Positions 1 to 64,000 of a DNA stretch of 64,000 nucleotides are shown here, in pieces. The stretch is taken from assembly GCA_041648975.1 (NCBI GenBank), contig JBAZNZ010000009.1, positions 1,033 through 65,032 of the forward strand, in the 5' to 3' direction. Within the stretch, counting starts at the first letter, position 1; each line of letters starts with the position of its first letter. The translations under genes and the position numbers were made by a program. The notes beneath the pieces were generated by a model. That model was not told the DNA's origin. It worked only from the letters and a program-made list of their open reading frames with translations, and ran no database searches. This DNA comes from Candidatus Omnitrophota bacterium. GTDB taxonomy: Bacteria > Omnitrophota > Gorgyraeia > 2-01-FULL-45-10.

Positions 1-1
1 C

Positions 2-208
2 GACAAGGGGCTTACCCGCAACGAGGCCTACGATAAGATACAGAAGGCGGCGTTCCTCGCGAAGCAGGAGAAACTCGATTTTAAGGAAGCGCTATTGAAG
101 AACGACGGGATGAGGTCGATATTGAGCGCGAAGGAGATAGAGGACGTGTTCGATTTCAAATATCATCTGAAGAATGTAGACAGGATATTCGGGCGGGTCG
201 GGATTTGA
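2..208 (+). CDS. purB: adenylosuccinate lyase, C-terminal fragment (5' end lies outside the window)
   Basis: Frame is open from the window edge to TGA at 206-208. The C-terminus ...FDFKYHLKNVDRIFGRVGI resembles PurB C-termini, and the gene lies immediately upstream of purC/purM/purD/purE. Confidence 0.5.
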   Translation, partial: DKGLTRNEAYDKIQKAAFLAKQEKLDFKEALLKNDGMRSILSAKEIEDVFDFKYHLKNVDRIFGRVGI

Positions 209-211
209 AGA

Positions 212-294
212 AGTAACCAGAAACCAGTTACCAGAATGGTCAGACTGTCGATTTTTTCTTTTTCTGGTTACTTTCTTTCTGGTTACTGGTAACT
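212..294. repeat. word-built AT-rich inverted repeat (GGTTACTGG/CCAGTAACC words)
   Basis: AGTAACCAGAAACCAGTTACCAG ... CTGGTTACTTTCTTTCTGGTTACTGGTAACT; lies downstream of purB'. Confidence 0.6.
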
Positions 295-314
295 ATTGAA
301 TAAATGGAGAATCC

Positions 315-1019
315 ATGCAGAAACTGAAACAGATCTACGAAGGCAAGGCGAAAAAGCTATATGAAACCGAGGACGCGGACCTGTTGATCCAGGAATTCAA
401 AGACGACGCGACGGCGTTCGACGCGACCAAGAGAGGCACCATCCTGAACAAAGGGGTGATAAACAATAAACTCTCCGAGAAGATATTCACGATGCTGGAG
501 AAGAAGGGCGTGCCCACCCATCTCGTGAAGCGCCTTAACGACAGGGACATGCTCATAAAGAAAGTGAAGATCGTCCCGATCGAGGTGACGATACGCAACA
601 TCGTCGCCGGCGGAATGGCAAAGCTCCTGGGGCTGGAAGAGGGGATCGTCCTGAAAGAGCCGGTCCTGGAGTACCATTATAAAGAGGACAAACTGCACGA
701 CCCGCTCATAAACGATTACCACATAAAAGCGCTCGATATCGCCACGGCAAAAGAGCTGGATGATATTAGTAAATATTCGTTCAAGATAAACGACGTGCTG
801 AAGGATTTCTTCGACTCGAAAGGCCTCATCCTGGTCGATTTCAAGCTGGAGTTCGGCAGATTTAAGAATAAGATTATCCTTGCCGACGAGATATCGCCCG
901 ATACCTGCAGGCTCTGGGACAAGACGACGAAAGAGAAGCTCGATAAGGACCGTTTCCGCAGGGACCTCGGCAACGTGGAAGAGGCTTATCAGGAAGTGCT
1001 GCGAAGAGTGATGGAGTAG
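315..1019 (+). CDS. purC: phosphoribosylaminoimidazole-succinocarboxamide synthase (SAICAR synthetase)
   Basis: 234-aa ORF with N-terminal MQKLKQIYEGKAKKLYETED typical of PurC; GGAG ribosome-binding site upstream; purine-cluster context. Confidence 0.9.
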   Translation: MQKLKQIYEGKAKKLYETEDADLLIQEFKDDATAFDATKRGTILNKGVINNKLSEKIFTMLEKKGVPTHLVKRLNDRDMLIKKVKIVPIEVTIRNIVAGGMAKLLGLEEGIVLKEPVLEYHYKEDKLHDPLINDYHIKALDIATAKELDDISKYSFKINDVLKDFFDSKGLILVDFKLEFGRFKNKIILADEISPDTCRLWDKTTKEKLDKDRFRRDLGNVEEAYQEVLRRVME

Positions 1020-1330
1020 ATGGAAAATTTTTCGCTTAATCCTTGCGCCAATGGCCGAACCGGCCAGTGGGCTTCGCCTAATTTCCCCGCCCGGAGCATA
1101 ACAGGGGGCGGGGTCCCGCCAAAGTGAAACGACGGCGGGATGATATCAAGGGTATTTAGGTATTATCTAGGTTATATCGGTTAGCTTTATTCTTATGGTA
1201 ACTATGGCGCTAAAGCGCTTTGGGTATTAGCTAGACGTTATCAAAATTTACGGCTCAACCCACATGGCCGATTTGCCATCGTCGCCACAATAAAGCGAAA
1301 AGATTTTACTTGAGAAACAGGTTAAAAGAT

Positions 1331-2329
1331 ATGAAACATGTTACTTACAAATCAGCCGGTGTCGATATAAATAAAGCGAACGCGCTCGTGAGGGACTATA
1401 AGCGTTTCGCGAGCGCGACGAAGATAAAAGGCGTAGTGAGCGACGTGGGGAGTTTCGGCGCGCTCTTCAGGCCTGACTTTAAATCGTTCAAGGACCCCGT
1501 ATTAGTCTCCTCCACAGACGGCGTCGGCACAAAACTTAAAGTTGCGTTCCTGGCGGACAAACACGATACGATCGGGATAGACCTGGTCGCTATGAGCGCG
1601 AACGATATATTGTGCTCGGGCGCCGAGGGATTATTTTTCCTCGATTACATAGCTACGGGCAAAGTCAAGCCGCGCGTCCTGAGGGATGTAGTTAAAGGGA
1701 TAGCCGAGGGCTGCCGCGAAGCGGGTTTCGCTCTCGTCGGCGGAGAGACGGCGGAGATGCCGGGCATATACAAAGAGGGCGAGTACGATCTGGCGGGATT
1801 CGGCGTCGGCATAGTCGACAGGCAGTCCGTAATAAACGGAAAAGAGATAAAACCCGGCGACATCGTGCTCGGCCTGGAGTCTAGCGGTATCCATTCGAAC
1901 GGATATTCCCTGGTCCGCAAGGTCTTCAGTGGGGCGGAACTTAAAGCCCACGCGGATGAGTTTTTAAAACCCACCCGTCTTTACGCGAGGCCTGTTCTGG
2001 CATTAAAAAAGAAGATTAAGATTAAAGGCATCGCCCACATAACGGGCGGGGCCTTTTACGATAAGATACCCCGCATAATCCCCAAAGGCATGTCGATCGA
2101 GATAGATAAATATTCATGGCGAGCGCCTCTTATATTTTCCATAATGAAGAAGAAGGGCAATATCGATGACCATGAGATGTACAGGACATTCAATATGGGG
2201 ATAGGGATGGTCCTGGTATTGGATAAACGGGATGTCGACAAGGCAATAGATATTCTATCGAAGTCTGGCCTCAAGTCGTATGTAATAGGCAGGGTTATCA
2301 AGGGTAAGAAAGAAGTTATAATAAAATGA
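1331..2329 (+). CDS. purM: phosphoribosylformylglycinamidine cyclo-ligase (AIR synthetase)
   Basis: N-terminal MKHVTYKSAGVDINKANALV matches the PurM N-terminus. The ORF-track start at 1310 is an in-frame extension; the ATG at 1331 is preferred. Confidence 0.85.
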   Translation: MKHVTYKSAGVDINKANALVRDYKRFASATKIKGVVSDVGSFGALFRPDFKSFKDPVLVSSTDGVGTKLKVAFLADKHDTIGIDLVAMSANDILCSGAEGLFFLDYIATGKVKPRVLRDVVKGIAEGCREAGFALVGGETAEMPGIYKEGEYDLAGFGVGIVDRQSVINGKEIKPGDIVLGLESSGIHSNGYSLVRKVFSGAELKAHADEFLKPTRLYARPVLALKKKIKIKGIAHITGGAFYDKIPRIIPKGMSIEIDKYSWRAPLIFSIMKKKGNIDDHEMYRTFNMGIGMVLVLDKRDVDKAIDILSKSGLKSYVIGRVIKGKKEVIIK

Positions 2330-3621
2330 GAGTGTTAGTTGTCGGTTCAGGCGGAAGAGAGCACGCGCTCTGCTGGAAGATAGCCCAGAGCCTCCAATGC
2401 GCAAAACTATACTGCGCTCCCGGTAGCGGCGGCATATCCGAAGTCGCCGAGTGCGTAAATATAAAAGTCGATGACATAGACGCGCTGCTAAAATTCGCAA
2501 AAGATAAACATATCGACCTTACGGTTGTAGGCCCCGAAGCGCCGCTCGTCAAGGGCATAGTAGACGCGTTCAAAAAGGAAGGGCTTAAGATATTCGGCCC
2601 CTCGAAAGACCTGGCGGCCCTGGAAGGCTCTAAGGTATTCGCGAAAGAGCTGATGAAGAAACTGGGCGTGCCGACTGCGGATTTCAGGGTATTCAGTAAA
2701 TTCGACGAGGCCTTAAAGTACGTGACGGAGGTGAAAGAGCCGCCTGTAGTGATCAAGGCGGACGGACTGGCCGCAGGCAAAGGCGTCATGGTCTGCGGGA
2801 CGATCGAGGAAGCAAGGTTCGCGCTAAAGAGCATAATGGTCGACAGGGCCTTCGGCGCGTCGGGCGACAGGGTGATCGTCGAAGATTGCCTTGTCGGCGA
2901 AGAGGCTTCGATAATAGTCATCTCCGACGGGAAAAATATTGTGCCGCTCGCTTCGAGCCAGGACCATAAGAGGGTGTTCAACAGCGACAGGGGAGCCAAT
3001 ACCGGAGGGATGGGCGCTTATTCTCCCGCGCCGGTGGTCACCGGTGAACTTTTTAAGAAGATACTCGACACAGTGATACATCCCGTAATAAACGGCCTTT
3101 CCAGAGAAGGGAAGCCGTATGTCGGGGCGCTCTACGCCGGCATCATGCTGACGAAGAGCGGACCGTATGTCCTGGAGTTCAACGCGCGTTTCGGCGATCC
3201 TGAAACGCAGGCGATCATGCCCAGGTTGAAGTCCGACCTGCTTGACGCGCTGGACAAAGCCGTTACAGGCTCTCTCGGCGGCTATAAGATGGAATGGGAC
3301 CCGAGACCCTGCGTCTCCGTAGTGATGGCGTCGGGCGGCTATCCCGGGAATTATGATAAAGGCGTAGAGATACGCGGGCTGAACGACGCCAGGAAGCTTA
3401 AAGATGTGGCCGTCTTCCATGCAGGCACGAAGATGGGAAGCCGCTCTACCGACGGCAAGAACCTCTTCATCACGAACGGCGGGAGGGTTCTGAACGTAAC
3501 AGCGCTGGGCAAGGATATGTCAGGCGCTATAGAGACCGTATATAACGCCGTAAGGAAGATCAATTTTGATAAGATGCATTTCAGGACGGACATAGGGCAT
3601 CGGGCGCTTAATAAAGCATAA
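2326..3621 (+). CDS. purD: phosphoribosylamine-glycine ligase
   Basis: 431-aa ORF with ATP-grasp motifs and [15 protein letters not shown] start; ATGA overlap with the purM stop codon. Confidence 0.9.
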
Positions 3622-3640
3622 AAGCAAAAAAGGAAACGAT

Positions 3641-4132
3641 ATGTCCAACAAGACTAAAGTAGCGATCATAATGGGAAGCGACTCGGATTTACCGGTGATG
3701 ACCGAAGCGGCGAAGATACTGGAAGAGAATAAGGCCGGTTTTGAGCTGAAGATACTCTCGGCTCACCGTTCGCCGGACGACGCCGCGAAATTCGCGAAGT
3801 CAGCGCGTAAACGCGGCATCAAAGTCATAATAGCGGGCGCCGGCGGGGCCGCGCACCTGGCGGGCGTCGTCGCCAGCCACACTACGCTGCCGGTCATAGG
3901 CGTTCCGATGGAGACGAGGGAGCTTAAAGGCATAGATTCGCTTCTCTCGACTGTGCAGATGCCGTCCGGCATCCCTGTCGCTACAGTCACTATAGGAAAG
4001 ACGGGAGCGAAGAACGCCGCGATACTCGCTCTGCAGATATTGAGCCTGTCCGACAAGGGCGCGGAGAAGAGGCTCGATGCGCTGAAAAAGCGGCTGGTCG
4101 AAGATATAAGGAATAAGAATAAAAAACTTTAA
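3641..4132 (+). CDS. purE: N5-carboxyaminoimidazole ribonucleotide mutase (PurE)
   Basis: 163-aa ORF with [15 protein letters not shown] and AGGAAHLAG PurE signatures. Confidence 0.9.
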
Positions 4133-4139
4133 GACGGTA

Positions 4140-4736
4140 GTGCTTAAGATCGATCCGGTCCATCCGGATAAGAAGGCGATAGCCGCCGCCGCAAAGGTGA
4201 TACGGTCAGGCGGCCTGGTCGCGTTCCCTACGGAGACAGTTTACGGCCTGGCGGCAAGTCTCCTGGATGAAAAAGCGCTCGATCGGCTTTACAGAGTAAA
4301 GAAGCGTCCGCGCGGCAAGCCGTTCACGGTCCACATTTCGGATCCGGCTTGCGTCAGGGACGCCGGTTACAAGATAACGAAAGAGGCGCGGCGCCTCATT
4401 AAGGAATTCTGGCCCGGCCCTCTTACTATAATATTGCGATCGCGCCGGGGTAAAAAAATCGGCTTCAGGATGCCGGACCATCGGGTGGCGCTCGAGCTGA
4501 TAAAAAAGTCCGGTGTGCCGGTCGTTGCGCCCAGCGCCAATATAAGCGGCAGACGCGCCCCTGTCAACGCGGAAGATGTCTTGCGCTCTCTCGGCGGCAA
4601 GATCGATATGGTACTCGACGCAGGTCCTGCCGATATAGGGATAGAATCGACAGTGATAGATATGACAGTGACGCCTCCTACGATATTGCGCGAAGGAGCG
4701 ATAAAAAAAGAAGATATTTTGAAAGCGGTATCATGA
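4140..4736 (+). CDS. tsaC: L-threonylcarbamoyladenylate synthase (YrdC/YwlC/Sua5 family, short form)
   Basis: 198-aa ORF with AFPTETVYGLAA and APSANISG motifs; GTG start. Confidence 0.8.
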   Translation: MLKIDPVHPDKKAIAAAAKVIRSGGLVAFPTETVYGLAASLLDEKALDRLYRVKKRPRGKPFTVHISDPACVRDAGYKITKEARRLIKEFWPGPLTIILRSRRGKKIGFRMPDHRVALELIKKSGVPVVAPSANISGRRAPVNAEDVLRSLGGKIDMVLDAGPADIGIESTVIDMTVTPPTILREGAIKKEDILKAVS

Positions 4737-5209
4737 GCAATATTAAATCGGTCCTCTTCGTCTGCACCGGAAACTCATGCAGGTCCGTAATGGCGGAAGG
4801 GCTCCTGAAAAAACGTTTAAAGGAACTTGGGAAAACCGGGATAGAGGTGAAGTCCGCCGGCGTAAGGGCGATCGCCGGATTCCCTCCGACCGACGAAACG
4901 ATCAGCGTCATGAAGGAATCGGGCGCGGATGTATCCGGCCACAAGTCGAAGAACCTGACAGACGAGATGATAAAGGCCTCCGACATTATACTGGTCATGG
5001 AACCGCTGCATAAATTCGATGTGATAAGACGCGTACCGGATGCTGCGTCCAAGACCTATATCCTGCAGGAATTCGCCGATAAAGGTAAGTCCGGCAAGCA
5101 TGAAAAAGAGTCCGGCGTGCCCGATCCGATAGGCAATACGATAGACTATTATAAAAAGTGCCTGGACGTGATCAATAAAGAGATAAACAAAATTGCGGAG
5201 ATGTTATGA
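4733..5209 (+). CDS. low-molecular-weight protein-tyrosine phosphatase
   Basis: VLFVCTGNSCRS P-loop (CX5R motif) and a downstream DP motif; 158 aa. Confidence 0.8.
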   Translation: MSNIKSVLFVCTGNSCRSVMAEGLLKKRLKELGKTGIEVKSAGVRAIAGFPPTDETISVMKESGADVSGHKSKNLTDEMIKASDIILVMEPLHKFDVIRRVPDAASKTYILQEFADKGKSGKHEKESGVPDPIGNTIDYYKKCLDVINKEINKIAEML

Positions 5210-5679
5210 TGAAAAAGATAGCGATAGGAAGCGACCACGGCGGTTATGAATTAAAACAGAAGATATCGGATTTCCTGAAGGAGGAAGGGTACGGCGTGGA
5301 AGATATTGGGACCCACTCCAAGGAATCCTGCGATTATCCGATGATAGGGTTTGAGGTGGCGAAAGCCGTCGGGGACGGCAAGGCGGGCCGCGGCATCCTC
5401 ATATGCAAGACGGGCGTCGGCATGGTGATAATAGCGAACAAGGTCCACGGCGTGCGGGCCGCGGCGTGTTACGATACGGATATAGCTAAATCATCGAGAG
5501 AGCACAACGACTGCAACATCATAGTCCTCGCCGCCAGTTACACCGATTTTAAAAAGGCGAAAGAGATACTGAAGATATGGCTTAAGACCGATCACGCGGG
5601 GGACCGCCACGCCAGGCGGGTCAAGCAGATCAGGGAGATCGAATCAACCCTTCGGCTGCGCCGGCCTAAAATTCGGTGA
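5206..5679 (+). CDS. rpiB: ribose-5-phosphate isomerase B
   Basis: KIAIGSDHGGYELK N-terminus and RpiB/LacAB fold signatures; 157 aa. Confidence 0.85.
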   Translation: MMKKIAIGSDHGGYELKQKISDFLKEEGYGVEDIGTHSKESCDYPMIGFEVAKAVGDGKAGRGILICKTGVGMVIIANKVHGVRAAACYDTDIAKSSREHNDCNIIVLAASYTDFKKAKEILKIWLKTDHAGDRHARRVKQIREIESTLRLRRPKIR

Positions 5680-5781
5680 TTCGCTCAGGGTTGATGCTGA
5701 GCGTCCCTCGGCTTCGCTCGGGGCTAGCCCTGAGTTTGTCGAAGGACGAAGTTGAAGCATCAAAAATAAAGGAACGCTGAA

Positions 5782-7044
5782 ATGGGTAATTTAAAGAAGT
5801 CCGATAAAGAGATATACGACGCGATACTGGAGGAAGCCAGGCGCGAGGCGGGCAACCTCGAGCTCATCGCGAGCGAGAATTTTGTAAGCGAGGAGGTGCT
5901 GGAGGCGCAAGGTTCGGTCCTCACCAATAAATACGCCGAGGGTTATCCGCGCGCGAGATGGTACAACGGATGCGTTAACGCGGACACGGTCGAAGACCTG
6001 GCGATAGCGAGGGCGAAGTCGCTCTTCGGCGCGGAGCATGTCAATGTCCAGCCGCACGCCGGCACGCCGGCCAACATGGTTGTCTATTTCGCTGCGCTTA
6101 ATGTAGGCGATACCGTGCTTGCCATGGATCTGGCCTGCGGCGGGCACCTTTCGCACGGCAACCCGCACAATTTCTCAGGCAAGCTCTACAATATCGTGCC
6201 GTACGGCGTCGATAAGAAGACCGAGATGCTCGATTACGACCGGATCGCGGAACTGGCCAAAGAGCACAAGCCGAAGATGATAGTCGCGGGCGCGTCGGCT
6301 TACGCCAGGGAGATAGATTTCAAGAAGTTCAGGGCAATAGCCGATTCCGTCGGCGCGCTCCTCTTCGTCGACATCGCCCACATAGCCGGGCTCGTCGCCG
6401 GAGGCGTCCACCAGAGCCCGGTCCCGTACGCGGAGTTCGTCACCTCCACGACGCACAAGACACTGCGCGGCCCAAGAGGCGCTTTTATAATGTGCAAAGA
6501 GAAGTTCGCCAGGGCCATAGATATCGGGGTCTTCCCCGGCGCGCAGGGCGGGCCGCTCATGCATATAATAGCCGCCAAGGCCGTATGTTTTAAAGAGGCG
6601 ATGCGGCCGGAATTCAAGGTCTATCAAAAACAGATCGTCGCCAATGCCAGGGTTTTCGCCGGCGAGATGGCGAAGCTCGGATACAGGATATGCACAGGCG
6701 GTACCGATACACACCTCTTCCTGGTCGATCTTACGGATAAGGATATGACCGGTAAGGACGCCGCCGGCGCGCTGGATCGCGCGCGCATCACCGTAAATAA
6801 GAACCTCATACCGTACGATCCTAAACCTGCGGCAGTGGCGAGCGGGATCAGGATAGGCACGCCCGCCGTTACGGCGCGCGGCATGAAAGAGGACGAGATG
6901 AGGCAGATAGCGCGCCTTATAGATACCGTCCTGAAGGCTCCGGAAGACGGGAAGAAACTGCAGGGCGTCAGGGATGAAGTGGCCTCGCTCGTAAAAAGAT
7001 TCCCGCTCTATAGTGATCTCATAAAAAAACTGGAGAAGGAATGA
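5782..7044 (+). CDS. glyA: serine hydroxymethyltransferase
   Basis: 420-aa ORF with LELIASENF and the [14 protein letters not shown]-lysine motif. Confidence 0.95.
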
Positions 7045-7047
7045 CCT

Positions 7048-7878
7048 ATGGCTAAAAATTTACGGCCTTCCTGGGATGAATATTTTCTGAGCATCGCGGA
7101 GCTTGTATCAAAACGATCGACGTGCCTGCGCCGCAGGGTAGGCGCGGTCCTCGTCAAGGACAAGAGGATACTCGCGACCGGCTATAACGGTGCGCCAAGT
7201 TCGATAGAGCATTGCGATAAGACTGGATGTATCAGGGAGAAACTGAAGGTACCGTCGGGCGAGCGCCACGAACTGTGCCGCGGGCTCCACGCGGAGCAAA
7301 ACGCGTTTCTGCAGGCGGCCCTGCACGGGACGAGCCTGAAGGATTCGACCCTTTATTGCACCACCCAGCCGTGCGTGATATGCGCGAAGATGATAATAAA
7401 CGCCGGCATAAAAGAGATAGCCATAAAAGGCGATTACCCCGATAAGATGTCTAAACGCCTTTTACGCGAAGCGAAGATAAAGGTCAGGATGCTGGGGGCC
7501 GCGTTAGTTTTCCTGGCGTTCTGCCAATCGACCTCAGCGGACGGCCTGGACGCGCTTATAGCGGTCGGGAAAAGCCAGGGGGAGATAGCCAGGTCCCATG
7601 CCCAGGAGACCAGGAACTACGAAAGCGTTAAGGCCGCGATAGAACGCGGCGCCCTGAAAAAAGGCATGCCTAAAGACAGCATACGCAAGCTTTACGGGGA
7701 TCCGGTAATAGAATTTAATGACGCGAACGCCGGGAAGGAGAAATGGGTATATAAGGACGCTGCCGGCACTTTTTTTGACGGAATGAAGATCTACCTGATA
7801 TTCGACGCCGCAGGGAACCTGGAAGATACCCAAATCGTGGAAAAAAAAGAAAGACGAAAAGAAGTGACCTCGATATGA
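7048..7878 (+). CDS. dCMP deaminase (ComEB-like) reading in frame into a BamE/SmpA-OmlA-like lipoprotein module
   Basis: Residues 1-~148 form a complete cytidine/deoxycytidylate deaminase ([18 protein letters not shown] zinc-ligand motifs). The frame continues with no stop into [12 protein letters not shown] (signal peptide and lipobox) followed by a BamE-like domain, with an internal ATG at 7489. Confidence 0.7.
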
Positions 7879-8024
7879 AGAGGCTTGCCCTCCTCTTAAT
7901 TGCTTGCGCGCTCCTGGCAGGATGCTCCGGTATCCCGCTGAATGAAGGCGGACTTGAGTTAAATAAAAATACCACCGCCACCCTGGATGGAGACGCTGTA
8001 GCCAGAGTCACGAACCATTTTTGA
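7875..8024 (+). CDS. small putative lipoprotein (49 aa)
   Basis: ATGA overlap with the upstream stop codon; [19 protein letters not shown] signal peptide with LAGC lipobox; below the ORF-track size cutoff. Confidence 0.35.
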
Positions 8025-8038
8025 GAAAGGAAGAACGG

Positions 8039-8581
<543 letters not shown>

Positions 8582-8592
8582 ACGAGGGGCAT

Positions 8593-9042
8593 ATGCGTTG
8601 CCCGTACTGCGGGAGCAGGAGAGACTGCGTTATCGATTCGCGCACCGCGAAGGACGGCTTGAATGTCCGTCGCCGCAGGCATTGCCTTAAGTGCAAAAGG
8701 CGGTTCACGACGTATGAACACGTCGAGCATATCCCGCTCATGGTAATAAAGAAAGACGGCCGCCGCGAGCCTTTTTCCAGGGAAAAGCTGATGAACGGCA
8801 TCATCGTCGCCTGCGAAAAGAGGCCCGTAAGCATTAAACGCATAGAAAAGCTTGTGGATGAGATCGAGCGCGACCTGGAGAAGAACCACGACAGAGAAGC
8901 CGGATCTAAAGAGGTCGGCGAGCTTGTCATGAAGGCGCTGCGAACGCTGGATGAGATAGCCTATGTGAGGTTCGCCTCCGTGTACAGGCAGTTCAGGGAT
9001 GCGGGCCAGTTCGTCAAGGAGCTGAAGAAATTTTTGAGGTGA
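8593..9042 (+). CDS. nrdR: transcriptional repressor NrdR
   Basis: MRCPYCGSRRDCVIDSR zinc ribbon followed by an ATP-cone domain; 149 aa. Confidence 0.9.
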   Translation: MRCPYCGSRRDCVIDSRTAKDGLNVRRRRHCLKCKRRFTTYEHVEHIPLMVIKKDGRREPFSREKLMNGIIVACEKRPVSIKRIEKLVDEIERDLEKNHDREAGSKEVGELVMKALRTLDEIAYVRFASVYRQFRDAGQFVKELKKFLR

Positions 9043-9054
9043 GAGGCGGACACT

Positions 9055-9906
9055 ATGCGCGAAGCCCTTTATTACGAAAAGCTCGATGCGCGGCGCGTCC
9101 ACTGCCACCTGTGCCCCAATGAGTGTGCGATCCCGCCGGGTGGGAGAGGGGCATGCGGCGTCAGGATGAACAAGTCAGGCGCGCTGTATACCGAAGTATA
9201 CGGGAAGACGACGGGCGTCGCCCTCGACCCGATAGAAAAGAAACCGCTGTACCGCTACCATCCCGGCGAACATATACTATCGCTGGGCACAAAAGGCTGC
9301 AATCTCCACTGCGATTTCTGCCAGAACTGGCACATATCGCAGGAGGTCGACAGCCCCACGCAGAATATCACATCCGAAGAAGTGATCGCGAAGGCTAAGG
9401 CCCTCGGCTCGTTCGGCATAGCCTATACCTATAATGAGCCGTTCATATGGTATGAATTTGTCCTCGACACCGCGCGCCTGGCGAAGAAGGACGGATTAAA
9501 GAACGTGCTTGTGACGAACGGGTATGTCAATATGGGGCCTCTCGAGGGCATGCTTCCGGTCATAGACGCGATGAACATAGACCTGAAGTCGATCGACGAG
9601 AAGTTCTATTCTAAGATATGCAGGGGGAGCCTCAAGCCGGTCCTGGATGTAATAAAGGCCTCGGCTAAACGTTGCCATGTAGAACTTACCAACCTTCTGA
9701 TACCTACCCTTAACGATTCCGAAGCGGATGTCGCGAAGATGGTCGACTGGATATATACAAACCTGGGGAGCGATGTGCCCCTTCACCTGTCCCGTTATTT
9801 CCCGTGCTACAGGATGAACCTGCCGCCGACGTCTTTAACGTCACTGAGCAGGGCGGAATCGATAGCGAAGAAGAAATTGAAGTATGTGTATGTGGGGAAC
9901 GTCTGA
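9055..9906 (+). CDS. AmmeMemoRadiSam-system-type radical SAM enzyme
   Basis: CNLHCDFCQNW radical-SAM CX3CX2C motif plus an N-terminal Cys cluster; 283 aa. Confidence 0.75.
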   Translation: MREALYYEKLDARRVHCHLCPNECAIPPGGRGACGVRMNKSGALYTEVYGKTTGVALDPIEKKPLYRYHPGEHILSLGTKGCNLHCDFCQNWHISQEVDSPTQNITSEEVIAKAKALGSFGIAYTYNEPFIWYEFVLDTARLAKKDGLKNVLVTNGYVNMGPLEGMLPVIDAMNIDLKSIDEKFYSKICRGSLKPVLDVIKASAKRCHVELTNLLIPTLNDSEADVAKMVDWIYTNLGSDVPLHLSRYFPCYRMNLPPTSLTSLSRAESIAKKKLKYVYVGNV

Positions 9907-9912
9907 CGCTTT

Positions 9913-11118
9913 TTATCGGTAGTACTTCTCGTAATCGCTCAGGTCTATATTCAATTTGGCCTTCTTTTTCAGTGAATTTATCCAGCCCTCCAAAACCTCT
10001 ATCCTCTTTTCGTTGATGAGCTTATTCTTATACTCTTCCTTCTCCTTATCGAATTTTTCAGCGTCATACGGTGCTATCTCGAGGATCTTGAATATTACGG
10101 CGCCTTTCCTGGCGTCGACGACCTCCGATATCTCATTCTTTTTCAATTTAAACGCGGCGTCTACCAGGGCAGAGCCTTCTCCGATGCCTTCGACATAGTC
10201 CGGTCTGGAAAACAGTTTCGTCTGCTCGAGCGAAAAGCCAAGCTCGGATACCGCGTCCTCGAAGCTCAAAAAATCCATGTTCATCTCTTCTACTATCTTC
10301 TCGCGGAGTTCCCACGCGTAATCCGTCGCAAGAGGTTTGGCCCGATCCAGCGCCAGGCGCGTCTTTACGCTTTCGTATACGTCCTTGAGTTCCGCGGTCT
10401 TCAACGTGATCTGCTTCGTCTCCGGATCCTTCGCCGGCATCAGGAACTCAGATCCGTGTTTTTCATAGTAATCGTTTATCTCGCTGTCTTCTACCTTTGA
10501 CTTGTCCATGAAATTCTCCGCGGGAATGATGACGTAAACAAGCGCGTATTTTTCGTTATTTTTCCGGTAGTCATCCAGCGCTTCCGCGTCGGCCACCTTA
10601 ATATCTTTCGCGACGATGTCGTGCATCTTCTGTATGGTGAGGTTCTCCCGCATGACCTCTTCGAAATTCCTAGGGTAAAGGCCCAGATTATTACGCAGGA
10701 CATATTCGTACAGCCTGTCGTCAAACTTGCCGTTCCTGACGAACATGGGATGCGTCTTTATGGCCTTTATCACCTCCGCGTCTGTTACCTTTATCTTATT
10801 CTTCCGCGCTTCCCCGGCCATCAATATCCTGTCCCATGCCAGCCTTCCCATCAGATCCTTGTCCTTCATGAACATATCAAGAGCCTGCGGCTGGTTGAAG
10901 TAATTCATAAGTATCTGCGCCTTTACGCAGTTGAGACTTTGGGCGAACTCATCAAAGGTCACTTTCTTATTGTCTACAAGGCCGGCGTATTTCGGCCCTT
11001 TACTTTTCCCGCCGCCAAGGTTGCCCGTTCCCCACAGGACGAATGCCGGCATTATCAGTATCACGAGCGCCCAGAATACTATCTTCGATATGTGTTTTTG
11101 TCTCAATATCTTAAGCAT
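9913..11118 (-). CDS. membrane-anchored periplasmic chaperone, PpiD/SurA N-domain family
   Basis: N-terminal transmembrane segment (IVFWALVILIMPAFVLWG) followed by a SurA_N-like chaperone region; 401 aa. Confidence 0.65.
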   Translation of the reverse strand: MLKILRQKHISKIVFWALVILIMPAFVLWGTGNLGGGKSKGPKYAGLVDNKKVTFDEFAQSLNCVKAQILMNYFNQPQALDMFMKDKDLMGRLAWDRILMAGEARKNKIKVTDAEVIKAIKTHPMFVRNGKFDDRLYEYVLRNNLGLYPRNFEEVMRENLTIQKMHDIVAKDIKVADAEALDDYRKNNEKYALVYVIIPAENFMDKSKVEDSEINDYYEKHGSEFLMPAKDPETKQITLKTAELKDVYESVKTRLALDRAKPLATDYAWELREKIVEEMNMDFLSFEDAVSELGFSLEQTKLFSRPDYVEGIGEGSALVDAAFKLKKNEISEVVDARKGAVIFKILEIAPYDAEKFDKEKEEYKNKLINEKRIEVLEGWINSLKKKAKLNIDLSDYEKYYR

Positions 11119-11237
11119 CGCTTCCCCCGATTTGCTACAGTTTTTGATAGAACTACATCTACATCATCCGATTATATGGCATAATACCTTTTTGTTCAAT
11201 AACTAATTTTTCTGCCCGTTCTGTCCCCAAACTTACC

Positions 11238-11266
11238 TTGACTTTTATACCCATATTATGTAAAAT
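11238..11266 (+). promoter_or_regulatory. hisG promoter TTGACT-17-TAAAAT positioned for a leaderless transcript
   Basis: The -10 hexamer ends 8 nt before the hisG ATG at 11275; no Shine-Dalgarno sequence present. Confidence 0.5.
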
Positions 11267-11274
11267 AATTCAAT

Positions 11275-12159
11275 ATGAAAGAGAAGAGCTTAAAACTTAA
11301 ATTGGGCCTGCCCAAGGGTAGCCTCCAGGAGGCTACCGTAAGGATGTTCCGCAAGGCCGGCTTCTATGTCGGCATAAGCGAACGGTCTTATTTCCCGTCA
11401 ATAGACGACGACCGGATAGAGTGCATACTCTTCAGGGCGCAGGAGATGTCCCGCTATGTCGAGGATGGCATACTCGACGTAGGCATAACGGGCAACGACT
11501 GGATACTGGAGAACTCTTCCAATGTCGTGAGGGTCGCGGAACTGATATACGCGAAACAGAGCATGAGGCCGGTGAGATGGGTGCTTGCGGTCCCCCAGGA
11601 TTCCAAAATAAAAAGCGTAAAAGACCTTAAGGGCAAATCTATCGCCACAGAACTTGTCAATGTGACGAAATCCTATTTGAAGAAGAATAAAGTGAAGGCG
11701 AATGTCGAATTCAGCTGGGGCGCGACCGAAGTCAAGGCCATTGTCGGAGTGGACGCTATCGTAGAGGTCACGGAGACGGGGTCATCGCTTCGGGCGAACA
11801 AATTAAGGGAGATCGCTACGGTGTGCGAGTCGACGACTCAGCTCATCGTCAACAGGAAGAGCTGGATGATACCGTGGAAGAGGGACAAGATAGAGAACCT
11901 GGCGATGCTCCTGAAGGGCGCGATACTGGCCGAAGAGAAGGTGGGGCTTAAGATGAACGTCGCGAAGAAAGACCTGAAGGTCGTTCTGGGGCTTCTGCCG
12001 GCGATGAAGAAACCGACGATATCGAACCTTGTAGACTCCGACTGGGTCGATATAGATACGATAATAGACGAGAAGGTAGTGAAGGACCTGATACCGAAAT
12101 TGAAAAAAGCAGGCGCCGAGGGAATCATCGAGTACCCTTTAAACAAGGTGATTTATTAG
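11275..12159 (+). CDS. hisG: ATP phosphoribosyltransferase (long form)
   Basis: LGLPKGSL and GITGND motifs plus a C-terminal regulatory domain; 294 aa. Confidence 0.9.
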
Positions 12160-12169
12160 TCATAAATTC

Positions 12170-12295
12170 TAAGCACGAAATCCGAAATTCGAAACAAATT
12201 CAATCTTTCGAATTTTCAAAACTGCTGTTTTGGTCGTTTGAATTTTGGTTATTTGATGTTGTTTCGTATTTCGATATTCGTATTTCGGATTTATA
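12170..12295. repeat. long imperfect inverted repeat built from CGAAAT/ATTTCG words
   Basis: ACGAAATCCGAAATTCGAAACAA ... TTGTTTCGTATTTCGATATTCGTATTTCGGATT; lies between hisG and the bS22-like ORF. Confidence 0.55.
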
Positions 12296-12317
12296 GTTTA
12301 CTAGGAGGTGATATCCA

Positions 12318-12407
12318 ATGCCTTGCGGACGTAAGCGTAAAAGAGCGAAGATGGCGAAGCATAAAAGAAAAAAAAGGATGAGAAGAGACCGCCATAAAAA
12401 GAAATAA
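12318..12407 (+). CDS. bS22-like ribosomal small protein (29 aa, extremely basic)
   Basis: AGGAGGTG Shine-Dalgarno sequence 7 nt upstream of the ATG. The peptide MPCGRKRKRAKMAKHKRKKRMRRDRHKKK resembles the mycobacterial/Bacteroidetes bS22 sequence ([23 protein letters not shown]...) as recalled from memory. Absent from the ORF track because it is under 60 aa. Confidence 0.5.
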   Translation: MPCGRKRKRAKMAKHKRKKRMRRDRHKKK

Positions 12408-12472
12408 GTCGTAAGCTGTAAGTTGTAAGTTTTAAGTTAAAAGCTTACAACTTACGACTTACAGCTTATAAC
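12408..12472. repeat. word-built hairpin (GTAAG/CTTAC words)
   Basis: GTCGTAAGCTGTAAGTTGTAAGTTTTAAGTT | AAGCTTACAACTTACGACTTACAGCTTA; directly follows the bS22-like stop codon. Confidence 0.65.
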
Positions 12473-12498
12473 TAAACCTCTGTTTAAGAGTCACTATA

Positions 12499-14034
12499 GT
12501 GCGCGCGACAAAATATATATTTTCCCTGGCAGTTCTCATTACACTTCTAATATCCACGGTCGATTTAGATGCTGTAATAGACATTTCCGCCAAAAAAAAT
12601 CCGCTCTCGTTATGGGAAACGGTCGTCCAGAAGGTCCGCCCGACGAATGCGTTTTCCAGGTCGCTAGCCCATTTCACGATGGGCGTTATCAACGATAACG
12701 AGTCCAAGCCCGAAGACGCTATCCGGGAATACAAAGAGGCGATAGAGTCCGAGCCCGGCGTAAGCTACCTGCATACGAGGCTCGCCATAGATTATATACT
12801 TCTTAAGAAAGAAGACGACGCCGTCGAAGAATTGAAGACGGCCAAATCGCTTGACCCCTCCGACGTGAGGCCGAAGTTCCTCCTGGCGTTGACATATACG
12901 TCGCTGGGTATGCTTGAAGAGGCGCGCAGAGAGTACGAAGAGATAGCGCGGCTCGACCCGAACTCCATATGGGCGCTAAGTTCTTTGGCGGACATATTTG
13001 TATTACAGAAGAAGATGGCTGAGGCTGCCGCTGTATACGAGAAGCTTCTCGAGGATAAGAAAGACTCCGCCGTCCTGTATTTCAACCTTGCGGTCATCTA
13101 CTCGAGGATGGAGAGGACCGACGAGGCCATAGAGATGCTTAAAGAGGCGGTCTCGGTAGACGGCGAATACGTCGAGGCGTATATAGGGCTCGGCATATTA
13201 TATGAGATGAAAAAAGACCTCCCCGGCGCCATCCGTAATTTCGAAACGGCTCTTGAGAAAGATCCTCTGAATACGAAGCTATATCACCACATCGGCATCT
13301 TATACTATAAAGATAAGAAGGTAGACAGGGCGATAAAGAAATACGAGCTCTTGCTGAAGAATAATCCCAACGATCTCGACGCTTACATAGAGCTTTCGAA
13401 TATATATCTGGGCGAAAAGAGGCCGCAGGACGCGATAAAGGCGCTCGACGCCGCGTTGGAGAGGGGTTCGAAGGAAGCGAGCCTGTATATAGCCCTGGGA
13501 TTTACGTATACTGTCCTGGAGAGATACGATGAGGCGCTGAAGTTCTATAACACGGCGCTTGAGATAGATAGAGATGACCCGAAAGTCCATTTTTATCTCG
13601 GAGTCCTTTATGAAAAGAGAGGCGACAAAGAATTGGCCGCCGGAGAACTCAGGGAAGCGATAAGATTAGACCCGGATTTCGCGGACGCCTGTAATTACCT
13701 TGGGTACATGCTGGTAGAAAAGGGGGGAGCCTTGGACGAGGCCATCCTCCTTATAAAGAAGGCGCTGGAGACAGATCCCGATAATGCCGCTTATATAGAT
13801 TCTCTCGGATGGGCGTATTTTAAGAATGGCATGACGGATGAGGCGCTTACGGAATTGGAGAAGGCGTTAAAGCTGGAACCGGGCGATCCCGAAATAAGGG
13901 ACCATCTCGGTGAGGCGTACCTTAAGAAAGGTATGAAGGGTAGGGCAAGGGAAGAGTGGAAGAAGGCGCTCGAACTTAAACCCAGCAAGGATATGCAGGA
14001 TAAAATTAGAGAGAAGCTGAGAAAGGCAAGGTAG
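12499..14034 (+). CDS. secreted TPR-repeat protein
   Basis: N-terminal signal-like hydrophobic segment followed by about ten tetratricopeptide repeats. Confidence 0.7.
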   Translation: MRATKYIFSLAVLITLLISTVDLDAVIDISAKKNPLSLWETVVQKVRPTNAFSRSLAHFTMGVINDNESKPEDAIREYKEAIESEPGVSYLHTRLAIDYILLKKEDDAVEELKTAKSLDPSDVRPKFLLALTYTSLGMLEEARREYEEIARLDPNSIWALSSLADIFVLQKKMAEAAAVYEKLLEDKKDSAVLYFNLAVIYSRMERTDEAIEMLKEAVSVDGEYVEAYIGLGILYEMKKDLPGAIRNFETALEKDPLNTKLYHHIGILYYKDKKVDRAIKKYELLLKNNPNDLDAYIELSNIYLGEKRPQDAIKALDAALERGSKEASLYIALGFTYTVLERYDEALKFYNTALEIDRDDPKVHFYLGVLYEKRGDKELAAGELREAIRLDPDFADACNYLGYMLVEKGGALDEAILLIKKALETDPDNAAYIDSLGWAYFKNGMTDEALTELEKALKLEPGDPEIRDHLGEAYLKKGMKGRAREEWKKALELKPSKDMQDKIREKLRKAR

Positions 14035-14140
14035 GTTACGTAATGTTACGTAAAGTTAGTGAATGTTACGTAAGGTTACAAAAGTCTACTAACCTTACGT
14101 AACCTTAATTAACCTTCACTAGCCTTATGTAACCTTTTAA
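14035..14140. repeat. word-built hairpin (TTACGTAA/GGTTAC words)
   Basis: GTTACGTAATGTTACGTAAAGTTAGTGAATGTTACGTAAGGTTAC ... ACCTTACGTAACCTTAATTAACCTTCAC...; lies between the TPR gene and tkt-N. Confidence 0.65.
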
Positions 14141-14152
14141 TAGCGAGACCAC

Positions 14153-14986
14153 ATGAATAAACCCAACATATTAACTCTGAAAAAGAAAGCAGTAGATATA
14201 CGCAAAGACATCCTGAAGATGTTGATGATTGCCGGTTCGGGTCATACTGGCGGCAGCCTTTCCATCGTCGAGATATTGATCTCGTTATACTATTATAAAT
14301 TAAAACATAATCCAAAAGATCCCGGCTGGCAAGGGCGGGACAGATTTCTTTTGTCAAAAGGGCACGGATGCCCGGCGCACTACGCCGTCCTGGCCGATCT
14401 AGGATATTTCCCTAAAGATATGCTCTGGACGCTTCGCAAATTCGGCAGTAAACTGCAGGGCCACCCCCAGATAGGCCTGCCGGGAGTGGAAGTGTCGAGT
14501 GGTTCTCTGGGGCAGGGGCTGTCGATAGCGAACGGTATGGCGCTCGCCTCCCGCCTCGACAAGACAGGCATGAGGGTGTATTGCCTGATGGGCGACGGCG
14601 AGACGAACGAGGGCCAGGTATGGGAAGCGGCCATGACGTCAGCCCACTACAAGCTCGATAACGTATGCGCTATAATAGATTTCAACAAGCTGCAGATAGA
14701 CGGTTTTTGCTGCGACGTGATGGACATGGGGCCGTATATCCATAAATGGAAAGACTTCGGCTGGCATGCCATCGAAACAGACGGCCATGATATTGCCAAG
14801 CTGATGGACGCGCTCGATGAGGCCTCCGGCGTAAAAGGCAAACCGACTATAATCATAGCCCATACCATAAAAGGTAAAGGCGTTTCATTTGTAGAGAACA
14901 AGGCGGAATGGCACGGCGTAGCCCCGTCGAGGGATCAGTATGAACGGGCCATTGAAGAGTTGGATAAGCAGTTAAAAGGGCTCTAG
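14153..14986 (+). CDS. transketolase, N-terminal (thiamine-diphosphate-binding) subunit
   Basis: 277-aa ORF with GSGHTGGSLSIVEIL and GDGETNEG ThDP motifs; split-transketolase architecture. Confidence 0.9.
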   Translation: MNKPNILTLKKKAVDIRKDILKMLMIAGSGHTGGSLSIVEILISLYYYKLKHNPKDPGWQGRDRFLLSKGHGCPAHYAVLADLGYFPKDMLWTLRKFGSKLQGHPQIGLPGVEVSSGSLGQGLSIANGMALASRLDKTGMRVYCLMGDGETNEGQVWEAAMTSAHYKLDNVCAIIDFNKLQIDGFCCDVMDMGPYIHKWKDFGWHAIETDGHDIAKLMDALDEASGVKGKPTIIIAHTIKGKGVSFVENKAEWHGVAPSRDQYERAIEELDKQLKGL

Positions 14987-14990
14987 TTTC

Positions 14991-15056
14991 TTGAGTTATT
15001 TGCGTTTGTTGCGTTCAACGCAATAAACGCAATGAACTCAATGAACGCAATAAACC
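14991..15056. repeat. word-built hairpin (AACGCAA/TTGCGTT words)
   Basis: TTGAGTTATTTGCGTTTGTTGCGTT | AACGCAATAAACGCAATGAACTCAA; lies downstream of tkt-N. Confidence 0.65.
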
Positions 15057-15081
15057 ATAGTCAATTTACAAGGAGTTAATT

Positions 15082-16734
15082 ATGTTATCCAGAAAAATGA
15101 AGATGTATATCAAGATGTATTGGGTGAGGATCGTCATCATACTTGCCGTGGTCCTGGTGGGATTCCTGGCGGTGTGGGGGCTCATGTCGCTCGAGTCTTT
15201 CTACAGGAAGATCACGCTCGCGACGATGCCGATCAACCTTATAATGGTAGCGCTGAACGCCACCATATTCGTGTTCATGTACATGATGTTCATGCAGGGC
15301 GGGCTTGCCAAGGTGTCGAAGTCGACGATAAAGGGCGAGCGCGTCAATGTGAAATGGGACGACGTCGTCGGCATGGAAGATGTAAAGGTGGAGGCCAGGG
15401 AAGTCGTCCAGCTCATATCGGACAGGGCGCGCCTGAAGAAGATAGGCGGGAAGATACTGCGCGGCATCCTTATGATAGGGCCTCCGGGGTGCGGAAAGAC
15501 CTATATGGCCAAGGCGATAGCGACCGAGACGGGCCTGCCGTTCCTGGCGATGTCGGGCAGCGAATTCGTCGAGATATTTGTCGGGGTCGGAGCCTCCAGG
15601 GTGAGAAGGCTGTTCAAAAAAGCCAGGGAGCTCGCGTACGGTTACGGCGGCTGCATTGTTTTTATAGACGAACTCGATGCCATCGCGAGAAAAAGAGTAT
15701 TCTCGGTATTCGGCGGGACGGAAGAGACGAACTCCACGCAGAACCAGCTTCTCGCCGAGATGGACGGCCTGCAGGAGATAAAGGATAAAGACGGAAATCC
15801 GTCGTCTGAGCAGAACGTCATCATCATCGGCGCTACCAACGCCCCTGAAGACAACCTCGACCGGGCGCTCTTGAGGCCCGGCAGGTTCGACAGAAAACTT
15901 TATATAGATAAGCCGGGGCTGGAGGATAGGGAGAAGCTCTTCAAGTTTTATCTCGATAAGATACAGCATGATCCTTCGATAGACGTAGCGCGGCTTGCTC
16001 GAAAAGCCGTATATAAATCTCCGGCAGATATTGAAAATATAATCAAGGAAGCGGCGCTCATCGCCACAAGAGATAATCGCGACGTCATAAAGCTGGAAGA
16101 CATCTCGGAGGCGATCGAGAGGGTCGACATGGGCATGAAACATAAGCGGACCATGCCCCCGCGGGAGCGCGAGATGGTAGCCTGGCACGAGACCGGGCAC
16201 CTCGTCACTACGTATCTCCTGCATCCGACTAAGGATGTCTTCAAAGCTTCGATCATAGGGCGGAAATCGTCGCTTGGCGTCGTCCACTCGAATTTAAGGG
16301 AAGAATGGCATGTGGACACCAGAGAAGTGCTTATCGCCGATATCAAGATATGCCTGGCGAGTTATGTGATAGAGAAGATGAAGTTCAATACGACCTCGAA
16401 CGGTGTGGACATGGATTTCAAACAGGCCATGACTATAGCCCATAATATGGTCTGGAGATGGGGCATGAACGACGCCGGCCTCGTCGGCGATTACACGCTC
16501 ATCCCGGAAACACAATTGTCCGAAAATACGAAAGACGCCCTGAATAAAGAGACCGACAAGATTATGCAGGCATGCGTAAAGAGCGTCGAAGAGCTGCTGA
16601 AGAACGAATGGACCATCGCGGAGAGATTTGCCAAAGAACTCCTCGCGAAAGATGAGCTGGATTACGACGATATAGAGGCGATCTTCAAGGAATACGGCAA
16701 GACGCACACGAACAGCGAATGGCAGAAGAAATAA
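15082..16734 (+). CDS. FtsH-family ATP-dependent zinc metalloprotease paralog lacking a periplasmic domain
   Basis: Two N-terminal transmembrane helices, Walker A GPPGCGKT, Walker B IVFIDELDA, SRH region, HETGH zinc site; 550 aa. Confidence 0.8.
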   Translation: MLSRKMKMYIKMYWVRIVIILAVVLVGFLAVWGLMSLESFYRKITLATMPINLIMVALNATIFVFMYMMFMQGGLAKVSKSTIKGERVNVKWDDVVGMEDVKVEAREVVQLISDRARLKKIGGKILRGILMIGPPGCGKTYMAKAIATETGLPFLAMSGSEFVEIFVGVGASRVRRLFKKARELAYGYGGCIVFIDELDAIARKRVFSVFGGTEETNSTQNQLLAEMDGLQEIKDKDGNPSSEQNVIIIGATNAPEDNLDRALLRPGRFDRKLYIDKPGLEDREKLFKFYLDKIQHDPSIDVARLARKAVYKSPADIENIIKEAALIATRDNRDVIKLEDISEAIERVDMGMKHKRTMPPREREMVAWHETGHLVTTYLLHPTKDVFKASIIGRKSSLGVVHSNLREEWHVDTREVLIADIKICLASYVIEKMKFNTTSNGVDMDFKQAMTIAHNMVWRWGMNDAGLVGDYTLIPETQLSENTKDALNKETDKIMQACVKSVEELLKNEWTIAERFAKELLAKDELDYDDIEAIFKEYGKTHTNSEWQKK

Positions 16735-16752
16735 GAGGCGGGCATCTTGGGA

Positions 16753-17757
16753 ATGAAAACAAAGCGGACCTGTTCTTTAATTTTACTGGTTACTGGTTAC
16801 TGGTTACTGGTTACTTTTTTAAACGGTTGCACCCCGACATACCCTAAAGAGAAATTTAAGGAATGCATACTTGAGGTATGTAAAAAGGAATATAAGGTAG
16901 ACGTCAAGGTCGGCGCGGCCGGCAAGACGGTGGCGATATACCTGCCGCTTGAGAATCTGCTCGATTTCACATTCGCCATAACAAAAGAGGCGAGCGAGCA
17001 TATAAACGACGTGCTGCTTAGCGTATCGCGCGTCTCGTTGTCGACGGACGCGGACTATGACTTTTATGTTATCATCGCCCATGATATCCGTATCCCGGAG
17101 ATACAGATAGTTATTATCAAGTCCGTGGACGATGTGAAGAGGTTCATGTTGAACGATATATCCAGGGGAGAATACGGCAAGAGGATGCTCATAGACCTGC
17201 GCATGAATCCCCAGGCGCAGAAAGAACGCGCCGTAAAAGAGATATTCCAGAAGATGAACCTCGATAAGAAGTGGCAGGAAGACGTGATGAACGACTTCTT
17301 CAGGGCCGAGCCGACGGCGCTTAGCGATATCGGGTACTGGAATAACAGGTTTTATGTTAAAGATATCGCGATGACCGAATTCCTGGCGGAACAGGTAGCC
17401 TCCAGGATCAAAATAGATTTCAGGGAGGACAAGAAATTATCGGACGCGTTTTCGGTCAAGTCGTCCAAGGGGCGGTATCTGGACAAAAACGGCAAACGTT
17501 ATTTCCAGTTCGACCTGTCGATAGGGCCCGGTTCGCCCGAAGCGTTGGTGGATGAAAATTACCCGGGCAGGATACTCGAGGAAGCCCTTAAGATCGCCGT
17601 AAACGTGCTCCGCGGTTACTTCTTCGAAGATTATGATTACATAGAGATAGTCAATCAGGCCGATAAGAAGATGATAAGGGTTTCCCGGGAAGACGCGGAG
17701 AGATTCAGGACGAAAAAGATAAAATTCAAGGATATACTTATAGAAGGTATCGCGTAG
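16753..17757 (+). CDS. hypothetical lipoprotein
   Basis: MKTKRTCSLILLVTGYWLLVTFLNGC signal peptide with lipobox; the hydrophobic h-region is encoded by the (TTACTGG)4 tandem repeat. Confidence 0.55.
   Translation: MKTKRTCSLILLVTGYWLLVTFLNGCTPTYPKEKFKECILEVCKKEYKVDVKVGAAGKTVAIYLPLENLLDFTFAITKEASEHINDVLLSVSRVSLSTDADYDFYVIIAHDIRIPEIQIVIIKSVDDVKRFMLNDISRGEYGKRMLIDLRMNPQAQKERAVKEIFQKMNLDKKWQEDVMNDFFRAEPTALSDIGYWNNRFYVKDIAMTEFLAEQVASRIKIDFREDKKLSDAFSVKSSKGRYLDKNGKRYFQFDLSIGPGSPEALVDENYPGRILEEALKIAVNVLRGYFFEDYDYIEIVNQADKKMIRVSREDAERFRTKKIKFKDILIEGIA
16783..16814 (+). repeat. tandem heptanucleotide repeat (TTACTGG) x 4.5 inside the lipoprotein signal-peptide coding region
   Basis: TTACTGGTTACTGGTTACTGGTTACTGGTTAC read directly from the sequence. 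Confidence 0.9.
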
Positions 17758-17777
17758 GGCATACAGGGGAGTCTAAT

Positions 17778-18731
17778 GTGAGCGCAGGCAACTTTAAGAT
17801 GGTCCCGACGAGAGACGGTTTCGGCGAGGGCCTGATAGAACTGGGGAAACGGAATAAGGATGTCGTCGTCCTGTCGGCCGACCTGACCGATTCGACAAGG
17901 GCGGCCTGGTTCAAAAAACAGTTCCCGGAGAGGTTCTTCGGTATGGGTGTTGCCGAACAGGACATGATCGGAACCGCGGCCGGATTAGCGCTAATGGGAA
18001 AGATCCCGTTCGCGTGCACATTCGGGGTTTTCGCGTCGGGCAGGGCGTGGGACCAGATAAGGATATCGGCCGCTTATATGAACATTAACGTGAAGATAGC
18101 CGGCACCCACGGCGGCATCTCCGTCGGACCGGACGGCGCCACTCACCAGGCGCTTGAGGAGATAGCGCTTATGCGGATCCTGCCTAATATGACCGTGATC
18201 GTCCCGTGCGACGCGCTTGAAGCTAAGAAGGCGACGATAGAAGCCGCCGGGACCAGGGGGCCTGTATATATAAGGCTGGGCAGAAGCGGGATGCCCGTCA
18301 TTACGCGTCCCGACGATGTATTCAAGATAGGCAAGTCGGTCATGATGAGGGATGGCAAAGACCTGACCATATTTGCCTGCGGCCAGATGGTATACGAGTC
18401 GATGCTGGCGTGCGATATGCTGGAAAAAGACGGCATAGGCGCGCGGCTTATAAATCTGCACACCCCGAAACCGATAGACAAGGACGCCGTCATTAAGGCA
18501 GCACGCGATACGGGGGCCATAGTCACGGCGGAAGAGCATTTGATCGCCGGCGGTATGGGCAGCGCCATAGCGGAGATCGTGGTCCAGGAATGCCCTGTAC
18601 CGATGAAGATGGTCGGCGTTAAGGATAAATTCGGCACATCCGGCGAGCCGGACGAGCTGTTCGAATACTTCGGCCTTACGGCGAAACATATTGTATCATC
18701 CGCGAGAGAGGTCCTCGCAAAAAAGCGGTAG
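17778..18731 (+). CDS. transketolase, C-terminal (pyrimidine-binding/TKC) subunit
   Basis: 317-aa ORF; GTG start preceded by a GGGGA ribosome-binding site; FGMGVAEQDMIGTAAGLAL motif. Confidence 0.9.
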   Translation: MSAGNFKMVPTRDGFGEGLIELGKRNKDVVVLSADLTDSTRAAWFKKQFPERFFGMGVAEQDMIGTAAGLALMGKIPFACTFGVFASGRAWDQIRISAAYMNINVKIAGTHGGISVGPDGATHQALEEIALMRILPNMTVIVPCDALEAKKATIEAAGTRGPVYIRLGRSGMPVITRPDDVFKIGKSVMMRDGKDLTIFACGQMVYESMLACDMLEKDGIGARLINLHTPKPIDKDAVIKAARDTGAIVTAEEHLIAGGMGSAIAEIVVQECPVPMKMVGVKDKFGTSGEPDELFEYFGLTAKHIVSSAREVLAKKR

Positions 18732-18741
18732 ACAGATCGAT

Positions 18742-19680
18742 ATGACATCCATAGAATTAACTGCGCCTGCTAAAGTAAACCTCGTCCTAAAGATCCTCGG
18801 CAAGCGAAAAGACTCCTATCACAATATCTATACTCTATTTGAGAAGATATCCCTTTGCGACCGTATACGGATAACAAAGATTCGGGAAGGCATTATCGTC
18901 TCTTCGGATAGATTTATTACGCGTAGCCCTAAAGATAACCTGGTGTATAAAGCCGCCAAGCTGTTTCTGGGGCGCCATAAGCTGAAATACGGCGTAAAGA
19001 TAGACATTAAGAAGAAGATACCGATAGCGGGCGGCCTTGGCGGAGGCAGTTCGGACGCCGCAAGTGTCCTTATGGGAATGGACAGGCTGTTCGGGTTGAA
19101 GATAGGCAGAGCCGGATTGTTAAGTCTTGCCGCCAGGCTGGGTTCCGACGTCCCGTTCTTTATCCTGGACGTACCGTTTGCCGTCGGCAGGGGCCGGGGA
19201 GAGCGTCTGGAGAAGGCTGATGTAAGAAAACGCCTCTGGCACTTGATAATCTATCCCGGTTTCAAGGTATCCACAAAGGATGTTTACGAGGCTTTTGACG
19301 CCCATCAAGAGGCCTTGGTCCCTCGCCGGGGCTCGGGATCAAGGCCTGAGCATTTGCCGAAGGCCTTGACAACACGCCATTGCGGTGATAGAATAATCCG
19401 TCAATCGGCGGGTTCTATGGACTTTGGCGAGATCGAATCTATGCTTTACAACGACCTTGAAGAGACGGTTATAGCTAAAAAAGAGACGATCGGTAAGGTA
19501 ATAGAACGCTTGGCTTCTTCTCTAAACAAGAAAGCGATTGTATCGGGAAGCGGGCCAAGCGTATTTTGTCTCTATAGGGACGGAAAGGAGGCGCTCGCCG
19601 CTAAAAGAAGGCTTTTGGGTAGCCTGCCGGCGCCTGAACGGGCAAGCTGGCAGGTATTTGTCGCGAAAACAGAGAAATAA
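18742..19680 (+). CDS. ispE: 4-diphosphocytidyl-2-C-methyl-D-erythritol kinase
   Basis: LTAPAKVNLVLKILGKR N-terminus and GHMP-kinase motif PIAGGLGGGSSDAA. The ATG at 18742 is preferred over the longer upstream ORF-track extension. Confidence 0.85.
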   Translation: MTSIELTAPAKVNLVLKILGKRKDSYHNIYTLFEKISLCDRIRITKIREGIIVSSDRFITRSPKDNLVYKAAKLFLGRHKLKYGVKIDIKKKIPIAGGLGGGSSDAASVLMGMDRLFGLKIGRAGLLSLAARLGSDVPFFILDVPFAVGRGRGERLEKADVRKRLWHLIIYPGFKVSTKDVYEAFDAHQEALVPRRGSGSRPEHLPKALTTRHCGDRIIRQSAGSMDFGEIESMLYNDLEETVIAKKETIGKVIERLASSLNKKAIVSGSGPSVFCLYRDGKEALAAKRRLLGSLPAPERASWQVFVAKTEK

Positions 19681-19775
19681 GGTAAGTAATGTTAATTTGA
19701 GGAATTTGCGCCTCGGCAATCAAAATATTGCCTCGGCATAAATTTTTCTTCGAAAAATTTAGGAGCTTATACACC

Positions 19776-20270
19776 ATGGAGATCACGGAGATAAAGATTT
19801 TTATGAAAGAAGGGCAGGACAAGAAGCTAAAGGCTTACGCGACGCTTACGCTCGATAACGCGTTCGTCGTCAGGAACGTGAAGGTCATAGAAGGCACAAA
19901 AGGCCTCTTCGTCGCTATGCCTTCCAGGAAGATAAAAGAGCCTTGCCCTAAGTGCGGTTTCAGGAATGCGGTGAGGAGCAAATACTGCAACCAGTGCGGC
20001 GGTAGCCTCCCGCAGAGCCACGAGCCCAGGCCGGTTCAGCCGGGAGAAGATATGGCAAGACAGTCGGAGCACAAGGATATCGCGCATCCGATAACCGCGG
20101 AATGCAGGGACTACATACAGAAGAAAGTCCTGGATGCTTACGAGAATGAAAAAACGAAAGGTCCTTCGACTCGACCGAGCGCTCCGTCAACCGTTCCACA
20201 GAGCGCCCCGCAGCACAGGGGCCCTCACGCTATCGGAGACGTCGAGGAGGATAACGATATAGAGTTATAA
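19776..20270 (+). CDS. spoVG: SpoVG-family protein with an inserted C4 zinc ribbon and extended C-terminus
   Basis: MEITEIKIF...GLFVAMPSRK ... DIAHPITAE match the SpoVG core. Roughly 42 extra residues carrying CPKC...CNQC lie between those blocks. An AGGAG ribosome-binding site sits 10 nt upstream of the ATG at 19776. Confidence 0.75.
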   Translation: MEITEIKIFMKEGQDKKLKAYATLTLDNAFVVRNVKVIEGTKGLFVAMPSRKIKEPCPKCGFRNAVRSKYCNQCGGSLPQSHEPRPVQPGEDMARQSEHKDIAHPITAECRDYIQKKVLDAYENEKTKGPSTRPSAPSTVPQSAPQHRGPHAIGDVEEDNDIEL

Positions 20271-20321
20271 GACAGTTCAGCAAGTCAGTTTGCAACATCC
20301 CGAGGCCTATGGCCGAGGGAT

Positions 20322-20546
20322 AAAATTTTTCGCTCCACCACAGGGCAGCTTAACGGCAGGCGCCCTTTCGGCTAATTTTGCCGTCAAGAGTATTTGAGTT
20401 TGATAGTAGTTATATATTTTTTTATCTTGCCGTTATGGATACAACGGTTTAAAGAGTTTAGATTATGGTGCAGCCTCGGCAAAATATGACGCCTCAAGGG
20501 CTACCTGCCGTTATCTGCCCTTGCAGTCAGAGTGAAGAAATTTTAC
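20322..20546 (+). mobile_element. MITE-like element copy A (~225 bp, ~65-bp terminal inverted repeats)
   Basis: Left end AAAATTTTTCGCTCCACCACAGGGCAGCTTAACGGCAGGCGCCCTTTCGGCTAATTTTGCC; right end is its inverted complement ...GGCAAAATATGACGCCTCAAGGGCTACCTGCCGTTATCTGCCCTTGCAG..GTGAAGAAATTTT. Confidence 0.6.
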
Positions 20547-20778
20547 TGGAGAGGCGGGGCGGCTGGTAAGACGTTATCAAAATTTACGGCTCCCGCCTGC
20601 CAGCGAGAGACTGCTTCAGGCGGGCAGGCAACCCACGTGGCCGGTTGCCGTCGTCGCCATAATAGAGCGAAAAAATTTTGTCTGGGAGGACAAGGAAAAT
20701 TTCGCTCCAGCAACGACCCAAAAGTTCTGCCATCTGACGGGCCGAAAAATTATATCGGAGGAACAAGTTGGATGGGAT

Positions 20779-20852
20779 TGCCCGGTGGTGTAATGGTAGC
20801 ACACCAGCCTTTGGAGCTGTGGGTCCTGGTTCGAATCCAGGCTGGGCAACCA
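20779..20852 (+). tRNA. tRNA-Gln (anticodon UUG)
   Basis: Cloverleaf folded by eye. Acceptor stem TGCCCGG/CTGGGCA with U1-A72 as in bacterial tRNA-Gln; anticodon loop CTTTGGA; T-arm GGTTCGAATCC; 3' CCA encoded. Confidence 0.85.
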
Positions 20853-20974
20853 AATTTCGCCTGAGTTAGACTACGACGAAATTTGATCCTGAGAACGCGA
20901 CGAATAGGAGCGTTCGAAGGACCTGATCAGTTCATGAGTAACTGTTGAAGTCGAAGAACAATAAAGAACATTTT

Positions 20975-22243
20975 ATGAAAAACATAACAGCGATTATACT
21001 TGCGGCGGGAAGAGGGACGAGGATGAAGTCCGACGTACCTAAGGTCCTTCATAAGATACTGGGGCGTCCTATCATCTCTTATGTGCTTGACGCTGTCGGG
21101 GACGCCGGTATTTCCAAGACGGTGACCGTCGCCGGATTCGGTATCGACAGACTTAAAGAGTTGTTAGGGGAAGAGACTAAAGTCGTTATCCAGAGGAAGC
21201 TCCTCGGCAGCGGCGACGCGGTCAAGACGGCAAAGAGGGTCCTTGGGAAACATCCCGGCGATATCCTCGTTATCTGCGGAGATACGCCGCTTATCAAGCC
21301 CCGGACGATAAAGGATATCATCGAAAGGCATAAGGCCGCCGGGGCAAGCGCCACCCTTCTGACGGTCAGGTTAAAAGATCCCGCAGGCTACGGCAGGATA
21401 ATACGGTCGAACGCCGGCAAGATAGTAAAGATCATGGAAGAGGAAGACGCCCATTCTTACGGCGAAGTTGTTAACGAAATTAACGTCGGCACTTATTGTT
21501 TTAAGGCAAAAGACCTTTTTGAAGCGCTATCCGGTATAAGGCCCAATAACAGGAAGAAAGAATTTTTCCTGACCGACGTAATAGAAATTCTGGGTAAAAA
21601 AGGTTTGCCGGTAGAAGCGGTTTCGGCCAAAGACGCGAGCGAGATGATAGGCATAAATACGAGAAAAGACCTGGCTGTTGCTACGGCTACAGTCAAGAGC
21701 AGGATATTGAACGAGCTTATGGACGCAGGCGTTACGATAGAAGACCCGCTATCGACCGTAATATATCCGGGCGCGAAGATCGGCCGCGATACGGTCATTT
21801 ACGCAAATACATATATAGAATCGGATGTGGAGATAGGCGCCTCCTGCCTTATAGGCCCTTTTACGCGGCTAAGAAAAGGCGTGCGTATAGGCAACCGTGT
21901 TGAGGTGGGGAATTTTGTGGAGCTTGTCAGGACAGAAGTGGGCGACGATACAAAGGTAAAACATCATACTTATCTTGGAGATACTAAGTTAGGGAAGTCA
22001 GCCAATATCGGCGCCGGCGTCATTACGGCAAACTACGACGGGAAGAATAAGAATAGGACCATTATAGAAGACGGAGCTTTCATAGGCGTCGGGGCCAGGC
22101 TGATAGCGCCCCTGTCGATCGGCAAAGGCGCAGTCGTCGGAGCAGGGGCAGTCGTGCCTAAGAACCACGATGTCCCGAAAGGCGCGACGGTGTTGGGCGT
22201 GCCGGCGAGGATATTAAAAAAAAGGTTACATAACGTTACGTAA
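20975..22243 (+). CDS. glmU: bifunctional UDP-N-acetylglucosamine pyrophosphorylase / glucosamine-1-phosphate N-acetyltransferase
   Basis: AIILAAGRGTRM nucleotidyltransferase motif followed by a C-terminal left-handed beta-helix hexapeptide-repeat domain. The ATG at 20975 is preferred over the TTG at 20945. Confidence 0.85.
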   Translation: MKNITAIILAAGRGTRMKSDVPKVLHKILGRPIISYVLDAVGDAGISKTVTVAGFGIDRLKELLGEETKVVIQRKLLGSGDAVKTAKRVLGKHPGDILVICGDTPLIKPRTIKDIIERHKAAGASATLLTVRLKDPAGYGRIIRSNAGKIVKIMEEEDAHSYGEVVNEINVGTYCFKAKDLFEALSGIRPNNRKKEFFLTDVIEILGKKGLPVEAVSAKDASEMIGINTRKDLAVATATVKSRILNELMDAGVTIEDPLSTVIYPGAKIGRDTVIYANTYIESDVEIGASCLIGPFTRLRKGVRIGNRVEVGNFVELVRTEVGDDTKVKHHTYLGDTKLGKSANIGAGVITANYDGKNKNRTIIEDGAFIGVGARLIAPLSIGKGAVVGAGAVVPKNHDVPKGATVLGVPARILKKRLHNVT

Positions 22244-22325
22244 GGTTAGCGAAGGTTACGTAACGTTAATAAAACTCAAGCAACCTTACATAACCTTAAT
22301 TAACTTTCACTACCATTACGTAACA
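22214..22325. repeat. word-built hairpin (TTACGTAA words) overlapping the glmU 3' end
   Basis: AAGGTTACATAACGTTACGTAAGGTTAGCGAAGGTTACGTAACGTTAAT ... AACCTTACATAACCTTAATTAAC..CATTACGTAACAT; the glmU stop codon TAA is part of a TTACGTAA word. Confidence 0.65.
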
Positions 22326-22336
22326 TAAAAAGGGGT

Positions 22337-23284
22337 TTGACCATGAAAAATCACCTGCTAATATTCAGCGGTAATTCAAACAAGAAGCTTACCGTCGACA
22401 TCTGTAAATATCTGGGGGTGGAGCTGGGCGACGCGTCGCTCGACACTTTCTCCGACGGAGAGATCCGATTCAAGATAAACGAGAACGTCCGCGGACATGA
22501 TGTATTCGTGGTCCAGTCGACGTGTTCCCCGACGAATGATTATCTCATGGAGCTCCTAATCATGATAGACGCGCTCAAACGGTCTTCGGCCCGGCGCATA
22601 ACCGCGGTATTGCCGTATTTCGGTTACGCCAGACAGGACAGGAAAGACCAGCCGCGCGTCCCGATAACGGCGAAGCTCGTCGCTAACCTGCTCACCCAGG
22701 CCGGCGCCGACAGGGTGCTTACGATAGACCTGCACGCCGGGCAGATCCAGGGCTTCTTTGACATACCGCTCGACCACCTCTTCGCTTTTAAATTAATGAC
22801 CGACCATATTAAAAAGATGAAATTGGATAAGAATATCGTAGTAGTCTCGCCCGACGTCGGCGGCATAAAGACTGCCAGGGCCTACGCCAAAGGGCTTAAA
22901 CGCAACCTCGCCATCGTCGATAAAAGGCGCGTCAATGATAAAGAGGCGGAAGTGATGCATATAATGGGAGACGTCAAGGGTAAGGACGTTGTGCTTGTGG
23001 ATGACATGGTGGCTACCGCAGGTTCTCTCGTTGAGGCCGTCGAAGCGCTGAAGAAGGAAGGGGCCAATGATGTTTACGCGGCTATTACCCATCCGGTCCT
23101 TTGCGGCCCGGCAATAGAGAGACTTAAGAGATCGGCGCTTAAAGAATTGATCGTTACCGATACCATACCTATAGGCAAAGAGAAGGCGATTAAGAACATT
23201 AAAGTCCTGTCTGTCGCCCCGCTTCTGGGGGAGGCGATAAAGAGGATACATGAAGAAGAATCGATAAGCGTGTTGTTTAACTGA
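22337..23284 (+). CDS. prs: ribose-phosphate pyrophosphokinase
   Basis: 315-aa ORF with the PRPP-binding motif VLVDDMVATAGS. Confidence 0.9.
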   Translation: MTMKNHLLIFSGNSNKKLTVDICKYLGVELGDASLDTFSDGEIRFKINENVRGHDVFVVQSTCSPTNDYLMELLIMIDALKRSSARRITAVLPYFGYARQDRKDQPRVPITAKLVANLLTQAGADRVLTIDLHAGQIQGFFDIPLDHLFAFKLMTDHIKKMKLDKNIVVVSPDVGGIKTARAYAKGLKRNLAIVDKRRVNDKEAEVMHIMGDVKGKDVVLVDDMVATAGSLVEAVEALKKEGANDVYAAITHPVLCGPAIERLKRSALKELIVTDTIPIGKEKAIKNIKVLSVAPLLGEAIKRIHEEESISVLFN

Positions 23285-23320
23285 AATTACCACTGATGGG
23301 TAAAAAGGAGAGAGTTACAC

Positions 23321-24040
23321 ATGGAAAAGGTGATACTGAAAGCGGAAGTCAGGACTGAAACAGGCAAGAGAATAGCGAAAGACCTTAGGGCAAAAGGCCT
23401 TATACCGGCAAATGTTTACAGGCAAGGCAAGGCGGCGCTGAGCCTCCAGGTCGCCAACGTCGAGTTGAAGGATGTCCTGCATACGTCGGCCGGAGAGAAC
23501 GTTATCATAACGCTGAAGATATCCGGAGGCGCGGTCACTATTAAGGATAAGACCGTGTTGATAAAGGAGATACAGCGTGAGCCTATAAAGGACAGTGTCC
23601 TTCATGTCGATTTCAATGAGATATCGTTGACAGAGACGTTGAAGGTTGACGTTCCCATTACCGCCCATGGCGAGCCTGTCGGCGTAAAAGTGGACGGCGG
23701 TATCCTGGAACACGTTATGAGAGAACTGCAGGTGGAATGTCTGCCTACAGATATACCCGAGAAGATAGAGGTGGAGATCTCGTCGTTGAAGATAGGGGAC
23801 GCCGTGTACGTGAAGAGCGTAAAGGTGCCTGATGGCGTCAAGGTCCTTAATGATCCGGAATTGATAGTCATGATAGTGAAGCCTCCTAAGGTAGAGGCTC
23901 CGAAAGAGGAAGTCGCCGCTGAAGGCGCGGCGGAACCGGAGCTTATCCGCAAGAAGAAAGAGGAAGAAGCCGGTGAAGGCGAGGAAGGGGCCGCTCCGAA
24001 AGAAGGCGAAAAAGGCCCGGCTAAAGAAGAGAAGAAATAG
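23321..24040 (+). CDS. rplY: ribosomal protein bL25 / general stress protein Ctc
   Basis: bL25 core followed by a K/E-rich C-terminal tail; 239 aa. Confidence 0.85.
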   Translation: MEKVILKAEVRTETGKRIAKDLRAKGLIPANVYRQGKAALSLQVANVELKDVLHTSAGENVIITLKISGGAVTIKDKTVLIKEIQREPIKDSVLHVDFNEISLTETLKVDVPITAHGEPVGVKVDGGILEHVMRELQVECLPTDIPEKIEVEISSLKIGDAVYVKSVKVPDGVKVLNDPELIVMIVKPPKVEAPKEEVAAEGAAEPELIRKKKEEEAGEGEEGAAPKEGEKGPAKEEKK

Positions 24041-24051
24041 AGGTTAAGTGT

Positions 24052-24630
24052 ATGAAATTCATAGTCGGCCTCGGTAATCCGGGGATGGAGTACCGTTCCA
24101 CAAAACACAATATGGGTTCTGCGGTAGTAAAGGCCCTGGCGAAAGAGAACCATATCAGGATAAACCAGAAACTCCACTTTTCGCTTGTGGGCAGAGGAAA
24201 AATATCCGGAGAGGATGCAGTGCTGGTCCTTCCCGAGACATACATGAACCTATCGGGCCATGCTGTCGGCGAGCTCTTCAGATGCGAGGTAAAAGACGTG
24301 AACGACCTCATTATCATATGCGACGACATAAACCTGGAGTTGGGTAAGATAAGGCTTAAGACGCACGGATCCTCCGGAGGGCATAAAGGACTGGAATCGA
24401 TAGTGGCCACTCTGCGCCGCGACGATTTTCCGCGCCTGCGCGTAGGAATAGCCACGGAAGTTCACAAAGGCGATATAACGAACTACGTCCTTAGTCCTTT
24501 CAAACGCAAGGAGATGCGTAATGTGACGCATGTGATATCGTTGGCATCCGACGCCATTACCTGCCTTGTCGGGAAGGGTATCGATATAGCTATGAATAAG
24601 TTCAATAAAAGGAAAGTCGGCACGTCATAG
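24052..24630 (+). CDS. pth: peptidyl-tRNA hydrolase
   Basis: FIVGLGNPG N-terminus and the catalytic His region; 192 aa. Confidence 0.9.
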   Translation: MKFIVGLGNPGMEYRSTKHNMGSAVVKALAKENHIRINQKLHFSLVGRGKISGEDAVLVLPETYMNLSGHAVGELFRCEVKDVNDLIIICDDINLELGKIRLKTHGSSGGHKGLESIVATLRRDDFPRLRVGIATEVHKGDITNYVLSPFKRKEMRNVTHVISLASDAITCLVGKGIDIAMNKFNKRKVGTS

Positions 24631-24656
24631 AAGTTGAAGAGCGAAGCAGAATGTCT

Positions 24657-24685
24657 TTGATTTCTTGTTTATGTTGTGGTAGTAT
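24657..24685 (+). promoter_or_regulatory. rpsF-operon promoter TTGATT-17-TAGTAT with TGn extended -10
   Basis: TTGATTtcttgtttatgttgTGgTAGTAT; followed by a 5' UTR carrying an AAGGAGAGG ribosome-binding site. Confidence 0.5.
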
Positions 24686-24716
24686 CATTGAATGATCAAT
24701 AAGGAGAGGATAGGTA

Positions 24717-24998
24717 ATGAATAATTACGAAGGGCTTTTCATAATAAAACCCGAGCTTAAAGAAGAAGACGTCAAGAACGTATTTAAGGCAATAGGCGAC
24801 GCCGTGGTAAAGAACGGCGGCAATGTAAAGAAAGAAGAAAGCTGGGGCAAGCGGCAGCTCGTCTATCCGGTTAAAAAACTCAAGGAAGGCTACTATTACA
24901 AGCTCGATTTTGAGGCTCCCGCAAGCGCTGTCTCAAAGCTGGAAGGCGTATGTAAGCTTAACGACGATATATTAAGGACGATGATAACGCGGAGATAG
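24717..24998 (+). CDS. rpsF: ribosomal protein bS6
   Basis: 93-aa ORF with N-terminal NNYEGLFII; AAGGAGAGG ribosome-binding site upstream. Confidence 0.9.
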   Translation: MNNYEGLFIIKPELKEEDVKNVFKAIGDAVVKNGGNVKKEESWGKRQLVYPVKKLKEGYYYKLDFEAPASAVSKLEGVCKLNDDILRTMITRR

Positions 24999-25000
24999 TT

Positions 25001-25480
25001 ATGGCAAATCTCAATAAGGTCTTTCTGATAGGGAATTTAACAAGGGATCCGGAGCTCCGCTACATACCCAGCGGATCGGCCGTAGCTACGTTTACCGTAG
25101 CCGTAAATAGGGTATTCAAAAGCCAGACAGGCGAAAAGAAAGAGCAGACCTCTTTTCTCAGGGTCGTAGTATGGGGGCGCCGCGCGGAGGTGTGCGGCGA
25201 GTATCTGTCGAAAGGAAGCCCCGTATTCGTGGAGGGGCGGCTGCAGTCGAGGGATTGGCAAACGCAGGACGGCCAGAAGCGGAATACCGTTGAGGTCGTC
25301 GCAGATAATATACAATTCTTAAGGATGGGCAAAACCGCGGGTCAGGGGACTTCAGAGGCGCCCGGACCTATGCCGGAGGATATCGCCACCATCAACCTCA
25401 GCGAAGAGGCTGAACCGCAGGCGAACGGGAAACCCTCCAGCCAGGCTAATTCAAGCCCAAGCGATGAAGTGCCGTTTTAG
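25001..25480 (+). CDS. ssb: single-stranded DNA-binding protein
   Basis: OB-fold region (NKVFLIGNLTRDPELRY) and an acidic C-terminal ...DEVPF tail. Confidence 0.9.
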   Translation: MANLNKVFLIGNLTRDPELRYIPSGSAVATFTVAVNRVFKSQTGEKKEQTSFLRVVVWGRRAEVCGEYLSKGSPVFVEGRLQSRDWQTQDGQKRNTVEVVADNIQFLRMGKTAGQGTSEAPGPMPEDIATINLSEEAEPQANGKPSSQANSSPSDEVPF

Positions 25481-25490
25481 AGTCAGACCG

Positions 25491-25570
25491 AGTTTAGTTA
25501 ATTGCGTTTATTGGGTTTGTTGGGTTAACGCAATGAACGCAAAAAACGCAACGAACACAATAAACTAACA
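25491..25570. repeat. word-built hairpin (AACGCAA words)
   Basis: AGTTTAGTTAATTGCGTTTATTGGGTTTGTTGGGTTAACGCAATGAACGCAAAAAACGCAACGAACACAATAAACTAACA; shares the word AACGCAATGAACGCAA with the hairpin at 14991. Confidence 0.65.
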
Positions 25571-25591
25571 AGGATATAACGAGGAGAAAAA

Positions 25592-25876
25592 ATGTTTAAA
25601 CCTTTCAATAAGCCGAAAACGGGTAGGGACGGTAAGCGCGTCAAGAAGGACCCTAAGAAGAAAAAGATATTTAAGAAGAGGCCGTGCAGATTCTGCAATG
25701 ATAAGGTAGAGAACCTCGATTATCTCGAATATATGAGGTTCCAGAAATTCCTGACTGAGAGAGGCAAGATCATGCCTTCGAGGATCTCGGGAAACTGCGC
25801 AAAACACCAGAGACAGCTTGCGAAGGCCATCAGGAAAGCCCGCATCATGGCGCTGCTGCCTTTTGTGGCTGAATAG
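25592..25876 (+). CDS. rpsR: ribosomal protein bS18
   Basis: 94-aa ORF containing the CRFC..IDY motif. Confidence 0.9.
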
Positions 25877-25908
25877 TAGAGTTAGAGCATAGATACAATG
25901 AGGAGAAC

Positions 25909-26352
25909 ATGAAAGTTATACTTACACAGAACGTCGATAGGATCGGTTCTATAGGGGACGTCGTTACGGTTAAAGAGGGCTTCGCCAGGAACTTTCTAAT
26001 CCCAAGTAACAAGGCAAAAGAAGCCACTCCGGGGAACATGAAGATACTCGATCTTTTGAAGAAGAAGAAAGCCTCGGAAGAGGCTAAGATAATAGACGCG
26101 GCCAAAAAGATAGCCGATAAGATCTCCAACCTCTCGCTTACTATAGCCGCGCAGGCGGGCGAAGAAGAAAAATTATTCGGATCTGTGTCGAATGACGATA
26201 TCGCCTCCGCTCTCGCCGGAGAAGGCATAGAGGTGGATAAGAGGGGCATCCAGCTGGAAGAGCCCATAAAGAAGCTTGGAGTATATCAGGTCATAGTCAA
26301 GGTCCATCCGGAAGTGAAGGCGAACCTTAGAGTGTGGGTAGTTAAAAAGTAG
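25909..26352 (+). CDS. rplI: ribosomal protein bL9
   Basis: MKVILTQNVDRIGSIGDVVTVKEGFARNFLIP N-terminus; 147 aa. Confidence 0.9.
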   Translation: MKVILTQNVDRIGSIGDVVTVKEGFARNFLIPSNKAKEATPGNMKILDLLKKKKASEEAKIIDAAKKIADKISNLSLTIAAQAGEEEKLFGSVSNDDIASALAGEGIEVDKRGIQLEEPIKKLGVYQVIVKVHPEVKANLRVWVVKK

Positions 26353-26356
26353 ACAG

Positions 26357-26498
26357 CTTTGTGTAAAGTTTTATGTGTAATGTGTAATGTTGGTGTAATG
26401 TAGCTATGTGTAATGGAAAATTCGCTCTGTCTAATCTTTTTACATTAAACAATAACCCATTAAACTCGCTTTACACATTACACATTTAACATTACACA
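26357..26498. repeat. word-built hairpin (GTGTAATG/CATTACAC words), ~140 bp
   Basis: GTGTAAAGTTTTATGTGTAATGTGTAATGTTGGTGTAATGTAGCTATGTGTAATGG ... CTTTACACATTACACATTTAACATTACACAAA; lies between rplI and dnaB. Confidence 0.65.
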
Positions 26499-26501
26499 AA
26501 A

Positions 26502-27893
26502 TTGTTAGAGAGTGCTATGGCTCAAGAGTCGATAGAAAAGGTCCCGCCGCAAAACGTAGAAGCCGAGATAGCGGTCATCGGATCCATGCTCTTAGATCAC
26601 GACGCTATTTCGCAGGCCGTAGAGATATTGAATTCGGATTATTTCTATAAAGAATCCCACAGGAAATTATACTCCGCGATGTTAAGGCTCTTCGACGAGA
26701 ACAAGGCCGTCGACATCATAACGGTCATGGAAGAGCTCAAGAAGACAAACTCACTTGATGACGCAGGCGGCCCGGCCTACATATCGAGCCTCGCGTCGGC
26801 CGTCCCTACCACAGCAAATTTTGTCCATTACGCTAAGATAGTCAAGGAAAAGGCCCTTCTCAGAAACCTCATTAATACAGCCACCCAGATAGTCACCGAA
26901 TGTTATGATACCACCATGGACGCCGATACGCTTGTGGACAAGGCGGAACAGCGCATATTCGACGTTACATCCAAGAAAGTGGAATCCAGGTTCGTCTCCC
27001 TTAGAGAAGTCATAAAAGATTCCATAGAGACCATAGACAACCTTTACCAGAGAAAAGAGAATATTACCGGCATAGCTACCGGCTACAGGGAACTCGATAT
27101 GAGGACCGCCGGGCTGCAGCCCTCTGACCTGGTGGTTATAGCGGGCCGTCCTTCGATGGGTAAAAGCGCGCTGGCTTCATGCATAGTGGAGCATGCGGGC
27201 GTTATCGAAAAAGAGCCGGTCGCGTTCTTCAGCCTTGAAATGTCCAAAGAACAGCTCGTCCAGAGGATGCTATGTTCGCACGCGAGAGTCGACGCGCATA
27301 AGGTCAGGACGGGTTTTCTGTCCCAGGCGGATTGGCCGAGGCTCGTCAGCGCGGCCGGAAAGTTATCGGAAGCGCCTATCTACATAGATGATTCACCGGG
27401 CATAACGGTCCTGGAGCTGAGGGCTAAGGCACGGCGGCTAAAGGCCCAGTTCGATATTAAATTGATAGTGCTCGATTATCTCCAGCTTATGCAGGGGCCC
27501 GCTAGATCCGAATCGAGGCAGCAGGAGATATCCGAGATATCCAGGTCGCTGAAGGCTATAGCCAAAGAGTTGAAGGTGCCGCTCATCGCTATAAGCCAGT
27601 TGTCGCGCGCTGTGGAGCAAAGGTCCGACCACAGGCCCCAGCTTTCCGACTTGAGGGAGTCGGGCGCTATTGAACAGGATGCCGACCTGGTGCTGCTTCT
27701 CTTGAGAGAGGAGTATTACAACCCGACCGATGAGAACAAGGGTATTGCGGAGGTCATAATAGCTAAGCAGAGGAACGGCCCAGTAGGGAGCCTGAACCTC
27801 GCGTTTCTCGGAGAGTATATGCGTTTTGAGAACATTGCCCAGAAGTCGGAAGATTTTGTCGACGTGGATATGGAAAAGATGGAGAGAGTGTGA
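26502..27893 (+). CDS. dnaB: replicative DNA helicase
   Basis: 463-aa ORF with Walker A GRPSMGKSA and RecA-like motifs; no intein seen. Confidence 0.9.
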   Translation: MLESAMAQESIEKVPPQNVEAEIAVIGSMLLDHDAISQAVEILNSDYFYKESHRKLYSAMLRLFDENKAVDIITVMEELKKTNSLDDAGGPAYISSLASAVPTTANFVHYAKIVKEKALLRNLINTATQIVTECYDTTMDADTLVDKAEQRIFDVTSKKVESRFVSLREVIKDSIETIDNLYQRKENITGIATGYRELDMRTAGLQPSDLVVIAGRPSMGKSALASCIVEHAGVIEKEPVAFFSLEMSKEQLVQRMLCSHARVDAHKVRTGFLSQADWPRLVSAAGKLSEAPIYIDDSPGITVLELRAKARRLKAQFDIKLIVLDYLQLMQGPARSESRQQEISEISRSLKAIAKELKVPLIAISQLSRAVEQRSDHRPQLSDLRESGAIEQDADLVLLLLREEYYNPTDENKGIAEVIIAKQRNGPVGSLNLAFLGEYMRFENIAQKSEDFVDVDMEKMERV

Positions 27894-30208
27894 GACGCTA
27901 CAAAATAATCGCGATCCTTATATTGCCTGTGATGCTGTGCGGCGTTTTTACGGCCGTTTCTTATTCACAAGGCGCCGCCGGGAACGAGGGAAGGACCATT
28001 GCAAGCGTAAATGTAAAGAATAACAGGGTCATCAGCACCGAGACCATATTAGCCAAGATAAAGACGAGGGCGCAGGAAAAATTCAGTCAGGATGTCGTTA
28101 ACGACGATATAAAAAGACTTTATGCGATGCAGTTCTTTACCGATATATCAATAGACGTGGAAGAGCGCGACGACGGCGTGGCCGTGACGTTCCTTGTGGA
28201 AGAGAAACCGGTCATCGAAGATATCGTTTTTAAGGGCAATACGGCCCTGCGGAGCCAGAAGCTTAAATCGACGATGAAATCGAAACCCAATGAAATGCTT
28301 AATCTCACTTTGCTGGCCCAGGATATAGCCGAAATAAAAGAACAATATATAAAGAAAGGTTATCCGCTCGCGGAGGTCGCGTATACGCTTGGTGTGGATA
28401 AAGAGACCAATAAGGCGACCATTAACATCGCGGTAGACGAAAAGACGCATATAAAGGTGGCGAGCATCAACATCTCCGGCAATAAGGCCGTACCTACAAA
28501 CAAGATAAAGAAGATATTGGGGACGAAGCCCGCATGGCTCTTCAACCCGGGAGTATTTAAAGAAGAAGTTTTACAGGAGGACCTCGACAAGATAAGGGCT
28601 ATGTACGACGATATAGGGTATCTTGACGTTGACGCCGTGCCGAGATTGGATTACATAGAGAACGGCACTAAACTCAACATCAATGTGGATGTGATAGAAG
28701 GCAAGCAGTATAAGGTCGGCGACATATCGGTAAAAGGCAACCTCGTCCTGCCCGAAAAAGACGTTAACGGCAGGATAACGATGAAGAAGGGGAAACCTTT
28801 TTCTACCAGGATGCTGCGCGATGATTCCTCGGCCGTAAGGCAATATTATTATAAATATGGGTATATGAACGTCATTGTCGATGTGGATCGGCAGCTGAAC
28901 CAGGATACGGGTGATATCGATATCGTATATAATGTCGACGCCAAAGAGATCGTGTATGTCGGCAAGATAGAGGTTAAGGGCAATACGAAGACCAGGGATG
29001 TCGTGGTCAGGAGGGAAGTCAGGCTGTACCCCGGAGATAAGTTCGACGGAGACAAGATAAGGCGTTCGAAGGAGAGGATATATAACCTCGGATTTTTCGA
29101 GAACGTCGGTTTCGATACCGAGGCGACCGGGAATCCGAATGTCCAGGATCTCGTAGTGAACGTCAAAGAGACGAAGACCGGCGAATTCTCCTTCGGCGGC
29201 GGGTATAGTTCGGTGGATATGTTATTGGGCTTCGTGGAGATAACGCAGAGGAATTTCGATCTCTTGAATTTCCCTTCATTTACCGGCGCCGGACAGAACC
29301 TGTCGATCAAGGCCGAGATAGGCATGGTCAGGAATAATTTCGATCTGGCATGGACAGAGCCGTGGATATTCGGATATCCCTACCTTTTCGGGTTCGACGT
29401 TTACAGGACGACCCATTACCAGAAAGGCGAGCTGGGATGGGCGTATGATGAGTCCAGGACGGGATTCAACATGAGGCTGGGAAAAGAGTTTACGGATTAT
29501 ATCAGGGCCGATCTTAACTACAGGATAGAGGAAGTACAGATATCGGATGTCATCGATAACGCGTCCCAGGACTTCAAAGACGAAGCGGGAAAGAATTGGA
29601 TATCGAAATTGACGTTCGACCTTACAGTAGATACCCGGGATAACATATTCAATCCTATGAGAGGTTACGTAGCCAACGGTTACGTAGAGAACGCCGGCGG
29701 CATCATAATGGGCGATAAGGATTTCGTAAAAGGCGGCGCCTCGGCGGCGTATTACCATACATTCTTCCAAAAAATAGTCCTCGAGGTAAAGGGAAGGCTC
29801 GGTCTCGAGAGCGCGTATAGCGATACGGCAAAGGTGCCCATATACGAACGGTTCTACGCCGGCGGAGCGAATACAATACGCGGATATAAGGAAAGACGCG
29901 TGGGCCCGAGAGATACCGGGTCCAATGAGCCCATAGGAGGCGAGAGCATGCTTATAGGCAACGCGGAACTTACCTTCCCTATATACGAGAGGGTGATAAA
30001 AGGGGCGGTATTCTATGACGTAGGTAATGTATGGGGTAAGATGGGAGATTTTGTCAGAGGCGGGGAATTTCGTTCCGGCGCGGGAGTCGGCTTAAGGGTT
30101 AAGACCCCGGTCGGTCCCGTGAAGGTGGATTACGGTTATCCGCTGAATAAGAATTATCAGGACGAAAGGACCGGAGAGTTCTATTTCAGTATGTCGAGGG
30201 GGTTTTAG
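27890..30208 (+). CDS. bamA: outer membrane protein assembly factor BamA
   Basis: 772-aa ORF with signal peptide, POTRA repeats and a C-terminal beta-barrel ending ...FYFSMSRGF. Confidence 0.85.
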   Translation: MRRYKIIAILILPVMLCGVFTAVSYSQGAAGNEGRTIASVNVKNNRVISTETILAKIKTRAQEKFSQDVVNDDIKRLYAMQFFTDISIDVEERDDGVAVTFLVEEKPVIEDIVFKGNTALRSQKLKSTMKSKPNEMLNLTLLAQDIAEIKEQYIKKGYPLAEVAYTLGVDKETNKATINIAVDEKTHIKVASINISGNKAVPTNKIKKILGTKPAWLFNPGVFKEEVLQEDLDKIRAMYDDIGYLDVDAVPRLDYIENGTKLNINVDVIEGKQYKVGDISVKGNLVLPEKDVNGRITMKKGKPFSTRMLRDDSSAVRQYYYKYGYMNVIVDVDRQLNQDTGDIDIVYNVDAKEIVYVGKIEVKGNTKTRDVVVRREVRLYPGDKFDGDKIRRSKERIYNLGFFENVGFDTEATGNPNVQDLVVNVKETKTGEFSFGGGYSSVDMLLGFVEITQRNFDLLNFPSFTGAGQNLSIKAEIGMVRNNFDLAWTEPWIFGYPYLFGFDVYRTTHYQKGELGWAYDESRTGFNMRLGKEFTDYIRADLNYRIEEVQISDVIDNASQDFKDEAGKNWISKLTFDLTVDTRDNIFNPMRGYVANGYVENAGGIIMGDKDFVKGGASAAYYHTFFQKIVLEVKGRLGLESAYSDTAKVPIYERFYAGGANTIRGYKERRVGPRDTGSNEPIGGESMLIGNAELTFPIYERVIKGAVFYDVGNVWGKMGDFVRGGEFRSGAGVGLRVKTPVGPVKVDYGYPLNKNYQDERTGEFYFSMSRGF

Positions 30209-30215
30209 GGGCGTA

Positions 30216-30247
30216 GTTATAAGTCGTAAGTTTTAAGTTGTAAGATA
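30216..30247. repeat. short word-built hairpin (GTAAG words)
   Basis: TTATAAGTCGTAAGTTTTAAGTTGTAAGATAA; lies downstream of bamA. Confidence 0.45.
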
Positions 30248-30256
30248 AAAAAATAG

Positions 30257-30790
30257 ATGCGAAATTTAAAAAAGGGGGAGAAGATGAAGAAGCTGATGGT
30301 TTTAGCGGTAGCGGCAGTTTTTGCATTTGGCCTTTTCACCGGCGTGGCGGGAGAGGTTTACGCTAAGGAATACAAGCTCGCTTATGTAGACCTGGCGAAA
30401 GTATTTGATGAATATAAGAAGACTAAGGATTCGGAAAAAAACCTAGAAGAAAAAGGCAAGGCGAAAGAGGCCGAACGGAATAAGATGGTAGATGAATTGA
30501 GGAAACTCAAGGATGAGCAGGCTCTTCTTTCGGAAAAAGGCAAGGCCGATAAGCAGAAGGTCATAGATGAGAAGATAAAAGTTCTGCAGGCATTCGATAG
30601 TAAGGCCCAGGCCGAGCTCATGAAGGAGAGGAACGATCTTCTTGGCGGCATCATGAAGGACATAGAAAAGGTCATCGGCGACTACGCTAAAGAAGCGGGT
30701 TACGACATAGTGCTCAATTCGCGCATGCTGTTATACGGCGGAGAACAGTACGACGTGACGGCTGAGGTACTCAAAAGGCTGAATAAGTAA
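30257..30790 (+). CDS. skp: OmpH/Skp-family periplasmic chaperone
   Basis: Signal peptide followed by a coiled-coil K/E-rich body; conserved position between bamA and lpxD. Confidence 0.75.
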
Positions 30791-30807
30791 ACCGCATCGA
30801 TAAATAT

Positions 30808-31836
30808 ATGTCTAAAAAAGTAAAGGAAATAGCGCGGTTCATCGGCGGCGAAGTCGTCGGCGACGGCGAGATTTTGATAAAAGGCATAAACGGCATTAAT
30901 GAGGCGCGCGAAGGGGACCTCTCTTTCCTGCTGAACATTAAATGCGACGGTCTGCTGGAGAAGACGTGCGCCAGCTGCGTAGTGGTGCCGAAGACCATAA
31001 AGAAGAGTTGTCAGAAACCTCTTATCAAGGTCGATGACCCGTCGACCGCTTTCTCTAAGATAATCGATGTCCTGTTCCCGGAAAGGATCCCGCATCCGAA
31101 AGGTGTCCATCCTACGGCGGTGATATCGAAGAGCGCCAGGCTCTCCCGCAACGCCGCTGTGGGGCCGTATGCTGTCATCGAGGACGGCGCCGAGATAGGC
31201 GATAATACCGCGATTTATCCATTCTGCTATGTAGGCAAAAATGCCAAAGTAGGTAAAGACTGTATTATATATCCCAATGTCACCGTCAGGGAAGAGGTGA
31301 TCATCGGGAATAGAGTCATAATACATTCCGGCACGATAGTCGGAAGCGACGGGTTCGGTTACGATGTCCAGCCGGATGGGACCTTTTTTAAGATACCGCA
31401 GGTAGGAACCGTCGTCCTGGAAGATGACGTCGAATTGGGCGCCTGCGTAACGATAGACCGCGCCAGATTTAATAAGACTGTAATAGGTAAGGGGTCCAAG
31501 ATAGACAATCTGGTCCAGATAGCGCACAATGTCATCCTGGGCCCGAATTGCGTTATAGCGGCTCAAACAGGTATATCCGGGAGCACCGAACTTGGCAGGA
31601 ACGTGATATTCGGGGGCCAGGTAGGAGTGGCGGACCATCTTAAGATAGGTGACTTTGTCCGCGCCGGCGCCAAGACCGGCATATCTAAATCTTTTCCCGC
31701 CAACACTACTTTGTTCTGGTATCCGGCAAAACCGGTAGATAAGGCGAGAGATATCATAGCGTCTATCGGGCTCTTGCCCAAACTCTATGAACGCGTCCGC
31801 GCGCTGGAATCCAGGATAAAAGAATTAGAGAAGTGA
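30808..31836 (+). CDS. lpxD: UDP-3-O-(3-hydroxyacyl)glucosamine N-acyltransferase
   Basis: 342-aa ORF with a left-handed beta-helix hexapeptide repeat domain. Confidence 0.85.
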
Positions 31837-32747
31837 TCCCTATTAGACAAAGGACGATAAAAGATCAGGTTGTGGTGGAAGGCGTCGGCCTCCAGACAGG
31901 CAAGCCGATAACATTAAAGCTTAACAGCGCCCCCGCAAATTCAGGCGTAAATTTCATAAGGACCGATCTTCCAAATAAACCCCTTTTAAACATACGATCT
32001 TTAGGCCCAACTATGAACCAGAACATTCTCCCCAAACACTCCGGGGGTTCGGTTCATAGTTGCCATGAACCGAACGAAGTTCTGGTTCATGGCAAGGCCC
32101 CGGAACGCAGGACTACTCTGGGCACAGGCCCACTCCAGATACAGACAACGGAACATTTTCTCGCCGCTCTTTCAGGCCTCGGTATAGATAATATAACCGC
32201 CGAATTGGATAATGTAGAACTGCCCGGCCTGGACGGAAGCGCATTAGGCTTTGTCGAGGCGTTGAAGAAGGCCGGGATGCGGGAGCAGGACGAGCCCCGG
32301 AAGGTATTGAAAGCGGAGAACGCTGTTTGGGTCAGGGGCGATGACAATATATTGGCTGTCTTTCCGAGCGATGAATTCAAGATCTCGTACACGATGTCTT
32401 ACAAGAACCCGTCTCTCGGGACCCATTTTTTTGAGATAGCCGTGAACGAAAAGTCCTTTGAAAAGGAGATAGCGCCGGCAAGGACGTTCTGCCTGAAAGA
32501 AGAGGCCCTCATACTTTTGAAGATGGGGTTGGGCAAGGGAGCCAATTACGATAACACCCTTGTAATAAGTAAAGAGGGCCCGGTGAAGAATAAACTGAGG
32601 TTCGCCGATGAACCTGTCAGGCATAAAGTGCTCGATCTCATAGGAGACCTCTATATACTGGGTATGCCGCTTATCGGTCATGTAGTAGCTGTAAAGAGCG
32701 GCCATAAATTGAATATGGAACTTGTGAAGAAACTTAAAAAGGAGTGA
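31833..32747 (+). CDS. lpxC: UDP-3-O-acyl-N-acetylglucosamine deacetylase carrying an in-frame ~27-aa insertion
   Basis: LpxC blocks are present ([29 protein letters not shown]). About 27 extra residues lie between the TDL and EHFLAAL blocks, encoded by the palindromic DNA at 32011-32092. Confidence 0.85.
32011..32092 (+). repeat. 82-bp double-palindrome inserted in frame within lpxC
   Basis: CTATGAACCAGAAC-[22 nt]-GTTCGGTTCATAG TTG CCATGAACCGAAC-GAA-GTTCTGGTTCATGG: two tandem hairpins with arms swapped. Confidence 0.8.
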
Positions 32748-32754
32748 GCTATAG

Positions 32755-33231
32755 ATGGGTGAAAAAGCGCTTGATATATTAGGGAAGACGCTGGATATAA
32801 ACCAGATACAGCAGATATTGCCCCACAGGTATCCGTTCCTGTTCGTCGACAAGATAGTCGAAGTAAGCGAAAAAAAGGTCGTCGGCATTAAGAATGTCAC
32901 TATAAACGAACCTTTCTTTCAGGGCCACTTTCCGGGGCATCCGATAATGCCGGGAGTCCTTATCATAGAGGCGATGGCCCAGGTAGGCGGCGTCGGCGCG
33001 CTCAATATGAGAGATAACCTGGGAAAGCTTGCGTATTTTTTAAGCATAAATAACGCCAGATTTCGGAAGCCGGTGCTGCCCGGAGACGTCTTGAGGATAG
33101 AGGTCGATCTCCTGAAGACAAAGCTTAGCGTCATGCAGGTACATGCGGTGGCAAAGGTCGGTGATGATGTGGTTGCCGAGGCAGACCTCATGTTCGCGTT
33201 CATCAGGTCGTCTGAAGAAGAGAAGAAATAA
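32755..33231 (+). CDS. fabZ: 3-hydroxyacyl-ACP dehydratase
   Basis: Hotdog-fold motifs [11 protein letters not shown] and [19 protein letters not shown]. Confidence 0.9.
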
Positions 33232-33237
33232 TATAAA

Positions 33238-34041
33238 ATGACAAGAATAGGTCTGGTCGCAGGTTCAGGTAAGCTTCCTTCTGTTTTTGCCCGCGTGGCG
33301 AAAGACAAAGGGGATATTGTGATAGCGTTCGCCCTTAAAGGGGTGACCGATTCGGGTCTGGAAGAGCACGTCCACAAGATACACTGGTTCGAATGGGGCG
33401 ATCTCAAGAAGGCTGTCCTATTGCTGGCTGCCGAGAGGATAAGGAAGATCGTAATGCTGGGCAAGGTAAAGAAAGAGACGGTCTTTAAAGACGACAAGAA
33501 TCTTGACGCCGACGCAAAGTCGATCCTGAATAAGATCGACGGAAAGCAGGACTACCAGATACTTAACGGGATAGCCGATTTTCTGGGTAAATTCGGCGTT
33601 GAGGTCCTCGATTCCACCACATATCTTAAAGACCTTATACCCTCTAAGGGCCTTCTTACCAGGAGAGAGCCTACAAAAAAGGAGCTGGAAGATATAGAAT
33701 ACGGTAGTTCTGTCGCAAGAACGATGTCCATGTTCGATATAGGCCAGACGATCGCCGTGAAAGACAGGTCTGTCATCGCCGTGGAAGCCGCTGAGGGGAC
33801 GGATGAGACGATCCTCCGCTCCGGCTCCCTTGTCAAGGGCGGATTCGTCGTAGTGAAAGTCGCGCGTCCTAACCAGGATATGCGGCTCGATGTGCCGCTT
33901 ATCGGGCCGGATACTCTTATGACTCTTATAAAGGCAGGCGGCAGCGTTCTCGCCCTTGAGGAAAAAAAGACCATCCTTATGGATAAGGATGGTCTTGTAA
34001 AGCTCGCCGACGAAAACGGAATATCCGTCGTAATAATTTAG
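33238..34041 (+). CDS. lpxI: UDP-2,3-diacylglucosamine hydrolase LpxI (DUF1009 family)
   Basis: 267-aa ORF with N-terminal IGLVAGSGKLP; located between fabZ and lpxB where lpxI/lpxH normally sits. Confidence 0.65.
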   Translation: MTRIGLVAGSGKLPSVFARVAKDKGDIVIAFALKGVTDSGLEEHVHKIHWFEWGDLKKAVLLLAAERIRKIVMLGKVKKETVFKDDKNLDADAKSILNKIDGKQDYQILNGIADFLGKFGVEVLDSTTYLKDLIPSKGLLTRREPTKKELEDIEYGSSVARTMSMFDIGQTIAVKDRSVIAVEAAEGTDETILRSGSLVKGGFVVVKVARPNQDMRLDVPLIGPDTLMTLIKAGGSVLALEEKKTILMDKDGLVKLADENGISVVII

Positions 34042-35564
34042 AGCAGCGGCAGGTACTTCTTGATCTCGTAGCCCGTTATCTGCGTCCTGTAGTCCTCCCA
34101 CTCCTTCTTCTTATTTATCAGGAACCTTGTGAATATATGCTCTCCGAGCGCCTCTTTTACCAGGGCGCTCTTTTCAGTCTCCGCTATGGCTTGATAGAGA
34201 TTCCCCGGCAACGCTACGAGGCCCCTGTGTTCCCGCTCGGACATCTCCATCTTGTATATGTTCGGCTCGACCGGCTCAGGCGCCTTATATTGTTTCTCTA
34301 TGCCGTCGAGTCCGGCGGCCAGCATGACGGCGAAGGCCAGATACGGATTGGCTGACGGGTCCGGGCACCGCAGCTCAGCCCTCGTTGCCTTCTCGTTCCC
34401 GGGCCTGTATACCGGCACCCTTATAAGCGCCGTCCTGTTCTTTTGCGCCCATGACGAGTATACCGGCGCCTCATATCCCGCGACAAGCCTCTTATAAGAA
34501 TTGACCCATTGCGCGGTAAGGGCGCATATCTCTCTGGAGTGTTTTATCTGCCCGGCTATGAAATGTTTCGCGATGGCCGACAGGTGGTGCTTGTCGTCTC
34601 TGTCATAAAAAGCGTTCTTGTCGCCTTTGAACAAGGATTGATGGACGTGCATACCGCTCCCGGCCACGCCGTATATGGGCTTAGGCATGAAGGTAGCGTA
34701 GACGCCATGAGCCTTTGCCACTTCCTTTATGCAGTATCTGGCCGTTATGATATTATCGGCCATAGTTAAAGCCTTGCTGTACCTTAAGTCTATCTCGTGC
34801 TGGGACGGGGCGACTTCGTGGTGGCTCGCCTCCATGGGTATGCCCATCTTTTCCAGTATCCCGACGGTCTTGTTCCTCAAGACGTCCGCGATATCATTAG
34901 GGATGAGCTCAAAATATGTCCCTTCGTCCAGGGTCTCAGGAGCTTTCTCGGATTTAAAGTAGAAATATTCAAGCTCCGGGCCTATGTAAAGGGTCAGCCC
35001 CATCTTTTCGGCCCTATCAAGCTGCCTTTTCAGCGCGTATCTGGAGTCGCCGGCATAAGGCGTCCTATCGGGGTTCAGTATGTCGCAGAATAACCTTGCT
35101 ACCGGTTCGGCCGATCCCTCCCACGGCAGTATCTGGAACGTCGCCGGGTCAGGCATCGCTATGATATCGGATTCCTGCGCCTCGGCAAAGCCCGTCACCG
35201 AAGAGCCGTCGAATCCCTTGCCGTGGTAGAGCGCCTCCTCGAGGTCCCTCGGCGTTATAGAAACGCACTTCAATATGCCGAGGATATCGACGAACCATAA
35301 TTGTATGGTGTTGATGTTATTGTCCTTTACCATCTTAAGGACTTTGGCTTCGCTTCCTTTTCCGCGCAGCATCTTCTTCATATCAGCCTCTTTATGGTGG
35401 CTTTCGCCCTTTTTAAGTTTTGCTGCCTCATCGTTGTCGATGATATATTGCCTGCCCGCCCTGGTAGCTTTTATCGTGCCCTTATTTATCCTGTCTATGA
35501 CGGCCTGTCTCGATATACCCATCACCTTGGCCAATTGTGTAGGGCTTATGTATCCTTGTGCCAT
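34038..35564 (-). CDS. glnA: type I glutamine synthetase fused to an N-terminal excisionase/MerR-like HTH DNA-binding domain
   Basis: N-terminal MAQGYISPTQLAKVMGISRQAVIDRINKGTIKATRAGRQYII (HTH_17 pattern), then a GS beta-grasp and catalytic domain (KPIYGVAGSGMHVHQSL). The ATG at 35564 with AAAGGAG ribosome-binding site is preferred over the TTG at 35585, which lies inside the operator palindrome. Confidence 0.8.
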   Translation of the reverse strand: MAQGYISPTQLAKVMGISRQAVIDRINKGTIKATRAGRQYIIDNDEAAKLKKGESHHKEADMKKMLRGKGSEAKVLKMVKDNNINTIQLWFVDILGILKCVSITPRDLEEALYHGKGFDGSSVTGFAEAQESDIIAMPDPATFQILPWEGSAEPVARLFCDILNPDRTPYAGDSRYALKRQLDRAEKMGLTLYIGPELEYFYFKSEKAPETLDEGTYFELIPNDIADVLRNKTVGILEKMGIPMEASHHEVAPSQHEIDLRYSKALTMADNIITARYCIKEVAKAHGVYATFMPKPIYGVAGSGMHVHQSLFKGDKNAFYDRDDKHHLSAIAKHFIAGQIKHSREICALTAQWVNSYKRLVAGYEAPVYSSWAQKNRTALIRVPVYRPGNEKATRAELRCPDPSANPYLAFAVMLAAGLDGIEKQYKAPEPVEPNIYKMEMSEREHRGLVALPGNLYQAIAETEKSALVKEALGEHIFTRFLINKKKEWEDYRTQITGYEIKKYLPLL

Positions 35565-35578
35565 AATATCTCCTTTGC

Positions 35579-35621
35579 TTGACAATTGTCAAGTCTATCA
35601 TACAGCTTGTCACTTGTCAAG
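35579..35621 (-). promoter_or_regulatory. putative operator of the HTH-GlnA fusion gene: perfect palindrome TTGACAATTGTCAA plus two further TTGACAA/CTTGTCA half-sites
   Basis: On the plus strand: GCTTGACAATTGTCAAG at 35577-35593, immediately 5' of the ribosome-binding site, and CTTGTCACTTGTCAAG at 35606-35621. Confidence 0.55.
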
Positions 35622-35633
35622 TGTAAAGTGGGG

Positions 35634-35860
35634 AAAATTTTTCTGCTCCACCACAGGGCAGCTTAACGGCAGGCGCCCTTTCGGCTAATTTTGCCGTCAA
35701 GAGTATTTGGGTTTAGTATTAATAATAAATTTTTCACCTTGCTGTTATGGAGACAGCGGCTTAAAAAGAGTTTGTGTTGCGGTGCGGCCTCGGCAAAATA
35801 TAACGCCTCAAGGGCTACCTGCCGTTATCTGCCCCTGCAGTCGGAGCGAAGAAATTTTAT
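35634..35860 (+). mobile_element. MITE-like element copy B
   Basis: Near-identical ends and internal hairpin to copy A; located upstream of the glnA operator. Confidence 0.6.
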
Positions 35861-36360
35861 TGAGGTGGCAGGTTAGAAGCATCTTCGGCAATCGCCCAAA
35901 AGTTCCCTGCCCGCCGGCATGAATCTAAGTCGGGCAGGCGGGCGCCATCTGAGACAGGGGTGAAGAAATTTTACTGGGGGGCAGGTTAAAAGTTGCTTCG
36001 GCTAGCGCCCGAAAGCACTGCCACCTGGGGAGCGAAAAATTTTCCAGGTGGAGCGAGTTGGAAATTTTTACAGCTGGGTAATGCTGTATGGCCACGAGGC
36101 CATGTGGGTTGAGCCGTAAATTTTGCTAAGATTATAGCTATTACCCAAAGCATATTGAAGCAGGGCACCCATAAGAACTGAATAAAGCGGATTAATTTCT
36201 ACAAAACTGATCATTCTTGAAAGCAAAATTAGGCGAAGCCCACGGCCGAGATGGCCATTGGGGATAGGGTGTAAAAATTTCATAAGGAGCGAATATTTTC
36301 AGTGCTCACATAACGAGGCTTAGGTTTGAGCTAAATACGTAAAAATTTCATAGTAGCGAA

Positions 36361-37488
36361 TTATTGAAGCAGAGGAAGGATGGATTTGGCGGCGCGGAGG
36401 CGCGCGCCGGGTCCGCCTAAAGAAACCTTGACGGCCTGCAGGTCGCTTAGCATGGCGGCCATCTTGCCGGCGTTTTCCATTATCTCGACGGACTTGGCGG
36501 CTATATTAGCCGGCGTTGCGTCGTACTGCAAGAGTTCCGGCACCACTTCTTTTCCGGCGATGACATTGACGAGACCCACGAAGGGAGACTTCATGACGGC
36601 CTTATATAATATATATGTCAGGAAGCTTGTCTTATACATCATGACAAAAGGCGTCCCTATTATGGCGGTCTCAAGAGTTGCCGTCCCCGACGCTACTATT
36701 GCGAAGTCGGAGGCGCCCACGATATTATATGTATCGCTTGTAGCGATCCTGACGTCGAGGCCTGAATTGCCGACCGCTTCTTCGTAGAAACGTAAGGGAA
36801 GGCCGGGATGGCGCGCTATTATGAATTGCGCGCCTTTCAGTTTGTCGTTCAGGATGCCTGCGGCGGACAGCATCACCGGAAGGAAAGACCTTACCTCGAG
36901 AGAGCGCGAGCCGGGCAGGAGGGCGATCGTCTTCTTTCCTTTTAAAAGATCGTACGCCTTCATTACGTCATCCTTGGGCAGAGTCATCTTAACTATATCG
37001 ACTAGGGGATGGCCCACAAATTCCGCGTCCACTCCGTATCTCTTGTACAGCTCCTCCTCGAACTTGAAAAATACGATCATCTTCTTTACGCATCTCTTAA
37101 TTATCTCGATCCTGTCGAGCCCCCACGCCCATATCTGCGGGCTTATGTAGTATACGACGGGTATCGACCTCTTCTTCAGGGCTTTTGCCAGTCTCAGGTT
37201 AAAGCCGGGGTAGTCGACCAGTATGGCCAGGTCCGGCTTTTGGGCTTCTATCTTCGACATGACCGCCTTATAGGCTTTTCCGACGGTAGCTATGTTCTTT
37301 ACCACCTCGACCGCGCCGACCAACGCCAGTTTCGATATGTCGAAGATGACTTCAACGCCGGCCTCTTTGGAGAGTTCGCCGCCGGGCCCGAAAAAACGCA
37401 AGCCCTGCCGCATAGATCTTAAGTCTTTTACGAGATTGGAAGCATGTAGGTCGCCGGACGGTTCTCCGGCCACTATGAGGATATTCAT
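36361..37488 (-). CDS. lpxB: lipid-A-disaccharide synthase
   Basis: 375-aa ORF with N-terminal MNILIVAGEPSGDLHASNLVKDL. Confidence 0.85.
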   Translation of the reverse strand: MNILIVAGEPSGDLHASNLVKDLRSMRQGLRFFGPGGELSKEAGVEVIFDISKLALVGAVEVVKNIATVGKAYKAVMSKIEAQKPDLAILVDYPGFNLRLAKALKKRSIPVVYYISPQIWAWGLDRIEIIKRCVKKMIVFFKFEEELYKRYGVDAEFVGHPLVDIVKMTLPKDDVMKAYDLLKGKKTIALLPGSRSLEVRSFLPVMLSAAGILNDKLKGAQFIIARHPGLPLRFYEEAVGNSGLDVRIATSDTYNIVGASDFAIVASGTATLETAIIGTPFVMMYKTSFLTYILYKAVMKSPFVGLVNVIAGKEVVPELLQYDATPANIAAKSVEIMENAGKMAAMLSDLQAVKVSLGGPGARLRAAKSILPLLQ

Positions 37489-38411
37489 GGTTTCTTGGAA
37501 GGTAGTATCTTTTCCGTTATTTGAAGCGCTACCTGAAGGGCGCGCTTTCCTTCTACGCCGGAAACCTTAGGCCGCTTGCCGGTCCTTACGCATTCGATGA
37601 ACGACTTCAACTCCCGCTTCAACGCCTCTTTCTTCTTTATCTTTATCTTCTCTTTTATTATCCTATCATCGGTCTTTTTGAATATCGCGGCGTCCTGGGT
37701 GACGTAGTCCAGCGAAACGTAGGAGTCTTCCTGGAATATGCGCATCTTCCTGACGACGTCTTTTGTGACGCGGCTCGCCGTTATGTCGGCGATCGTCCCG
37801 TCTTCGAATGTCAGTCGGACGTTCGCGACGTCTTCATGGTCCGATATTGTGCTAAGCCCCACAGCCTCTATATTGACTACATCCTGCTCCATCAGTCCCA
37901 GGACTATGTCTATATCGTGTATCATGAGGTCCAGGACCACGCCCACGTCCTTCACCCTCTTGTGAAACGGCCCAAGCCTCTGGCATTCTATGAATTTCGG
38001 TTTCTTGAGATAAGGCTCTATCGCGAGGACCGCCGAATTGAACCTTTCGATATGGCCCACCTGGATTATGAGGTTCCTGTCCCTGGCTATCTGGACCAGC
38101 TCTTCAGCTTCCGAAAGGGTCTTTGTGATCGGTTTTTCTATTAAGACGTGAATGTCGTGGTTCAGGAACTCTTTGGCTATGTTGTAATGCAGACTCGTGG
38201 GGACGGCTATACTTACGGCTTGGACCTTATCAAAAAGCTCTTCATAATCGGCATAACTGGAAGTATGGTACTTCTTACCGGCCTCCAGGGCCTGCTCCAG
38301 GTTGCAGTCGCATATGCCTACCAGTTTTACGTTGTCGAGCCTCGAATAGACCTTGGTGTGGAATGTGCCCAGACGGCCGACACCTACTACTCCGATTTTT
38401 ATCTTTTCCAT
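37485..38411 (-). CDS. Gfo/Idh/MocA-family NAD-dependent oxidoreductase (possibly GnnA-like, given lpx context)
   Basis: Rossmann N-terminus KIKIGVVGVGRLG; 308 aa; overlaps the lpxB stop codon. Confidence 0.7.
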   Translation of the reverse strand: MEKIKIGVVGVGRLGTFHTKVYSRLDNVKLVGICDCNLEQALEAGKKYHTSSYADYEELFDKVQAVSIAVPTSLHYNIAKEFLNHDIHVLIEKPITKTLSEAEELVQIARDRNLIIQVGHIERFNSAVLAIEPYLKKPKFIECQRLGPFHKRVKDVGVVLDLMIHDIDIVLGLMEQDVVNIEAVGLSTISDHEDVANVRLTFEDGTIADITASRVTKDVVRKMRIFQEDSYVSLDYVTQDAAIFKKTDDRIIKEKIKIKKKEALKRELKSFIECVRTGKRPKVSGVEGKRALQVALQITEKILPSKKP

Positions 38412-38616
38412 GCTATTTCCTCAGGTACACAAGGGTGGATTATATCACTAATGTACCGCTTTTGCAAGAAGTTAACCAATAATCTATGTTAGACCTACGA
38501 GGAGTGCCCCGCCGATTCTTTCACTCGGGGCGGGATCCCGCCCCGAGTCTTATTCCGGGCGGGGATTACTTAGGCTCGTCACACCTCGTAGGTGATAGGT
38601 CATCTTCAAATTTGCC

Positions 38617-38645
38617 TCGACAACCCGGTGCCATTGTGTTAATAT
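38617..38645 (+). promoter_or_regulatory. putative msbA promoter TCGACA-17-(TGt)TAATAT
   Basis: Extended -10 TGtTAATAT; a -35-like TCGACA lies 17 bp upstream. Confidence 0.35.
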
Positions 38646-38767
38646 ATGAAGCCGTTGTGGTCTAAGTTTGGAATTTTCATTCGCACTGGCGAAATCCCGC
38701 CCCTAATACCTGCATCCTAAAGACTGCGGTCTGAATTGGCGGGATGAATCCCCTGATTGGATAAAAT

Positions 38768-40591
38768 ATGAATAAATACGCGAGGCTCGTAAGGTTCGTT
38801 ATACCGCACGCATGGGAGCTTGTGCTGGCCGCTGTCTGCATGGTCATCACATCCGCATTCGGCGGCGTATCCATAAGCATGATAATACCGCTTGTGGATA
38901 AGGTAATAGCCGGCAAGAAGATAATGGTGCCGGGAAACGTGCCTTTGCCTGCCCCGATCCAGTACCTTTTAGATGCAGCTAACTCTATGTCAGCCATGGA
39001 GTTGTTGAACAGCATGATGATAATTGTCACGGTGCTGTGGCTATTAAAGAACTTCTTCGGATTCTACCAGACATATCTGATGAACGACGTATCCCAGCGC
39101 GTCATAAGGGATGTCAAGAACACCATATACAAGAAATTTCTCACCCTTTCCATGGATTTTTATTCAAGGAACTCTACCGGCAAATTGATGTCCAGAGTGA
39201 CATACGACGCCGCTATAATAAGGGATTCCATATCCTCGGGCCTCACGGACCTTTTTTACCAGCCTATCCAGCTCATCATCTACATGTCGATGTTGATAGG
39301 GATAAAGGTATACTTCTCCATATCCTGGGTGCTTATAGTCATAAGCATAGGGATATTCCTGCTGGTGGTATACCCGGTGATGCTGATAGGCAAGAAACTT
39401 AAAGCCATATCCAAGAAATCTCAGGAGAAGATGGGGGATATAACCACGACCCTGCACGAGACGATATCGGGCGTGCGTGTCGTAAAGGCCTTCTCCATGG
39501 AAGATTATGAAGCGAAAAAATTCGCCGACCAGAATAACTACTTCTATAAGCTTGAAATGAAATCGGTGAAGAGGATGGCCGTTGTCAGCCCGTTGACGGA
39601 ATTCGTCGGGATGATCTGCGTTGCGGTGATCCTGTGGATAGCGGGTAAGGAGATAGTCTCGGGTGCGTTGTCTGCGGGCGCTTTTGTCACGTTCCTCGCA
39701 TGCATGCTCTCCATATTGAAGCCAATCAAGCGTCTCACGAACGTATACAATATAAACCAGCAAGCGCTTGCGGCCGCCGACAGGATATTCGAGACTCTCG
39801 ACGCGAACCCTTCAGTAATGGAGAAGCCCGGGGCCGTAGAATTGCCAAGGATAAGAGAGCGCGTGGCATTGAGACACGTCTATTTCAGGTACGAGGATAA
39901 GGATATATTAAAAGATATAAATATTGAGGTGAAGGTCGGCGAGATCGCGGCGTTTGTGGGCCCAAGCGGCGTCGGCAAGACTACGCTGGTCAATCTGGTC
40001 CCGCGTTTTTATGATGTTACTGAGGGGCAAATCCTGGTCGACGGCATAGATGTCCGGGATTGTACGCTGAAATCGCTCATGGGCCAGATAGGCATCGTTA
40101 CGCAGGAGACGATATTATTTAATGATACGGTCGCCTCGAACATAGCCTACGGCACCAGGAGTTTCGATAAGGACGGCGTGATGAGGGCCGCCAAGATAGC
40201 TAACGCCCACGATTTTATAATGAGGATGCCAAAGGGTTACGAGACGATGATCGGCGAGCGCGGGTTCAGGCTTTCAGGCGGCGAGAAGCAGAGGCTTGCC
40301 ATAGCCAGGGCCGTCTTCAAAGACCCGCCGATCCTGATACTCGATGAGGCGACCTCCCAGCTCGATACGGAGTCCGAGATACTGGTCCAGGAGGCCATAG
40401 ACAGGATGATGAAGGGCAGGACGGTCTTCGTCATCGCCCACCGCCTGAGCACGATAAAACACGCCACATCAATATATGTATTGGACGCCGGCAGGGTGGT
40501 CGACAAGGGCTCGCATGAGGAGCTTATCGCGAAAGAGGGCCTCTATAAGCGCCTTTATGACATGCAGTTCAGGGATAATGTGTTGAGGTAA
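38768..40591 (+). CDS. msbA: lipid A export ABC transporter MsbA-like (fused permease and ATPase)
   Basis: Six-transmembrane N-terminal domain plus an ABC nucleotide-binding domain (GPSGVGKTT, LSGGEKQR, ILILDEATS); 607 aa. Confidence 0.8.
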   Translation: MNKYARLVRFVIPHAWELVLAAVCMVITSAFGGVSISMIIPLVDKVIAGKKIMVPGNVPLPAPIQYLLDAANSMSAMELLNSMMIIVTVLWLLKNFFGFYQTYLMNDVSQRVIRDVKNTIYKKFLTLSMDFYSRNSTGKLMSRVTYDAAIIRDSISSGLTDLFYQPIQLIIYMSMLIGIKVYFSISWVLIVISIGIFLLVVYPVMLIGKKLKAISKKSQEKMGDITTTLHETISGVRVVKAFSMEDYEAKKFADQNNYFYKLEMKSVKRMAVVSPLTEFVGMICVAVILWIAGKEIVSGALSAGAFVTFLACMLSILKPIKRLTNVYNINQQALAAADRIFETLDANPSVMEKPGAVELPRIRERVALRHVYFRYEDKDILKDINIEVKVGEIAAFVGPSGVGKTTLVNLVPRFYDVTEGQILVDGIDVRDCTLKSLMGQIGIVTQETILFNDTVASNIAYGTRSFDKDGVMRAAKIANAHDFIMRMPKGYETMIGERGFRLSGGEKQRLAIARAVFKDPPILILDEATSQLDTESEILVQEAIDRMMKGRTVFVIAHRLSTIKHATSIYVLDAGRVVDKGSHEELIAKEGLYKRLYDMQFRDNVLR

Positions 40592-40812
40592 AATTTTTCG
40601 CCTCGCCACAGGGCAGCTTAACGGCAGGCGCCCTTTCGGCTAATTTTGCCGTCAAGAGTATATAGGTCAATGTTTGTAATTAATTTTTATTTTGCTGTTA
40701 TGCAGACAACGGCTTTAAGGAATTTGGGTGTAGTGCGGTGTCGACAAAATATAACGCCTCAAGGGCAACCTGCCGTTATCTGCCCTTGCAGTTAAGAGCG
40801 AAGAAATTTTGC
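40590..40812 (+). mobile_element. MITE-like element copy C
   Basis: Near-identical ends to copies A and B; starts at the msbA stop codon. Confidence 0.6.
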
Positions 40813-41185
40813 TGAGGGGGCAGGTTAAAAGCCGCTCCGGCAATCGCCCAAAAGTTCTGCCACCTGAGTAGCGAAAAATTTTAGCTTGGGAACAGATTAA
40901 AACCTAAGCCGACGTTATGATGAGCACATTGAAAATATTAGGTCTTTGTGATGGAGAAAAACGGTTATATATAAGCATTTTTGCATATTAAAAGAGCCAA
41001 GGCTGTTCGAGGCCGGATCATCGTCCCGCCGAAAGCGGGACGCCGGCCGAGTTGCCGCAGGCTCCCGTTTTTCGACTGAACAAAGACCGACCCTATAGCT
41101 ATACTGAAGGGGGAATATTTTCAGTGCTCACATAACTAGGCTTAGGTTAGAGCAGTATCTGTAAAAATTTCATTCACAAATATCC

Positions 41186-41214
41186 TTGCAAAATAGGGTC
41201 GGACAGCGTATAAT
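41186..41214 (+). promoter_or_regulatory. rpsB promoter TTGCAA-17-TATAAT
   Basis: TTGCAAaatagggtcggacagcgTATAAT, about 78 nt upstream of the rpsB ATG. Confidence 0.55.
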
Positions 41215-41292
41215 ATCGAGACTTAAAATCGCATAAAGTAGTATATACAATGGACATAACACAATGAGAAGGAAGGAGAAAGAAAGTAAAAT

Positions 41293-42147
41293 ATGGTAGA
41301 ATCTGCGTTGATGAAGAACTTATTAGAGGCGGGGGTGCACTTCGGTCATGAGACGAAGAGGTGGAACCCCAAGATGAAGAAGTATATATTCGGCGAAAAG
41401 AACGGCATCTACATCATAGACCTTTCCAAGACCGAAGAATGCATAAGGAAGGCATGCGATTTCCTGAGATCCATCGCCACGAGCGGCGGCTACGTCCTGT
41501 TTATCGGAACGAAGAAACAGGCCCAGGATATAATCAAAGAGGACGCGTCGAGATGCGGCATGTTCTTTGTGAACCAGAGGTGGCTCGGCGGTATGCTGAC
41601 CAATTTCCAGACGATAAAGAAGAGCATCAAGCGTCTGACTGAGATTGAAAGGCTCAAAGAGGATGGCACCCTTGCCAAGCTGTCGAAGAAAGAGGCTTCC
41701 AAGCTGAATAAAGAGATGTTCAAACTGAATAAGAACCTCGAGGGCGTCAGGGCCATGGATAAATTGCCAAAGGCCGTATTTGTCGTGGACTCTAAAAAAG
41801 AGGACATAGCGGTAAAAGAGGCGAAGTTATTGAAGATCCCTATAATAGCGCTCGTCGATACGAACTCCGATCCGGATATGGTCAATTACATCATACCCGG
41901 CAATGACGACGCGATCCGCTCGATAAAGCTTGTCACCGGCATCATAGCCGACAGCCTTATGGAAGGTAAACGGGCTTTTGCGGCGAGCGAGGCCAAGGCA
42001 AAGGAAGAGGCTGAAGAAGAGGCTGAAGATGGGATAAAGGTCGTTGATGAGAAGATAGAGGAACTTGTCGAAGGAGACCTCAAATTAAAAGAAGACGAGT
42101 CTCTGCCTAAAGACGTTCCCATAAAGAAGAAGAAGAAAGTTAAATAA
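41293..42147 (+). CDS. rpsB: ribosomal protein uS2
   Basis: [20 protein letters not shown]-terminus; K/E-rich C-terminal extension; 284 aa. Confidence 0.95.
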
Positions 42148-42161
42148 GCGTGATGACTGAG

Positions 42162-42255
42162 GTAGTGATTAAGCAATTAAGTTATTAAGCGATTAAGTTT
42201 TACTTAATCACTTAATCGCTGAGAGGATATAAAGCATAGAATCGCTTAATTACCA
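42162..42255. repeat. word-built hairpin (ATTAAG/CTTAAT, AATCGC words)
   Basis: GTGATTAAGCAATTAAGTTATTAAGCGATTAAGT TTT ACTTAATCACTTAATCGCT ... ATCGCTTAATTACC; lies downstream of rpsB. Confidence 0.65.
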
Positions 42256-42278
42256 AGTCAACTTTACGAGGAGAAACG

Positions 42279-42863
42279 ATGATAGACGCGATAAAGAAAC
42301 TCAGGGAAAAGACGAACGCCGGCGTTGTGGATTGCAAAAAGGCGCTCCGCGAATCGGGCGGGGATATCGATAAAGCGGTTGAGGTATTGAGAAAGCAGGG
42401 AGTGGCCCTGGCATCCAAGAAGATCGGGCGCGCGGCTAAAGAGGGACGGATAGAGAGCTATATCCACCTCGGCGGTAAGATAGGGGTCCTGGTCGAAGTA
42501 GATTGCGAATCGGACTTCGTAGCGAGGAACGACGACTTCAAGACATTCGTGAAGAACCTGGCCATGCAGGTCGCCGCGTCCAATCCGATATATGTGAAGA
42601 GAGAGGATGTGTCGGACGCCGCCATAAAGAAAGAAACAGAGATAATAAAGGCGCAGCTGGTGGGTAAACCGGCCGCCGCCGCGGATAAGATAATAGACGG
42701 CAAGCTGACTAAATTCTACGAAGAGGTCTGCCTTCTTGAGCAGCCTTTCATAAAGGACCCAAGCCTGAAGGTCAAGGATGTCTTGACGTCGATGATCGCC
42801 AAGATAGGCGAGAATATCATAGTGCGCAGGTTCACGAGATTTCAGGTTGGGGAAGAGCTATAA
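42279..42863 (+). CDS. tsf: elongation factor Ts (short form)
   Basis: 194-aa ORF with the UBA-like N-terminus IKKLREKTNAGVVDCKKAL. Confidence 0.9.
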   Translation: MIDAIKKLREKTNAGVVDCKKALRESGGDIDKAVEVLRKQGVALASKKIGRAAKEGRIESYIHLGGKIGVLVEVDCESDFVARNDDFKTFVKNLAMQVAASNPIYVKREDVSDAAIKKETEIIKAQLVGKPAAAADKIIDGKLTKFYEEVCLLEQPFIKDPSLKVKDVLTSMIAKIGENIIVRRFTRFQVGEEL

Positions 42864-42865
42864 AA

Positions 42866-42934
42866 CAGTTGTAAGCTATAAGTTGTAAGTCATAAATTTT
42901 TGTCTTACAACTTAAAACTTACGACTTACAACTA
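42866..42934. repeat. word-built hairpin (GTAAG/CTTAC words)
   Basis: AGTTGTAAGCTATAAGTTGTAAGTCATAAA | TTTTTGTCTTACAACTTAAAACTTACGACTTACAACT; runs right up to the pyrH ATG. Confidence 0.65.
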
Positions 42935-42937
42935 ACT

Positions 42938-43654
42938 ATGTCCAAGCCAGTATTTAAACGTGTAGTTCTGAAACTTTCGGGCGAGGCGCTTCAGGGACGC
43001 ATGGGTTCCGGCATCGATTACGAAGTCATCGCCTCGATCGCCAGCCAGATCAAAGAGGCCAGGAAGCTCGGCGTAGACATAGCTATAGTTATCGGCGGCG
43101 GCAATATATTCCGCGGGGTCTCCGGCAACGTTAAAGGCATAGACAGGGTCAGCGCCGATTATATGGGTATGCTCGCGACGGTGATAAACGGCCTCGCCCT
43201 GCAGGACGCGCTCGAAAAAGTCGGGGTATTTACGAGGGTACAGACCGCTATAGCGATGCAGGCCCTCGCTGAGCCGTATATAAGACGGCGCGCCATAAGA
43301 CATCTCGAAAAGAACAGGGTAGTGATATTTGTCGGCGGCACCGGTAACCCTTATTTCACTACCGATACTACGGCGGCGCTGCGAGCGATAGAGATAGGCG
43401 CTGATGTCATATTGAAAGCCACTAAAGTAGACGGGATATATTCGTCCGACCCGGTCAAGAACAAGAAGGCCCGGAAATTCGAGAGCTTAAGGTATATCGA
43501 TGTCCTGAAAAAAGGATTGAAGGTCATGGACGCGACGGCCACAAGCCTGTGCATGGACAACAAACTTCCCATAATAGTCTTCAATCTTCTCAGGGAAGGG
43601 AACATAAAAAGGGTTTTACTCGGGGAAAAAATAGGGACTGTAGTAAAAGGATGA
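42938..43654 (+). CDS. pyrH: UMP kinase
   Basis: Amino-acid kinase motif [12 protein letters not shown]; 238 aa. Confidence 0.9.
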
Positions 43655-43671
43655 ACTAACGGGGTGAAGAT

Positions 43672-44229
43672 ATGACGCTTAAAGAGATTGTTCACGATAC
43701 GGAAATGAAGATGAAGAAGACCGTTGAGGCCACGCAGAGAGAATTCTCTGTAATAAGGACAGGCAGGGCGTCAACAGCTCTTGTAGAAGGCATAAGGGTG
43801 GATTATTACGGCACGTTGACGCCTATAAGACAGCTGGCCGCGATATCGACACCCGACGCCAAGAATATAGTCATACAGGCCTGGGACAAGAACGCGCTGG
43901 GGGAGATCGAAAAGGCCATACTTAAATCGGAAATAGGCATCGTTCCAACAAATGACGGCAAGGTCTTAAGGCTCACGGTCCCGTCGCTTACACAGGAGCG
44001 TAAGCAGGAATTGGATAAGATATTGAAGAAGATAGCCGAGGACGGCAGGGTATCGCTCCGCACCGGAAGGCACAGCGCGGTAGAGCACGTGAGGAAAGCG
44101 GAAAAAGACAAGTTGATCACCGAAGACGAGAAGTTTAAGGGGCAGGAAGACATCCAGAAGCTCACCGATAAGTACATTAAAGATATAGATAACCTCCTCG
44201 CCGGTAAAGAGAAGGAAATCCAAGGATAG
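43672..44229 (+). CDS. frr: ribosome recycling factor
   Basis: 185-aa ORF with the RRF fold signature. Confidence 0.9.
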   Translation: MTLKEIVHDTEMKMKKTVEATQREFSVIRTGRASTALVEGIRVDYYGTLTPIRQLAAISTPDAKNIVIQAWDKNALGEIEKAILKSEIGIVPTNDGKVLRLTVPSLTQERKQELDKILKKIAEDGRVSLRTGRHSAVEHVRKAEKDKLITEDEKFKGQEDIQKLTDKYIKDIDNLLAGKEKEIQG

Positions 44230-44320
44230 CGATTAAGCAATTAAGTGATTAAGTAGCTTATCCTTAAACTTAATAACTTAATCGCCAAAGTCAATTTAAG
44301 TATATAATCGCTTAATTACT
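44230..44320. repeat. word-built hairpin (ATTAAG/AATCGC words)
   Basis: GCGATTAAGCAATTAAGTGATTAAGTAG ... ACTTAATAACTTAATCGCC ... ATAATCGCTTAATTACT; shares the 15-mer ATTAAGCAATTAAGT with the repeat at 42162. Confidence 0.65.
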
Positions 44321-44339
44321 GACTCAATTTGACTCACTA

Positions 44340-44415
44340 GGGCCACTAGCTCATCTGGCAGAGCACCACACTTTTAATGTGGTTGCGGTTGGTTCGAGTC
44401 CAACGTGGCCCACCA
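44340..44415 (+). tRNA. tRNA-Lys (anticodon UUU)
   Basis: Acceptor stem GGGCCAC/GTGGCCC, D-arm TAGCTCATCTGGCAGAGCA, anticodon loop CTTTTAA, T-arm GGTTCGAGTCC, CCA encoded. Confidence 0.85.
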
Positions 44416-44804
44416 TTTTTTGCCTGTAACCTTCGTCATGGCAAAAAATGATCCCGAGGAGATGTAGTTAAACTGAGGCGACGAGGGACTACCTACTAAA
44501 GGACGCCAGCCCGGGCAAAAAATGTTCAAAGGGGAAAACGTAGTTTTCCCCTTATGACGTTCGCTCGCCGACCCAATATCTATAGCTCGCTCTCTGTATC
44601 CCTTTTCCTTATAGGAATATCTCGCCACAACCAAACTTAACCTATAGAAGGGAAAAGGAGGAGAATGTCCTCCTTTTCCCTTACTAACCCATATCCTCCA
44701 AAAGTTGTGTCGCCTTCGGCGACCTTAATCGATTTTTCTTTTCACTGTAAGCGCGACGTGAGGGTCCTCGTGGCTTATCTTTTTAAAAATCCAGCTATTA
44801 ACAA

Positions 44805-44833
44805 TTGACAAACCTATGGATTTACGGTAAATA
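44805..44833 (+). promoter_or_regulatory. promoter TTGACA-17-TAAATA upstream of the AsmA-like genes
   Basis: TTGACAaacctatggatttacggTAAATA; the ATG at 44862 follows. Confidence 0.5.
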
Positions 44834-44861
44834 ATAAGGTACAAGAAATGGAGGCGGCACA

Positions 44862-45698
44862 ATGAAGAAAATTATCACCATCGCTGCAGTTGTTTTAGTC
44901 GTGGTCTTTGTCGCGGCGTTTACCAAAGACGCTGTAATAAAGATGTCTGTCGAAAAGGGCGTTGAGCTCGTGATGGGCCTTAAACTTAATATCGGAGGCC
45001 TTAGCGTAGGGATCCTCAGGCCAATAGTCCATATCAAAAACCTCAAATTACTGAACCCCCCGGGTTTCCATGACAGGACTATGATAGATATGCCGGAGAT
45101 ATATGTAAATTATGACCTTCCCGCAATTATGGGAGGCAAGATACACCTTCCCGAGGTCCGTCTGGCGTTAAGAGAATTTGTCGTAGTGAAGAACGCCAAC
45201 GGTAAACTTAATCTCGATTCCTTAAGGATGGTCCGGGCGCAGAAAGAAGGCAAGGCACCCTCCGAAGAAACGCCCGGCAAGGCCCCCGAAATACAGATAG
45301 ACTCCCTTAATCTCAGTATAGGTAAAGTCGTATACAGGGATTACTCAAAAGGCGGCGCGCCGATAGTAAAAGAGTTCAATGTCAATATCAATGAGAGTTA
45401 TACCAACGTCGATGATCCATATTCGCTGGCAAGCCTGATCGTCGTAAAGGCCCTGATGAACACGTCTATAGCGTCTCTAACGAATTTTGACCTAAGGGGG
45501 ATGCAGGGCACTATAGGAGATACGCTGGCTTCCGCGCATAAGATGGCCGCCAACGTTATGGAGAATGTCGCTGCCTCACAGGAAACGGCAAAACAGGCCG
45601 CTAAAGCGGCGACCGAAGCCGCGGCGAAGGCGCAGGATGTCGCAAAGCAGACCGCGGATACGGTAAAGAACGTCTTTAAGAATCCTTTCGGTGAGTAA
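44862..45698 (+). CDS. AsmA-N-terminal-like secreted protein
   Basis: Signal/transmembrane N-terminus; N-domain resembles the start of AsmA-family proteins; A/K/Q-rich C-terminus. Confidence 0.45.
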   Translation: MKKIITIAAVVLVVVFVAAFTKDAVIKMSVEKGVELVMGLKLNIGGLSVGILRPIVHIKNLKLLNPPGFHDRTMIDMPEIYVNYDLPAIMGGKIHLPEVRLALREFVVVKNANGKLNLDSLRMVRAQKEGKAPSEETPGKAPEIQIDSLNLSIGKVVYRDYSKGGAPIVKEFNVNINESYTNVDDPYSLASLIVVKALMNTSIASLTNFDLRGMQGTIGDTLASAHKMAANVMENVAASQETAKQAAKAATEAAAKAQDVAKQTADTVKNVFKNPFGE

Positions 45699-45706
45699 GA
45701 TCCAAC

Positions 45707-47410
45707 ATGATCGGCATAGTAAAAATGAAGCGGATCATTGCGGCGAGTCTTATTATTATAATCCTGCTTGTTGCCGGAGTTACGCTGTTTATTGCGACAT
45801 TTAATATTGACTCATACAGGGCCGCACTTGCAAAGGCTATAGGTAAGGCAATTGGCGCGCGGGTGGAAATAGGAAAACTATCTCTTGTCTGGAAAGACGG
45901 GATATCGATCAAGGCTGAAGACTTTGTCATCTATTCCGCCGTTGGTAAGCAGGAGAAGGCCGGCGCGCGCGCGAAATCAGGGTCTTTTTCGGTTGAGCTC
46001 ATGCCGCTCTTGAAAAAAGAGTTCAGATTCGGAGTTGTGGCGCTCTCAAAGCCTCATATCGAGATACAGCGAAATCCAGACGGCGCGATAGTCATAGCCG
46101 GCATGAAACCGCAGATCGATGCCGCAGCCAAGAAGGCCGGAGGCAGTGAGGCGGCCATACCGCTATTCTTCGTAAAGACGATAGAGTTGAAAGACGGTGA
46201 GGTTATATTTACCGATATGTCGAAAACGCCGCTTTCAGTTGTATCCGTACGGCACATTGATGTCCGTGTAAATGGAGTATCCCTGGGCGCCTCGGCCCCT
46301 TTTAGCGCCGCAATGGCGTTGTTCGCCCGGCGGCAGAATGTAGAGATAAGAGGGTCGGTAAATTTCTCGCAGGCAGGGTCGCCCATAGATATGATAAACG
46401 GGAATGTAAAGATCGATATGGGCGCGATCGATATCTATGAAGTCGTAAAAGCTTTTCCGGAGGCCAAAAATGCCGGGTTCAGGGAGAACCCGAAAGGCAT
46501 TATAGGCTTAGATGTAAAAAAGTTTTCTTTCACATCGCCTCTTAAAAGATCGGATCTCACCTTTCAATATAAGAACGGCAGGATCGCTGTTTCCCATCTG
46601 CCGGACGCGCTGAACAATATTACGGTAAAAGGCGCCCTTAAGAACGACACGCTTAAGGTCGATAGCTTCTCAGCGGGATTTGCGGACGGCGCCATTTCCG
46701 GGTCGAGCAACGTCTCGGACCTGTCCGGGGCCAAGAGGTCGGCTTTAAAGCTGTCACTCAAAGACCTTGCCCTCGCCAAAATGCTGCCGCAGCCTACACA
46801 GGGACAGCCGTTCCTGTCGGGCCATGTGAATCTAGTCTTTGAAGGAGGCTCGCGTGGGTTTACCGCTGAGGAGCTGCAGGACTCTCTCACCGGCCGGGGC
46901 AGCCTGTCGGTCAACGACGGAGTTATCGTTAATATGAATGTTGTGCGTGACGTTTTCCGGCAGATTTCGATGATACCGGGCCTTGTCGAGCTGTTCGAGG
47001 ACAGGATGTCGGACGCCTATAACGCTAAGATACGATCCAAAGACACCGTCCTATATCCTATTGAAGTGCCGTTTATATGCGAGGGAAGGTTCTTGAAATT
47101 CCCAAAACTGTCGCTAAAGACCGACCATTTTAATATCTTCGGTGTCGGCGAGGCCGGATTTGACCGGTCGATAGGCGCAAATGTTATCTTGCAGATAAAC
47201 AGCGACCTTTCGAACGCGTTCATGAGGAGCATAAACGATCTCCAGTATCTTATGAATAGATCAGGGCAGTTGGAGATACCGATAAAAGTAAAAGGGTATC
47301 TTCCCGAGGTGAATATCATCCCGGATCTGCAGTATGTAGCCAAAAAGTACGCGGCGGCAAAGGCCCGGGAGGTTGTGACCGAAGCCCTCGGCAAGATGAT
47401 GAAAAAATAA
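45707..47410 (+). CDS. AsmA-family outer-membrane biogenesis protein
   Basis: 567-aa ORF with N-terminal transmembrane segment and a large periplasmic beta-rich domain typical of the AsmA/TamB-like superfamily. Confidence 0.65.
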   Translation: MIGIVKMKRIIAASLIIIILLVAGVTLFIATFNIDSYRAALAKAIGKAIGARVEIGKLSLVWKDGISIKAEDFVIYSAVGKQEKAGARAKSGSFSVELMPLLKKEFRFGVVALSKPHIEIQRNPDGAIVIAGMKPQIDAAAKKAGGSEAAIPLFFVKTIELKDGEVIFTDMSKTPLSVVSVRHIDVRVNGVSLGASAPFSAAMALFARRQNVEIRGSVNFSQAGSPIDMINGNVKIDMGAIDIYEVVKAFPEAKNAGFRENPKGIIGLDVKKFSFTSPLKRSDLTFQYKNGRIAVSHLPDALNNITVKGALKNDTLKVDSFSAGFADGAISGSSNVSDLSGAKRSALKLSLKDLALAKMLPQPTQGQPFLSGHVNLVFEGGSRGFTAEELQDSLTGRGSLSVNDGVIVNMNVVRDVFRQISMIPGLVELFEDRMSDAYNAKIRSKDTVLYPIEVPFICEGRFLKFPKLSLKTDHFNIFGVGEAGFDRSIGANVILQINSDLSNAFMRSINDLQYLMNRSGQLEIPIKVKGYLPEVNIIPDLQYVAKKYAAAKAREVVTEALGKMMKK

Positions 47411-47440
47411 GACCCGGTTTATACCGGGTCTTATTTTTTT
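47411..47440. terminator. bidirectional intrinsic terminator between the asmA-like gene (+) and cspA (-)
   Basis: GACCCGGTTTATACCGGGTC hairpin flanked by AAAAAAATAA on the 5' side and TTATTTTTTT on the 3' side. Confidence 0.8.
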
Positions 47441-47453
47441 GCAGCTATACTTC

Positions 47454-47654
47454 TTACAGCTTCACTACGTTTGTGGCCTGTTCGCCCTTAGGTCCCTGGG
47501 TTATCTCGAACTCGACATCCTGACCTTCTTTTAAAGACTTAAATCCATCACCCTGAATAGCGCTGTGATGTACGAAGACATCCTTACCATTCTCAGGCGT
47601 GATGAAACCATAGCCTTTGGCGTCATTGAACCATTTCACTTTCCCTTTTACCAT
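47454..47654 (-). CDS. cold-shock protein (CspA family)
   Basis: [21 protein letters not shown]1 motif; 66 aa. Confidence 0.9.
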
Positions 47655-47812
47655 TATTTACTACCTCCCTTCCATCGAACTAATAGTAAATAACAGGTGC
47701 TACCTAATTTACTATCGTCGGATATTATATCCTTTTTTTAATTCGTTGTCCAGTAATATGTTAAAAAATATGGAAGTAGGCCAATTTGACGTATTGTGGT
47801 AGAATATACCCT

Positions 47813-49129
47813 ATGGTCAAAGCAAAATTACCGAAAATAGCGATAGTCGGCAGGCCTAATGTCGGGAAATCCTCTCTCTTTAACAGGATAGTCGGCGCCA
47901 GGACCGCCATAGTCGAGTCTAAGAGCGGAACGACGCGCGACAGGCTGTATGCGGATATCAGGTTGAAGGACAGGTCCTTTACGCTTATAGATACGGGCGG
48001 GTTTGAGAAGGCGAAGCCCGGAGAGATGGCCGGGCTCATCCTGAAACAGCTTGAAAAAGCGATCCAGGAGGCCGACATAATAGCCTTTGTTACCGACGGC
48101 GCAGCCGGCATATTGCCTCAGGACAGGGATCTTGCGGCCGCTTTGAGGAAGACCTCAAAAAAGATATACCTTGTCGTGAATAAGATAGACGATGATTCGA
48201 AAATGTCATCCGCGCTCGAATTCTTTGAGCTGGGGTTGGGCGAGCCTTACGCCGTTTCCGCGGCGAATGGCGCAGGTGTAGACAGATTTCTCGAAGAGCT
48301 TTCGGGTTATACGGAGAAAAGCGACGCTGTCAGCGCGGCTAAAGGAGTGAAGGTCGCCATTGTCGGGAGGCCTAACGTCGGCAAGTCTTCATATATCAAT
48401 TTCATCCTGAGCGAGGATAGGGTAATCGTCCATCCTACAGCAGGGACCACCAGGGACGCCGTTGACACGGATTTCAATTATAAGGACCGCGATTATGTGC
48501 TCATAGATACCGCGGGCATCAGGCACAACACCAAGCTGAATGAGGCGGCGGATTTCTACGGGAGCGTCCGTTCGAAAGAGGCGATAAGGCGTTCCGATGT
48601 GGCCATAGCTATAATAGACGGTTGCGACGGCTTAAGGGAGGACGACGCGCGTATATTAGAGTTCATAATAGAAGAGGGCAAAGGGCTCATAATCGCGGTG
48701 AATAAATGGGACCTGGTCCGCGGCGCCGGTATGCCGGAATATAAAAATATGCTGATAAAAAAGATGAGCGCCATCAGGAACTATCCGGTGACATTCATCT
48801 CATGCAAATCCGGCAGGAATGTCAGATCGAGCCTCGATCTCATATGGCCGATCTACGAGAAGGCAGGTATGACCATCAGGCCCGGTATGCTTCACGGCAT
48901 CCTGGAATCGCTGAACAGCGCGCCGGAGATAAGGAACAGGCGGGTCAAATTTATCTTTCTCGCTCAGACAGGACAGCGTCCGCCGGCGTTCGTTCTGATG
49001 ACGCGGCCCAAAGATTTCAGGATGATGAACGCTAACCTGAAACGCTTCGCGGAGAATTTTTTAAGGATGGCTTATGATTTCGAAGGCGTCCCCTTGAGGC
49101 TGGCGATCGAGAAACCGTCGAAACATTGA
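47813..49129 (+). CDS. der: ribosome-associated GTPase Der (EngA)
   Basis: Two tandem GTPase domains (GRPNVGKSS twice) plus a KH-like C-terminus. The ATG at 47813 is preferred over the TTG-extended ORF-track start at 47786. Confidence 0.9.
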   Translation: MVKAKLPKIAIVGRPNVGKSSLFNRIVGARTAIVESKSGTTRDRLYADIRLKDRSFTLIDTGGFEKAKPGEMAGLILKQLEKAIQEADIIAFVTDGAAGILPQDRDLAAALRKTSKKIYLVVNKIDDDSKMSSALEFFELGLGEPYAVSAANGAGVDRFLEELSGYTEKSDAVSAAKGVKVAIVGRPNVGKSSYINFILSEDRVIVHPTAGTTRDAVDTDFNYKDRDYVLIDTAGIRHNTKLNEAADFYGSVRSKEAIRRSDVAIAIIDGCDGLREDDARILEFIIEEGKGLIIAVNKWDLVRGAGMPEYKNMLIKKMSAIRNYPVTFISCKSGRNVRSSLDLIWPIYEKAGMTIRPGMLHGILESLNSAPEIRNRRVKFIFLAQTGQRPPAFVLMTRPKDFRMMNANLKRFAENFLRMAYDFEGVPLRLAIEKPSKH

Positions 49130-49204
49130 TACCGCCGTTCATCATGTGCTTTTTGCTTGGGATTTGACGCTTTAGGATGTATAATTTTAGCAAAGGAGCC
49201 GGTT

Positions 49205-49660
49205 ATGCTTAGAAAGACGGTATTATTCTTACTTATAGGTTGTCTTGCCGCGGGAGGATGCGCGACCATGAAGTCGGAGAAGGCGTTTGAGAGCGCTTCG
49301 ATAGGCATGTCGAAAGCGGATGTTATAAAAAGGGTAGGCCCCCCCGCGCTTGTAAAGGGGTATATTAAGAACACCGCAGGCGAAAATATCGAAGTCTGGG
49401 AGTATAGGGTCGGGAAGGCCAAGTCTTTCGAACAGGTGACGACGGAATCGTTCTTCACGGCGATGACAGCAGGCGCCGGGGCGCCGATACTTCTTTCATC
49501 GGGGGACAGGGATAATTACTGGTTCTATTTTGTCGACGGTAAATTCGCCGGGTGGGGGCGCGCCGGGGATTGGGACCGTGACGGCGAAAAGATACGCGGG
49601 ATGACATTTAAGCCGGGGAAAGATATATCCCTGACCATAGCGCCATTAAAGGAAAAATAA
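49205..49660 (+). CDS. BamE/SmpA-OmlA-like lipoprotein
   Basis: MLRKTVLFLLIGCLAAGGC lipoprotein signal peptide; body resembles the BamE fold pattern (GMSKADVIKRVGPP ... YWFYF). Confidence 0.45.
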   Translation: MLRKTVLFLLIGCLAAGGCATMKSEKAFESASIGMSKADVIKRVGPPALVKGYIKNTAGENIEVWEYRVGKAKSFEQVTTESFFTAMTAGAGAPILLSSGDRDNYWFYFVDGKFAGWGRAGDWDRDGEKIRGMTFKPGKDISLTIAPLKEK

Positions 49661-49673
49661 GAGGAGGCGTGAG

Positions 49674-49934
49674 ATGAAAAAAGCGTTGTTGCTGGCGGTA
49701 TTCCTGATCTTTACCTCAATATCGGTTTTTGCCGGAGGCCCTGGATGCGGAAGCGTGAAAGAAGACAGGGTCGAGTCCAGGGAGCAGATGACTATGAAGC
49801 CGGATACGATATTCCAGAAGGTAGGGGATTTCATAACCGGAGATTACGACGTCAACGGCAAGCCGCTCAAAAAGGTGGGAATATTGCAGGCCACGGCCGA
49901 CGAGATAAATAAGATGAAGGCGGGCGGAAGGTAA
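49674..49934 (+). CDS. small secreted protein
   Basis: 86-aa ORF with signal peptide MKKALLLAVFLIFTSISVFA. Confidence 0.4.
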   Translation: MKKALLLAVFLIFTSISVFAGGPGCGSVKEDRVESREQMTMKPDTIFQKVGDFITGDYDVNGKPLKKVGILQATADEINKMKAGGR

Positions 49935-49944
49935 CGAGGACCTC

Positions 49945-50622
49945 TTGAAAGTCGATCCTATGTTTAAACCGGCGCTAACGATCGCTCTTATCGCATTGTC
50001 GGCGTATTTCGCGTGCGAAGGCCATGCTAAGGCCGTAGCCGAACATATATATATCGTCCCTGTCGGGGACGCGGACAGCAAAGTCGTAGCCGAGATTAAG
50101 GACAAACTTCCCTCATTCCTTTCCATGAGTTCAAATACGCTGGTGGACCCCGGGAAGGATCTGCCCGAGTCCGCTTACGATTCCTCGAGAAAGCAGTATA
50201 ACGCCCGGGTCCTTTTAAAAGAGATCTCGCGGCGCGTGACCGTCGATACCGCGAATGAAAGGGTGCTCCTTATTACGGACGTAGACCTGTATATGCCGGA
50301 GACGGACTTCGTCTTCGGGCTCGCCGACGCGAAAAGAGGGATCTGCGTAATATCTTCGGCCCGTCTTAAGGACGAATTCTACGGCCTGAAACCGAATAAA
50401 AGAGCATATTATAACAGGGCCCTGAAAGAGGCAGCGCATGAACTTGGCCATTCCTGGGACCTCGGGCATTGCACGAACCCGAAATGTGTAATGTGCCTTT
50501 CAAATACTCTTGCCGACATCGATAAACAGAGAGATGAGTTTTGCCATGCCTGCCGGGATAAACTGCGCCTCAGGTATGAAAAGGCATTGGTCGATACGAA
50601 GGCGTTAATGCAGAGGTGGTGA
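49945..50622 (+). CDS. archaemetzincin-like zinc metalloprotease (M54 family) with N-terminal signal-like segment
   Basis: HELGHSWDLGHCTNPKCVMC...CHAC matches the HExxHxxGxxHCx4CxM...CxxC archaemetzincin signature; N-terminal hydrophobic stretch ALTIALIALSAYFAC. Confidence 0.65.
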   Translation: MKVDPMFKPALTIALIALSAYFACEGHAKAVAEHIYIVPVGDADSKVVAEIKDKLPSFLSMSSNTLVDPGKDLPESAYDSSRKQYNARVLLKEISRRVTVDTANERVLLITDVDLYMPETDFVFGLADAKRGICVISSARLKDEFYGLKPNKRAYYNRALKEAAHELGHSWDLGHCTNPKCVMCLSNTLADIDKQRDEFCHACRDKLRLRYEKALVDTKALMQRW

Positions 50623-50637
50623 AAGGAGGTATCGAAG

Positions 50638-51003
50638 ATGTTGACACTTGTAAGGGCTATAGGGCTGATAGTTTTAGGGATGGGGCTTACCATTACGGCG
50701 GATCCGCGTGTGTTAAATATAGTGATAAACTTCTGGAAGGAGGGTAACAGGATATACGGCGCAGGCGCCGCGAGGCTTATCTTTGGGGTCATATTCCTTA
50801 TGGCCGCCTCGAGCTGCAGGCATCCGGTCGTCATTACCGCACTGGGTATATTGATGATCATAGGCGCCGCTCTAGTCTTCGCGCTTGGGCCGGCCAGGAT
50901 AAAGGCTATATTAGGATGGTGGGAACAGAAGCCGCCGTTATTTGTACGCCTCCTCGGCCTTGCGCCGGCGGCTATCGGCGCGGCCATACTGTATTCGGCA
51001 TGA
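50638..51003 (+). CDS. small integral membrane protein
   Basis: 121-aa ORF with 3-4 predicted transmembrane helices. Confidence 0.4.
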   Translation: MLTLVRAIGLIVLGMGLTITADPRVLNIVINFWKEGNRIYGAGAARLIFGVIFLMAASSCRHPVVITALGILMIIGAALVFALGPARIKAILGWWEQKPPLFVRLLGLAPAAIGAAILYSA

Positions 51004-51671
51004 TACGCGCCCTCATCAGTATCGCAATATCCTGCGTTATCGTATCCTGCGCCGCGGCATTGCCGGAGGAAAGGGACCGCTATGAGATCGAAGGGCTGAC
51101 CGGAGATATGCGCGGAGCTTCGGAGTTGATCCAGAGGCCCGACGGCAGATTATACGAGACCGGCAAACTGAAACTGGCGCTCATAAACAAGGGAGATATC
51201 ACCTATGCCAGCAGGAAGAGCGCGTTCAGCAAGCCGGAAAATAAGCAGGTCCTGGGTTCCATAGTCTTCGAGGTGGATATAGTCAAGGTAGACGATGAGA
51301 CTTATGATAACCAGATAAACCTCGGATTCGATTTTCCCGAAAAGGACGGCGCCGGCGCCGATACGGCATGGGCGCGCATGAAAGGCCGCGTGACCGTTGA
51401 CCAGATAGCCGCTTTGAAGAAGAACAGGAAGACCGCTTTTGAGGCGAACCGGAAGGTCTCCGAGCTATTGTGGATCAATATGGTAGAAGAAGGCACAAGG
51501 TCGGATTATCAATACAGTGAGATGTTCAGGGAGACGAGTTTCAAGGAGGCCATCATAGAGATCGGGGGAAAATACCTGGATTACATTCCGGAGATATTTG
51601 AATTATTAATAGAGAAATATCCGGAAGGCGAAAAGATATTAAAGATGAGGGGTGAAGTAGCAAAAATTTAG
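51000..51671 (+). CDS. hypothetical lipoprotein
   Basis: ATGA overlap with the upstream gene; signal peptide MIRALISIAISCVIVSCAA. Confidence 0.45.
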   Translation: MIRALISIAISCVIVSCAAALPEERDRYEIEGLTGDMRGASELIQRPDGRLYETGKLKLALINKGDITYASRKSAFSKPENKQVLGSIVFEVDIVKVDDETYDNQINLGFDFPEKDGAGADTAWARMKGRVTVDQIAALKKNRKTAFEANRKVSELLWINMVEEGTRSDYQYSEMFRETSFKEAIIEIGGKYLDYIPEIFELLIEKYPEGEKILKMRGEVAKI

Positions 51672-51805
51672 AGTTAGATATATTAAGGTATTCCCTCGCC
51701 GGGGGAGTGAGATAACAGCGTCTCGGGATGATTTGCCTGAGCAAAATAACGGCAAATCACGGGACGATTTGTCAGAGTCAGGCTACAACAAATCGGGGGT
51801 GTGCG

Positions 51806-51961
51806 ATGAGTCACGAAGAACATATAATACATCAGTTAAAGGAGATGCATAGCTCGCTTGCCCATACGGACAGGCAGGTGTCGAATGTGAGATGGCTTTT
51901 ATACATAAATATAGCCATAATGATTTCCGCTGTATTGATTATCCTGATGAAACAGTCCTGA
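51806..51961 (+). CDS. small single-pass membrane protein (51 aa)
   Basis: GGGGG ribosome-binding site upstream of the ATG; C-terminal transmembrane segment LLYINIAIMISAVLIILM. Confidence 0.3.
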   Translation: MSHEEHIIHQLKEMHSSLAHTDRQVSNVRWLLYINIAIMISAVLIILMKQS

Positions 51962-51969
51962 GGTATAGT

Positions 51970-52116
51970 ATGGCCGCGTATATTTATGACAGGGTGTTAT
52001 TGATCCTGACGCTGATCGTCGTGACTCCGCTCCTCATCCTCAGTTTGCTTTCGATAGTTATCGGGTATCCGCTTCATTTAATAAAAGAGTCCATAGTAGG
52101 CCGGCTCAAAAGGTGA
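51970..52116 (+). CDS. small single-pass membrane protein (48 aa)
   Basis: Lies directly downstream of the previous small ORF; transmembrane segment VLLILTLIVVTPLLILSLLSIVIG. Confidence 0.3.
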   Translation: MAAYIYDRVLLILTLIVVTPLLILSLLSIVIGYPLHLIKESIVGRLKR

Positions 52117-52125
52117 TGTTAAGCA

Positions 52126-52731
52126 ATGCATAACGTGGTAATACGCCGCGGCGCCCCCGAAGATTCGGAAGATTTTTCGCGGCTTATGCTGTTGACGGGA
52201 GAAGACCTATATACAGGGATCCTGGGTAAGGATGCCGGGATCGTCCTGGGCAGGTTATTTAAGGAAAAAAGGAATTACTTCAGCTACGAACACTCGTATT
52301 TCATGGAGATGGACGGCGAGGTTGCGGGAATGACGTTGTTATACGATTATAAAACTACAAAAACCGAGTTCTTCCGTTTCGGATTTTTAATATTTAAATA
52401 TATGAAATTAAGTTTCTTCCGCTATATTATTCCGCTGCTTAGGGCCGGCCGCGTATTGAACGGTTCAAGAGAAGGGGACCTGCATTCCAGCAACAGCGCC
52501 CTCTATCCGAAGTTCAGAGCTCAGGGCTTAGGCGAAAGGCTTTTCGGGATAGCCGAGGAGAAGGCCAGGCGCGAAGGCTTCAGGAGGATAGTCGTGAGCG
52601 TGAAGTACGACAATATCGCCGCGCTCTCTTTACGCAAGAAGCTCGGCTATAAAGTGGAGATGGAACTGCCGCCGCTCGATCTTGAGAACGGTGTTTTTAA
52701 GCATCTGCAGCTGGTGAAGGATATTATTTAA
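52126..52731 (+). CDS. GNAT-family N-acetyltransferase
   Basis: Acetyl-CoA-binding motif (RAQGLGERLFGIAEEKARREG); 201 aa. Confidence 0.75.
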   Translation: MHNVVIRRGAPEDSEDFSRLMLLTGEDLYTGILGKDAGIVLGRLFKEKRNYFSYEHSYFMEMDGEVAGMTLLYDYKTTKTEFFRFGFLIFKYMKLSFFRYIIPLLRAGRVLNGSREGDLHSSNSALYPKFRAQGLGERLFGIAEEKARREGFRRIVVSVKYDNIAALSLRKKLGYKVEMELPPLDLENGVFKHLQLVKDII

Positions 52732-52807
52732 GGTGTTCCCGGAATTTGCATTTTTTTCAATGTATGATATAATTAAAAGACGGGTTTTAATAAAAAAGGA
52801 GGCGGGC

Positions 52808-53065
52808 ATGAAGCGTATAGCGATAATGGCGATGGCTGTGTTATTCGCGTCAAGCGTGACGCTGGCGTTTGCCGAACAGCCGCAGAAAGAACAAAACCTG
52901 TTTAAGATAATCCAGGGCACGATTAAGTTCCCCCCGGCAAAGGAAAAGAACAGGGTAAAGATTCCGCCGATTAAAGTTAGTATGTTTCAGGACATGGCAA
53001 CCAGGATCGAAGAGGGTTCAGCCAAAGCGCGTACCCAGTCTTTGAGGACCGCAAAGACGAAATAG
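52808..53065 (+). CDS. small secreted protein (85 aa)
   Basis: Strong ribosome-binding site AAGGAGG; signal peptide MKRIAIMAMAVLFASSVTLAFA; followed by an intrinsic terminator. Confidence 0.45.
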   Translation: MKRIAIMAMAVLFASSVTLAFAEQPQKEQNLFKIIQGTIKFPPAKEKNRVKIPPIKVSMFQDMATRIEEGSAKARTQSLRTAKTK

Positions 53066-53096
53066 AGAAATCATAAAATAATAGTAACCTGTTATG

Positions 53097-53135
53097 CGGA
53101 TCCCGGGCGCATTTTGCCCAGGATCCGTTTTTTTA
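53097..53135 (+). terminator. intrinsic terminator after the small secreted-protein gene
   Basis: CGGATCCCGGGC..GCCCAGGATCCG stem followed by TTTTTTTT. Confidence 0.75.
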
Positions 53136-53136
53136 C

Positions 53137-53165
53137 TTGCATAGTGAACGATTGTTCACTATAAT
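53137..53165 (+). promoter_or_regulatory. lexA sigma70-type promoter (TTGCAT-17-TATAAT) with an embedded LexA box GAACGATTGTTC (53146-53157)
   Basis: Both hexamers with a 17-bp spacer read directly from the sequence. The GAAC-N4-GTTC (Cheo-box-type) palindrome AGTGAACgattGTTCACT lies in the spacer. Confidence 0.7.
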
Positions 53166-53176
53166 AGTATGTATAA

Positions 53177-53222
53177 AAGGTTACGTAACCTTAATTAACC
53201 TTCCCTAACATTACGTAACATA
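53177..53222. repeat. word-built palindrome (GGTTACGTAACC) in the lexA 5' UTR
   Basis: AAGGTTACGTAACCTTAATTAACCTTCCCTAACATTACGTAACAT; contains the perfect 20-bp palindrome TTAAGGTTACGTAACCTTAA. Confidence 0.6.
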
Positions 53223-53238
53223 AACAAGGGGCTCTATC

Positions 53239-53820
53239 ATGATTAAAAGAGACGCGGAACTCTACGCGCATAAGATAAATAATTTTTATATGAAGAACAG
53301 GAGGATGCCGTCTTACTCCGAGATGCAGTCCATCTTCGGGTTCGCCTCGAAGAACGCGGTATTTAAAAGAGTCCAGGCGCTTATGAAGAACGGATTTATC
53401 GATAAAGACGCTAAGGGCCGCCTCATCCCGAGAAGCCTTGTCAAGCCCGCGCGCCTTTTAGGAACCGTAGCCGCCGGGTTCCCGAGCCCCGCGGAGGAGG
53501 AGCTCGCGGACACGATGAGCCTTGACGAGTACCTGATATCGAATCCCCAGGCCACTTACCTGTTGAAGGTGGACGGCGACTCTATGATCGACGCCGGCGT
53601 GCATCCGGGAGATCTGGTCCTGGTCCAGAGGAACCTGACTCCGAAAACAGGGGATATAGTCGTGGCGCATGTAGATAATGAATGGACGTTAAAATATTTT
53701 GAAAAAAAAGGCGGCCGGGTCGTTTTGAAAGCGGCCAATAAGAAATATCCTGTAATAACGCCTAAACAGGAACTTACGATAGCCGGAGTGGTCATAGCCA
53801 ATGTCAGGAAATACAGATAA
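53239..53820 (+). CDS. lexA: LexA repressor
   Basis: N-terminal winged HTH plus a C-terminal S24 peptidase domain (VDGDSMIDAGVHPGDLVLV, GDIVVAHVDNEWTLK); 193 aa. Confidence 0.9.
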   Translation: MIKRDAELYAHKINNFYMKNRRMPSYSEMQSIFGFASKNAVFKRVQALMKNGFIDKDAKGRLIPRSLVKPARLLGTVAAGFPSPAEEELADTMSLDEYLISNPQATYLLKVDGDSMIDAGVHPGDLVLVQRNLTPKTGDIVVAHVDNEWTLKYFEKKGGRVVLKAANKKYPVITPKQELTIAGVVIANVRKYR

Positions 53821-55129
53821 GGCGGAAGAATTCTTTACTCTCCACTCATATCCCAAAGCCATAGCCCATATAGATTGCGACGCCTTCTTTGCTTCATGTG
53901 AAGAGGCGCGCGACCCGTCTCTCCGCGGGAGGCCTGTCGTTACAGGCAAAGAGCGGGGAATAATAGCGTGCGCGAATTACAAGGCCAAGGCCCTGGGGAT
54001 AAAACGGGGGGTGAGTCTGCGCGACGCTAAGCTCTTATGCCCGGAGCTCGTGATATTGCCCGGCGACTACGAGATGTATAGCGTATATTCCGAAAGGATG
54101 TTCGAGATAATAAGGCGTTTTACGCCAACCGTGGAAGAATTTTCCATAGACGAAGCGTTCTGCGACCTGACGGGCTTGAGGCGGCTATACAGAACGTCAT
54201 ATCAGGAGATAGCCCTGCGGATAAAGGACGCCATACATAAAGAGCTCGATATAACGGTTTCCGTAGGTCTTAGTCTCACTAAGACTCTCGCCAAGATATG
54301 CTCCAGGCATAAGAAGCCGGATGGCTTTACGCCAGCGCCCGGCTGCGAGCTCCACAGCTTCCTTAAGGGCATACCGCTGGACCGTGTCTGCGGATTCGGG
54401 CCGAACACGGTCAGTCTCCTTAATAAATGCGGTATATGCGATGTCTTTGGTTACGCGGAAAAATCGTTCGATTTCGCGGACAGGCTGCTCGGCAAGGTCG
54501 GCCGCGAGCTCTGGCAGGAACTGCGCGGCATACAGGTATACGGCATATCGGCAGAGAAGAAGGAGAAGTATCTCTCCATAAGCAAGACGAAGACTTTCAG
54601 CCCCGCCTCAAGCGACAGAGCCCTTGTAAAGGCGCACCTCATGCGCAACCTCGAATCCGCGTTCATAAAATTGAGACGGCATAAGTTGAGCGCCAAGGCG
54701 CTGTCGATATATCTGAGGACGAGGGATTTTAAAGGTATGGGCTTAAGCGGCGAGCTCGACAGGCATTCGTTTTCGACGCTCGATTTTACCCAGTTGTGCG
54801 GCCGCATGTTCGACAAGGTCTTTGAGGAAGGGGTCGTTTATAGAGCCACAGGAGTTGTTCTGTCAGATATAGTCCTTGAGGGCGCAGACTCGATGACGCT
54901 CTTTGACGATCCTGTTAAGATAGCCAGGATATCGGGCCTATCGAAAGCTGTCGACGAAATAAACGGGCAATACGGAAAATACGCCGTTCATCTCGCGTCT
55001 TCCGATCAGGCGCTCTCTGTAAAACGTCCGCATTCACGGAACGATACCGCGTGGCGCAAGACAACGCTCCTAAAAGGCGAGACATTCCGCCGCAGGCTCA
55101 GGCTCCCTCTTCTGAAAACGGCTGTGTGA
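53801..55129 (+). CDS. Y-family DNA polymerase (DinB/UmuC-like, catalytic residues present)
   Basis: IAHIDCDAFFASCE and SIDEAFCDLTG catalytic motifs; 20-nt overlap with the lexA 3' end; 442 aa. Confidence 0.8.
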   Translation: MSGNTDKAEEFFTLHSYPKAIAHIDCDAFFASCEEARDPSLRGRPVVTGKERGIIACANYKAKALGIKRGVSLRDAKLLCPELVILPGDYEMYSVYSERMFEIIRRFTPTVEEFSIDEAFCDLTGLRRLYRTSYQEIALRIKDAIHKELDITVSVGLSLTKTLAKICSRHKKPDGFTPAPGCELHSFLKGIPLDRVCGFGPNTVSLLNKCGICDVFGYAEKSFDFADRLLGKVGRELWQELRGIQVYGISAEKKEKYLSISKTKTFSPASSDRALVKAHLMRNLESAFIKLRRHKLSAKALSIYLRTRDFKGMGLSGELDRHSFSTLDFTQLCGRMFDKVFEEGVVYRATGVVLSDIVLEGADSMTLFDDPVKIARISGLSKAVDEINGQYGKYAVHLASSDQALSVKRPHSRNDTAWRKTTLLKGETFRRRLRLPLLKTAV

Positions 55130-55193
55130 CCCGCGCACATTTTGCTTTAGATTTGCGCTTTTAAGAGGTATAATCCTTGCCAGGAGGTGTAGC

Positions 55194-56045
55194 ATGAAAA
55201 AGACTATGATATGTGCGGCTGTTTTTCTATTGGCCGTTGCAACGGTCTTGACAAACAAAGCGTATTGCGAAACCCCCGAAGATTATTACAAGTCAGGAGT
55301 AGAGTTGTATGATCATAACAGGTTCGGAGACGCCCTGACAGAGTTCGAAAAGGCCATAAAACAGGATCCGGGCTATGCCCCCGCTTACTTTAAGACGGGA
55401 TGCGTATATGTGATACTGAACCGGTTCCAGGAGGCGGTCGACTATTTTAAGAAGGCGATCGAATTAAATCCGGGTTTTTCGGCCGCGTACCAGGCCATGG
55501 GCGAGGCATACTATTCCATGGGAAACAGGGAACTCGCGATTGCGTCGTTTGAAAAAGCAATAAGCATAAATCCCGGATTTTTCATACCTTACAACAGCCT
55601 TGCCGACATCTACGTATCCGATAATAAGCTAGACCAGGCAGTGCCATTCCTGGAAAAGGCCCTGCAGATAAATCCGTACGATTATTATGCTAACTACAAA
55701 TTAGGGAAGATATATCTGAAGCTGGCAAAGTATCAGGACGCGATAAAATATTTCCAGAGGACGTCGCAGATAAACCTGAGATTTGCCGGCGCGTACTTCG
55801 ACACCGGTGTCGCCTATAATATGCTGAACGATGCCCAGCAGGCTCTCCTGTATTTCCGCGAAGCGCTTAACCAGGATCCCAGCTACGCCGACGCGTATTA
55901 TGAGGCCGGTGTTGCGCATAATAAACTCGGGCAGTTCAAAGAGGCCAGGGAGAACCTGATAAAGGCGGAAGATTTGTATAAATTAAAAGAAGACCAGATC
56001 GGCGCCCGAAAGGCAAAAGAAGCTTTGAGTAAAATAAGCCGATAG
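55194..56045 (+). CDS. secreted TPR-repeat protein
   Basis: Signal peptide followed by about seven TPR units. Confidence 0.7.
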   Translation: MKKTMICAAVFLLAVATVLTNKAYCETPEDYYKSGVELYDHNRFGDALTEFEKAIKQDPGYAPAYFKTGCVYVILNRFQEAVDYFKKAIELNPGFSAAYQAMGEAYYSMGNRELAIASFEKAISINPGFFIPYNSLADIYVSDNKLDQAVPFLEKALQINPYDYYANYKLGKIYLKLAKYQDAIKYFQRTSQINLRFAGAYFDTGVAYNMLNDAQQALLYFREALNQDPSYADAYYEAGVAHNKLGQFKEARENLIKAEDLYKLKEDQIGARKAKEALSKISR

Positions 56046-56057
56046 GAGAAGCTATCT

Positions 56058-56450
56058 ATGGTCAGGAAAAGAGTTTTAATCGTCGATGATGAAGTAGATT
56101 TTATTGAAATATTAAAAGTGAGGCTTGAATCGAATAATTGCGAGGTCATAACGGCCAATAACGGGAAAGAGGCGCTCGAAAGGATAAAGAAAGACAAGCC
56201 CAACGCGGTGCTCCTGGACATAATGATGCCCGAACTCGACGGCCTGACCGTGCTGAAGCGGATACGCCAGACGGACGCTACGCTTCCGGTATTCTTCATT
56301 ACAGCGTTCTCTAATGAGGAGAGGATAAAGATAGCGGGCGGACTTAACGCGTCCGGGTATATCGTCAAAACGCAAGACCTGGGCGTGAAAGTGAAGGAGA
56401 TAGTCGATTTCATAGACATTGCCGAAAAAGCAAAGGGCAAAAGTGCCTAA
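56058..56450 (+). CDS. single-domain response regulator (CheY-like receiver)
   Basis: Receiver domain with the phospho-acceptor Asp region VLLDIMMPELDG; no output domain. Confidence 0.8.
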   Translation: MVRKRVLIVDDEVDFIEILKVRLESNNCEVITANNGKEALERIKKDKPNAVLLDIMMPELDGLTVLKRIRQTDATLPVFFITAFSNEERIKIAGGLNASGYIVKTQDLGVKVKEIVDFIDIAEKAKGKSA

Positions 56451-57294
56451 AATTTTTCGTGTAAACAGCAAAAAGTTTATACTTGTCCTATTACTGGCGG
56501 CTTTTCCTTTATACGCCCATGCCCGCGAGGAAGCCGGCACGGACCAGCTGATACGCCGGATGACCCCGCCTCGCGCAGTCGTGGAAGATCTAGTGGAGGC
56601 GAAGGATCAGTGGTATGTTGACTGTTTCTTTGAGCCGAGTGAGGTATTGCAGGGCAACAGGACAGGCAACTGGGATGAACTTACCACCAGTATCGCGTAT
56701 ATCCACCAAAATATCCGTCCTTATCTGTCAGTATCGCAATTAGAGAGATTCGATAATAAGGACTATACCGCGAACATAGGCTCCTACCTTAGTTTTAAAG
56801 ACTCCTACGCGCATTTAGAAGGGGGTTTCGGCTGGGATATCGACTATATCTATAAATTCATATCTATCGCGGAATACGGCCACAAGCTTTACGAGAATCT
56901 TCACTGGCAGATGGGCTACACCTACCGCGCCTACGGCACAGACGATACTCATCTCGTATATCCTATGCTTATCTACTATTTCGGCGACAGCTACATGAGC
57001 GCGCAATACGGCGTGTCGTTCATGGAGGGCCACGATACGGCTAATATGGGCTCCGTCAGAGGCGATTTCGCAATAACAAATTTTTTGCGATGGTCGTGCG
57101 GTTTAGCGGTCGGTGAGAGGCTCTATGACATAAACGGTTTTGACGCCCACGCCGAACGGGGATTTATACTCTTTACCGGGATTACGTGGAATCTCTATAA
57201 AGACATAAATATAAAGGCCGGCTATTCCCATGGTGAGGAAGCCCCCAAGTTCATAAAACGGGGGTACTATCTCTCCGCGTCGGTAAAAATGTAG
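56443..57294 (+). CDS. putative outer-membrane beta-barrel protein (YaiO/porin-like), start uncertain (TTG 56419 or GTG 56443)
   Basis: Signal peptide KKFILVLLLAAFPLYAHA; alternating aromatic/hydrophilic beta-strand pattern throughout; no ATG before the signal peptide. Confidence 0.45.
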   Translation: MPKIFRVNSKKFILVLLLAAFPLYAHAREEAGTDQLIRRMTPPRAVVEDLVEAKDQWYVDCFFEPSEVLQGNRTGNWDELTTSIAYIHQNIRPYLSVSQLERFDNKDYTANIGSYLSFKDSYAHLEGGFGWDIDYIYKFISIAEYGHKLYENLHWQMGYTYRAYGTDDTHLVYPMLIYYFGDSYMSAQYGVSFMEGHDTANMGSVRGDFAITNFLRWSCGLAVGERLYDINGFDAHAERGFILFTGITWNLYKDINIKAGYSHGEEAPKFIKRGYYLSASVKM

Positions 57295-57295
57295 A

Positions 57296-58561
57296 ATGTA
57301 CGGTTACCATGCCGACATAGTCTGGATGGTCAACGCCGCGCTCTTGATCGTACTTATCATTACGGGCGTGGTGATATTCTTTTGCGTCCTTATAAAAAGC
57401 CGCATCCAGGGCGCCCGGCGTTCCAGGCTTCTCGGAATAAAAAAGAATGTCTATGAAACCGTCATGTCGGGTAAAGGTGTGTCCGAAGGCGCTCCCTCTT
57501 CCGTATGTCCCATCAATGTCACCCCGGAACAATTTATAGATGTAGAGACTAATAGAGCGCGCTACGCCGCTTTTTTTAATGAAGCCGAGATAGCCTTCCT
57601 TAAGAAATGTTTCGTGAGTCCCGGACAGACAGCGAAGCTTGAAAAGCGCGCTAAAAGTTCATGGAACAAATGGCAAAGAGTGGAAGCTATTCTTTGTCTC
57701 GGCTATTCTCAAGCCCCTTCCGCTGTAGATATACTCGCGAAATTGGTTTCGAGTAAGGACGAGGACATATCCTATTATTCGATCGTGGCCTTAGGTCAGA
57801 TAAAGACAGTCCATTCAGCCAAGGTTCTTATGGATCATCTGCGCAAGGACCCCTCAAGCGGTTATAAGATAGCTCTGGTCTTTGACGGCTTTCCGGACGA
57901 GGCTTCCGATAACATCATACAACTGACGAATGACCCGCGCGAAGACGTTAAGCGTTGGGCGCTTGTCCTTCTGTCGAAGTTTCCTGTGGGAGGATACGTC
58001 AAGAAGCTCGAAACCCTTACTCATGAAGCCGCGCCGGAAGTAAGGGCGGCCGCGTGCGATTGCCTTGGTAAAGCCCTCCGAAGAGAGGCAAAACCGGCGA
58101 TATTAAGATGCCTTAAGGACGACAGCTGGCTGGTCAAGAGGCATGCGATAATGGCGCTTGAGAAGCTTATGGGCGATGACGCGCTTCCCGAAATAACAGG
58201 TTTTGTCGATGATGCTTCGTGGTCGGTCAGCGGCGCTGTGGCGGAAGTTATGGCATCCCACATAGAAGCCGCGCTTCCTTACCTCGCAAAATTTCTGGTA
58301 AGCGACAATGTAGTCGCGAAGAGGTTCGCGGCATTAGCATTAGAGGATTCCGGATACCTGACGAAGTTATTGAAGGACGTCATAAGCGGCAAGGCGAATG
58401 CCAAAGCCTCGGGCGTCTTAGAAGGAATTGTGAGGTCGGGTTTCCATTCCGGCCTTGAGGCGGCGATCGCCCCGCTTGAAGGGCCGGAGCGGGCCAAAGC
58501 CATCAAAGTCCTTTCGGGGATAGACGGCAAGACCGCCCAAAATTTACATAAGGCGCCTTAA
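57296..58561 (+). CDS. membrane-anchored HEAT/PBS-lyase-like repeat protein
   Basis: One N-terminal transmembrane helix, then repeated HEAT-like units (VRAAACDCLGKA.., VKRHAIMALEKL..). Confidence 0.55.
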   Translation: MYGYHADIVWMVNAALLIVLIITGVVIFFCVLIKSRIQGARRSRLLGIKKNVYETVMSGKGVSEGAPSSVCPINVTPEQFIDVETNRARYAAFFNEAEIAFLKKCFVSPGQTAKLEKRAKSSWNKWQRVEAILCLGYSQAPSAVDILAKLVSSKDEDISYYSIVALGQIKTVHSAKVLMDHLRKDPSSGYKIALVFDGFPDEASDNIIQLTNDPREDVKRWALVLLSKFPVGGYVKKLETLTHEAAPEVRAAACDCLGKALRREAKPAILRCLKDDSWLVKRHAIMALEKLMGDDALPEITGFVDDASWSVSGAVAEVMASHIEAALPYLAKFLVSDNVVAKRFAALALEDSGYLTKLLKDVISGKANAKASGVLEGIVRSGFHSGLEAAIAPLEGPERAKAIKVLSGIDGKTAQNLHKAP

Positions 58562-58562
58562 T

Positions 58563-59966
58563 ATGCTCACACCTAAAATAGTATATGCGGTATTTGTCGC
58601 CTGCCTGGGGTACTTCCTGTTCCTGACTATATATTATGCGTTCCTTGCCCTTATAGGGTCTTATGAGGGCAGGAAGAGATCTTTGCAGGGCGAAGAAGAA
58701 GATTATTCGCTCGTCTATTTTTCGAATTTCAATATCCCGGTGAGTTTTATAGTCCCCGCCCGTAACGAAGAAGAGTGGATAGCCGAATCGATAAAGTCGC
58801 TCTTGAACCTCAATTATCCGAAATTTGAGATAATAGTTGTGAACGACGGGTCTACGGATAAGACGATGGATATCCTGGATTCTTTACTGAAGCTAAGGCC
58901 CAGCGACATAATGTATATAAAACATTACAAAGACGGCATGCTGCGCAGGATATTGAAGAGCGAACTGCATCCGAACATCACCGTTATAGACAAAGAGGCA
59001 GGGACCAAAAAAGCCGGCGCCGCGAATGCCGGGCTTAACATAGCGAAATATAATCATGTATGCGTTGTAGATGCCGATACAATCTTTGAGCCCGACGCGA
59101 TTTTAAGAATCATGGCGCATGTCGCTAAGGATCCCGATAAGATAATCGGGATAGGGAGTTACTTCGGGCTATTAAACGGCTTCAAGATAAAAGAAGGCAG
59201 GATAATGGAGCATAGCCCAACATACAATCCGATAGTGGCTTCTCAGAATGTCGAATACATACGTTCCTTTATGGGCAACAGGCTGGCCTGGAGCAGGTTT
59301 AACGCTATGCCCAATGTCGCCGGCGGCTTCGGGGTATGGCGCAAAGACGTTCTATATGAGCTCGGCGGATATTCGGTCGACTTTACATGCGAGGACATTG
59401 AGTTTACGTTCCGCGCGCATGACTACGTCGTCAAGCATAAGGATAAGGGATACAGGATACTCATGATGCCGTATTGCGTCGGGTGGACGGAAGGGCCCGC
59501 AAATGTGACGTCTCTCATTTCCCAGCGCGAGCGATGGCAGAGGGTGACCGACGAAACGGTCTGGAGATATAAATACATGATGTTCAATCCGAGATTCGGA
59601 GGCTTTGGGTTCCTCGTATTTCCTTATTTTGTTCTGTATGAAGTCTTAGGCGTCTTCGTTGAAGTGGTAAGTGTGGCGTTCGTGGCCGCGGGCTGGGCGG
59701 CAGGCGTTCTGCAGTGGAATGTTTTTCTGGCGTTCTTCTCGTTCATGCTCCTTTCTCAGGCGTTCACCTCGCTGTTAGCTATCCTGACTTTCACGGAAGA
59801 GCAGAGGCTCTTCCGGTTAAGGTATATTATGTATCTTGTAATTCTGACGTTTACTGAATTTTTCTGGTACAGATGGATAATATCTATAGCGAAATTGGTC
59901 GGAACTTTTCGGTTCCTGTTCAGGATAAAATCATTTGACCGGTATGTGCGGTCGAAACATGTTTAA
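58563..59966 (+). CDS. processive family-2 glycosyltransferase (PgaC/BcsA/Alg8-like synthase)
   Basis: Two N-terminal transmembrane helices, GT-A domain with D..D motifs, the Q(R)xRW motif (ISQRERWQRV), and four C-terminal transmembrane helices. Confidence 0.75.
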   Translation: MLTPKIVYAVFVACLGYFLFLTIYYAFLALIGSYEGRKRSLQGEEEDYSLVYFSNFNIPVSFIVPARNEEEWIAESIKSLLNLNYPKFEIIVVNDGSTDKTMDILDSLLKLRPSDIMYIKHYKDGMLRRILKSELHPNITVIDKEAGTKKAGAANAGLNIAKYNHVCVVDADTIFEPDAILRIMAHVAKDPDKIIGIGSYFGLLNGFKIKEGRIMEHSPTYNPIVASQNVEYIRSFMGNRLAWSRFNAMPNVAGGFGVWRKDVLYELGGYSVDFTCEDIEFTFRAHDYVVKHKDKGYRILMMPYCVGWTEGPANVTSLISQRERWQRVTDETVWRYKYMMFNPRFGGFGFLVFPYFVLYEVLGVFVEVVSVAFVAAGWAAGVLQWNVFLAFFSFMLLSQAFTSLLAILTFTEEQRLFRLRYIMYLVILTFTEFFWYRWIISIAKLVGTFRFLFRIKSFDRYVRSKHV

Positions 59967-59977
59967 GGGGGTATAGG

Positions 59978-62303
59978 TTGGCCAGGATCTATCTCATATT
60001 TTTCCTTTCAGGCATAAGCGGACTTATATATGAAGTTGTTTGGCTGAGGATGCTTACCAGGGTGCTGGGCTGCACTGTATACGCGACCTCGATAATCCTC
60101 GCGGCTTTTATGGCGGGCCTTGCCATAGGAAGCTACCTGATCGGCAAGTACGGCGGCAAGGTGAAGGACCAGATGCGCCTTTACGCTACGCTGGAAGCCG
60201 GCATAGGTATCTCGGCGATGGCCCTGACATTTTTGCTTAATCTGCTCGTACCCGTTTACAAGGCCGTCTATTCGATGGCGGGCGGCCAAAGGCTTGGGCT
60301 GACTATCTTCCAATCAATAACGATGTTCCTGATATTCCTTATACCGACCATCTTGATGGGAGGGACGCTTCCCATAATCAGTTCTTATACGAGAAGATGC
60401 GAGAAGGCCCTGGCCAAAAGGCTGGGATATCTGTACGGGTTGAATACGTTCGGCGCGGTCGCCGGCGTATTGGCCGCCGGTTTTTACCTGATAGGTTCTT
60501 CGGGAGAGACACGGACATTGTTGATAGGCGCCTTAATAAACCTGGCCGTCGCTTTAACGGCTTTCGCGATAGCCCGGAACGACGATCTATCCGGAGGCGC
60601 GGCGCGATGCGCGCAGGAAGGGGCGTCTCCGGCGTCTTCATCTCCGTCCCTGCCTGATCATAGCGTCGGCGTAAGAAAATTAGTCCTCGCGGCATATTGC
60701 CTCAACGGTTTTATCATGATGGCTTATGAGGTCATCTGGACGCGTATCTTCCAGATCCAGGTGGGGACTTCCATATACGCGTTCAGTCTTATGCTTGCTT
60801 TCTATCTCCTGGGAATAGCCCTGGGCAGCGTCGCCGGAGGCAGGTTTGCGAACAGGATAAATAACCCGTTGGCCGTATTCGGCATATCCCAATTATTTAT
60901 TTCAACATACGCCGTATCGGGATTATATATATTTACGGTTTTTAGCGCGTCGTTCTCATGGTCTGAGATCATCCCGGCGAATGTGCTGCTGATGCCTCAA
61001 CTGATCATAGTGCCCATTACTTTTATATCCGGTTTTATCTTCCCGGTGATATCCCGCATCTATATTAAGGATGAAGCGGGCGTCAGCAGGGTGGTGGGCC
61101 TGCTCTATTCCATGAACACTCTGGGATGCATATTAGGTTCTCTGATATGCGGTTTCGCGCTCGTAGGGTCGCTAGGAACGCGAAATACGATACTGCTCTT
61201 ATCGGCTCTCGGCGCCTTTGCCGGAGTGACGGTCTATTTTAAAGCGTCATCCGGGATCAGGGGGCTGAAAATGAAGATTGCCATTGCAGGGTTATTGTCC
61301 GGAGCGCTCATTCTGGGCGCCATGTCGCCGGATCCGTTCATGACGGCAGTGCATGAACGGATGAAAATCTTCCTGCGGGGGCCTTCCGATGAAGCTACGC
61401 TCCTCTATCACAAAGAGGCCGCGCGCGCGACCACGACGGTCTTCAGTTATAAGCACGGCCCTTTATCAAAACAATTATTGATAAACGGGGTCGGGATGAC
61501 AAAATTATGCATAGAGACGAAACTGATGGCTCATCTCCCTATACTGCTTGCCCGTGATCCGGAAGATGTCCTCGTGATATGTTTCGGCATGGGGACGGCG
61601 CTCAGGTCGGCCTGGGCGCATAAGACGCTTAAATGCGACGTGGTCGAACTGGTAGAGGAAGAGTATGAATGCTTTAAATATTTTCACGCCGACGGTCCGC
61701 GGATCCTGGCGGATCCCAGGGTCCGTCATTTTACCGATGATGGGCGCAACTTCCTGCTCATGCGGGACAAGAAATACGATGTCATTACGCTGGACCCGTC
61801 GCCGCCGCTTTACAGCGCAGGGAGCGTAAATCTTTACAGCAAAGAATTTTTCGAACTTTGCAGAAGCCGCCTCAAGGAAGAAGGTATCATGTGCCTCTGG
61901 ATACCGCCTGACAGCGCCACAGAGGTCAGGATGATCATGAAGACCTTCTACACGGTCTTTCCGAATACTTATGTGTGCGGAGGGCCGTACTACGGCGGAT
62001 TTTTTATGCTTGGATTTATGAGCGAAAGCCGGCCCGACGTCAGCCGCCTTATCCGCGACGAAAAAGAAAAGGATGTAGTCGATGACCTGAATGAATGGGA
62101 TACATCGGACAAACCGTCGATGTCCCGTCTCCTGGTGCTGAAACCCCCGGAACTGGCGAAATTTGTCGAAGGCGCGCCGGTCATTACAGACGACCGCCCG
62201 TATACGGAATTTTTCTTATGGAGGGCATTATTTGACAAATTCTATAAGTACCAGCTCAACGCGAAATCTCTTGTTGACTGGAGGGACGATAGGTTGAAAG
62301 GCC

Positions 62304-62314
<11 letters not shown>
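59978..62314 (+). CDS. polytopic membrane protein fused to a spermidine-synthase-like (PABS) methyltransferase-fold domain
   Basis: About 12 N-terminal transmembrane helices, then a PABS-like domain (VLVICFGMGTA, DVITLDPSPP). Confidence 0.65.

Positions 62315-64000
<1,686 letters not shown>

Follow-up and report, generated by a model that had tools for sequence, protein, structure and literature searches.

An ORF of unusual composition next to hisG

Does a 29-codon open reading frame (ORF) located between hisG and the gene of a TPR-repeat protein in a Candidatus Omnitrophota bacterium encode a protein, and does this protein belong to the ribosome? This question is raised by a 64,000-nucleotide stretch of DNA, referred to here as the window, for which an initial annotation had proposed a bS22-like, extremely basic micro-protein bracketed by hairpin repeats. 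As detailed below, we consider the ORF, judging from its sequence and that of its relatives, to be very probably the bS22 gene of this bacterium. The features of the locus are listed in Table 1.

Table 1 Features of the hisG-bS22 locus in the window
Feature	Coordinates	Strand	Evidence or details
hisG, ATP phosphoribosyltransferase, long form; conserved upstream neighbor	11275..12159	+	Pfam HisG (4.3e-45), HisG_C (3.7e-24)
Long imperfect palindrome (CGAAAT-type heptamer words), 3' of the hisG stop codon and 5' of the bS22 Shine-Dalgarno sequence	12162..12294	+	Arms 12162-12203 and 12253-12294
Shine-Dalgarno sequence AGGAGGTG, 7 nt 5' of the start codon	12303..12310	+	Read in the sequence
Very probable bS22-family CDS, 29 aa, MPCGRKRKRAKMAKHKRKKRMRRDRHKKK, TAA stop included	12318..12407	+	ORF list, PDB matches, shuffles, HMM, orthologues
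Near-perfect hairpin of GTAAG heptamer words, beginning at the bS22 stop codon	12404..12473	+	Arms 12407-12436 and 12444-12473
TPR-repeat protein, conserved downstream neighbor; context only, no functional link claimed	12499..14034	+	Pfam TPR families

The sequence and the ORF list confirmed the reading frame, its translation from the ATG at 12318 to the TAA ending at 12407, and the Shine-Dalgarno sequence exactly as the initial annotation had given them. Since an in-frame TGA (12309-12311) is found two codons 5' of this ATG, the latter is the sole possible start. An ORF of 29 codons is by itself unremarkable, and the region from 9 to 16 kb is overlapped by 66 ORFs with 25 or more aa. The peptide contains 18 Lys and Arg among its 29 residues (62%) and another two His, and a Lys/Arg/His content of at least 55% was found in only three ORFs of 20 to 45 aa across the whole window. 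The rarity of the ORF is thus in its composition and not in its length.

Rfam matches at the gathering threshold were limited to two tRNA genes on the plus strand (20779-20849 and 44340-44412), and no rRNA was detected by Rfam in the 64 kb. Nearly all long ORFs of the window are on the plus strand, the GC skew is positive in almost every 2-kb bin, and the cumulative skew rises monotonically from position 1 to 64000. Strand bias and skew fit a stretch of leading strand from a single replichore.

Similarity to bS22 chains of known structure

The window peptide was compared by phmmer with all PDB chain sequences (177,635). Exactly three matches were obtained, all of them bS22 chains of cryo-EM ribosomes that align without gaps to residues 1 to 29, namely, chain 10 of 9I5V from Porphyromonas gingivalis (E 7e-6), chain 5 of 7JIL from Flavobacterium johnsoniae (Fjoh_1533; E 1e-5), and chain V of 8FMW from Borreliella burgdorferi (bb0822; E 1.2e-5). 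Identities amount to 20/28, 20/28, and 18/27 residues, respectively, or 62 to 69% over the full length of the peptide, and these chains of two other phyla have been modeled in the ribosome. A profile of 19 orthologues retrieved the same bS22 chains with E values from 2.8e-11 to 3.2e-10 and gave a weak match to mS38 (E 0.29). No direct significant pairwise match to mycobacterial bS22 was obtained in the phmmer search of the PDB.

The HMMER bias in the PDB search amounted to approximately 12 to 14 bits, and low-complexity basic peptides inflate similarity scores. Because such peptides could match by composition alone, 100,000 shuffled versions with the composition of the window peptide served as a control. 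The ungapped BLOSUM62 scores against the three solved chains are 105 to 111, the best shuffle reached 72, and none of the 100,000 shuffles matched the observed score or identity count; the similarity to the bS22 chains is therefore not an effect of composition. An HMM was then built from only the three solved chains and run on the window and 80 related loci (1.22 Mb), translated in six frames and divided at stop codons into 32,001 segments. It returned 54 matches, one per locus and all on the strand of hisG. The window ORF was retrieved with an E value of 1e-10 (42.5 bits), and no second match was present in any of the six frames of the 64-kb window. The bS22-like reading of the ORF is thus upheld by full-length, ungapped similarity to three cryo-EM chains, along with the conservation at a fixed locus described below.

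The initial annotation had suggested a search with bS22/DUF1713 models, which gave a divided answer: the HMM of the solved chains recognizes the peptide, and the curated models do not. Pfam PF08213 (COX24_C/DUF1713) scored 10.8 bits (E 0.49), below its gathering threshold of 23, and the NCBIfam equivalog NF047430 (ribo_bS22, cutoff 34 bits) had no match to the peptide at E values up to 10. The positive controls 8FMW_V, 7JIL_5, and 9I5V_10 had no NF047430 match either; PF08213 returned nothing for the Borreliella and Flavobacterium chains and 11.7 bits for that of Porphyromonas. Since these solved chains, which start with MPxG, give no match, NF047430 covers only the actinobacterial-type subfamily, and since the solved MPxG-type chains fail the same two models, the failure of the window peptide is weak counterevidence. 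The lack of an HMM hit, which the initial annotation had offered as a ground for refutation, is accordingly a misleading test when read from PF08213 and NF047430.

Positional orthologues and subtypes of the family

Related loci were fetched via the neighboring hisG, with one genome per GTDB species, resulting in 80 loci, which are designated below by L numbers. The closest of these, with 84 to 89% HisG identity, are from Candidatus Omnitrophota metagenome-assembled genomes (MAGs). Orthologues were searched for by motif and composition and then with the HMM of the three solved chains. Outside the window, a bS22 ORF was found in 53 of the 80 hisG loci, including all 31 labeled Omnitrophota, where it is on the same strand and 10 to 280 nt downstream of hisG (a contig end truncates one of them). 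It also follows hisG in MAGs labeled Verrucomicrobiota or Lentisphaerae; the loci with the order hisG-bS22 are L001 to L053 (Omnitrophota) and L062, L066 to L068, L070, and L080 (labeled Verrucomicrobiota, Lentisphaerae, and others). Within 10 kb of hisG, bS22 was absent in MAGs labeled KSB1, Phycisphaerales, and Thermoguttaceae. The taxon labels of MAGs are often unreliable, an example being "uncultured Planctomycetales." The conservation in related genomes for which the initial annotation had asked is thus present.

Three forms can be distinguished in the alignment of the positional orthologues. (i) The MPCG short form, which includes the clade of the window, has 28 to 31 aa and ends in ...DRHKKK. 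(ii) The MPCG long form has 33 to 36 aa and ends in ...RHLKKRAWG, or more fully ...LRHLKKRAWG(GKG); both MPCG forms occur within Omnitrophota (alignment with L008 to L053). (iii) The MGS form occurs in MAGs labeled Verrucomicrobiota and Lentisphaerae. In its conserved Trp-containing tail, the Omnitrophota long form is similar to the Verrucomicrobiota-labeled form, which ends in ...KKRTWQK. Nine residues are invariant across the subtypes, namely, M1, K6, K11, H15, K16, R17, K19, R25, and H26; the last six are invariant in 19 orthologues of the three subtypes.

By its sequence, the window peptide is assigned to the MPxG subtype known from Borrelia and Bacteroidota. Two positional orthologues connect it to the classical family. 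That of L028 shows 76% identity to the window peptide and, with 23.4 bits, exceeds the PF08213 cutoff of 23. That of L070 passes PF08213 with 31.3 bits and matches, in an ungapped register, both Flavobacterium bS22 (4.4e-4) and mycobacterial bS22 (1.7e-4). These intermediates therefore bridge the window peptide to the classical family. The likeness to mycobacterial bS22 that the initial annotation had noted accordingly holds for the family but not for the subtype, in that the closest proteins are the MPxG forms of Borreliella and Bacteroidota, and the mycobacterial MGSV form is linked via intermediates only. Through the ungapped L070 alignment, K16 of the window peptide aligns with the mycobacterial Lys16, which contacts the h44 backbone (PMC10081302).

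Predicted role and comparison with known bS22 proteins

By analogy with the solved ribosomes (PMC10618245, PMC7797042, PMC12123416, PMC10081302), the 29-residue peptide, 62% of which is Lys or Arg, would fold as a bent helix. It is predicted to occupy the pocket that h2, h27, h44, and h45 of the 16S rRNA form beside the decoding center and the aminoglycoside site, and its C terminus would touch H68 and H70 of the 23S rRNA as an extra intersubunit bridge. According to the ungapped alignments, the invariant Lys16 would correspond to the h44-contacting Lys16 of mycobacteria.

A comparison with the known systems shows the following. (i) Borreliella bb0822 (8FMW, chain V) has 28 aa, compared to 29 in the window peptide, with an identical MPCGRKRK N terminus and with HKRKK and RHKK common to both; its Lys and Arg content is 61% (PMC10618245). 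It was likewise unannotated in its own genome, where it was found only via cryo-EM density, having escaped standard MS, and it is a candidate essential gene (PMC10618245). It differs in its GUG start, as opposed to the ATG with a strong Shine-Dalgarno sequence here, and in its genomic context; the Omnitrophota gene follows hisG. (ii) The Bacteroidota proteins (Fjoh_1533 in 7JIL; P. gingivalis in 9I5V/9I5X) have 30 aa of the pattern MPSG/MPNG-KKRKRHK-ATHKRKKR-NRHKKK, which aligns without gaps, and were "hypothetical proteins" before the structures were available (PMC7797042, PMC12123416). Their position 3 is Ser or Asn, whereas it is Cys in the window peptide, and Bacteroidota ribosomes ignore Shine-Dalgarno sequences, whereas the window gene has a canonical one. 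(iii) Actinobacterial bS22 (M. smegmatis MSMEG_0945 and M. tuberculosis Rv0550B; 5O5J and others; NF047430) can be placed in one family with the window peptide through ungapped alignments to the intermediates L070 and L028, but has 33 aa, another N terminus, and a different C-terminal half. (iv) The C-terminal domain of mitochondrial mS38/AURKAIP1/Cox24 (PF08213) and eukaryotic eL41 are also basic helical peptides in an equivalent small-subunit pocket (PMC10618245, PMC10081302); mS38, however, is a protein of 100 to 500 aa with the motif at its C terminus, and its relationship to the window peptide is distant.

Of the other ways to account for the ORF, the one that survives best accepts the homology and questions the location, proposing that this is a real bS22-homologous basic micro-protein that works off the ribosome, for example, as a nucleic-acid-binding or -condensing peptide or as an assembly chaperone. 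Its support comes from Mycobacterium smegmatis, in which bS22 is nonessential, its loss causing no growth defect, and modulates aminoglycoside sensitivity (PMC10081302); with the protein dispensable there, the constraint on a ribosomal role is therefore not absolute. We nevertheless consider an off-ribosome role very unlikely in view of the high full-length identity to ribosome-modeled chains of two other phyla, the retention of the cross-subtype invariant residues, K16 included, and the rRNA pocket, which has been described as structurally conserved (PMC10618245).

Purifying selection on the peptide

The pattern of nucleotide changes was analyzed in the relatives. In four of them the encoded 29-aa peptide is identical in spite of nucleotide differences, which number 17 in L003, 11 in L004, 9 in L006, and 13 in L011. 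Over 40 relatives, the pooled pN/pS is 0.28, and differences were found at 575 third, 310 first, and 246 second codon positions. The unchanged peptide despite nucleotide differences, the pN/pS value, and the excess at third positions therefore identify a protein-coding gene under purifying selection, and we conclude that 12318-12407 is genuinely protein coding and that the purifying selection on it is strong. In nearly all MPCG-type orthologues, a GGAG/GAGG motif is found within 20 nt upstream of the start.

The notion of a chance ORF without a protein product in the purine-rich DNA between hisG and the TPR gene could draw on the abundance of short ORFs in these 7 kb and on the curated HMMs without a significant match, but it has next to no probability given the same position and strand in 53 related loci, the conserved Shine-Dalgarno sequence, the identity of the peptide in four relatives in spite of 9 to 17 nucleotide changes, and the outcome of the shuffle control. 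The synonymous substitution pattern and the positional conservation led us to reject it.

Linkage to hisG

The order of a SurA-like gene on the minus strand followed by hisG, bS22, the TPR gene, and transketolase-N is kept in most Omnitrophota loci, as determined by tblastn synteny. The spacer between hisG and bS22 is only 10 to 30 nt in many relatives, and these short spacers imply an ancestral cotranscription of both genes. In the scenario that we propose, hisG was probably the ancestral operon partner of bS22, which would have been cotranscribed and perhaps translationally coupled with it; in this genome, the insertion of a 133-nt palindrome would have separated the two genes, and the bS22 stop codon is followed by another palindrome, a member of a dispersed family. 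A consensus promoter scan retrieved no plus-strand promoter between hisG and bS22.

The tight adjacency, together with a linkage conserved across phyla, might also suggest a hisG-linked regulatory peptide or a coupled leader-type ORF, of which the translation matters more than the product. Such a reading is hardly credible, as selection acts on the amino acid sequence and not on the mere presence of an ORF, the ORF is downstream and not upstream of hisG and contains two His codons only, the homologues of Borreliella, Bacteroidota, and Actinobacteria are ribosomal, and the gene is 2.8 to 4.1 kb downstream of hisG in L056, L074, and L075.

In two related loci, runs of N are located exactly at the hisG/bS22 junction (L007, 3258-3357; L013, about 1140-1240), and in L013 the 3' end of hisG seems to be duplicated past the gap. 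These runs and the duplication therefore suggest that the repeat-rich junction breaks assemblies.

Flanking palindromes

The palindrome upstream of bS22 has 42-nt arms that are 76% complementary (dG -38.8 kcal/mol, z -5.1), and blastn-short found no further copy of it in the 64-kb window. It is missing in the close relatives L002, L004, L005, L006, and L011, in which the hisG-bS22 spacer of only 18 to 55 nt leaves no room for it. Compared with these sequences, it is an apparent lineage-specific insertion, and it likely forms a stem-loop at the 3' end of hisG or in the 5' untranslated region of bS22. The downstream hairpin has 30-nt arms that are 87% complementary (dG -36.8 kcal/mol, z -10.3) and is not followed by a T-run. 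It is likely a terminator or a 3' mRNA-stabilizing stem-loop without a U-tract. Neither flanking hairpin was called a terminator in a consensus terminator scan, and Rfam returned no known family for the flanks, only eukaryotic microRNA hairpin models below threshold.

Using the list of inverted repeats and blastn-short, we found related copies of the downstream hairpin at 30214-30251 and 42867-42933. A second palindrome family in the window comprises 14033-14136, 22222-22324, and 53177-53224, and a third comprises 14986-15046 and 25497-25556. Nearly all of these directly follow the ends of plus-strand genes; the one at 53177 is located just upstream of an ORF. A further word-built palindrome is present at 26353-26505, and the arms of the palindromes consist of tandem words of 7 to 11 nt (GTAAG, GTTACGTAA, GCGTT, TGTAATG). 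In a sliding-window MFE scan of the whole 64 kb, the palindromes did not stand out from the noise, as GC-rich coding DNA folds equally well. Omnitrophota relatives carry palindromes of different words at the same junctions, and those found are unrelated to the ones of the window: GGGTC/TAGGG in L001 and L007, AAAAGT in L019 and L021, GAACAGA in L013, and GTAAGT/GTGGAA in L037.

Both bracketing hairpins noted in the initial annotation therefore exist, but their special tie to bS22 was not sustained, since they are not conserved and similar palindromes follow many other genes. From this nonconservation and the copies at other gene ends, we infer that the bracketing reflects a genome-wide, fast-evolving REP-like feature. 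The flanking hairpins probably act as generic transcript-end or stabilizing stem-loops and not as bS22-specific regulators. What we take to be the points of likeness to REPs are the intergenic location at gene 3' ends, the strong stem-loops, the dispersed multicopy nature, and the rapid turnover between relatives; arms of 30 to 68 nt made of tandem words of 7 to 11 nt are presumably longer than, and unlike, those of classical REPs. The word-built palindromes have a REP-like appearance and may represent a kind of element or terminator not yet described for Omnitrophota. Strong palindromes on both sides, the downstream one from a dispersed family, could also be taken for a small mobile cassette, with the repeats mobilizing or specifically regulating the gene that they bracket. 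This has a negligible probability: the upstream and the downstream palindrome show no relationship, the gene stays at its locus in relatives that have no hairpins or quite different ones and spacers of 13 to 280 nt, and similar palindromes follow unrelated genes at 30214, 42867, 14033, and 22222.

Two bolder proposals, which we regard as unlikely, can be added to the preferred reading of the ORF as bS22. The pair hisG-bS22 could function as an operon in which the supply of a decoding-center ribosomal protein is tied to expression of the first, ATP- and PRPP-consuming enzyme of histidine synthesis and which was uncoupled secondarily by the word-repeat palindrome in the lineage of the window. 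Independently of this, the palindromes made of words could constitute a class of terminators or mobile extragenic elements in Omnitrophota that has not been described before.

Annotation status and implications

A collection of 15 billion proteins contains neither the exact window peptide nor four other forms of at most 31 aa. Omnitrophota forms of 33 aa are present in this collection under the name "hypothetical protein," and the NCBI name of the Verrucomicrobiota form is "AURKAIP1/COX24 domain-containing protein." The claim that the gene would be missed by standard annotation is supported indirectly, by the absence of the exact peptide from the 15 billion proteins even though the four public MAGs with an identical peptide named above encode it. 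None of the papers in the literature searched names bS22 along with Omnitrophota, Verrucomicrobia, or Planctomycetes. The gap in scope between NF047430 and PF08213 on the one hand and MPxG-type bS22 on the other probably causes widespread underannotation.

The bS22 family and the biology of the protein are known; new is the phylum-level member in Omnitrophota, which is of the MPxG subtype. The family, for a long time considered specific to Actinobacteria before Bacteroidota and Borreliella were added, now extends to Omnitrophota and to relatives labeled Verrucomicrobiota and Lentisphaerae. Its protein adjoins the decoding center and the aminoglycoside-binding site and contributes an intersubunit bridge. 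Of interest is chiefly the annotation gap, followed by the conserved linkage to hisG and the word-built palindromes. This gap is systematic, in that forms of at most 31 aa are not called, forms of 33 aa are "hypothetical," and solved MPxG proteins are not recognized by the Pfam and NCBIfam models. An MPxG-specific model would correct the inventories of ribosomal proteins in many phyla.

Follow-up and report, generated by a model that had tools for sequence, protein, structure and literature searches.

Cyanobacterial STRR heptamers (cited in PMC4692102) are long simple-sequence repeats, and the Foldback (FB) transposons of Drosophila carry long inverted arms composed of short tandem repeats with nested periodicities. 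Repetitive extragenic palindromes of the REP/REPIN type, whose superfamilies and genomic placement have been described (PMC3733652), are mobilised by REP-associated tyrosine transposases (PMC3733652, PMC2817692), and examples of bacterial MITEs include Correia/NEMIS, ERIC and RUP (reviewed in PMC2229807 and PMC3184786). Xanthomonas genomes contain intergenic tandem arrays of the heptamer GGGAATC, 70-75 per genome being arranged as opposite-strand pairs capable of forming stem-loops (Rehm et al. 2015, PMC4692102); species differ in repeat length but keep the repeat type, single or inverted pair (PMC4692102). Direct arrays of the heptamer TAACTGA lie by start codons in Beggiatoaceae, cyanobacteria and Bacteroidetes, and a binding-site role was proposed for the Beggiatoaceae repeats upstream of start codons (PMC4679880).

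We analysed a 64 kb segment of a bacterial chromosome, hereafter the window, which has ~50% G+C and carries almost all of its genes on the + strand, the direction of its positive GC skew. Its gene content is housekeeping: purC, hisG, a TPR protein, transketolase, ftsH, glmU, prs, rpsF, ssb, rpsR, rplI, dnaB, bamA, ompH, rpsB, tsf, pyrH, frr and lexA. By EF-Ts (63-84% identity), most of the closest named relatives are MAGs of Candidatus Omnitrophota, an uncultured phylum whose cells are very small and whose genomes are compact, and an exact-protein look-up with the transketolase gene returned matches in the same genome only. The first-pass annotation of this DNA had reported at least 13 intergenic palindromes placed after stop codons. 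We read these elements, with a probability of roughly 0.6, as several families of small, non-coding, non-autonomous and species-specific fold-back repeats of a REP-/MITE-like kind.

Anatomy and placement of the word hairpins

All 13 sites exist, and 11 of them are long hairpins with predicted RNA energies of -21 to -46 kcal/mol and z scores of -3.3 to -9.3, at most one in 200 shuffles folding as well. The remaining two, 30215-30244 (z -0.03) and 53177-53221 (z -2.3), are arrays with a single arm and therefore no palindromes. The same DNA was recovered in an ENA assembly (99.98% identity) and a Logan assembly (99.95%), and the NCBI MAG GCA_028715235.1 represents a sister strain with 99.4-99.7% identity to the window in alignable blocks; because several independent assemblies contain it, the word hairpins are no assembly artefacts. 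The elements, with a coding array and the stop preceding the first element, are as follows (dG in kcal/mol).

206-208: stop of the gene preceding the first element; the gene runs off the window start, and the stop-to-stem distance of 3 nt was read from the frame translation
212..287, + strand: AACCAGA / TCTGGTT word hairpin upstream of purC; dG -27.2, z -3.3; TRF period 7
12166..12290, + strand: CGAAAT / ATTTCG word hairpin with a central sub-hairpin, downstream of hisG; dG -33.9, z -4.3
12407..12473, + strand: GTAAGNN / NNCTTAC hairpin after a 29-aa basic small ORF; dG -36.8, z -9.3; arms 87% complementary
14033..14135, + strand: focal element, GGTTACGTAA / TTACGTAACC family, downstream of the TPR gene; periods 10 and 20
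14988..15055, + strand: TTGCGTT / AACGCAA hairpin of period 9 (TRF), downstream of the transketolase N-terminal gene; dG -31.8, z -7.5
16783..16815, + strand: TTACTGG x4.7 array without an inverted partner, TRF 100% matches, inside a lipoprotein signal peptide (translation MKTKRTCSLILLVTGYWLLVTFLNGC)
22222..22324, + strand: TTACGTAA-family hairpin downstream of glmU, aligning with 14033 and 53177; dG -24.9, z -5.3
25492..25565, + strand: AACGCAA-family hairpin in the ssb-rpsR spacer; dG -26.2, z -5.4
26353..26505, + strand: largest word hairpin, TGTGTAA / TTACACA arms around a ~60-nt centre, in the rplI-dnaB spacer; dG -45.9, z -6.5
30215..30244, + strand: half element consisting of the GTAAG 5'-arm array only, in the bamA-ompH spacer; TRF period 7, x4.3; dG -2.1, z -0.03, no hairpin
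42165..42253, + strand: ATTAAG-family element in the rpsB-tsf spacer, outer stem GTGATTAAGC / GCTTAATTAC around an inner word hairpin
42867..42933, + strand: GTAAG-family hairpin filling the tsf-pyrH spacer; dG -25.3, z -6.0
44229..44315, + strand: ATTAAG-family element between frr and tRNA-Lys (44340-44415); dG -20.9, z -4.1
53177..53221, + strand: half element, 3' arm of the TTACGTAA family by alignment, in the lexA leader; dG -8.5, z -2.3

The arms are tandem arrays of a 7-10-nt word, and the elements are imperfect palindromes of ~60-150 nt with stems of 58-153 nt. TRF assigned periods of 7, 8, 9 and 10 to the arrays, with 3-5 copies and 74-100% matches, which agrees with STRR-like repeats of at least three head-to-tail units of 5-11 nt in mostly intergenic positions. 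At least seven unrelated words are in use in this one genome, some with palindromic cores (TTACGTAA, TTAA, TTCGAA), and the elements are AT-rich as first described (63-73% AT versus 50% for the window). The coding array at 16783..16815 and the element at 212-287, in its 3' arm, have the word TTACTGG in common. In the focal element, complementarity between the arms (14033-14079 and 14090-14136) is 78-79% over 43-46 nt, and both arms are period-10 tandem arrays, GTTACGTAAT x4.5 and TAACCTTACG x4.7; its RNA folds at -39.2 kcal/mol (z = -6.9; 0 of 200 shuffles fold as well), and its first paired bases overlap the upstream stop TAG (14032-14034).

A score for the recurrence of a word together with its reverse complement picked out 11 regions of the window, including a coding inverted repeat near 32000 that is not among the listed elements; the same score on 100 dinucleotide shuffles gave a mean of 0.14 and a maximum of 2. 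The word hairpins are thus real and non-random. The score is a crude 6-mer measure and was kept solely for the shuffle test in the window; it is unfit for related loci because GC-rich low-complexity coding DNA swamps it in high-GC outgroups. An ungapped inverted-repeat finder recovered 6 of the 11 hairpins, missing the others because the words shift register, and was replaced by TRF plus a search for the reverse-complement partner. The reported sharing of exact 15-16-mers held for the 15-mer ATTAAGCAATTAAGT, which occurs exactly twice; the 16-mer AACGCAATGAACGCAA has an exact copy at 25527 only, its copies at 15017-15050 carrying one mismatch each. Rfam returned two tRNAs only at gathering score for the whole window and nothing at that score for 35550-36400; no known RNA family matches.

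Might the arrays be binding sites for a sequence-specific DNA- or RNA-binding protein, the hairpin being incidental? One-arm half elements persist in several related species as well as at 30215 and 53177, arrays are placed near start codons, in leaders and spacers, and a precedent has been hypothesised (PMC4679880). Against this stand the use in one genome of at least seven unrelated words, whose periods are 7, 8, 9 and 10, the change of words between species, and a pairing of array with complement far above chance in the shuffle test; no candidate binding protein was identified, and we regard this explanation as extremely improbable.

All elements of the window are intergenic, follow a stop codon and lie between co-directional genes, as originally stated; one copy in the sister strain is located between convergent genes. 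This is the placement of REP-type repeats, which are present in many extragenic copies 3' of ORFs between unidirectional or convergent genes. The distances from stop to stem in the 11 hairpins are 3, 6, -1, -2, 1, -9, 11, 0, 17, 3 and -1 nt (median 1). Nine of the 11 thus start within the 0-10 nt first reported or overlap the stop, the full range being -9 to +17. The glmU stop TAA (22241-22243) is, as noted earlier, part of a TTACGTAA word inside the element at 22222..22324. The 3' ends of the stems lie 11-36 nt ahead of the next start codon and therefore leave room for a ribosome-binding site; at 42867..42933, where no Shine-Dalgarno sequence is present, the pyrH ATG follows 11 nt after the MFE stem and 4 nt after the 3' word array. 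The half element at 53177..53221 follows a canonical terminator (53095-53136) and a promoter-like region with GAACGATTGTTC, read as a putative LexA box.

With 13 elements in the 64 kb window and 4 in 6.5 kb of a related contig (L088, see below), a genome-wide number would be an extrapolation. About half of the window spacers longer than 60 nt are made up of word elements, which makes these the main determinant of intergenic length and of inter-gene mRNA structure, including in the essential rpsB-tsf-pyrH-frr and ssb-rpsR-rplI-dnaB clusters. Orientation is uniform: with respect to the flanking genes, 18 of 18 copies from five families start with the same arm (13 free comparisons, p ~1e-4). Transcription and replication are inseparable as sources of this bias because almost every gene here is oriented along the positive GC skew. 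Uniform orientation would be equally expected from a function of the RNA strand.

The proposal that the hairpins are structural terminators is weak. Direct reading of the sequences found no run of at least five U after the stem at any element, in line with the original description, and a terminator scan of 12000-31000 called no word element, although canonical GC-rich hairpins with a U-run are present in the window at 47402-47439 and 53095-53136. Since they have no U-tract, the hairpins are unlikely to terminate transcription within operon mRNA, and with AT-rich stems of 58-153 nt they are ruled out as intrinsic (Rho-independent) terminators. Integron attC sites, imperfect palindromes with RYYYAAC / GTTRRRY core sites that follow the stops of promoterless cassettes arrayed beside intI, are likewise ruled out: there is no integrase and no GTTRRRY core, the flanks are syntenic housekeeping genes (rpsB-tsf-pyrH-frr, rpsF-ssb-rpsR-rplI, dapA-dapB), and the position after a stop is the sole shared trait.

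Dispersed copies and strain differences

The TTACGTAA sites at 14033, 22222 and 53177 align position by position, with variant words such as ...GTTAGTGAA... and ...CCTTAATTAACCTTCAC... in the same order, which confirms that they are true related repeats. A metagenome scan with a 22-mer from an arm of this family matched L088, a 61.8-kb JGI contig that comes from elsewhere in this genome or from a very close one; a second match, L087, was an isolated 22-mer without a hairpin and is probably due to chance. L088 contains two complete TTACGTAA copies, in the dapA-dapB spacer and in the spacer between an aminotransferase gene and folK. Identity between the two is ~97% by eye and extends to the non-repetitive loop TAAAGATTGAG; both show 87% identity to the focal element (14033-14137) over 103-105 nt. 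One 6.5-kb stretch of L088 carries the CGAAAT, TTACGTAA and GTAAG families together, and homologues of the CGAAAT element at 12166..12290 are found in L088 (reverse complement 451-547) and in species L004. The four copies of the ATTAAG family follow one modular plan. The outer stem GTGATTAAGC...GCTTAATTAC is combined with a word hairpin inside it and with a 20-nt linker that varies, and three copies end in a Shine-Dalgarno sequence. Word order is permuted among the copies of the GTAAG family and among those of the ATTAAG family.

Thus, the families have spread to unrelated intergenic sites as defined sequence. The earlier view that structure and word composition are conserved, not a fixed sequence, does not hold, since copies at unrelated loci are sequence homologues of 87-97% identity that keep the order of variant words and the loop. 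The half element at 53177 can be read as the 3' arm joined via the palindromic core TTACGTAA, and we infer a deletion between such cores.

Comparison of ~27 kb of the window with GCA_028715235.1 revealed few changes within elements and three structural differences, all in the ATTAAG family. Ten elements differ by 0-1 substitutions with an unchanged number of units, and one of the 11 comparable elements, that in the rpsB-tsf spacer, has a different word order in the sister strain. Two sites filled in the sister strain, with flanks of 99.5-99.7% identity, are empty in the window.

9901..9911, no strand: empty site between convergent radical-SAM (+) and SurA-like (-) genes; the sister strain has a ~140-nt ATTAAG element (RNA dG -55.7 kcal/mol) where the window has 9-11 nt
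24999..25000, no strand: empty site, the 2-nt rpsF-ssb spacer; the sister strain has a 186-nt ATTAAG-family insert between the rpsF stop and the ssb start where the window has TT

The ATTAAG family, at least, varies in presence or absence between near-identical strains. Neither of the two filled-versus-empty junctions shows a clean target-site duplication, and extra substitutions, which are synonymous, adjoin both inserts; the polymorphisms may therefore stem from homologous recombination with a more divergent strain. The filled and empty sites may also reflect deletion instead of insertion. The elements fold back over their whole length and share with MITEs terminal inverted repeats, a small non-coding size and insertion polymorphism.

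These observations bear on an origin in place, by which slippage would expand a small hairpin or palindromic word and intramolecular template switching (quasipalindrome correction) would copy it to the other arm, any likeness between sites being convergent. The period-7-10 tandem arrays of the arms, the palindromic cores of several words (TTACGTAA, TTAA, TTCGAA) and the permuted word order among GTAAG and ATTAAG copies would all suit such a process. The perfect TTACTGG x4.7 array in the lipoprotein signal peptide at 16783 indicates that slippage is active, and heptamer simple repeats are expansion-prone according to a 2007 survey as cited in PMC4692102 and PMC4679880. However, unrelated loci have the order of variant words, the loop TAAAGATTGAG and flanking modules in common, of which independent slippage cannot be the source, and entire elements of 140-186 nt stand at sites otherwise 2-11 nt long. 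Slippage probably remodels elements once inserted and leaves their origin at each site unexplained; we consider an origin in place very unlikely.

Comparison among species and possible roles in RNA

The orthologous spacers at rpsB-tsf, tsf-pyrH and frr were compared across 22 further species of Omnitrophota. Several of them are repeatedly occupied in different species, by hairpins made of other words (TAGCGT/ACGCTA, AGCTATA/CAGCTGA, GTATTGC/GCAATAC, TAGTTCA/TGAACTA), by single-arm arrays (GGAGTTA, CAGTC, TAGACC) or by a GC-rich REP-like hairpin (L022, L023), and about half of the related species have, by reading, element-free spacers of 8-20 nt at the same sites. A pattern search found the window's own words absent from the other-species loci, the exception being a CGAAAT-type hairpin in L004 that the search pattern missed and that was spotted by eye. 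The families are probably specific to this species. Together with the presence or absence of elements in near-identical strains, spacers that hold other words or none in other species contradict any constancy of the elements. Some words are nevertheless kept across species, namely TAGTTNN downstream of frr, an example of persistence within subclades that is common to the hairpins of L004, L017 and L020, and TAGCGT between tsf and pyrH; repeated occupation and persisting words hint at retention by selection.

The same anatomy, in which a tandem 7-10-mer array is followed by a loop and the complementary array, was seen in MAGs that carry the labels Thermodesulfobacteriota, delta proteobacterium, Desulfobacteraceae, Terriglobales, Candidatus Angelobacter and Pseudomonadota, where the majority of examples likewise start at a stop codon. 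Its presence in several other phyla suggests a general, barely described process. A broader extension, in which word-built fold-backs are a widespread, largely overlooked cross-phylum form of mobile or self-propagating hairpin DNA with an undescribed mechanism of growth (slippage plus copying from arm to arm) and transposition, serving as operon punctuation through RNase III or exonuclease-barrier sites, is offered here as a doubtful but conceivable generalisation.

Selection at the RNA level would offer a different account of the elements themselves. They might be operon-punctuating RNA elements, that is, U-less terminators or attenuators, 3'-end stabilisers or RNase III sites, for which function needs just a long stem right after the stop and the sequence drifts freely. 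Stems of 25-50 bp suffice for RNase III, and such a role would accord with stems at -9 to +17 nt from stops, as in other phyla, with the single orientation of all copies, with the filling of the rpsB-tsf, tsf-pyrH and post-frr spacers by different words in many species, and with the TAGTTNN shared by the post-frr hairpins of L004, L017 and L020. Signs of selected base pairing are absent, though. Among four TTACGTAA copies, none of 36 pairs was compensated and several were broken. Sense RNA was the more stable in 4-5 elements, antisense RNA in 4 and the others were equal, so that on average sense RNA is not stabler than antisense; 21 elements of other genomes likewise showed no consistent sense/antisense asymmetry (G·U bias), which gives no support for RNA-level selection. 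These results speak against a conserved structural RNA and against a sense-strand RNA signature. In addition, about half of the related species do with element-free spacers of 8-20 nt at the same sites, presence or absence varies between 99.6%-identical strains, and the U-tract is missing though canonical terminators occur in the same window. The hugging of stop codons is also predicted by selection against harming the downstream ribosome-binding site. The weight of evidence favours mobile-type fold-back repeats over conserved RNA signals, and we judge the latter unlikely.

For fold-back repeats of the REP-/MITE-like kind, the following course of events can be proposed. Copies would survive in the single harmless slot of compact operons, from the stop codon to the next ribosome-binding site; elements would hug stop codons because that slot is where inserts survive, and an element clipping a gene end, as at glmU, would be tolerated because TAA and TAG abound in the words. 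Inserted copies would then have their words reshuffled and deleted by slippage and unequal exchange, and deletion between palindromic word cores would give rise to half elements. Movement probably occurs as a single-stranded hairpin, by means of an HUH/Y1-type transposase encoded elsewhere in the genome, candidates being a REP-associated tyrosine transposase or an IS200/IS605 TnpA-like enzyme. Transposases of the HUH/Y1 type catalyse hairpin-dependent, orientation-specific insertion without duplication, and this model would fit both the strictly uniform orientation and the two sites without an obvious target-site duplication. From this genome ~77 kb of DNA were accessible, the 64 kb window and a further ~13 kb; precomputed Pfam hits in the window and flanking loci comprised housekeeping genes only, with no transposase or autonomous partner, and no insertion sequence was present in the ~77 kb. 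By analogy with REPs, the likeliest by-product of such elements in operon mRNA would be to block 3'-to-5' exonucleases, to offer RNase III a cleavage site that separates cistrons, or both.

Comparison with described repeats

Literature searches found no report of Omnitrophota repeats or of multi-family word hairpins, and this bacterial repeat variant has hardly been described so far. The claim of an undescribed class agrees with these searches for the phylum and is too broad in general, since inverted pairs of heptamer arrays have been published for Xanthomonas (PMC4692102). The elements make a tractable case of repeats of very small size whose change is ongoing, as seen between strains of 99.6% identity. 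They are of practical use as strain markers, and they may cause assembly breaks in MAGs.

REP/REPIN sequences resemble the word hairpins in being extragenic imperfect palindromes just 3' of coding regions, between unidirectional or convergent genes, in forming multiple families per genome that vary between strains, in that no target-site duplication is to be expected, and in yielding RNA hairpins when transcribed without acting as canonical terminators. They differ in that REP units are 20-40 bp long, GC-rich and marked by a GTAG/CGTC tag, while the elements here are 60-150 nt long, 63-73% AT and built from tandem words, and no REP-associated transposase gene was seen in the ~77 kb accessible here. 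The defining 20-40 bp palindrome with an unpaired GTAG/CGTC tag (PMC3733652) is not found. GTAG occurs in about a third of copies: it precedes the stem at 14033, 26353, 30215 and 42165 and in the L085 insert, and not at 12407, 22222, 25492, 42867, 44229 (ATAG) or in the L088 copies; in several cases its TAG is simply the upstream stop codon.

Bacterial MITEs are likewise non-coding, 50-200 nt long, palindromic from end to end, dispersed between genes, co-transcribed and polymorphic between strains. MITEs generate target-site duplications, and their defined terminal inverted repeats correspond to those of a parent insertion sequence; here no insertion sequence was seen in the ~77 kb accessible, and no clean duplication at the two filled-versus-empty junctions. 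The arms of MITEs are no tandem word arrays. FB transposons have nested periods, as does the TTACGTAA family with periods 10 and 20; being eukaryotic, kilobases long and unrelated in sequence, they offer an architectural analogy only.

STRR and TAACTGA repeats are, like the arrays in the window, intergenic tandem heptamers that often adjoin start or stop codons and occasionally enter ORFs, with a patchy phylogenetic distribution and no assigned function. Those repeats are overwhelmingly direct arrays, whereas here the inverted pair forms a long hairpin that acts as a unit. The Xanthomonas pairs use a single G-rich word per genome, which the authors read as quadruplex-forming, in contrast to the AT-rich words, at least seven in number and of periods 7-10, described here; what the present elements add is evidence that whole elements are copied and that strains differ in having or lacking them. 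The word hairpins thereby link two topics that are usually kept apart, expansion-prone heptamer repeats and hairpins of the REP-/MITE-type.

Dispersed repeats in the spacers

A second dispersed repeat family, unrelated to the word hairpins (the AT-rich intergenic fold-backs with arms of tandem short words), forms a long fold-back of ~230-300 nt. Four copies were identified, three in the window and one in L088, a metagenome contig from another region of the same or a very close genome:

window 20321-20548, fold-back repeat
window 35631-35905, fold-back repeat
window 40587-40882, fold-back repeat
L088 10304-10601, fold-back repeat

The ~65-nt arms (CCACAGGGCAGCTTAACGGCAGGCGCCCTTTCGGCTAATTTTGCCGTCAAGAGTAT and its partner) are nearly identical across the four copies, unlike the central part, which differs among them. 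Rfam gave no match for this repeat. Further short dispersed repeats, such as GACGTTATCAAAATTTACGGCTC...CCACATGGCCG and GAATATTTTCAGTGCTCACATAAC...GTAAAAATTTCAT, lie between genes, and many of those in the window carry a CGAAAAATTTT-like motif; the sites fall into two sets, the first three and the last two listed:

window 1238-1305, short intergenic repeat
window 20571-20680, short intergenic repeat
window 36090-36140, short intergenic repeat (inverted)
window 36290-36360, short intergenic repeat
window 41110-41170, short intergenic repeat

Overall, the longer spacers of this Candidatus Omnitrophota genome are largely repeat-derived.

Local features and strain differences

A small ORF at window 12318-12407 encodes an extremely basic product of 29 aa (MPCGRKRKRAKMAKHKRKKRMRRDRHKKK); it is preceded by a strong Shine-Dalgarno sequence and has a word hairpin on either side. 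The product is presumably similar to the small ribosomal protein bS22. Upstream of lexA, a promoter-like TTGCAT...TATAAT (window 53136-53170), located just downstream of a canonical terminator (53095-53136), overlaps GAACGATTGTTC. By our reading of the sequence, GAACGATTGTTC is a putative GAAC-N4-GTTC-type LexA box; its presence would imply lexA autoregulation. Within a lipoprotein signal peptide, a perfect TTACTGG array of 4.7 units (window 16783-16815) encodes part of the hydrophobic core (MKTKRTCSLILLVTGYWLLVTFLNGC) and looks like a recent slippage expansion within coding DNA.

Substitutions between the window and its sister strain (NCBI MAG GCA_028715235.1), compared at L091, L085, and L092, are strongly clustered:

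window 14914-14938, substitution cluster
window 27913-27944, substitution cluster
window 29413-29627, substitution cluster
window 49244-49393, substitution cluster (34 substitutions in 150 nt)

Such clustering points to recombination that brought in tracts from more divergent lineages, and not to clock-like divergence.

Hairpins in other genomes

Word hairpins were also present in outgroup MAGs:

L070 8755-8880 and 9755-9830, CACGAAG/CTTCGTG or CACGGAG/CTCCGTG words
L054 9835-9972, CACGAAG/CTTCGTG or CACGGAG/CTCCGTG words
L027 9000-9125, CAGATTT/AAATCTG words
L043 9275-9368, CAGATTT/AAATCTG words
L059 9380-9480, CAGATTT/AAATCTG words

The near-identical CACGAAG/CTTCGTG and CACGGAG/CTCCGTG words build hairpins in MAGs placed in different phyla, Pseudomonadota and Candidatus Angelobacter (we take the latter to be Acidobacteriota), which leads one to ask whether such word families converged or spread horizontally. 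Three MAGs, two of them Thermodesulfobacteriota and the third labelled delta proteobacterium, share the CAGATTT/AAATCTG hairpin. The copies in L027 and L043 occupy the same co-directional spacer, ~3 kb downstream of tsf, a site that seems to have remained occupied across species. In the more distant relatives L022 and L023, labelled 'uncultured Planctomycetia', the tsf-pyrH spacer, which holds word hairpins in other species, contains a GC-rich, REP-like hairpin (GTCATTGCGAGGAGGCC...GAAGCAATC).

Follow-up and report, generated by a model that had tools for sequence, protein, structure and literature searches.

What might a SpoVG protein do with a four-cysteine segment inserted into its core and an acidic tail appended to its C-terminus, and is that architecture a genuine feature of the protein? 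SpoVG is a widespread, mechanistically poorly understood regulator that binds DNA and RNA. The question is raised by a gene in a 64,000-nucleotide stretch of DNA from a Candidatus Omnitrophota MAG, hereafter the window. An earlier note, made from the letters of this stretch, had described the product as a SpoVG homologue with a zinc-ribbon insertion and a proline/serine-rich C-terminal extension.

Identity and genomic context of spoVG

The spoVG reading frame is intact and spans positions 19776-20270 of the forward strand, running from an ATG at 19776 through 164 codons to a TAA, and a Shine-Dalgarno-like AGGAG read from the sequence at 19761-19765 (+) lies 10 nt 5' of the start codon. The product has 164 residues, where the earlier note had counted 165. 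A longer open reading frame starting from a TTG at 19728 was ruled out as the gene because 94% of homologues share Met1 as their start, with N-termini reading MEITE. The protein is 100% identical to an entry annotated as 'septation protein SpoVG family protein [Candidatus Omnitrophota bacterium]' (P0001). The Pfam SpoVG profile (PF04026) matches residues 1-123 with an E-value of 1.2e-28 and 99.5 bits against a cut-off of 29.6, covering profile positions 1-81 of 82 and bridging the insert. The match to the NCBIfam SpoVG equivalog model NF009749 is split in two by the insert and does not reach the cut-off (94.6 bits versus 108), so that by this model the protein is a member of the SpoVG family and not a certified equivalog. 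We identify the gene as the orthologous SpoVG of this Candidatus Omnitrophota MAG, in the form that is normal for its lineage.

The upstream neighbour is ispE, a GHMP kinase gene (18742-19680, +; Pfam GHMP_kinases_N/C); on the 3' side follow a tRNA-Gln(UUG) gene found by both ARAGORN and Rfam (20779-20852, +) and then glmU, prs, ctc (L25) and pth (20975-24630, +; Pfam). The gene order read earlier is thereby borne out, with the tRNA gene as an added member, and genes for lipid A and the outer membrane (lpxD, lpxC, lpxI, lpxB, bamA and skp) are all present in the window. The arrangement recurs elsewhere: ispE adjoins spoVG in Omnitrophota loci, in a Phycisphaerae contig, in a MAG labelled Chlamydiae and in Auribacterota; in 47 related loci a tRNA-Gln gene follows spoVG, mostly at 6-98 nt from the stop codon; and every related locus that extends far enough has glmU-prs-ctc-pth in the same order. 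A location beside glmU-prs-ctc-pth is common to canonical spoVG genes, that of Bacillus subtilis included; a literature search for the B. subtilis gene order returned nothing for comparison. Rfam searches of the whole window, together with a permissive search of 19600-21000, yielded tRNAs only and no leader or small RNA beside spoVG. A scan for promoters and terminators around the gene returned no more sites than in shuffled sequences and no terminator on the + strand. The gene is probably co-transcribed with the ispE-spoVG-tRNAGln-glmU-prs-ctc-pth cluster.

An insertion between two nucleic acid-binding determinants

The AlphaFold2 (AF2) model of the protein retains the SpoVG fold. Foldseek aligns it to the solved SpoVG structures 2i9z, 2i9x and 2ia9 with a probability of 1.0 and target TM-scores of 0.72-0.78. 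The N-terminal beta core (residues 1-53; 19776-19934, +) is modelled at a pLDDT of 90-94, with strands at 3-10, 18-26, 30-39 and 44-47, and ends in AMPSRK, which contains the Arg51-Lys52 doublet. The second conserved block (residues 99-128; 20070-20159, +), delimited by PDB alignment and AF2, comprises the HKDIAHPIT segment and a C-terminal alpha helix (residues 108-128; pLDDT ~90). In S. aureus and B. burgdorferi SpoVG the Arg/Lys doublet is essential for DNA binding, and in characterised SpoVGs the C-terminal helix sets sequence specificity (Jutras et al. 2013, PMC3688583). Both determinants are kept here. Across 476 complete homologues R51 and K52 are each conserved at 93%, H104, P105 and R111 at 100% and Q115 at 94%; D101-I-A-H-P-I106 is present in the window protein, and the doublet and DIAHPI segment are 93-100% conserved in the subfamily. 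The AMPS-[KR][KR] doublet, the DIAHPI segment and the helix are thus features shared with canonical SpoVG (2ia9 from B. subtilis, 2i9z from S. epidermidis, and the S. aureus, B. burgdorferi and L. monocytogenes proteins), which belongs to the same family and has the same fold. None of the three solved SpoVG entries returned by the PDB sequence search contains bound nucleic acid.

Where does the window protein depart from this plan? The solved SpoVGs align to residues 1-53 and 97-126 and have only two residues of their own between these blocks, which gives a net insertion of ~41 residues directly after MPSRK. In residue terms, 1-53 pair with PDB SpoVG residues 4-55 and 99-128 with residues 58-87. 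The TPDGE turn of canonical SpoVG is replaced by two elements: a basic Cys4 ribbon, CPKC-x10-CNQC, and a variable, disordered return loop. The ribbon (KEPCPKCGFRNAVRSKYCNQCGGSL, residues 54-78; 19935-20009, +) has its cysteine codons at 19944, 19953, 19986 and 19995; the loop, defined by AF2 and the homologue alignment, covers residues 79-98 (20010-20069, +) and has a pLDDT of 52-61. The distance from C74 to the HP dipeptide ranges from 20 to 39 residues across homologues, and within the loop only R95 is conserved (80%). The insert begins two residues past the Arg-Lys doublet and ends just ahead of the specificity helix, so the earlier placement of it at the nucleic acid-binding region is a fair description. 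A frameshift, a misassembly or a wrong gene call, raised in the earlier note as a possible source of the segment, was ruled out: the frame is continuous and the same architecture is found in hundreds of independent assemblies.

Distribution of the insert

An insert of 32-36 residues in SpoVG was published in 2012 as a signature indel exclusive to Planctomycetes, with no mention of zinc or cysteines (Gupta, Bhandari and Naushad, PMC3444138). The exclusivity is wrong, because the insert is also present in Omnitrophota, Ca. Auribacterota, Ca. Desantisbacteria and MAGs labelled Chlamydiota. It is carried by 80 of 80 Omnitrophota species loci, and no fewer than 476 distinct proteins and 78 or more species-level genomes show the same architecture; SpoVG lineages with and without the insert both exist. 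Named Planctomycetota and Phycisphaerae SpoVGs, P0362 of Phycisphaerae bacterium RAS2 among them, match the window protein position by position in the alignment of the insert, with the same insertion site, the same CxxC-x10-CxxC and the same N64, R67, N72 and G75 signature. They differ in the return loop, which is 4-5 residues longer in the window protein. The insert is thus no peculiarity of this genome but part of the usual SpoVG in Omnitrophota and Planctomycetota, and the protein belongs to a large, catalogued but uncharacterised SpoVG subfamily that is widespread in PVC-group phyla. A literature search for a zinc ribbon or finger in SpoVG, or for SpoVG in Omnitrophota, found nothing relevant.

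Conservation and predicted fold of the ribbon

Every one of 476 complete homologues, close and distant and with an overall identity of only ~40%, keeps all four ribbon cysteines (C57, C60, C71 and C74). The spacing is CxxC-x10-CxxC and not CxxC-x13-CxxC as first read. Other positions are strongly conserved in the same set: K/R at 59, 63, 67 and 69 (77-94%), F/Y at 70 (96%), N64 (86%), N72 (84%) and G75 (99%), with G61 at 54%, so that both knuckles are of the CxxCG type. The net charge of the ribbon is +4. Beneath the constant residues the codons have turned over. Among 78 coding sequences from Omnitrophota, one of them the window's gene and the other 77 from related species loci, both TGC and TGT serve as cysteine codons, and R67 is written with six different Arg codons. 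The invariance of the cysteines at ~40% identity, combined with this synonymous turnover, indicates at the level of sequence that the ribbon is real and under selection. A CxxC-x5-25-CxxC pattern of any kind arose in only 100 of 200,000 shuffles of the protein.

AF2 predicts the insert with confidence as a two-knuckle ribbon, set on a core like that of the solved SpoVGs, with short paired hairpin strands and a pLDDT of 84-90 here and 88-94 in a second lineage. Local Foldseek matches to NZF/RanBP2 fingers have an rmsd of 0.7-1.0 A over 26-27 residues, with E-values above 1 because the module is so small. On the window protein the Pfam zinc-ribbon scores lie below the gathering cut-offs (zf-RanBP 22.5 against 27, DZR 23.1 against 27.3, Zn_Ribbon_1 18.2 against 25), and many homologues carry precomputed PF12773 or PF13240 hits.

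How close is the ribbon to known fingers? It shares two CxxC knuckles with the RanBP2/NZF and zinc_ribbon/DZR families (PF00641, PF12773, PF13240). The ssRNA-binding RanBP2 fingers (ZRANB2 class) follow the consensus D-W-x-C-x(2,4)-C-x3-N-x6-C-x2-C and have, in addition, an Arg-Arg pair and a Trp or Phe that stacks, placed after the Asn (PMC7154859, PMC6384913). The ribbon spacing, C-x2-C-x3-N-x6-C-x2-C, equals that of the RanBP2 consensus down to the conserved Asn (PMC7154859). In our residue alignment the RNA-contacting R81 and N86 of ZRANB2 correspond to R67 and N72, both conserved. Other positions differ: K54-E55 stand in place of the D-W before the first Cys, A65 occupies the stacking position, where relatives have His, Ala or Asp, and S68 takes the place of the second Arg. 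The RanBP2 finger is a free-standing repeat, whereas the SpoVG ribbon is inserted within another domain. On this residue mapping, with D-W, the stacking aromatic and the second Arg absent, membership of the GGU-binding RanBP2 (ZRANB2) class was ruled out.

A disordered linker and an acidic tip

Past the helix the protein continues for ~36 residues (129-164), fewer than the ~50 given earlier, which are additional to the canonical SpoVG plan. They consist of a Pro/Ser/Ala-rich disordered linker, recognised by its composition and AF2 (residues 129-154; 20160-20237, +), and an acidic tip, DVEEDNDIEL, recognised by its conservation and charge (residues 155-164; 20238-20267, +). The linker is 77% P, S, A, T, Q or G, has a pLDDT of ~47-55 and varies in length and sequence among relatives. 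The tip, already remarked upon in the earlier note, has a net charge of -6. Of the 120 closest homologues, 119 terminate in DIEL, as do 29 of 78 complete SpoVG open reading frames of related Omnitrophota species loci, and the final Leu is written with six different codons among the 78 Omnitrophota coding sequences. More than half of Omnitrophota species lack the tail, so the subfamily can do without it. In the AF2 model nothing indicates docking of the tail onto the SpoVG core (pLDDT ~50). Neither a DIEL nor an FGxGIL tip was found on other proteins of the window and 80 related loci; the lone exception to this search is the second half of a frameshifted spoVG in one locus (L019).

A comparable tip, in which F-G-A-G-I-L comes after a stretch of acidic residues, is present in 205 of 250 planctomycete SpoVGs. 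Planctomycete tails measure 100-350 residues and contain a PxYxP motif, a YDxLIxxL helix, Arg/Gly/Glu/Pro-rich low-complexity sequence and the DDxxFGAGIL end, whereas the tail of the window protein is short, a Pro/Ser linker plus EEDNDIEL. Hfq, with its acidic C-terminal tip, is one analogue of such a tail. The other is bacterial SSB, in which an OB-fold core is followed by an intrinsically disordered linker and an acidic tip, DDDIPF (PMC7145534). The likeness to SSB is one of architecture only (core, disordered linker, acidic tip with a hydrophobic end, DNDIEL versus DDDIPF), and there is no sequence or fold relationship between the two proteins. In the window itself, SSB has the C-terminal sequence DEVPF. 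Conserved tips of this kind at the C-terminus of SpoVG suggest protein partners for it in these phyla.

Discussion

Based on these observations, we propose that the window protein is a ribbon-type SpoVG with a second nucleic acid contact and an SSB-like tail, a reading to which we assign a probability of about 0.6. The canonical TPDGE turn that follows the Arg-Lys doublet has given way to a Cys4 ribbon of ~25 residues and a flexible loop of ~20 residues. In this model the ribbon would fold around one metal ion, probably Zn2+, and its basic surface (+4; conserved Lys/Arg, Asn and Phe/Tyr) would most likely form a second nucleic acid contact beside the canonical groove. Such a contact could raise affinity or shift preference towards RNA or single-stranded nucleic acid. 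The acidic tip EEDNDIEL, judging from its composition and its SSB-like setting, would most likely dock a partner protein, fold back on the basic surface and thereby autoinhibit binding, or do both.

Might the ribbon instead contact proteins, leaving nucleic acid to the groove? It could serve as a docking module for the ribosome, RNA polymerase or an RNA-processing enzyme, or as an oligomerisation element, and its nearest structural matches, ubiquitin- and Ran-binding NZF/RanBP2 fingers and small ribosomal zinc-ribbon proteins such as eL40, point this way. Proteins, rather than RNA, are frequent ligands of NZF/RanBP2-type fingers, the RNA-binding RanBP2 fingers have an aromatic stacking residue that is absent here, and the conserved surface residues would fit a protein interface equally well. 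However, those structural matches have E-values above 1, the ribbon is strongly basic and lies directly between two nucleic acid-binding elements, and no conserved partner gene is linked to spoVG beyond its housekeeping neighbours; we regard this explanation as unlikely, while giving it more weight than any of the other alternatives. The Cys4 site could also be a regulatory metal or redox switch, with SpoVG activity turned on or off by the supply of zinc or by cysteine oxidation, or a rubredoxin-like iron knuckle. Both knuckles are of the CxxCG type, and canonical SpoVG works without a ribbon, which makes the latter an add-on that some lineages have and others lack. Zinc-ribbon ribosomal proteins, which occur in Cys-containing (C+) and Cys-free (C-) forms, offer a parallel. 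Nevertheless, a rubredoxin core would need a spacer longer than the 10 residues seen here, the neighbouring genes give no indication of zinc or redox regulation, and a pure switch would leave the strictly conserved basic, non-liganding surface residues unexplained, and we hold this reading to be distinctly improbable.

That the insert is an artefact or a functionally neutral marker of lineage would accord with its first publication purely as a phylogenetic signature indel (PMC3444138) and with the variable length of the return loop and tail. Against it stand an uninterrupted frame, an occurrence in no fewer than 476 proteins and 78 species-level genomes, ribbon residues that stay invariant while their codons change synonymously, and a confident AF2 fold, and we give this explanation hardly any credence.

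In a bolder and rather doubtful scheme, PVC-type SpoVG would be an RNA hub akin to SSB or Hfq, with an RNA-binding core reinforced by the zinc ribbon, a disordered linker and a C-terminal docking peptide that recruits a conserved partner. The docking peptide would be EEDNDIEL in Omnitrophota and [DE]n-x-F-G-A-G-I-L in Planctomycetes, and the partner, a translational GTPase, the ribosome or an RNA-processing enzyme, would be brought to bound transcripts. The Planctomycetes tip resembles the tail of the eukaryotic ribosomal P-stalk, SDDDMGFGLFD.

What are the implications of a ribbon-bearing SpoVG? As a side reading, the insert shared by Planctomycetota, Omnitrophota, Auribacterota and their allies may be a rare genomic change that marks them as one group, and its presence beyond Planctomycetes is relevant to how the phyla in and near the PVC group are related. 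A conserved, additional and basic predicted zinc module placed between two binding determinants provides a ready-made structure-function comparison between ribbon-plus and ribbon-minus SpoVGs. If the RNA hub scheme is true, it would represent a form of post-transcriptional control new to SpoVG proteins.

Structure of the ribbon-type SpoVG

The protein encoded in the window has a bona fide SpoVG fold. The spoVG ORF is intact, from ATG at 19776 to TAA at 20270 on the + strand, with AGGAG located 10 nt 5' of the start codon; translation gives 164 aa, not the 165 aa counted in the earlier note. Pfam SpoVG (PF04026) covers residues 1-123 (E=1.2e-28, far over threshold). In PDB alignments the solved SpoVGs 2i9z, 2i9x and 2ia9 match residues 1-53 and then 97-126, and have just two residues of their own between both blocks, so that about 41 aa are inserted immediately after AMPSRK. 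The insert holds CPKCGFRNAVRSKYCNQC, a CxxC-x10-CxxC pattern: the two CxxC pairs reported earlier are present, separated by ten residues rather than thirteen. A CxxC-x5-25-CxxC of any kind arose in only 100 of 200,000 shuffles of the protein. An AF2 model built from a 146-sequence alignment predicts a ribbon (residues 51-80, short strands 54-56 and 63-65) on the SpoVG core at pLDDT 84-90. The core itself (1-50) scores 90-94, the return loop (81-100) 52-61, the helix (108-128) about 90, and the linker and tail (130-164) about 50. Foldseek retrieved solved SpoVGs at probability 1.0 and target TM 0.72-0.78. In a second model, of the Phycisphaerae bacterium RAS2 protein, the ribbon appears again (pLDDT 88-94), together with an extra confident helix, 144-165, that corresponds to a YDxLIxxL motif.

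The strictly conserved Cys4 insertion sits at the nucleic-acid-binding site. K50/R51 of Staphylococcus aureus SpoVG and R53/R54 of Borrelia burgdorferi SpoVG are essential in DNA binding and point toward the C-terminal helix, six residues of which set sequence specificity (Jutras et al. 2013, PMC3688583). The doublet of the window's protein is R51-K52; the ribbon starts two residues downstream, and the chain re-enters the core just ahead of DIAHPIT and the helix. When the ribbon is taken alone, its Foldseek matches are local and statistically non-significant: they comprise NZF/RanBP2 fingers, with 27 residues of 5af6 superposed at 0.7 A and 26 of 3gj8 at 1.0 A, and small ribosomal zinc-ribbon proteins. 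The ribbon's spacing, C-x2-C-x3-N-x6-C-x2-C, is the RanBP2 consensus (PMC7154859). Among the residues with which ZRANB2 contacts RNA, just two have counterparts here, an Arg (R67) and the Asn that follows the third Cys (N72). The protein lacks the D-W pair, the stacking Trp and the second Arg, which rules out membership of the GGU-binding RanBP2 class. We regard the predicted ribbon as RanBP2/NZF-like in fold and spacing, outside that class.

Conservation and selection

Could the insert be an artefact or neutral? The frame is intact, NCBI lists a 100% identical protein from a Candidatus Omnitrophota MAG, and the motif recurs across relatives, so the frameshift or assembly error that had been considered earlier is rejected. 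The same 18-residue cysteine pattern occurs in 120/120 of the best 90%-identity clusters. A GTDB scan with one genome per species yielded at least 332 relatives; the best 80 loci, all from Omnitrophota or from TPA MAGs that bear the coarse label Planctomycetia, place the motif at residue 57 in 77 of 78 complete spoVG ORFs, the lone exception being a frameshifted copy (L019). An exhaustive HMMER search against 1.84 billion cluster representatives found it in 149 of the top 150 matches. The sole match without it, P0137 (metagenomic, 388 aa), consists of four tandem SpoVG domains without a zinc ribbon. Across 476 complete sequences the four cysteines, whose loss among orthologues would have undone the earlier interpretation, are 100% conserved, as are H104, P105 and R111; G75 (99%), F/Y70 (96%), N64 (86%), N72 (84%) and K/R at 59, 63, 67 and 69 (77-94%) follow. 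Invariant residues show free synonymous turnover (Cys alternates between TGC and TGT, and six Arg codons occur at R67 and six Ser codons at S68), which indicates selection on the protein. We consider an artefact or neutral insert extremely improbable. The original description of a SpoVG with a Cys4 insertion and C-terminal extension, and its structural reading, are supported apart from minor corrections of number. Three contigs of MAG JAUYPN01 (C4_metabat.bin.33; loci L002, L017 and L024) each carry a different ribbon-type spoVG, 65-74% identical to the query, which points to a mixed bin and not to paralogues.

The C-terminal tail

The window's SpoVG carries a disordered, acidic-tipped tail. 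The low-complexity extension ends in DVEEDNDIEL as first described, and measures about 36 residues past the helix, not about 50; its linker is 77% P/S/A/T/Q/G, and net charge is +4 for the ribbon and -6 for the tip. Terminal DIEL is found in 119/120 closest homologues and in only 29/78 Omnitrophota species-locus ORFs, the others ending at about 127-145 aa, some with AEEED. Planctomycete-type extensions have a median of about 158 residues and are P/E/R/A/D/G-rich, with PxYxP in 124 and the YDxLIxxL helix motif in 114 of 204 proteins scored; in 205/250 non-Omnitrophota-type proteins retrieved, the terminus is F-G-A-G-I-L or a near variant, preceded by an acidic run. Planctomycete-type homologues such as P0130, P0362 (RAS2) and P0169 have long extensions that combine PxYxP, the confidently predicted YDxLIxxL helix, low-complexity sequence rich in Arg/Gly/Glu/Pro and an acidic FGAGIL tip. 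By analogy, this tip is similar to the tail of the eukaryotic ribosomal P-stalk, SD[D/E]DMGFGLFD (PMC3280276, PMC2632931), the P0130 terminus DDDMGFGEGIL being closely like DDDMGFGLFD, and the SpoVG tail may be likened in architecture to the disordered linker and acidic tip of SSB (PMC7145534). Within the window and the 80 related loci, SpoVG was the sole protein found to carry the tip.

Genomic context

Pfam confirms ispE, glmU, prs, ctc and pth around spoVG, as the earlier note had it. The order ispE-spoVG-glmU-prs-ctc-pth-rpsF-ssb is kept in 80/80 Omnitrophota loci within each contig's reach, preceded 5' of ispE by an ftsH-like gene, a 336-aa hypothetical gene and a gene provisionally assigned, on sequence alone, to a transketolase C-terminal subunit. 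The 336-aa ORF (16747-17757, +), which lies between the other two of these genes at a position conserved in related Omnitrophota loci, has no Pfam or NCBIfam match; its product would seem to be a conserved hypothetical protein specific to the lineage. Phycisphaerae and Auribacterota retain only ispE-spoVG. Locus L082 (GCA_016178005.1, 'Chlamydiae bacterium') shares its 11-gene order with the window, ispE-spoVG-glmU-prs-ctc-pth-rpsF-ssb-rpsR-rplI-dnaB; the phylum that NCBI assigns to this MAG may be unreliable. The Bacillus subtilis region, ispE...spoVG-gcaD/glmU-prs-ctc-pth, is similar; our literature search on that comparison turned up nothing. The window also encodes LpxD, LpxC, LpxI, LpxB, BamA and Skp, in keeping with the LPS-bearing organism proposed earlier. 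Its lipid A cluster (30808-34041 and 36361-37488) comprises lpxD-lpxC-fabZ-lpxI and an oppositely oriented lpxB, and employs LpxI, not LpxH; lpxA was not seen among the ten ORFs scanned between 26502 and 38411.

Terminator prediction on the + strand gave no site in the ispE-spoVG interval or 3' of spoVG, making co-transcription with the neighbours plausible. A tRNA-Gln sits between spoVG and glmU, and its usual near-abutment to the spoVG stop codon also suggests co-transcription: the spacer is 6-98 nt in 44/47 related Omnitrophota loci, versus 508 nt here (20271-20778), where a repeat element has expanded it. Three same-strand copies of this intergenic repeat of about 240 nt (20317-20558, directly 3' of spoVG, 35630-35872 and 40585-40823) share 69-89% identity, with sub-repeats at 20671-20751, 35844-35905, 35962-36042 and 40801-40881 and a piece at 1233-1307. 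It folds to a single long hairpin with imperfect pairing (-84.4 kcal/mol, z=-4.1), and so has the look of a MITE or REP element, or could represent an sRNA family; it is not conserved in the 80 related loci. A second intergenic family of about 89 nt (22247-22335, within the glmU-prs spacer, 14056-14144 and 53142-53230) is rich in GTTACGTAAC-type palindromes. Shorter intergenic pairs lie at 12402-12475/42862-42935, a palindromic TAAG/CTTA-unit run, 36291-36351/41113-41173 and 42202-42267/44268-44333.

Implications for SpoVG function

What might the ribbon and tail do? The likeliest reading, to which we give a probability of about 0.6, takes both together: the ribbon would bind metal, probably zinc, and would supply an additional basic nucleic-acid contact, while the tail would act as an SSB/Hfq-like docking or autoinhibitory element. 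That the ribbon is instead a protein-docking module ranks second and is rather unlikely, and a metal or redox switch, third, is less probable still.

Ribbon-type SpoVG is carried by Omnitrophota, by Planctomycetota and Phycisphaerae including the isolate Phycisphaerae bacterium RAS2, by Ca. Ancaeobacter aquaticus (Ca. Auribacterota, PVC group), by Ca. Desantisbacteria and by two MAGs labelled Chlamydiae/Chlamydiota. The insert itself is already known, since Gupta, Bhandari and Naushad recorded a 'large, 32-36 aa insert' in SpoVG as a signature indel in 2012 (PMC3444138). The words 'zinc' and 'cysteine' are absent from that paper, and its claim of exclusivity to Planctomycetes is wrong. No paper on a zinc ribbon or zinc finger in SpoVG, or on the SpoVG of Omnitrophota, came up in full-text literature searches; in the literature that can be searched, neither the Cys4-ribbon identity nor the occurrence beyond Planctomycetes appears to have been described. 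The window's protein belongs to a known, functionally uncharacterised multi-phylum subfamily, and the ribbon form is the ordinary SpoVG of its lineage. At the level of biology it is no surprise; it corrects a published phylogenetic marker, the SpoVG insert, and is a useful natural experiment on SpoVG mechanism.

Follow-up and report, generated by a model that had tools for sequence, protein, structure and literature searches.

A family of long palindromic intergenic repeats that abut stop codons in a lineage of Candidatus Omnitrophota

Three copies of a non-coding palindromic element occur in intergenic positions of a stretch of 64,000 nucleotides (hereafter, the window) from a Candidatus Omnitrophota genome, and they raise the question of what kind of sequence they represent. 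The first-pass annotation of the window had described them as MITE-like elements, with a structured non-coding RNA (ncRNA) as the alternative. The phylum Omnitrophota comprises uncultured bacteria whose cells are small and whose genomes are compact. The assignment of the host, a Candidatus Omnitrophota MAG, agrees with the best matches of its MsbA and PurM proteins, which are Candidatus Omnitrophota MAG proteins; one 100% identical protein comes from an NCBI MAG, and ENA ERZ27247363, NCBI GCA_028715235.1, and Logan SRR8542065 contain the same strain (99.7-100% identity). The window contains housekeeping genes only, i.e., pur genes, glyA, ftsH, spoVG, glmU-like, prs, ribosomal proteins, dnaB, bamA, lpx genes, glnA, msbA, rpsB-tsf-pyrH-frr, der, and dinB/lexA-like. 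The neighbors first named for the three copies were confirmed, with tRNA-Gln at 20779-20852, glnA at 34038-35585 (- strand), msbA at 38768-40591, and rpsB at 41293-42147. In the precomputed Pfam annotation, no transposase is found among the called genes of the window, as had been stated before, and the same holds for an integrase, a RAYT, and a Y1/HUH enzyme.

The three elements, here designated family A, were recovered by BLASTN and by repeat detection at the positions and in the common orientation (+ strand) originally given for them (Table 1). The term "near-identical" applied to them at that time is too strong, since their overall identity is only 84-88% (copy A vs. copy B, 88.1% over 227 nt, E 2e-77; copy A vs. 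copy C, 84% over 225 nt, E 2e-60). Family A copies are 222-227 bp long and non-coding, with 2-7 stops per frame and a longest open stretch of 41 codons. The unit consists of a ~60-pair hairpin formed around a variable, AT-rich core, which measures ~95 nt rather than the ~60 bp first proposed. The long inverted repeat, on the other hand, was borne out. Copy A folds into a single long hairpin on both strands, with predicted RNA energies of -80.4 kcal/mol (z -5.4) for the + strand and -84.7 kcal/mol (z -7.6) for the - strand, and none of 200 shuffled sequences reached either value (0/200 for each strand); the inverted-repeat architecture is therefore real and far above chance.

Within this hairpin, the termini AAAATTTTTCGC and GCGAAGAAATTTT pair with each other, and the arms pair over ~50 additional positions. 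The left terminus of copy B has one extra T (TTTTTCTGC). The base of the stem is formed by an A-tract/U-tract pair, and the internal mismatches of the arms are conserved. Conservation is distributed very unevenly along the element. Among the seven full copies, identity is 99.3% in the left arm and 95.7% in the right arm vs. 73.5% in the core; the termini are 91-95% identical, and the 7-10 nt adjoining them 69-82%. The few variable columns of the arms are singletons or unpaired positions. The small hairpin in the core, whose arms had been thought to differ between copies in a compensatory way, shows one-sided transitions only (C->T, A->G), which retain pairing via G:U or give a perfect stem in a one-shifted register (GCTGT/ACAGC).

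Table 1. Coordinates of family A copies, related modules, and other intergenic hairpins in the window.
Feature	Position in window	Strand	Remarks
Copy A	20322-20546	+	52 nt past spoVG stop, upstream of tRNA-Gln
Copy A, left terminus AAAATTTTTCGC	20322-20333	+	
Copy A, invariant left arm	~20341-20383	+	
Copy A, variable core	~20384-20476	+	small hairpin at 20429-20448
Copy A, invariant right arm	~20477-20523	+	
Copy A, right terminus GAAGAAATTTT	20534-20544	+	
Copy B	35634-35860	+	between glnA promoter/operator and lpxB 3' end (both genes -)
Copy C	40590-40812	+	first AA = end of msbA TAA stop (40589-40591)
Family 2 element	1024-1307	+	purC-purM; family A termini and core motifs, arms differ but are still complementary
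Family 2 right-half remnant	20564-20679	+	nested 37-nt GC-rich hairpin, ~20592-20628
Family 2b element (family 2 variant)	36062-36280	-	co-oriented with lpxB
Family 3 long hairpin module	40875-41173	+	arms CTAAGCCGACGTTATGATGAGCACATTGAAAATATT / AATATTTTCAGTGCTCACATAACTAGGCTTAGG; bounds A5T4 / A5T3
Family 3 module, right part	36281-36351	+	adjoins lpxB stop
Small hairpin module (~70 nt)	40811-40882	-	starts AAAATTTTTCGCT on - strand; A/T boundary common with copy C
Two tandem small hairpin modules	35859-36043 (35859-35972, 35973-36043)	-	first module with nested 37-nt GC-rich hairpin, ~35906-35945
'Tail' after copy A, ACTGGAGAGGCGGGGCGGCTGGTAAGAC	20547-20574		degenerate left part of small module
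Degenerate small-module variant	20681-20752		upstream of tRNA-Gln
56-nt GC-rich twin hairpin	1085-1140, 38529-38565		also at loci L002, L004, and L005
Second-class hairpins	12400-12475, 14023-14144, 15008-15055, 22220-22335, 25493-25565, 26353-26505		
Second-class hairpins, continued	30214-30251, 42163-42267, 42862-42935, 44227-44333, 53174-53230		

A multi-copy, independently transcribed gene for a structured ncRNA would be in keeping with the great stability of the predicted structure and with two core motifs, TCAAG and a TTATGG hairpin, which are conserved across the families described below. However, the tests for an RNA gene gave no support to this alternative. Rfam at gathering thresholds returned only two tRNAs in the window and no match to the element, and a search at E≤1 of window positions 40560-41300 gave nothing relevant. 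Promoter and terminator scans detected the native rpsB promoter only, and nothing conserved within the element. The covariation expected from the first description is not significant among the three copies, where observed values equal shuffled ones and 34 of 38 arm pairs never vary; likewise, all measures of covariation within family A equal those of shuffled controls. Fold energies are similar on both strands, the - strand being slightly better in 9 of 11 modules. The extra G:U pairs of the + strand arise only from the G+T-rich core, and pairing in the arm helices is Watson-Crick almost throughout, as would be uncommon in an RNA helix this long under selection. On these grounds, an independent ncRNA gene for family A is unlikely, and, as the copies also sit inside repeat arrays at positions that are not kept in relatives, we consider this alternative highly improbable. 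A candidate IHF-like site in the TCAAG motif was also discarded; in a reading of the sequence, the register of the consensus is mismatched.

A search for further copies had been proposed as a check, and it was carried out with an invariant 21-mer of family A (AACGGCAGGCGCCCTTTCGGC). Five further occurrences were found on four contigs of the JGI metagenome Ga0265297. These loci have only the repeats in common with the window and thus represent different chromosomal sites. Family A therefore has at least eight copies in one population, all at different loci. The eight copies have eight different left flanks, with a sharp boundary at the same nucleotide, and their pairwise identity is 82-91%, except for one closer pair. 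Copy B and the copy at locus L003 are 97.8% identical over 272 nt, indicating that one of them is a recent duplicate. Outside this population, the 21-mer gave no match in 185,579 GTDB representative genomes and none in the viral contigs of IMG/VR, and a distant BLAST search against plasmids revealed no match to the element.

Family A belongs to a larger group of hairpin modules, a superfamily whose units are delimited by AAAATTTT; neither this relationship nor the proximity to stop codons is part of the first-pass annotation. Short, A/T-rich termini (AAAATTTTTCGC ... GCGAAGAAATTTT) and core motifs recur throughout the group, whereas the arms differ from family to family and nevertheless still pair. 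All four long intergenic regions of the window (~1020-1330, 20270-20780, 35585-36361, and 40591-41293) are mosaics of such modules, each bounded by A4-5T3-5, and every module analyzed folds into a long hairpin. Families 2 and 2b, exemplified by two elements of the window (Table 1) and by positions 2074-2299 of locus L005, resemble family A in their termini, in the arm/core junction CTAATTTTGnnnTCAAG, and in a core hairpin centered on TTATGG. The family 3 module in front of rpsB has an MFE of -124 kcal/mol (z -10.8) and ends 13 nt before the conserved rpsB promoter. The small modules of ~70 nt bear the canonical AAAATTTTTCGCT terminus on the opposite strand and adjoin the long elements in a tail-to-tail arrangement. 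The 'tail' that follows every family A copy corresponds to the first 21 nt of such a module (GCTGAGGGGGCAGGTTAAAAG on the + strand, for the module next to copy C). A resemblance to the left terminus at 56445-56457 (TAAAATTTTTCGT, with AAAATTTTTCGT at 56449), the only AAAATTTT of the window outside the repeat arrays, was rejected as a coding coincidence at a stop/start gene overlap.

Comparison between the families is informative about the arms. In a covariance-model alignment of family 2 with family A, 17 of 47 arm and terminus pairs have double changes that keep pairing and 3 are broken; since the alignment of families A, 2, and 2b was fitted to structure, 17 is an upper estimate. Each family's hairpin is also predicted independently of that alignment, and asymmetric internal loops are common to the three families. 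As judged from these sequence comparisons, the compensatory pattern between families shows that complementarity of the arms is maintained. There are three candidate causes, namely a single DNA-binding protein that fits both ends, a folded single-stranded DNA (ssDNA) substrate, or an mRNA hairpin. Concerted change of the two ends of a transposon would yield the same picture of double changes in families A, 2, and 2b.

Smaller GC-rich hairpins of 37 and 56 nt are nested in the modules, with precise boundaries, no duplication, and clean pairs of empty and filled copies. The 56-nt twin hairpin (CCCCGCCC..GGGGCGGGG TCCCGCC..GGCGGGA) is REPIN-like. Its copy in the purC-purM spacer interrupts the family 2 element without target duplication, and the family 2 copy of L005 represents the empty site. 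The 37-nt hairpin (CCTGCCCGCC-N16-GGGCAGGCGGG), which is also present at ~2330 of L005, is nested in small modules or family 2 remnants and absent from sister copies, again without duplication. Both nested hairpins fit the description of REPs, and they look like true REPs/REPINs.

To place the arrays in their genomic context, three species with syntenic loci and 76-83% amino acid identity (MsbA) were compared. The glnA-lpxB junction is 776 bp in the window vs. 60-90 bp in these relatives, and the msbA-rpsB junction is 702 bp vs. 70-150 bp. As these junctions are short in the relatives and empty of the elements, the repeats represent insertions specific to the lineage of the window. The relatives retain the glnA operator-like sequence and the rpsB promoter (TTGCAAAATAGGG...TATAAT), which border the arrays on either side; thus, the repeats were added between a stop codon and the control region of the next gene. 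A superfamily profile search of ~70 kb of the relatives' DNA gave no match. The relative represented by L012 (81% amino acid identity) carries, precisely at this msbA stop, another type of module that also starts with AAAAATTTTTCGC. The purC-purM spacers of the relatives (117-135 nt) are unrelated and have hairpins of their own, and they provide no readable empty site for family 2. In a related Omnitrophota species (L041, ENA ERZ27247683), an unrelated repeat of its own (CCATYGCAATGGCCCAA...) and GC-rich hairpins occur at ~2975-3155 and 3865-4001, immediately past the stops of purB and purC, so that hairpin modules behind stop codons may be habitual in the clade as a whole.

Among strains, no insertion polymorphism of the elements was detected in ERZ27247363, GCA_028715235.1, and SRR8542065, and the elements are identical wherever they are spanned. 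These assemblies reach copies A and C, which are both present, and copy B is covered by none. The only indel found concerns a repeat type other than family A: a hairpin block of ~145 nt of the GATTAAG type, at 7064-7208 of L037 (NCBI JAQUSE010000026.1), is absent at window 9903-9911, between radical-SAM and SurA-like genes, where the flanks are 99.6-99.7% identical and the upstream stop is TAA vs. TGA. The GATTAAG unit belongs to a second class of intergenic hairpins, built from degenerate units of 7-10 nt, of which 3-5 in tandem make up one arm and their reverse complement the other (Table 1). The repeat units include GTAAGnT, GTTACGTAAn, AACGCAAT, TGTGTAA, and GATTAAG, and several types recur at 2-3 loci. 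These hairpins lack a U-tract and are located between housekeeping genes that run in the same direction. The GHMP-kinase gene differs as well (window 19314-19364 vs. L034 4010-4086), encoding 312 aa in the window and 354 aa in the NCBI MAG; the alignment points to a tandem duplication of ~126 nt, in frame, in one of the strains. In addition, several public contigs end in or beside repeats, i.e., L002 (ends at 4042), L006 (starts at window 36157), and L045 (ends 80 nt past spoVG), indicating that the repeats fragment metagenome assemblies of the lineage.

In several respects, family A corresponds to a prokaryotic MITE as defined in PMC10969869 (section 2.1). It is shorter than 500 bp, has no coding capacity, carries terminal inverted repeats (TIRs), and occurs in multiple dispersed copies, and arms of 96-99% identity combined with a core of 73% are a MITE-family pattern. 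The empty orthologous sites in three related species and the 97.8% identical pair at two loci are compatible with mobility; the lack of insertion polymorphism among the near-identical strains counts against it. The description as MITE-like thus stands as far as it concerns a small, non-coding, multi-copy element with long TIRs that is absent from the relatives' junctions and clustered or nested with other repeats. A cognate autonomous insertion sequence (IS) with matching ends was looked for in the window, at L005, in ~110 kb of related loci, and among the GTDB representatives, and none was found. Neither the window nor L005 has a transposase, RAYT, or integrase among its annotated genes, and neither a longer element carrying these ends nor a termini pair at IS-like spacing was detected. 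The termini pattern AAATTTTTCGC N185-215 GCGAARAAATTT matched 20 sites in the 185,579 GTDB genomes, all by chance: each is a single occurrence in the coding-like sequence of an unrelated taxon, without the ability to form a long hairpin. The unit AAATTTTTCGC...GCGAAGAAATTT is flanked by TA at either end in five of the seven complete copies, A4T4 being an alternative reading of these flanks. The flanking TA / AAAATTTT is palindromic and extends the inverted repeat, so that a target-site duplication is indistinguishable from the repeat itself, and the empty orthologous sites, found only in species 76-83% identical, are too diverged for reading a duplication.

The right flank of every family A copy is the 'tail' of a small module and never random DNA; therefore, the copies may spread as composites or by recombination. 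Spread might even have occurred with no dedicated mobility at all, if mosaic blocks were copied by illegitimate or homologous recombination, gene conversion, or tandem duplication between A/T-bounded modules. Besides the right flanks, whole mosaic blocks common to loci agree with such a process, as window 35634-36326 matches L003 over ~640 nt, and the additional small module of the window relative to L003 looks like the product of unequal exchange. Near-perfect arm identity could reflect conversion. Nevertheless, eight different left flanks with a boundary at one and the same nucleotide, insertions placed exactly at the stop codons of unrelated genes, and the precise bounds of nested insertions all argue against it, and we regard recombination as the sole means of spread as improbable.

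One regularity of the family concerns stop codons. Six of the eight family A copies begin 0-9 nt past the stop codon of a co-oriented gene, and four of the eight overlap the TAA of bona fide genes (msbA, argG, hypC, and dapB) by their first AA. The same register is found in two of three family 2 copies and in the L012 module. It is therefore worth asking whether the element is a host-maintained, cis-acting RNA, i.e., a 3'-UTR hairpin under selection at each locus behind the stop codon, with mobility being secondary. Such a hairpin could end transcription as an intrinsic or bidirectional terminator, be cut by RNase III, block 3' exonucleases, or slow down terminating ribosomes; the last of these effects has reportedly been observed for REPs of E. 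coli that lie within 15 nt of a stop codon (Liang, Rudd and Deutscher 2015). Apart from the register, this reading is consistent with the A-tract/U-tract pair at the stem base and with the one-sided transitions of the core hairpin, which retain G:U pairing on the + strand. The invariance of the arms against a core that has drifted to 73% points to constraint after insertion or to very strong selection at the level of the element. Known MITEs (ERIC and Correia) act likewise (PMC10969869). On the other hand, the same junctions function without such an element in related species, copy B is antisense to both of its neighbor genes, the arms have no tolerance of G:U and neither strand is energetically preferred, and no terminator-like site was called. 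Selection on a host RNA as the primary explanation hence appears doubtful.

A second regularity concerns the strand. Each of the eight copies is placed on the purine-rich strand, the one that has positive GC and AT skew and carries most genes. Copy B is also placed on this strand, though its neighbor genes are on the opposite one. Such uniform placement is unexpected for a symmetric TIR transposon unless selection acts. Indeed, a plain MITE model has most difficulty in accounting for arm conservation and one-strand orientation, and the long arms, the kept mismatches, and the ~17 double substitutions between families fit a hairpin-recognizing (ssDNA/RNA) mechanism at least as well as a transposase that binds double-stranded TIRs. 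Accordingly, one alternative is a giant REPIN-like element moved as ssDNA by an HUH/Y1 enzyme (RAYT or IS200/IS605-type TnpA) or by another hairpin-recognizing recombinase, which would recognize the folded hairpin with its conserved bulges and copy it without target duplication and on only one strand relative to replication. Such an element would account for the placement of all eight copies, for pairing rather than sequence being kept between families A, 2, and 2b, for the asymmetric internal loops that they share, and for the nearly pure Watson-Crick arms. It would also fit the BIME-like mosaic arrays and the small GC-rich REP-like hairpins inserted into them without duplication. However, no RAYT or TnpA gene was seen in ~170 kb, a GTAG-type REP head is absent, the unit is 5-10 times as long as a REP, and TA flanks are present. 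Furthermore, local skew in the window tracks gene orientation, so replication direction is not established by it. Overall, movement as ssDNA seems a possible but rather unlikely origin.

The two preceding readings can also be taken together, in that family A may be not a classical TIR transposon but a very large element recognized as a hairpin, either a 'giant REPIN' moved as ssDNA or a domesticated post-stop-codon RNA hairpin. A dedicated protein would then read the sequence-invariant arms and the conserved bulges. The placement of the copies on one strand, their register at stop codons, and the compensatory evolution between sister families would all follow from this, in a phylum of ultra-small bacteria with compact genomes. 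We put this forward only tentatively, as a minority view.

Among known systems, several bear a partial resemblance to family A. ERIC/IRU elements are imperfect palindromes of 127 bp in Enterobacteria and Yersinia, with orientation-dependent effects on host mRNA (PMC10969869). As in family A, nearly the whole element is one imperfect palindrome, which is non-coding, multi-copy, transcribed, and intergenic, often at gene 3' ends (PMC10969869). Family A differs in its unrelated sequence, its length of about twice that of ERIC, its Omnitrophota host, and its invariant arms around a drifting core; moreover, it belongs to a modular, array-forming superfamily and abuts stop codons. The Correia/NEMIS elements of Neisseria and TA-targeting MITEs (RUP and Nezha) are similarly TIR-bounded, non-autonomous, and TA-flanked, with an AT-rich core. 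Transcripts of Correia-type elements form hairpins that are cut by RNase III, and the elements cluster and insert into each other (PMC10969869); pneumococcal BOX/RUP/SPRITE clusters show comparable clustering and mutual insertion (PMC10969869). MITE TIRs are usually 4-30 bp long, and those of Correia-type elements ~26 bp, whereas the arms of family A are far longer, with ~100 of 225 nt paired. In contrast to Correia-type MITEs, the TA flanks of family A are a candidate duplication only, no parent IS is known, and all copies are on one strand.

REP/BIME/REPIN-RAYT systems share with family A palindromic mosaic arrays behind stop codons, compensatory conservation of hairpins, and the lack of a clear target duplication. 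The arrays of the window are extragenic mosaic clusters at gene 3' ends, as are BIMEs, since those containing copies A, B, and C each start at or near a stop. Yet, REPs are GC-rich palindromes of 20-40 nt with a GTAG head, and family A is a headless unit of 225 nt with AT-rich ends and core; nor does the gene annotation of the window and L005 include an associated RAYT. Integron attC sites are imperfect palindromes as well, starting at or just past the stop codon of the upstream gene, with conserved outer boxes, a variable interior, a structure that is kept, and strand specificity. The boxes are different, however (AAAATTTTTCGC in family A, RYYYAAC/GTTRRRY in attC), and the neighbors of family A are core housekeeping genes in conserved synteny, without integrase or cassettes. 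Overall, family A is no artifact; it adds a new family, with a few unusual details, to an ordinary and already known class of bacterial repeats.

The reading that we prefer, with moderate confidence, is that family A is a non-autonomous, non-coding palindromic repeat, MITE-like with REPIN/BIME-like traits, which has proliferated as DNA within one lineage of Omnitrophota and whose transcript would probably serve as a 3'-end hairpin. An enzyme encoded elsewhere in the genome would recognize the bipartite ends, i.e., the terminal 12-mer and the invariant arms, and the element would be inserted at TA within A/T-rich sequence. In a compact genome, harmless sites would exist only between a stop codon and the ribosome-binding site or promoter of the next gene, and insertion into the TA of a stop codon would rebuild TAA because the element begins with AAA. 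Each insertion would supply new A4T4 ends that are themselves targets, and arrays would thereby grow into the A/T ends of resident modules, which would explain the pile-up of modules into arrays with common A/T boundaries. Once inserted, the element would be transcribed with the upstream gene, and its ~60-pair stem, flanked by the A-tract and the U-tract, would most probably serve as a 3'-end hairpin, whether as a terminator, an insulator, a nuclease barrier, or a processing site.

Literature searches revealed no description of any repeat element in Omnitrophota, and what makes family A notable is the phylum of its host, together with the register at stop codons, the uniform strand, and the invariance of the arms. 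The hairpin modules enlarge some gene junctions ten-fold and precede essential promoters, namely those of rpsB, tRNA-Gln, and glnA. The invariant 43-nt arm is a specific lineage marker, as its 21-mer matched only this population across the metagenome, GTDB, and viral collections. The strict orientation on one strand would offer a handle on how such elements move. If the arms are selected at each locus, family A would offer a tractable case in which a selfish repeat has been converted into a signal at 3' ends.
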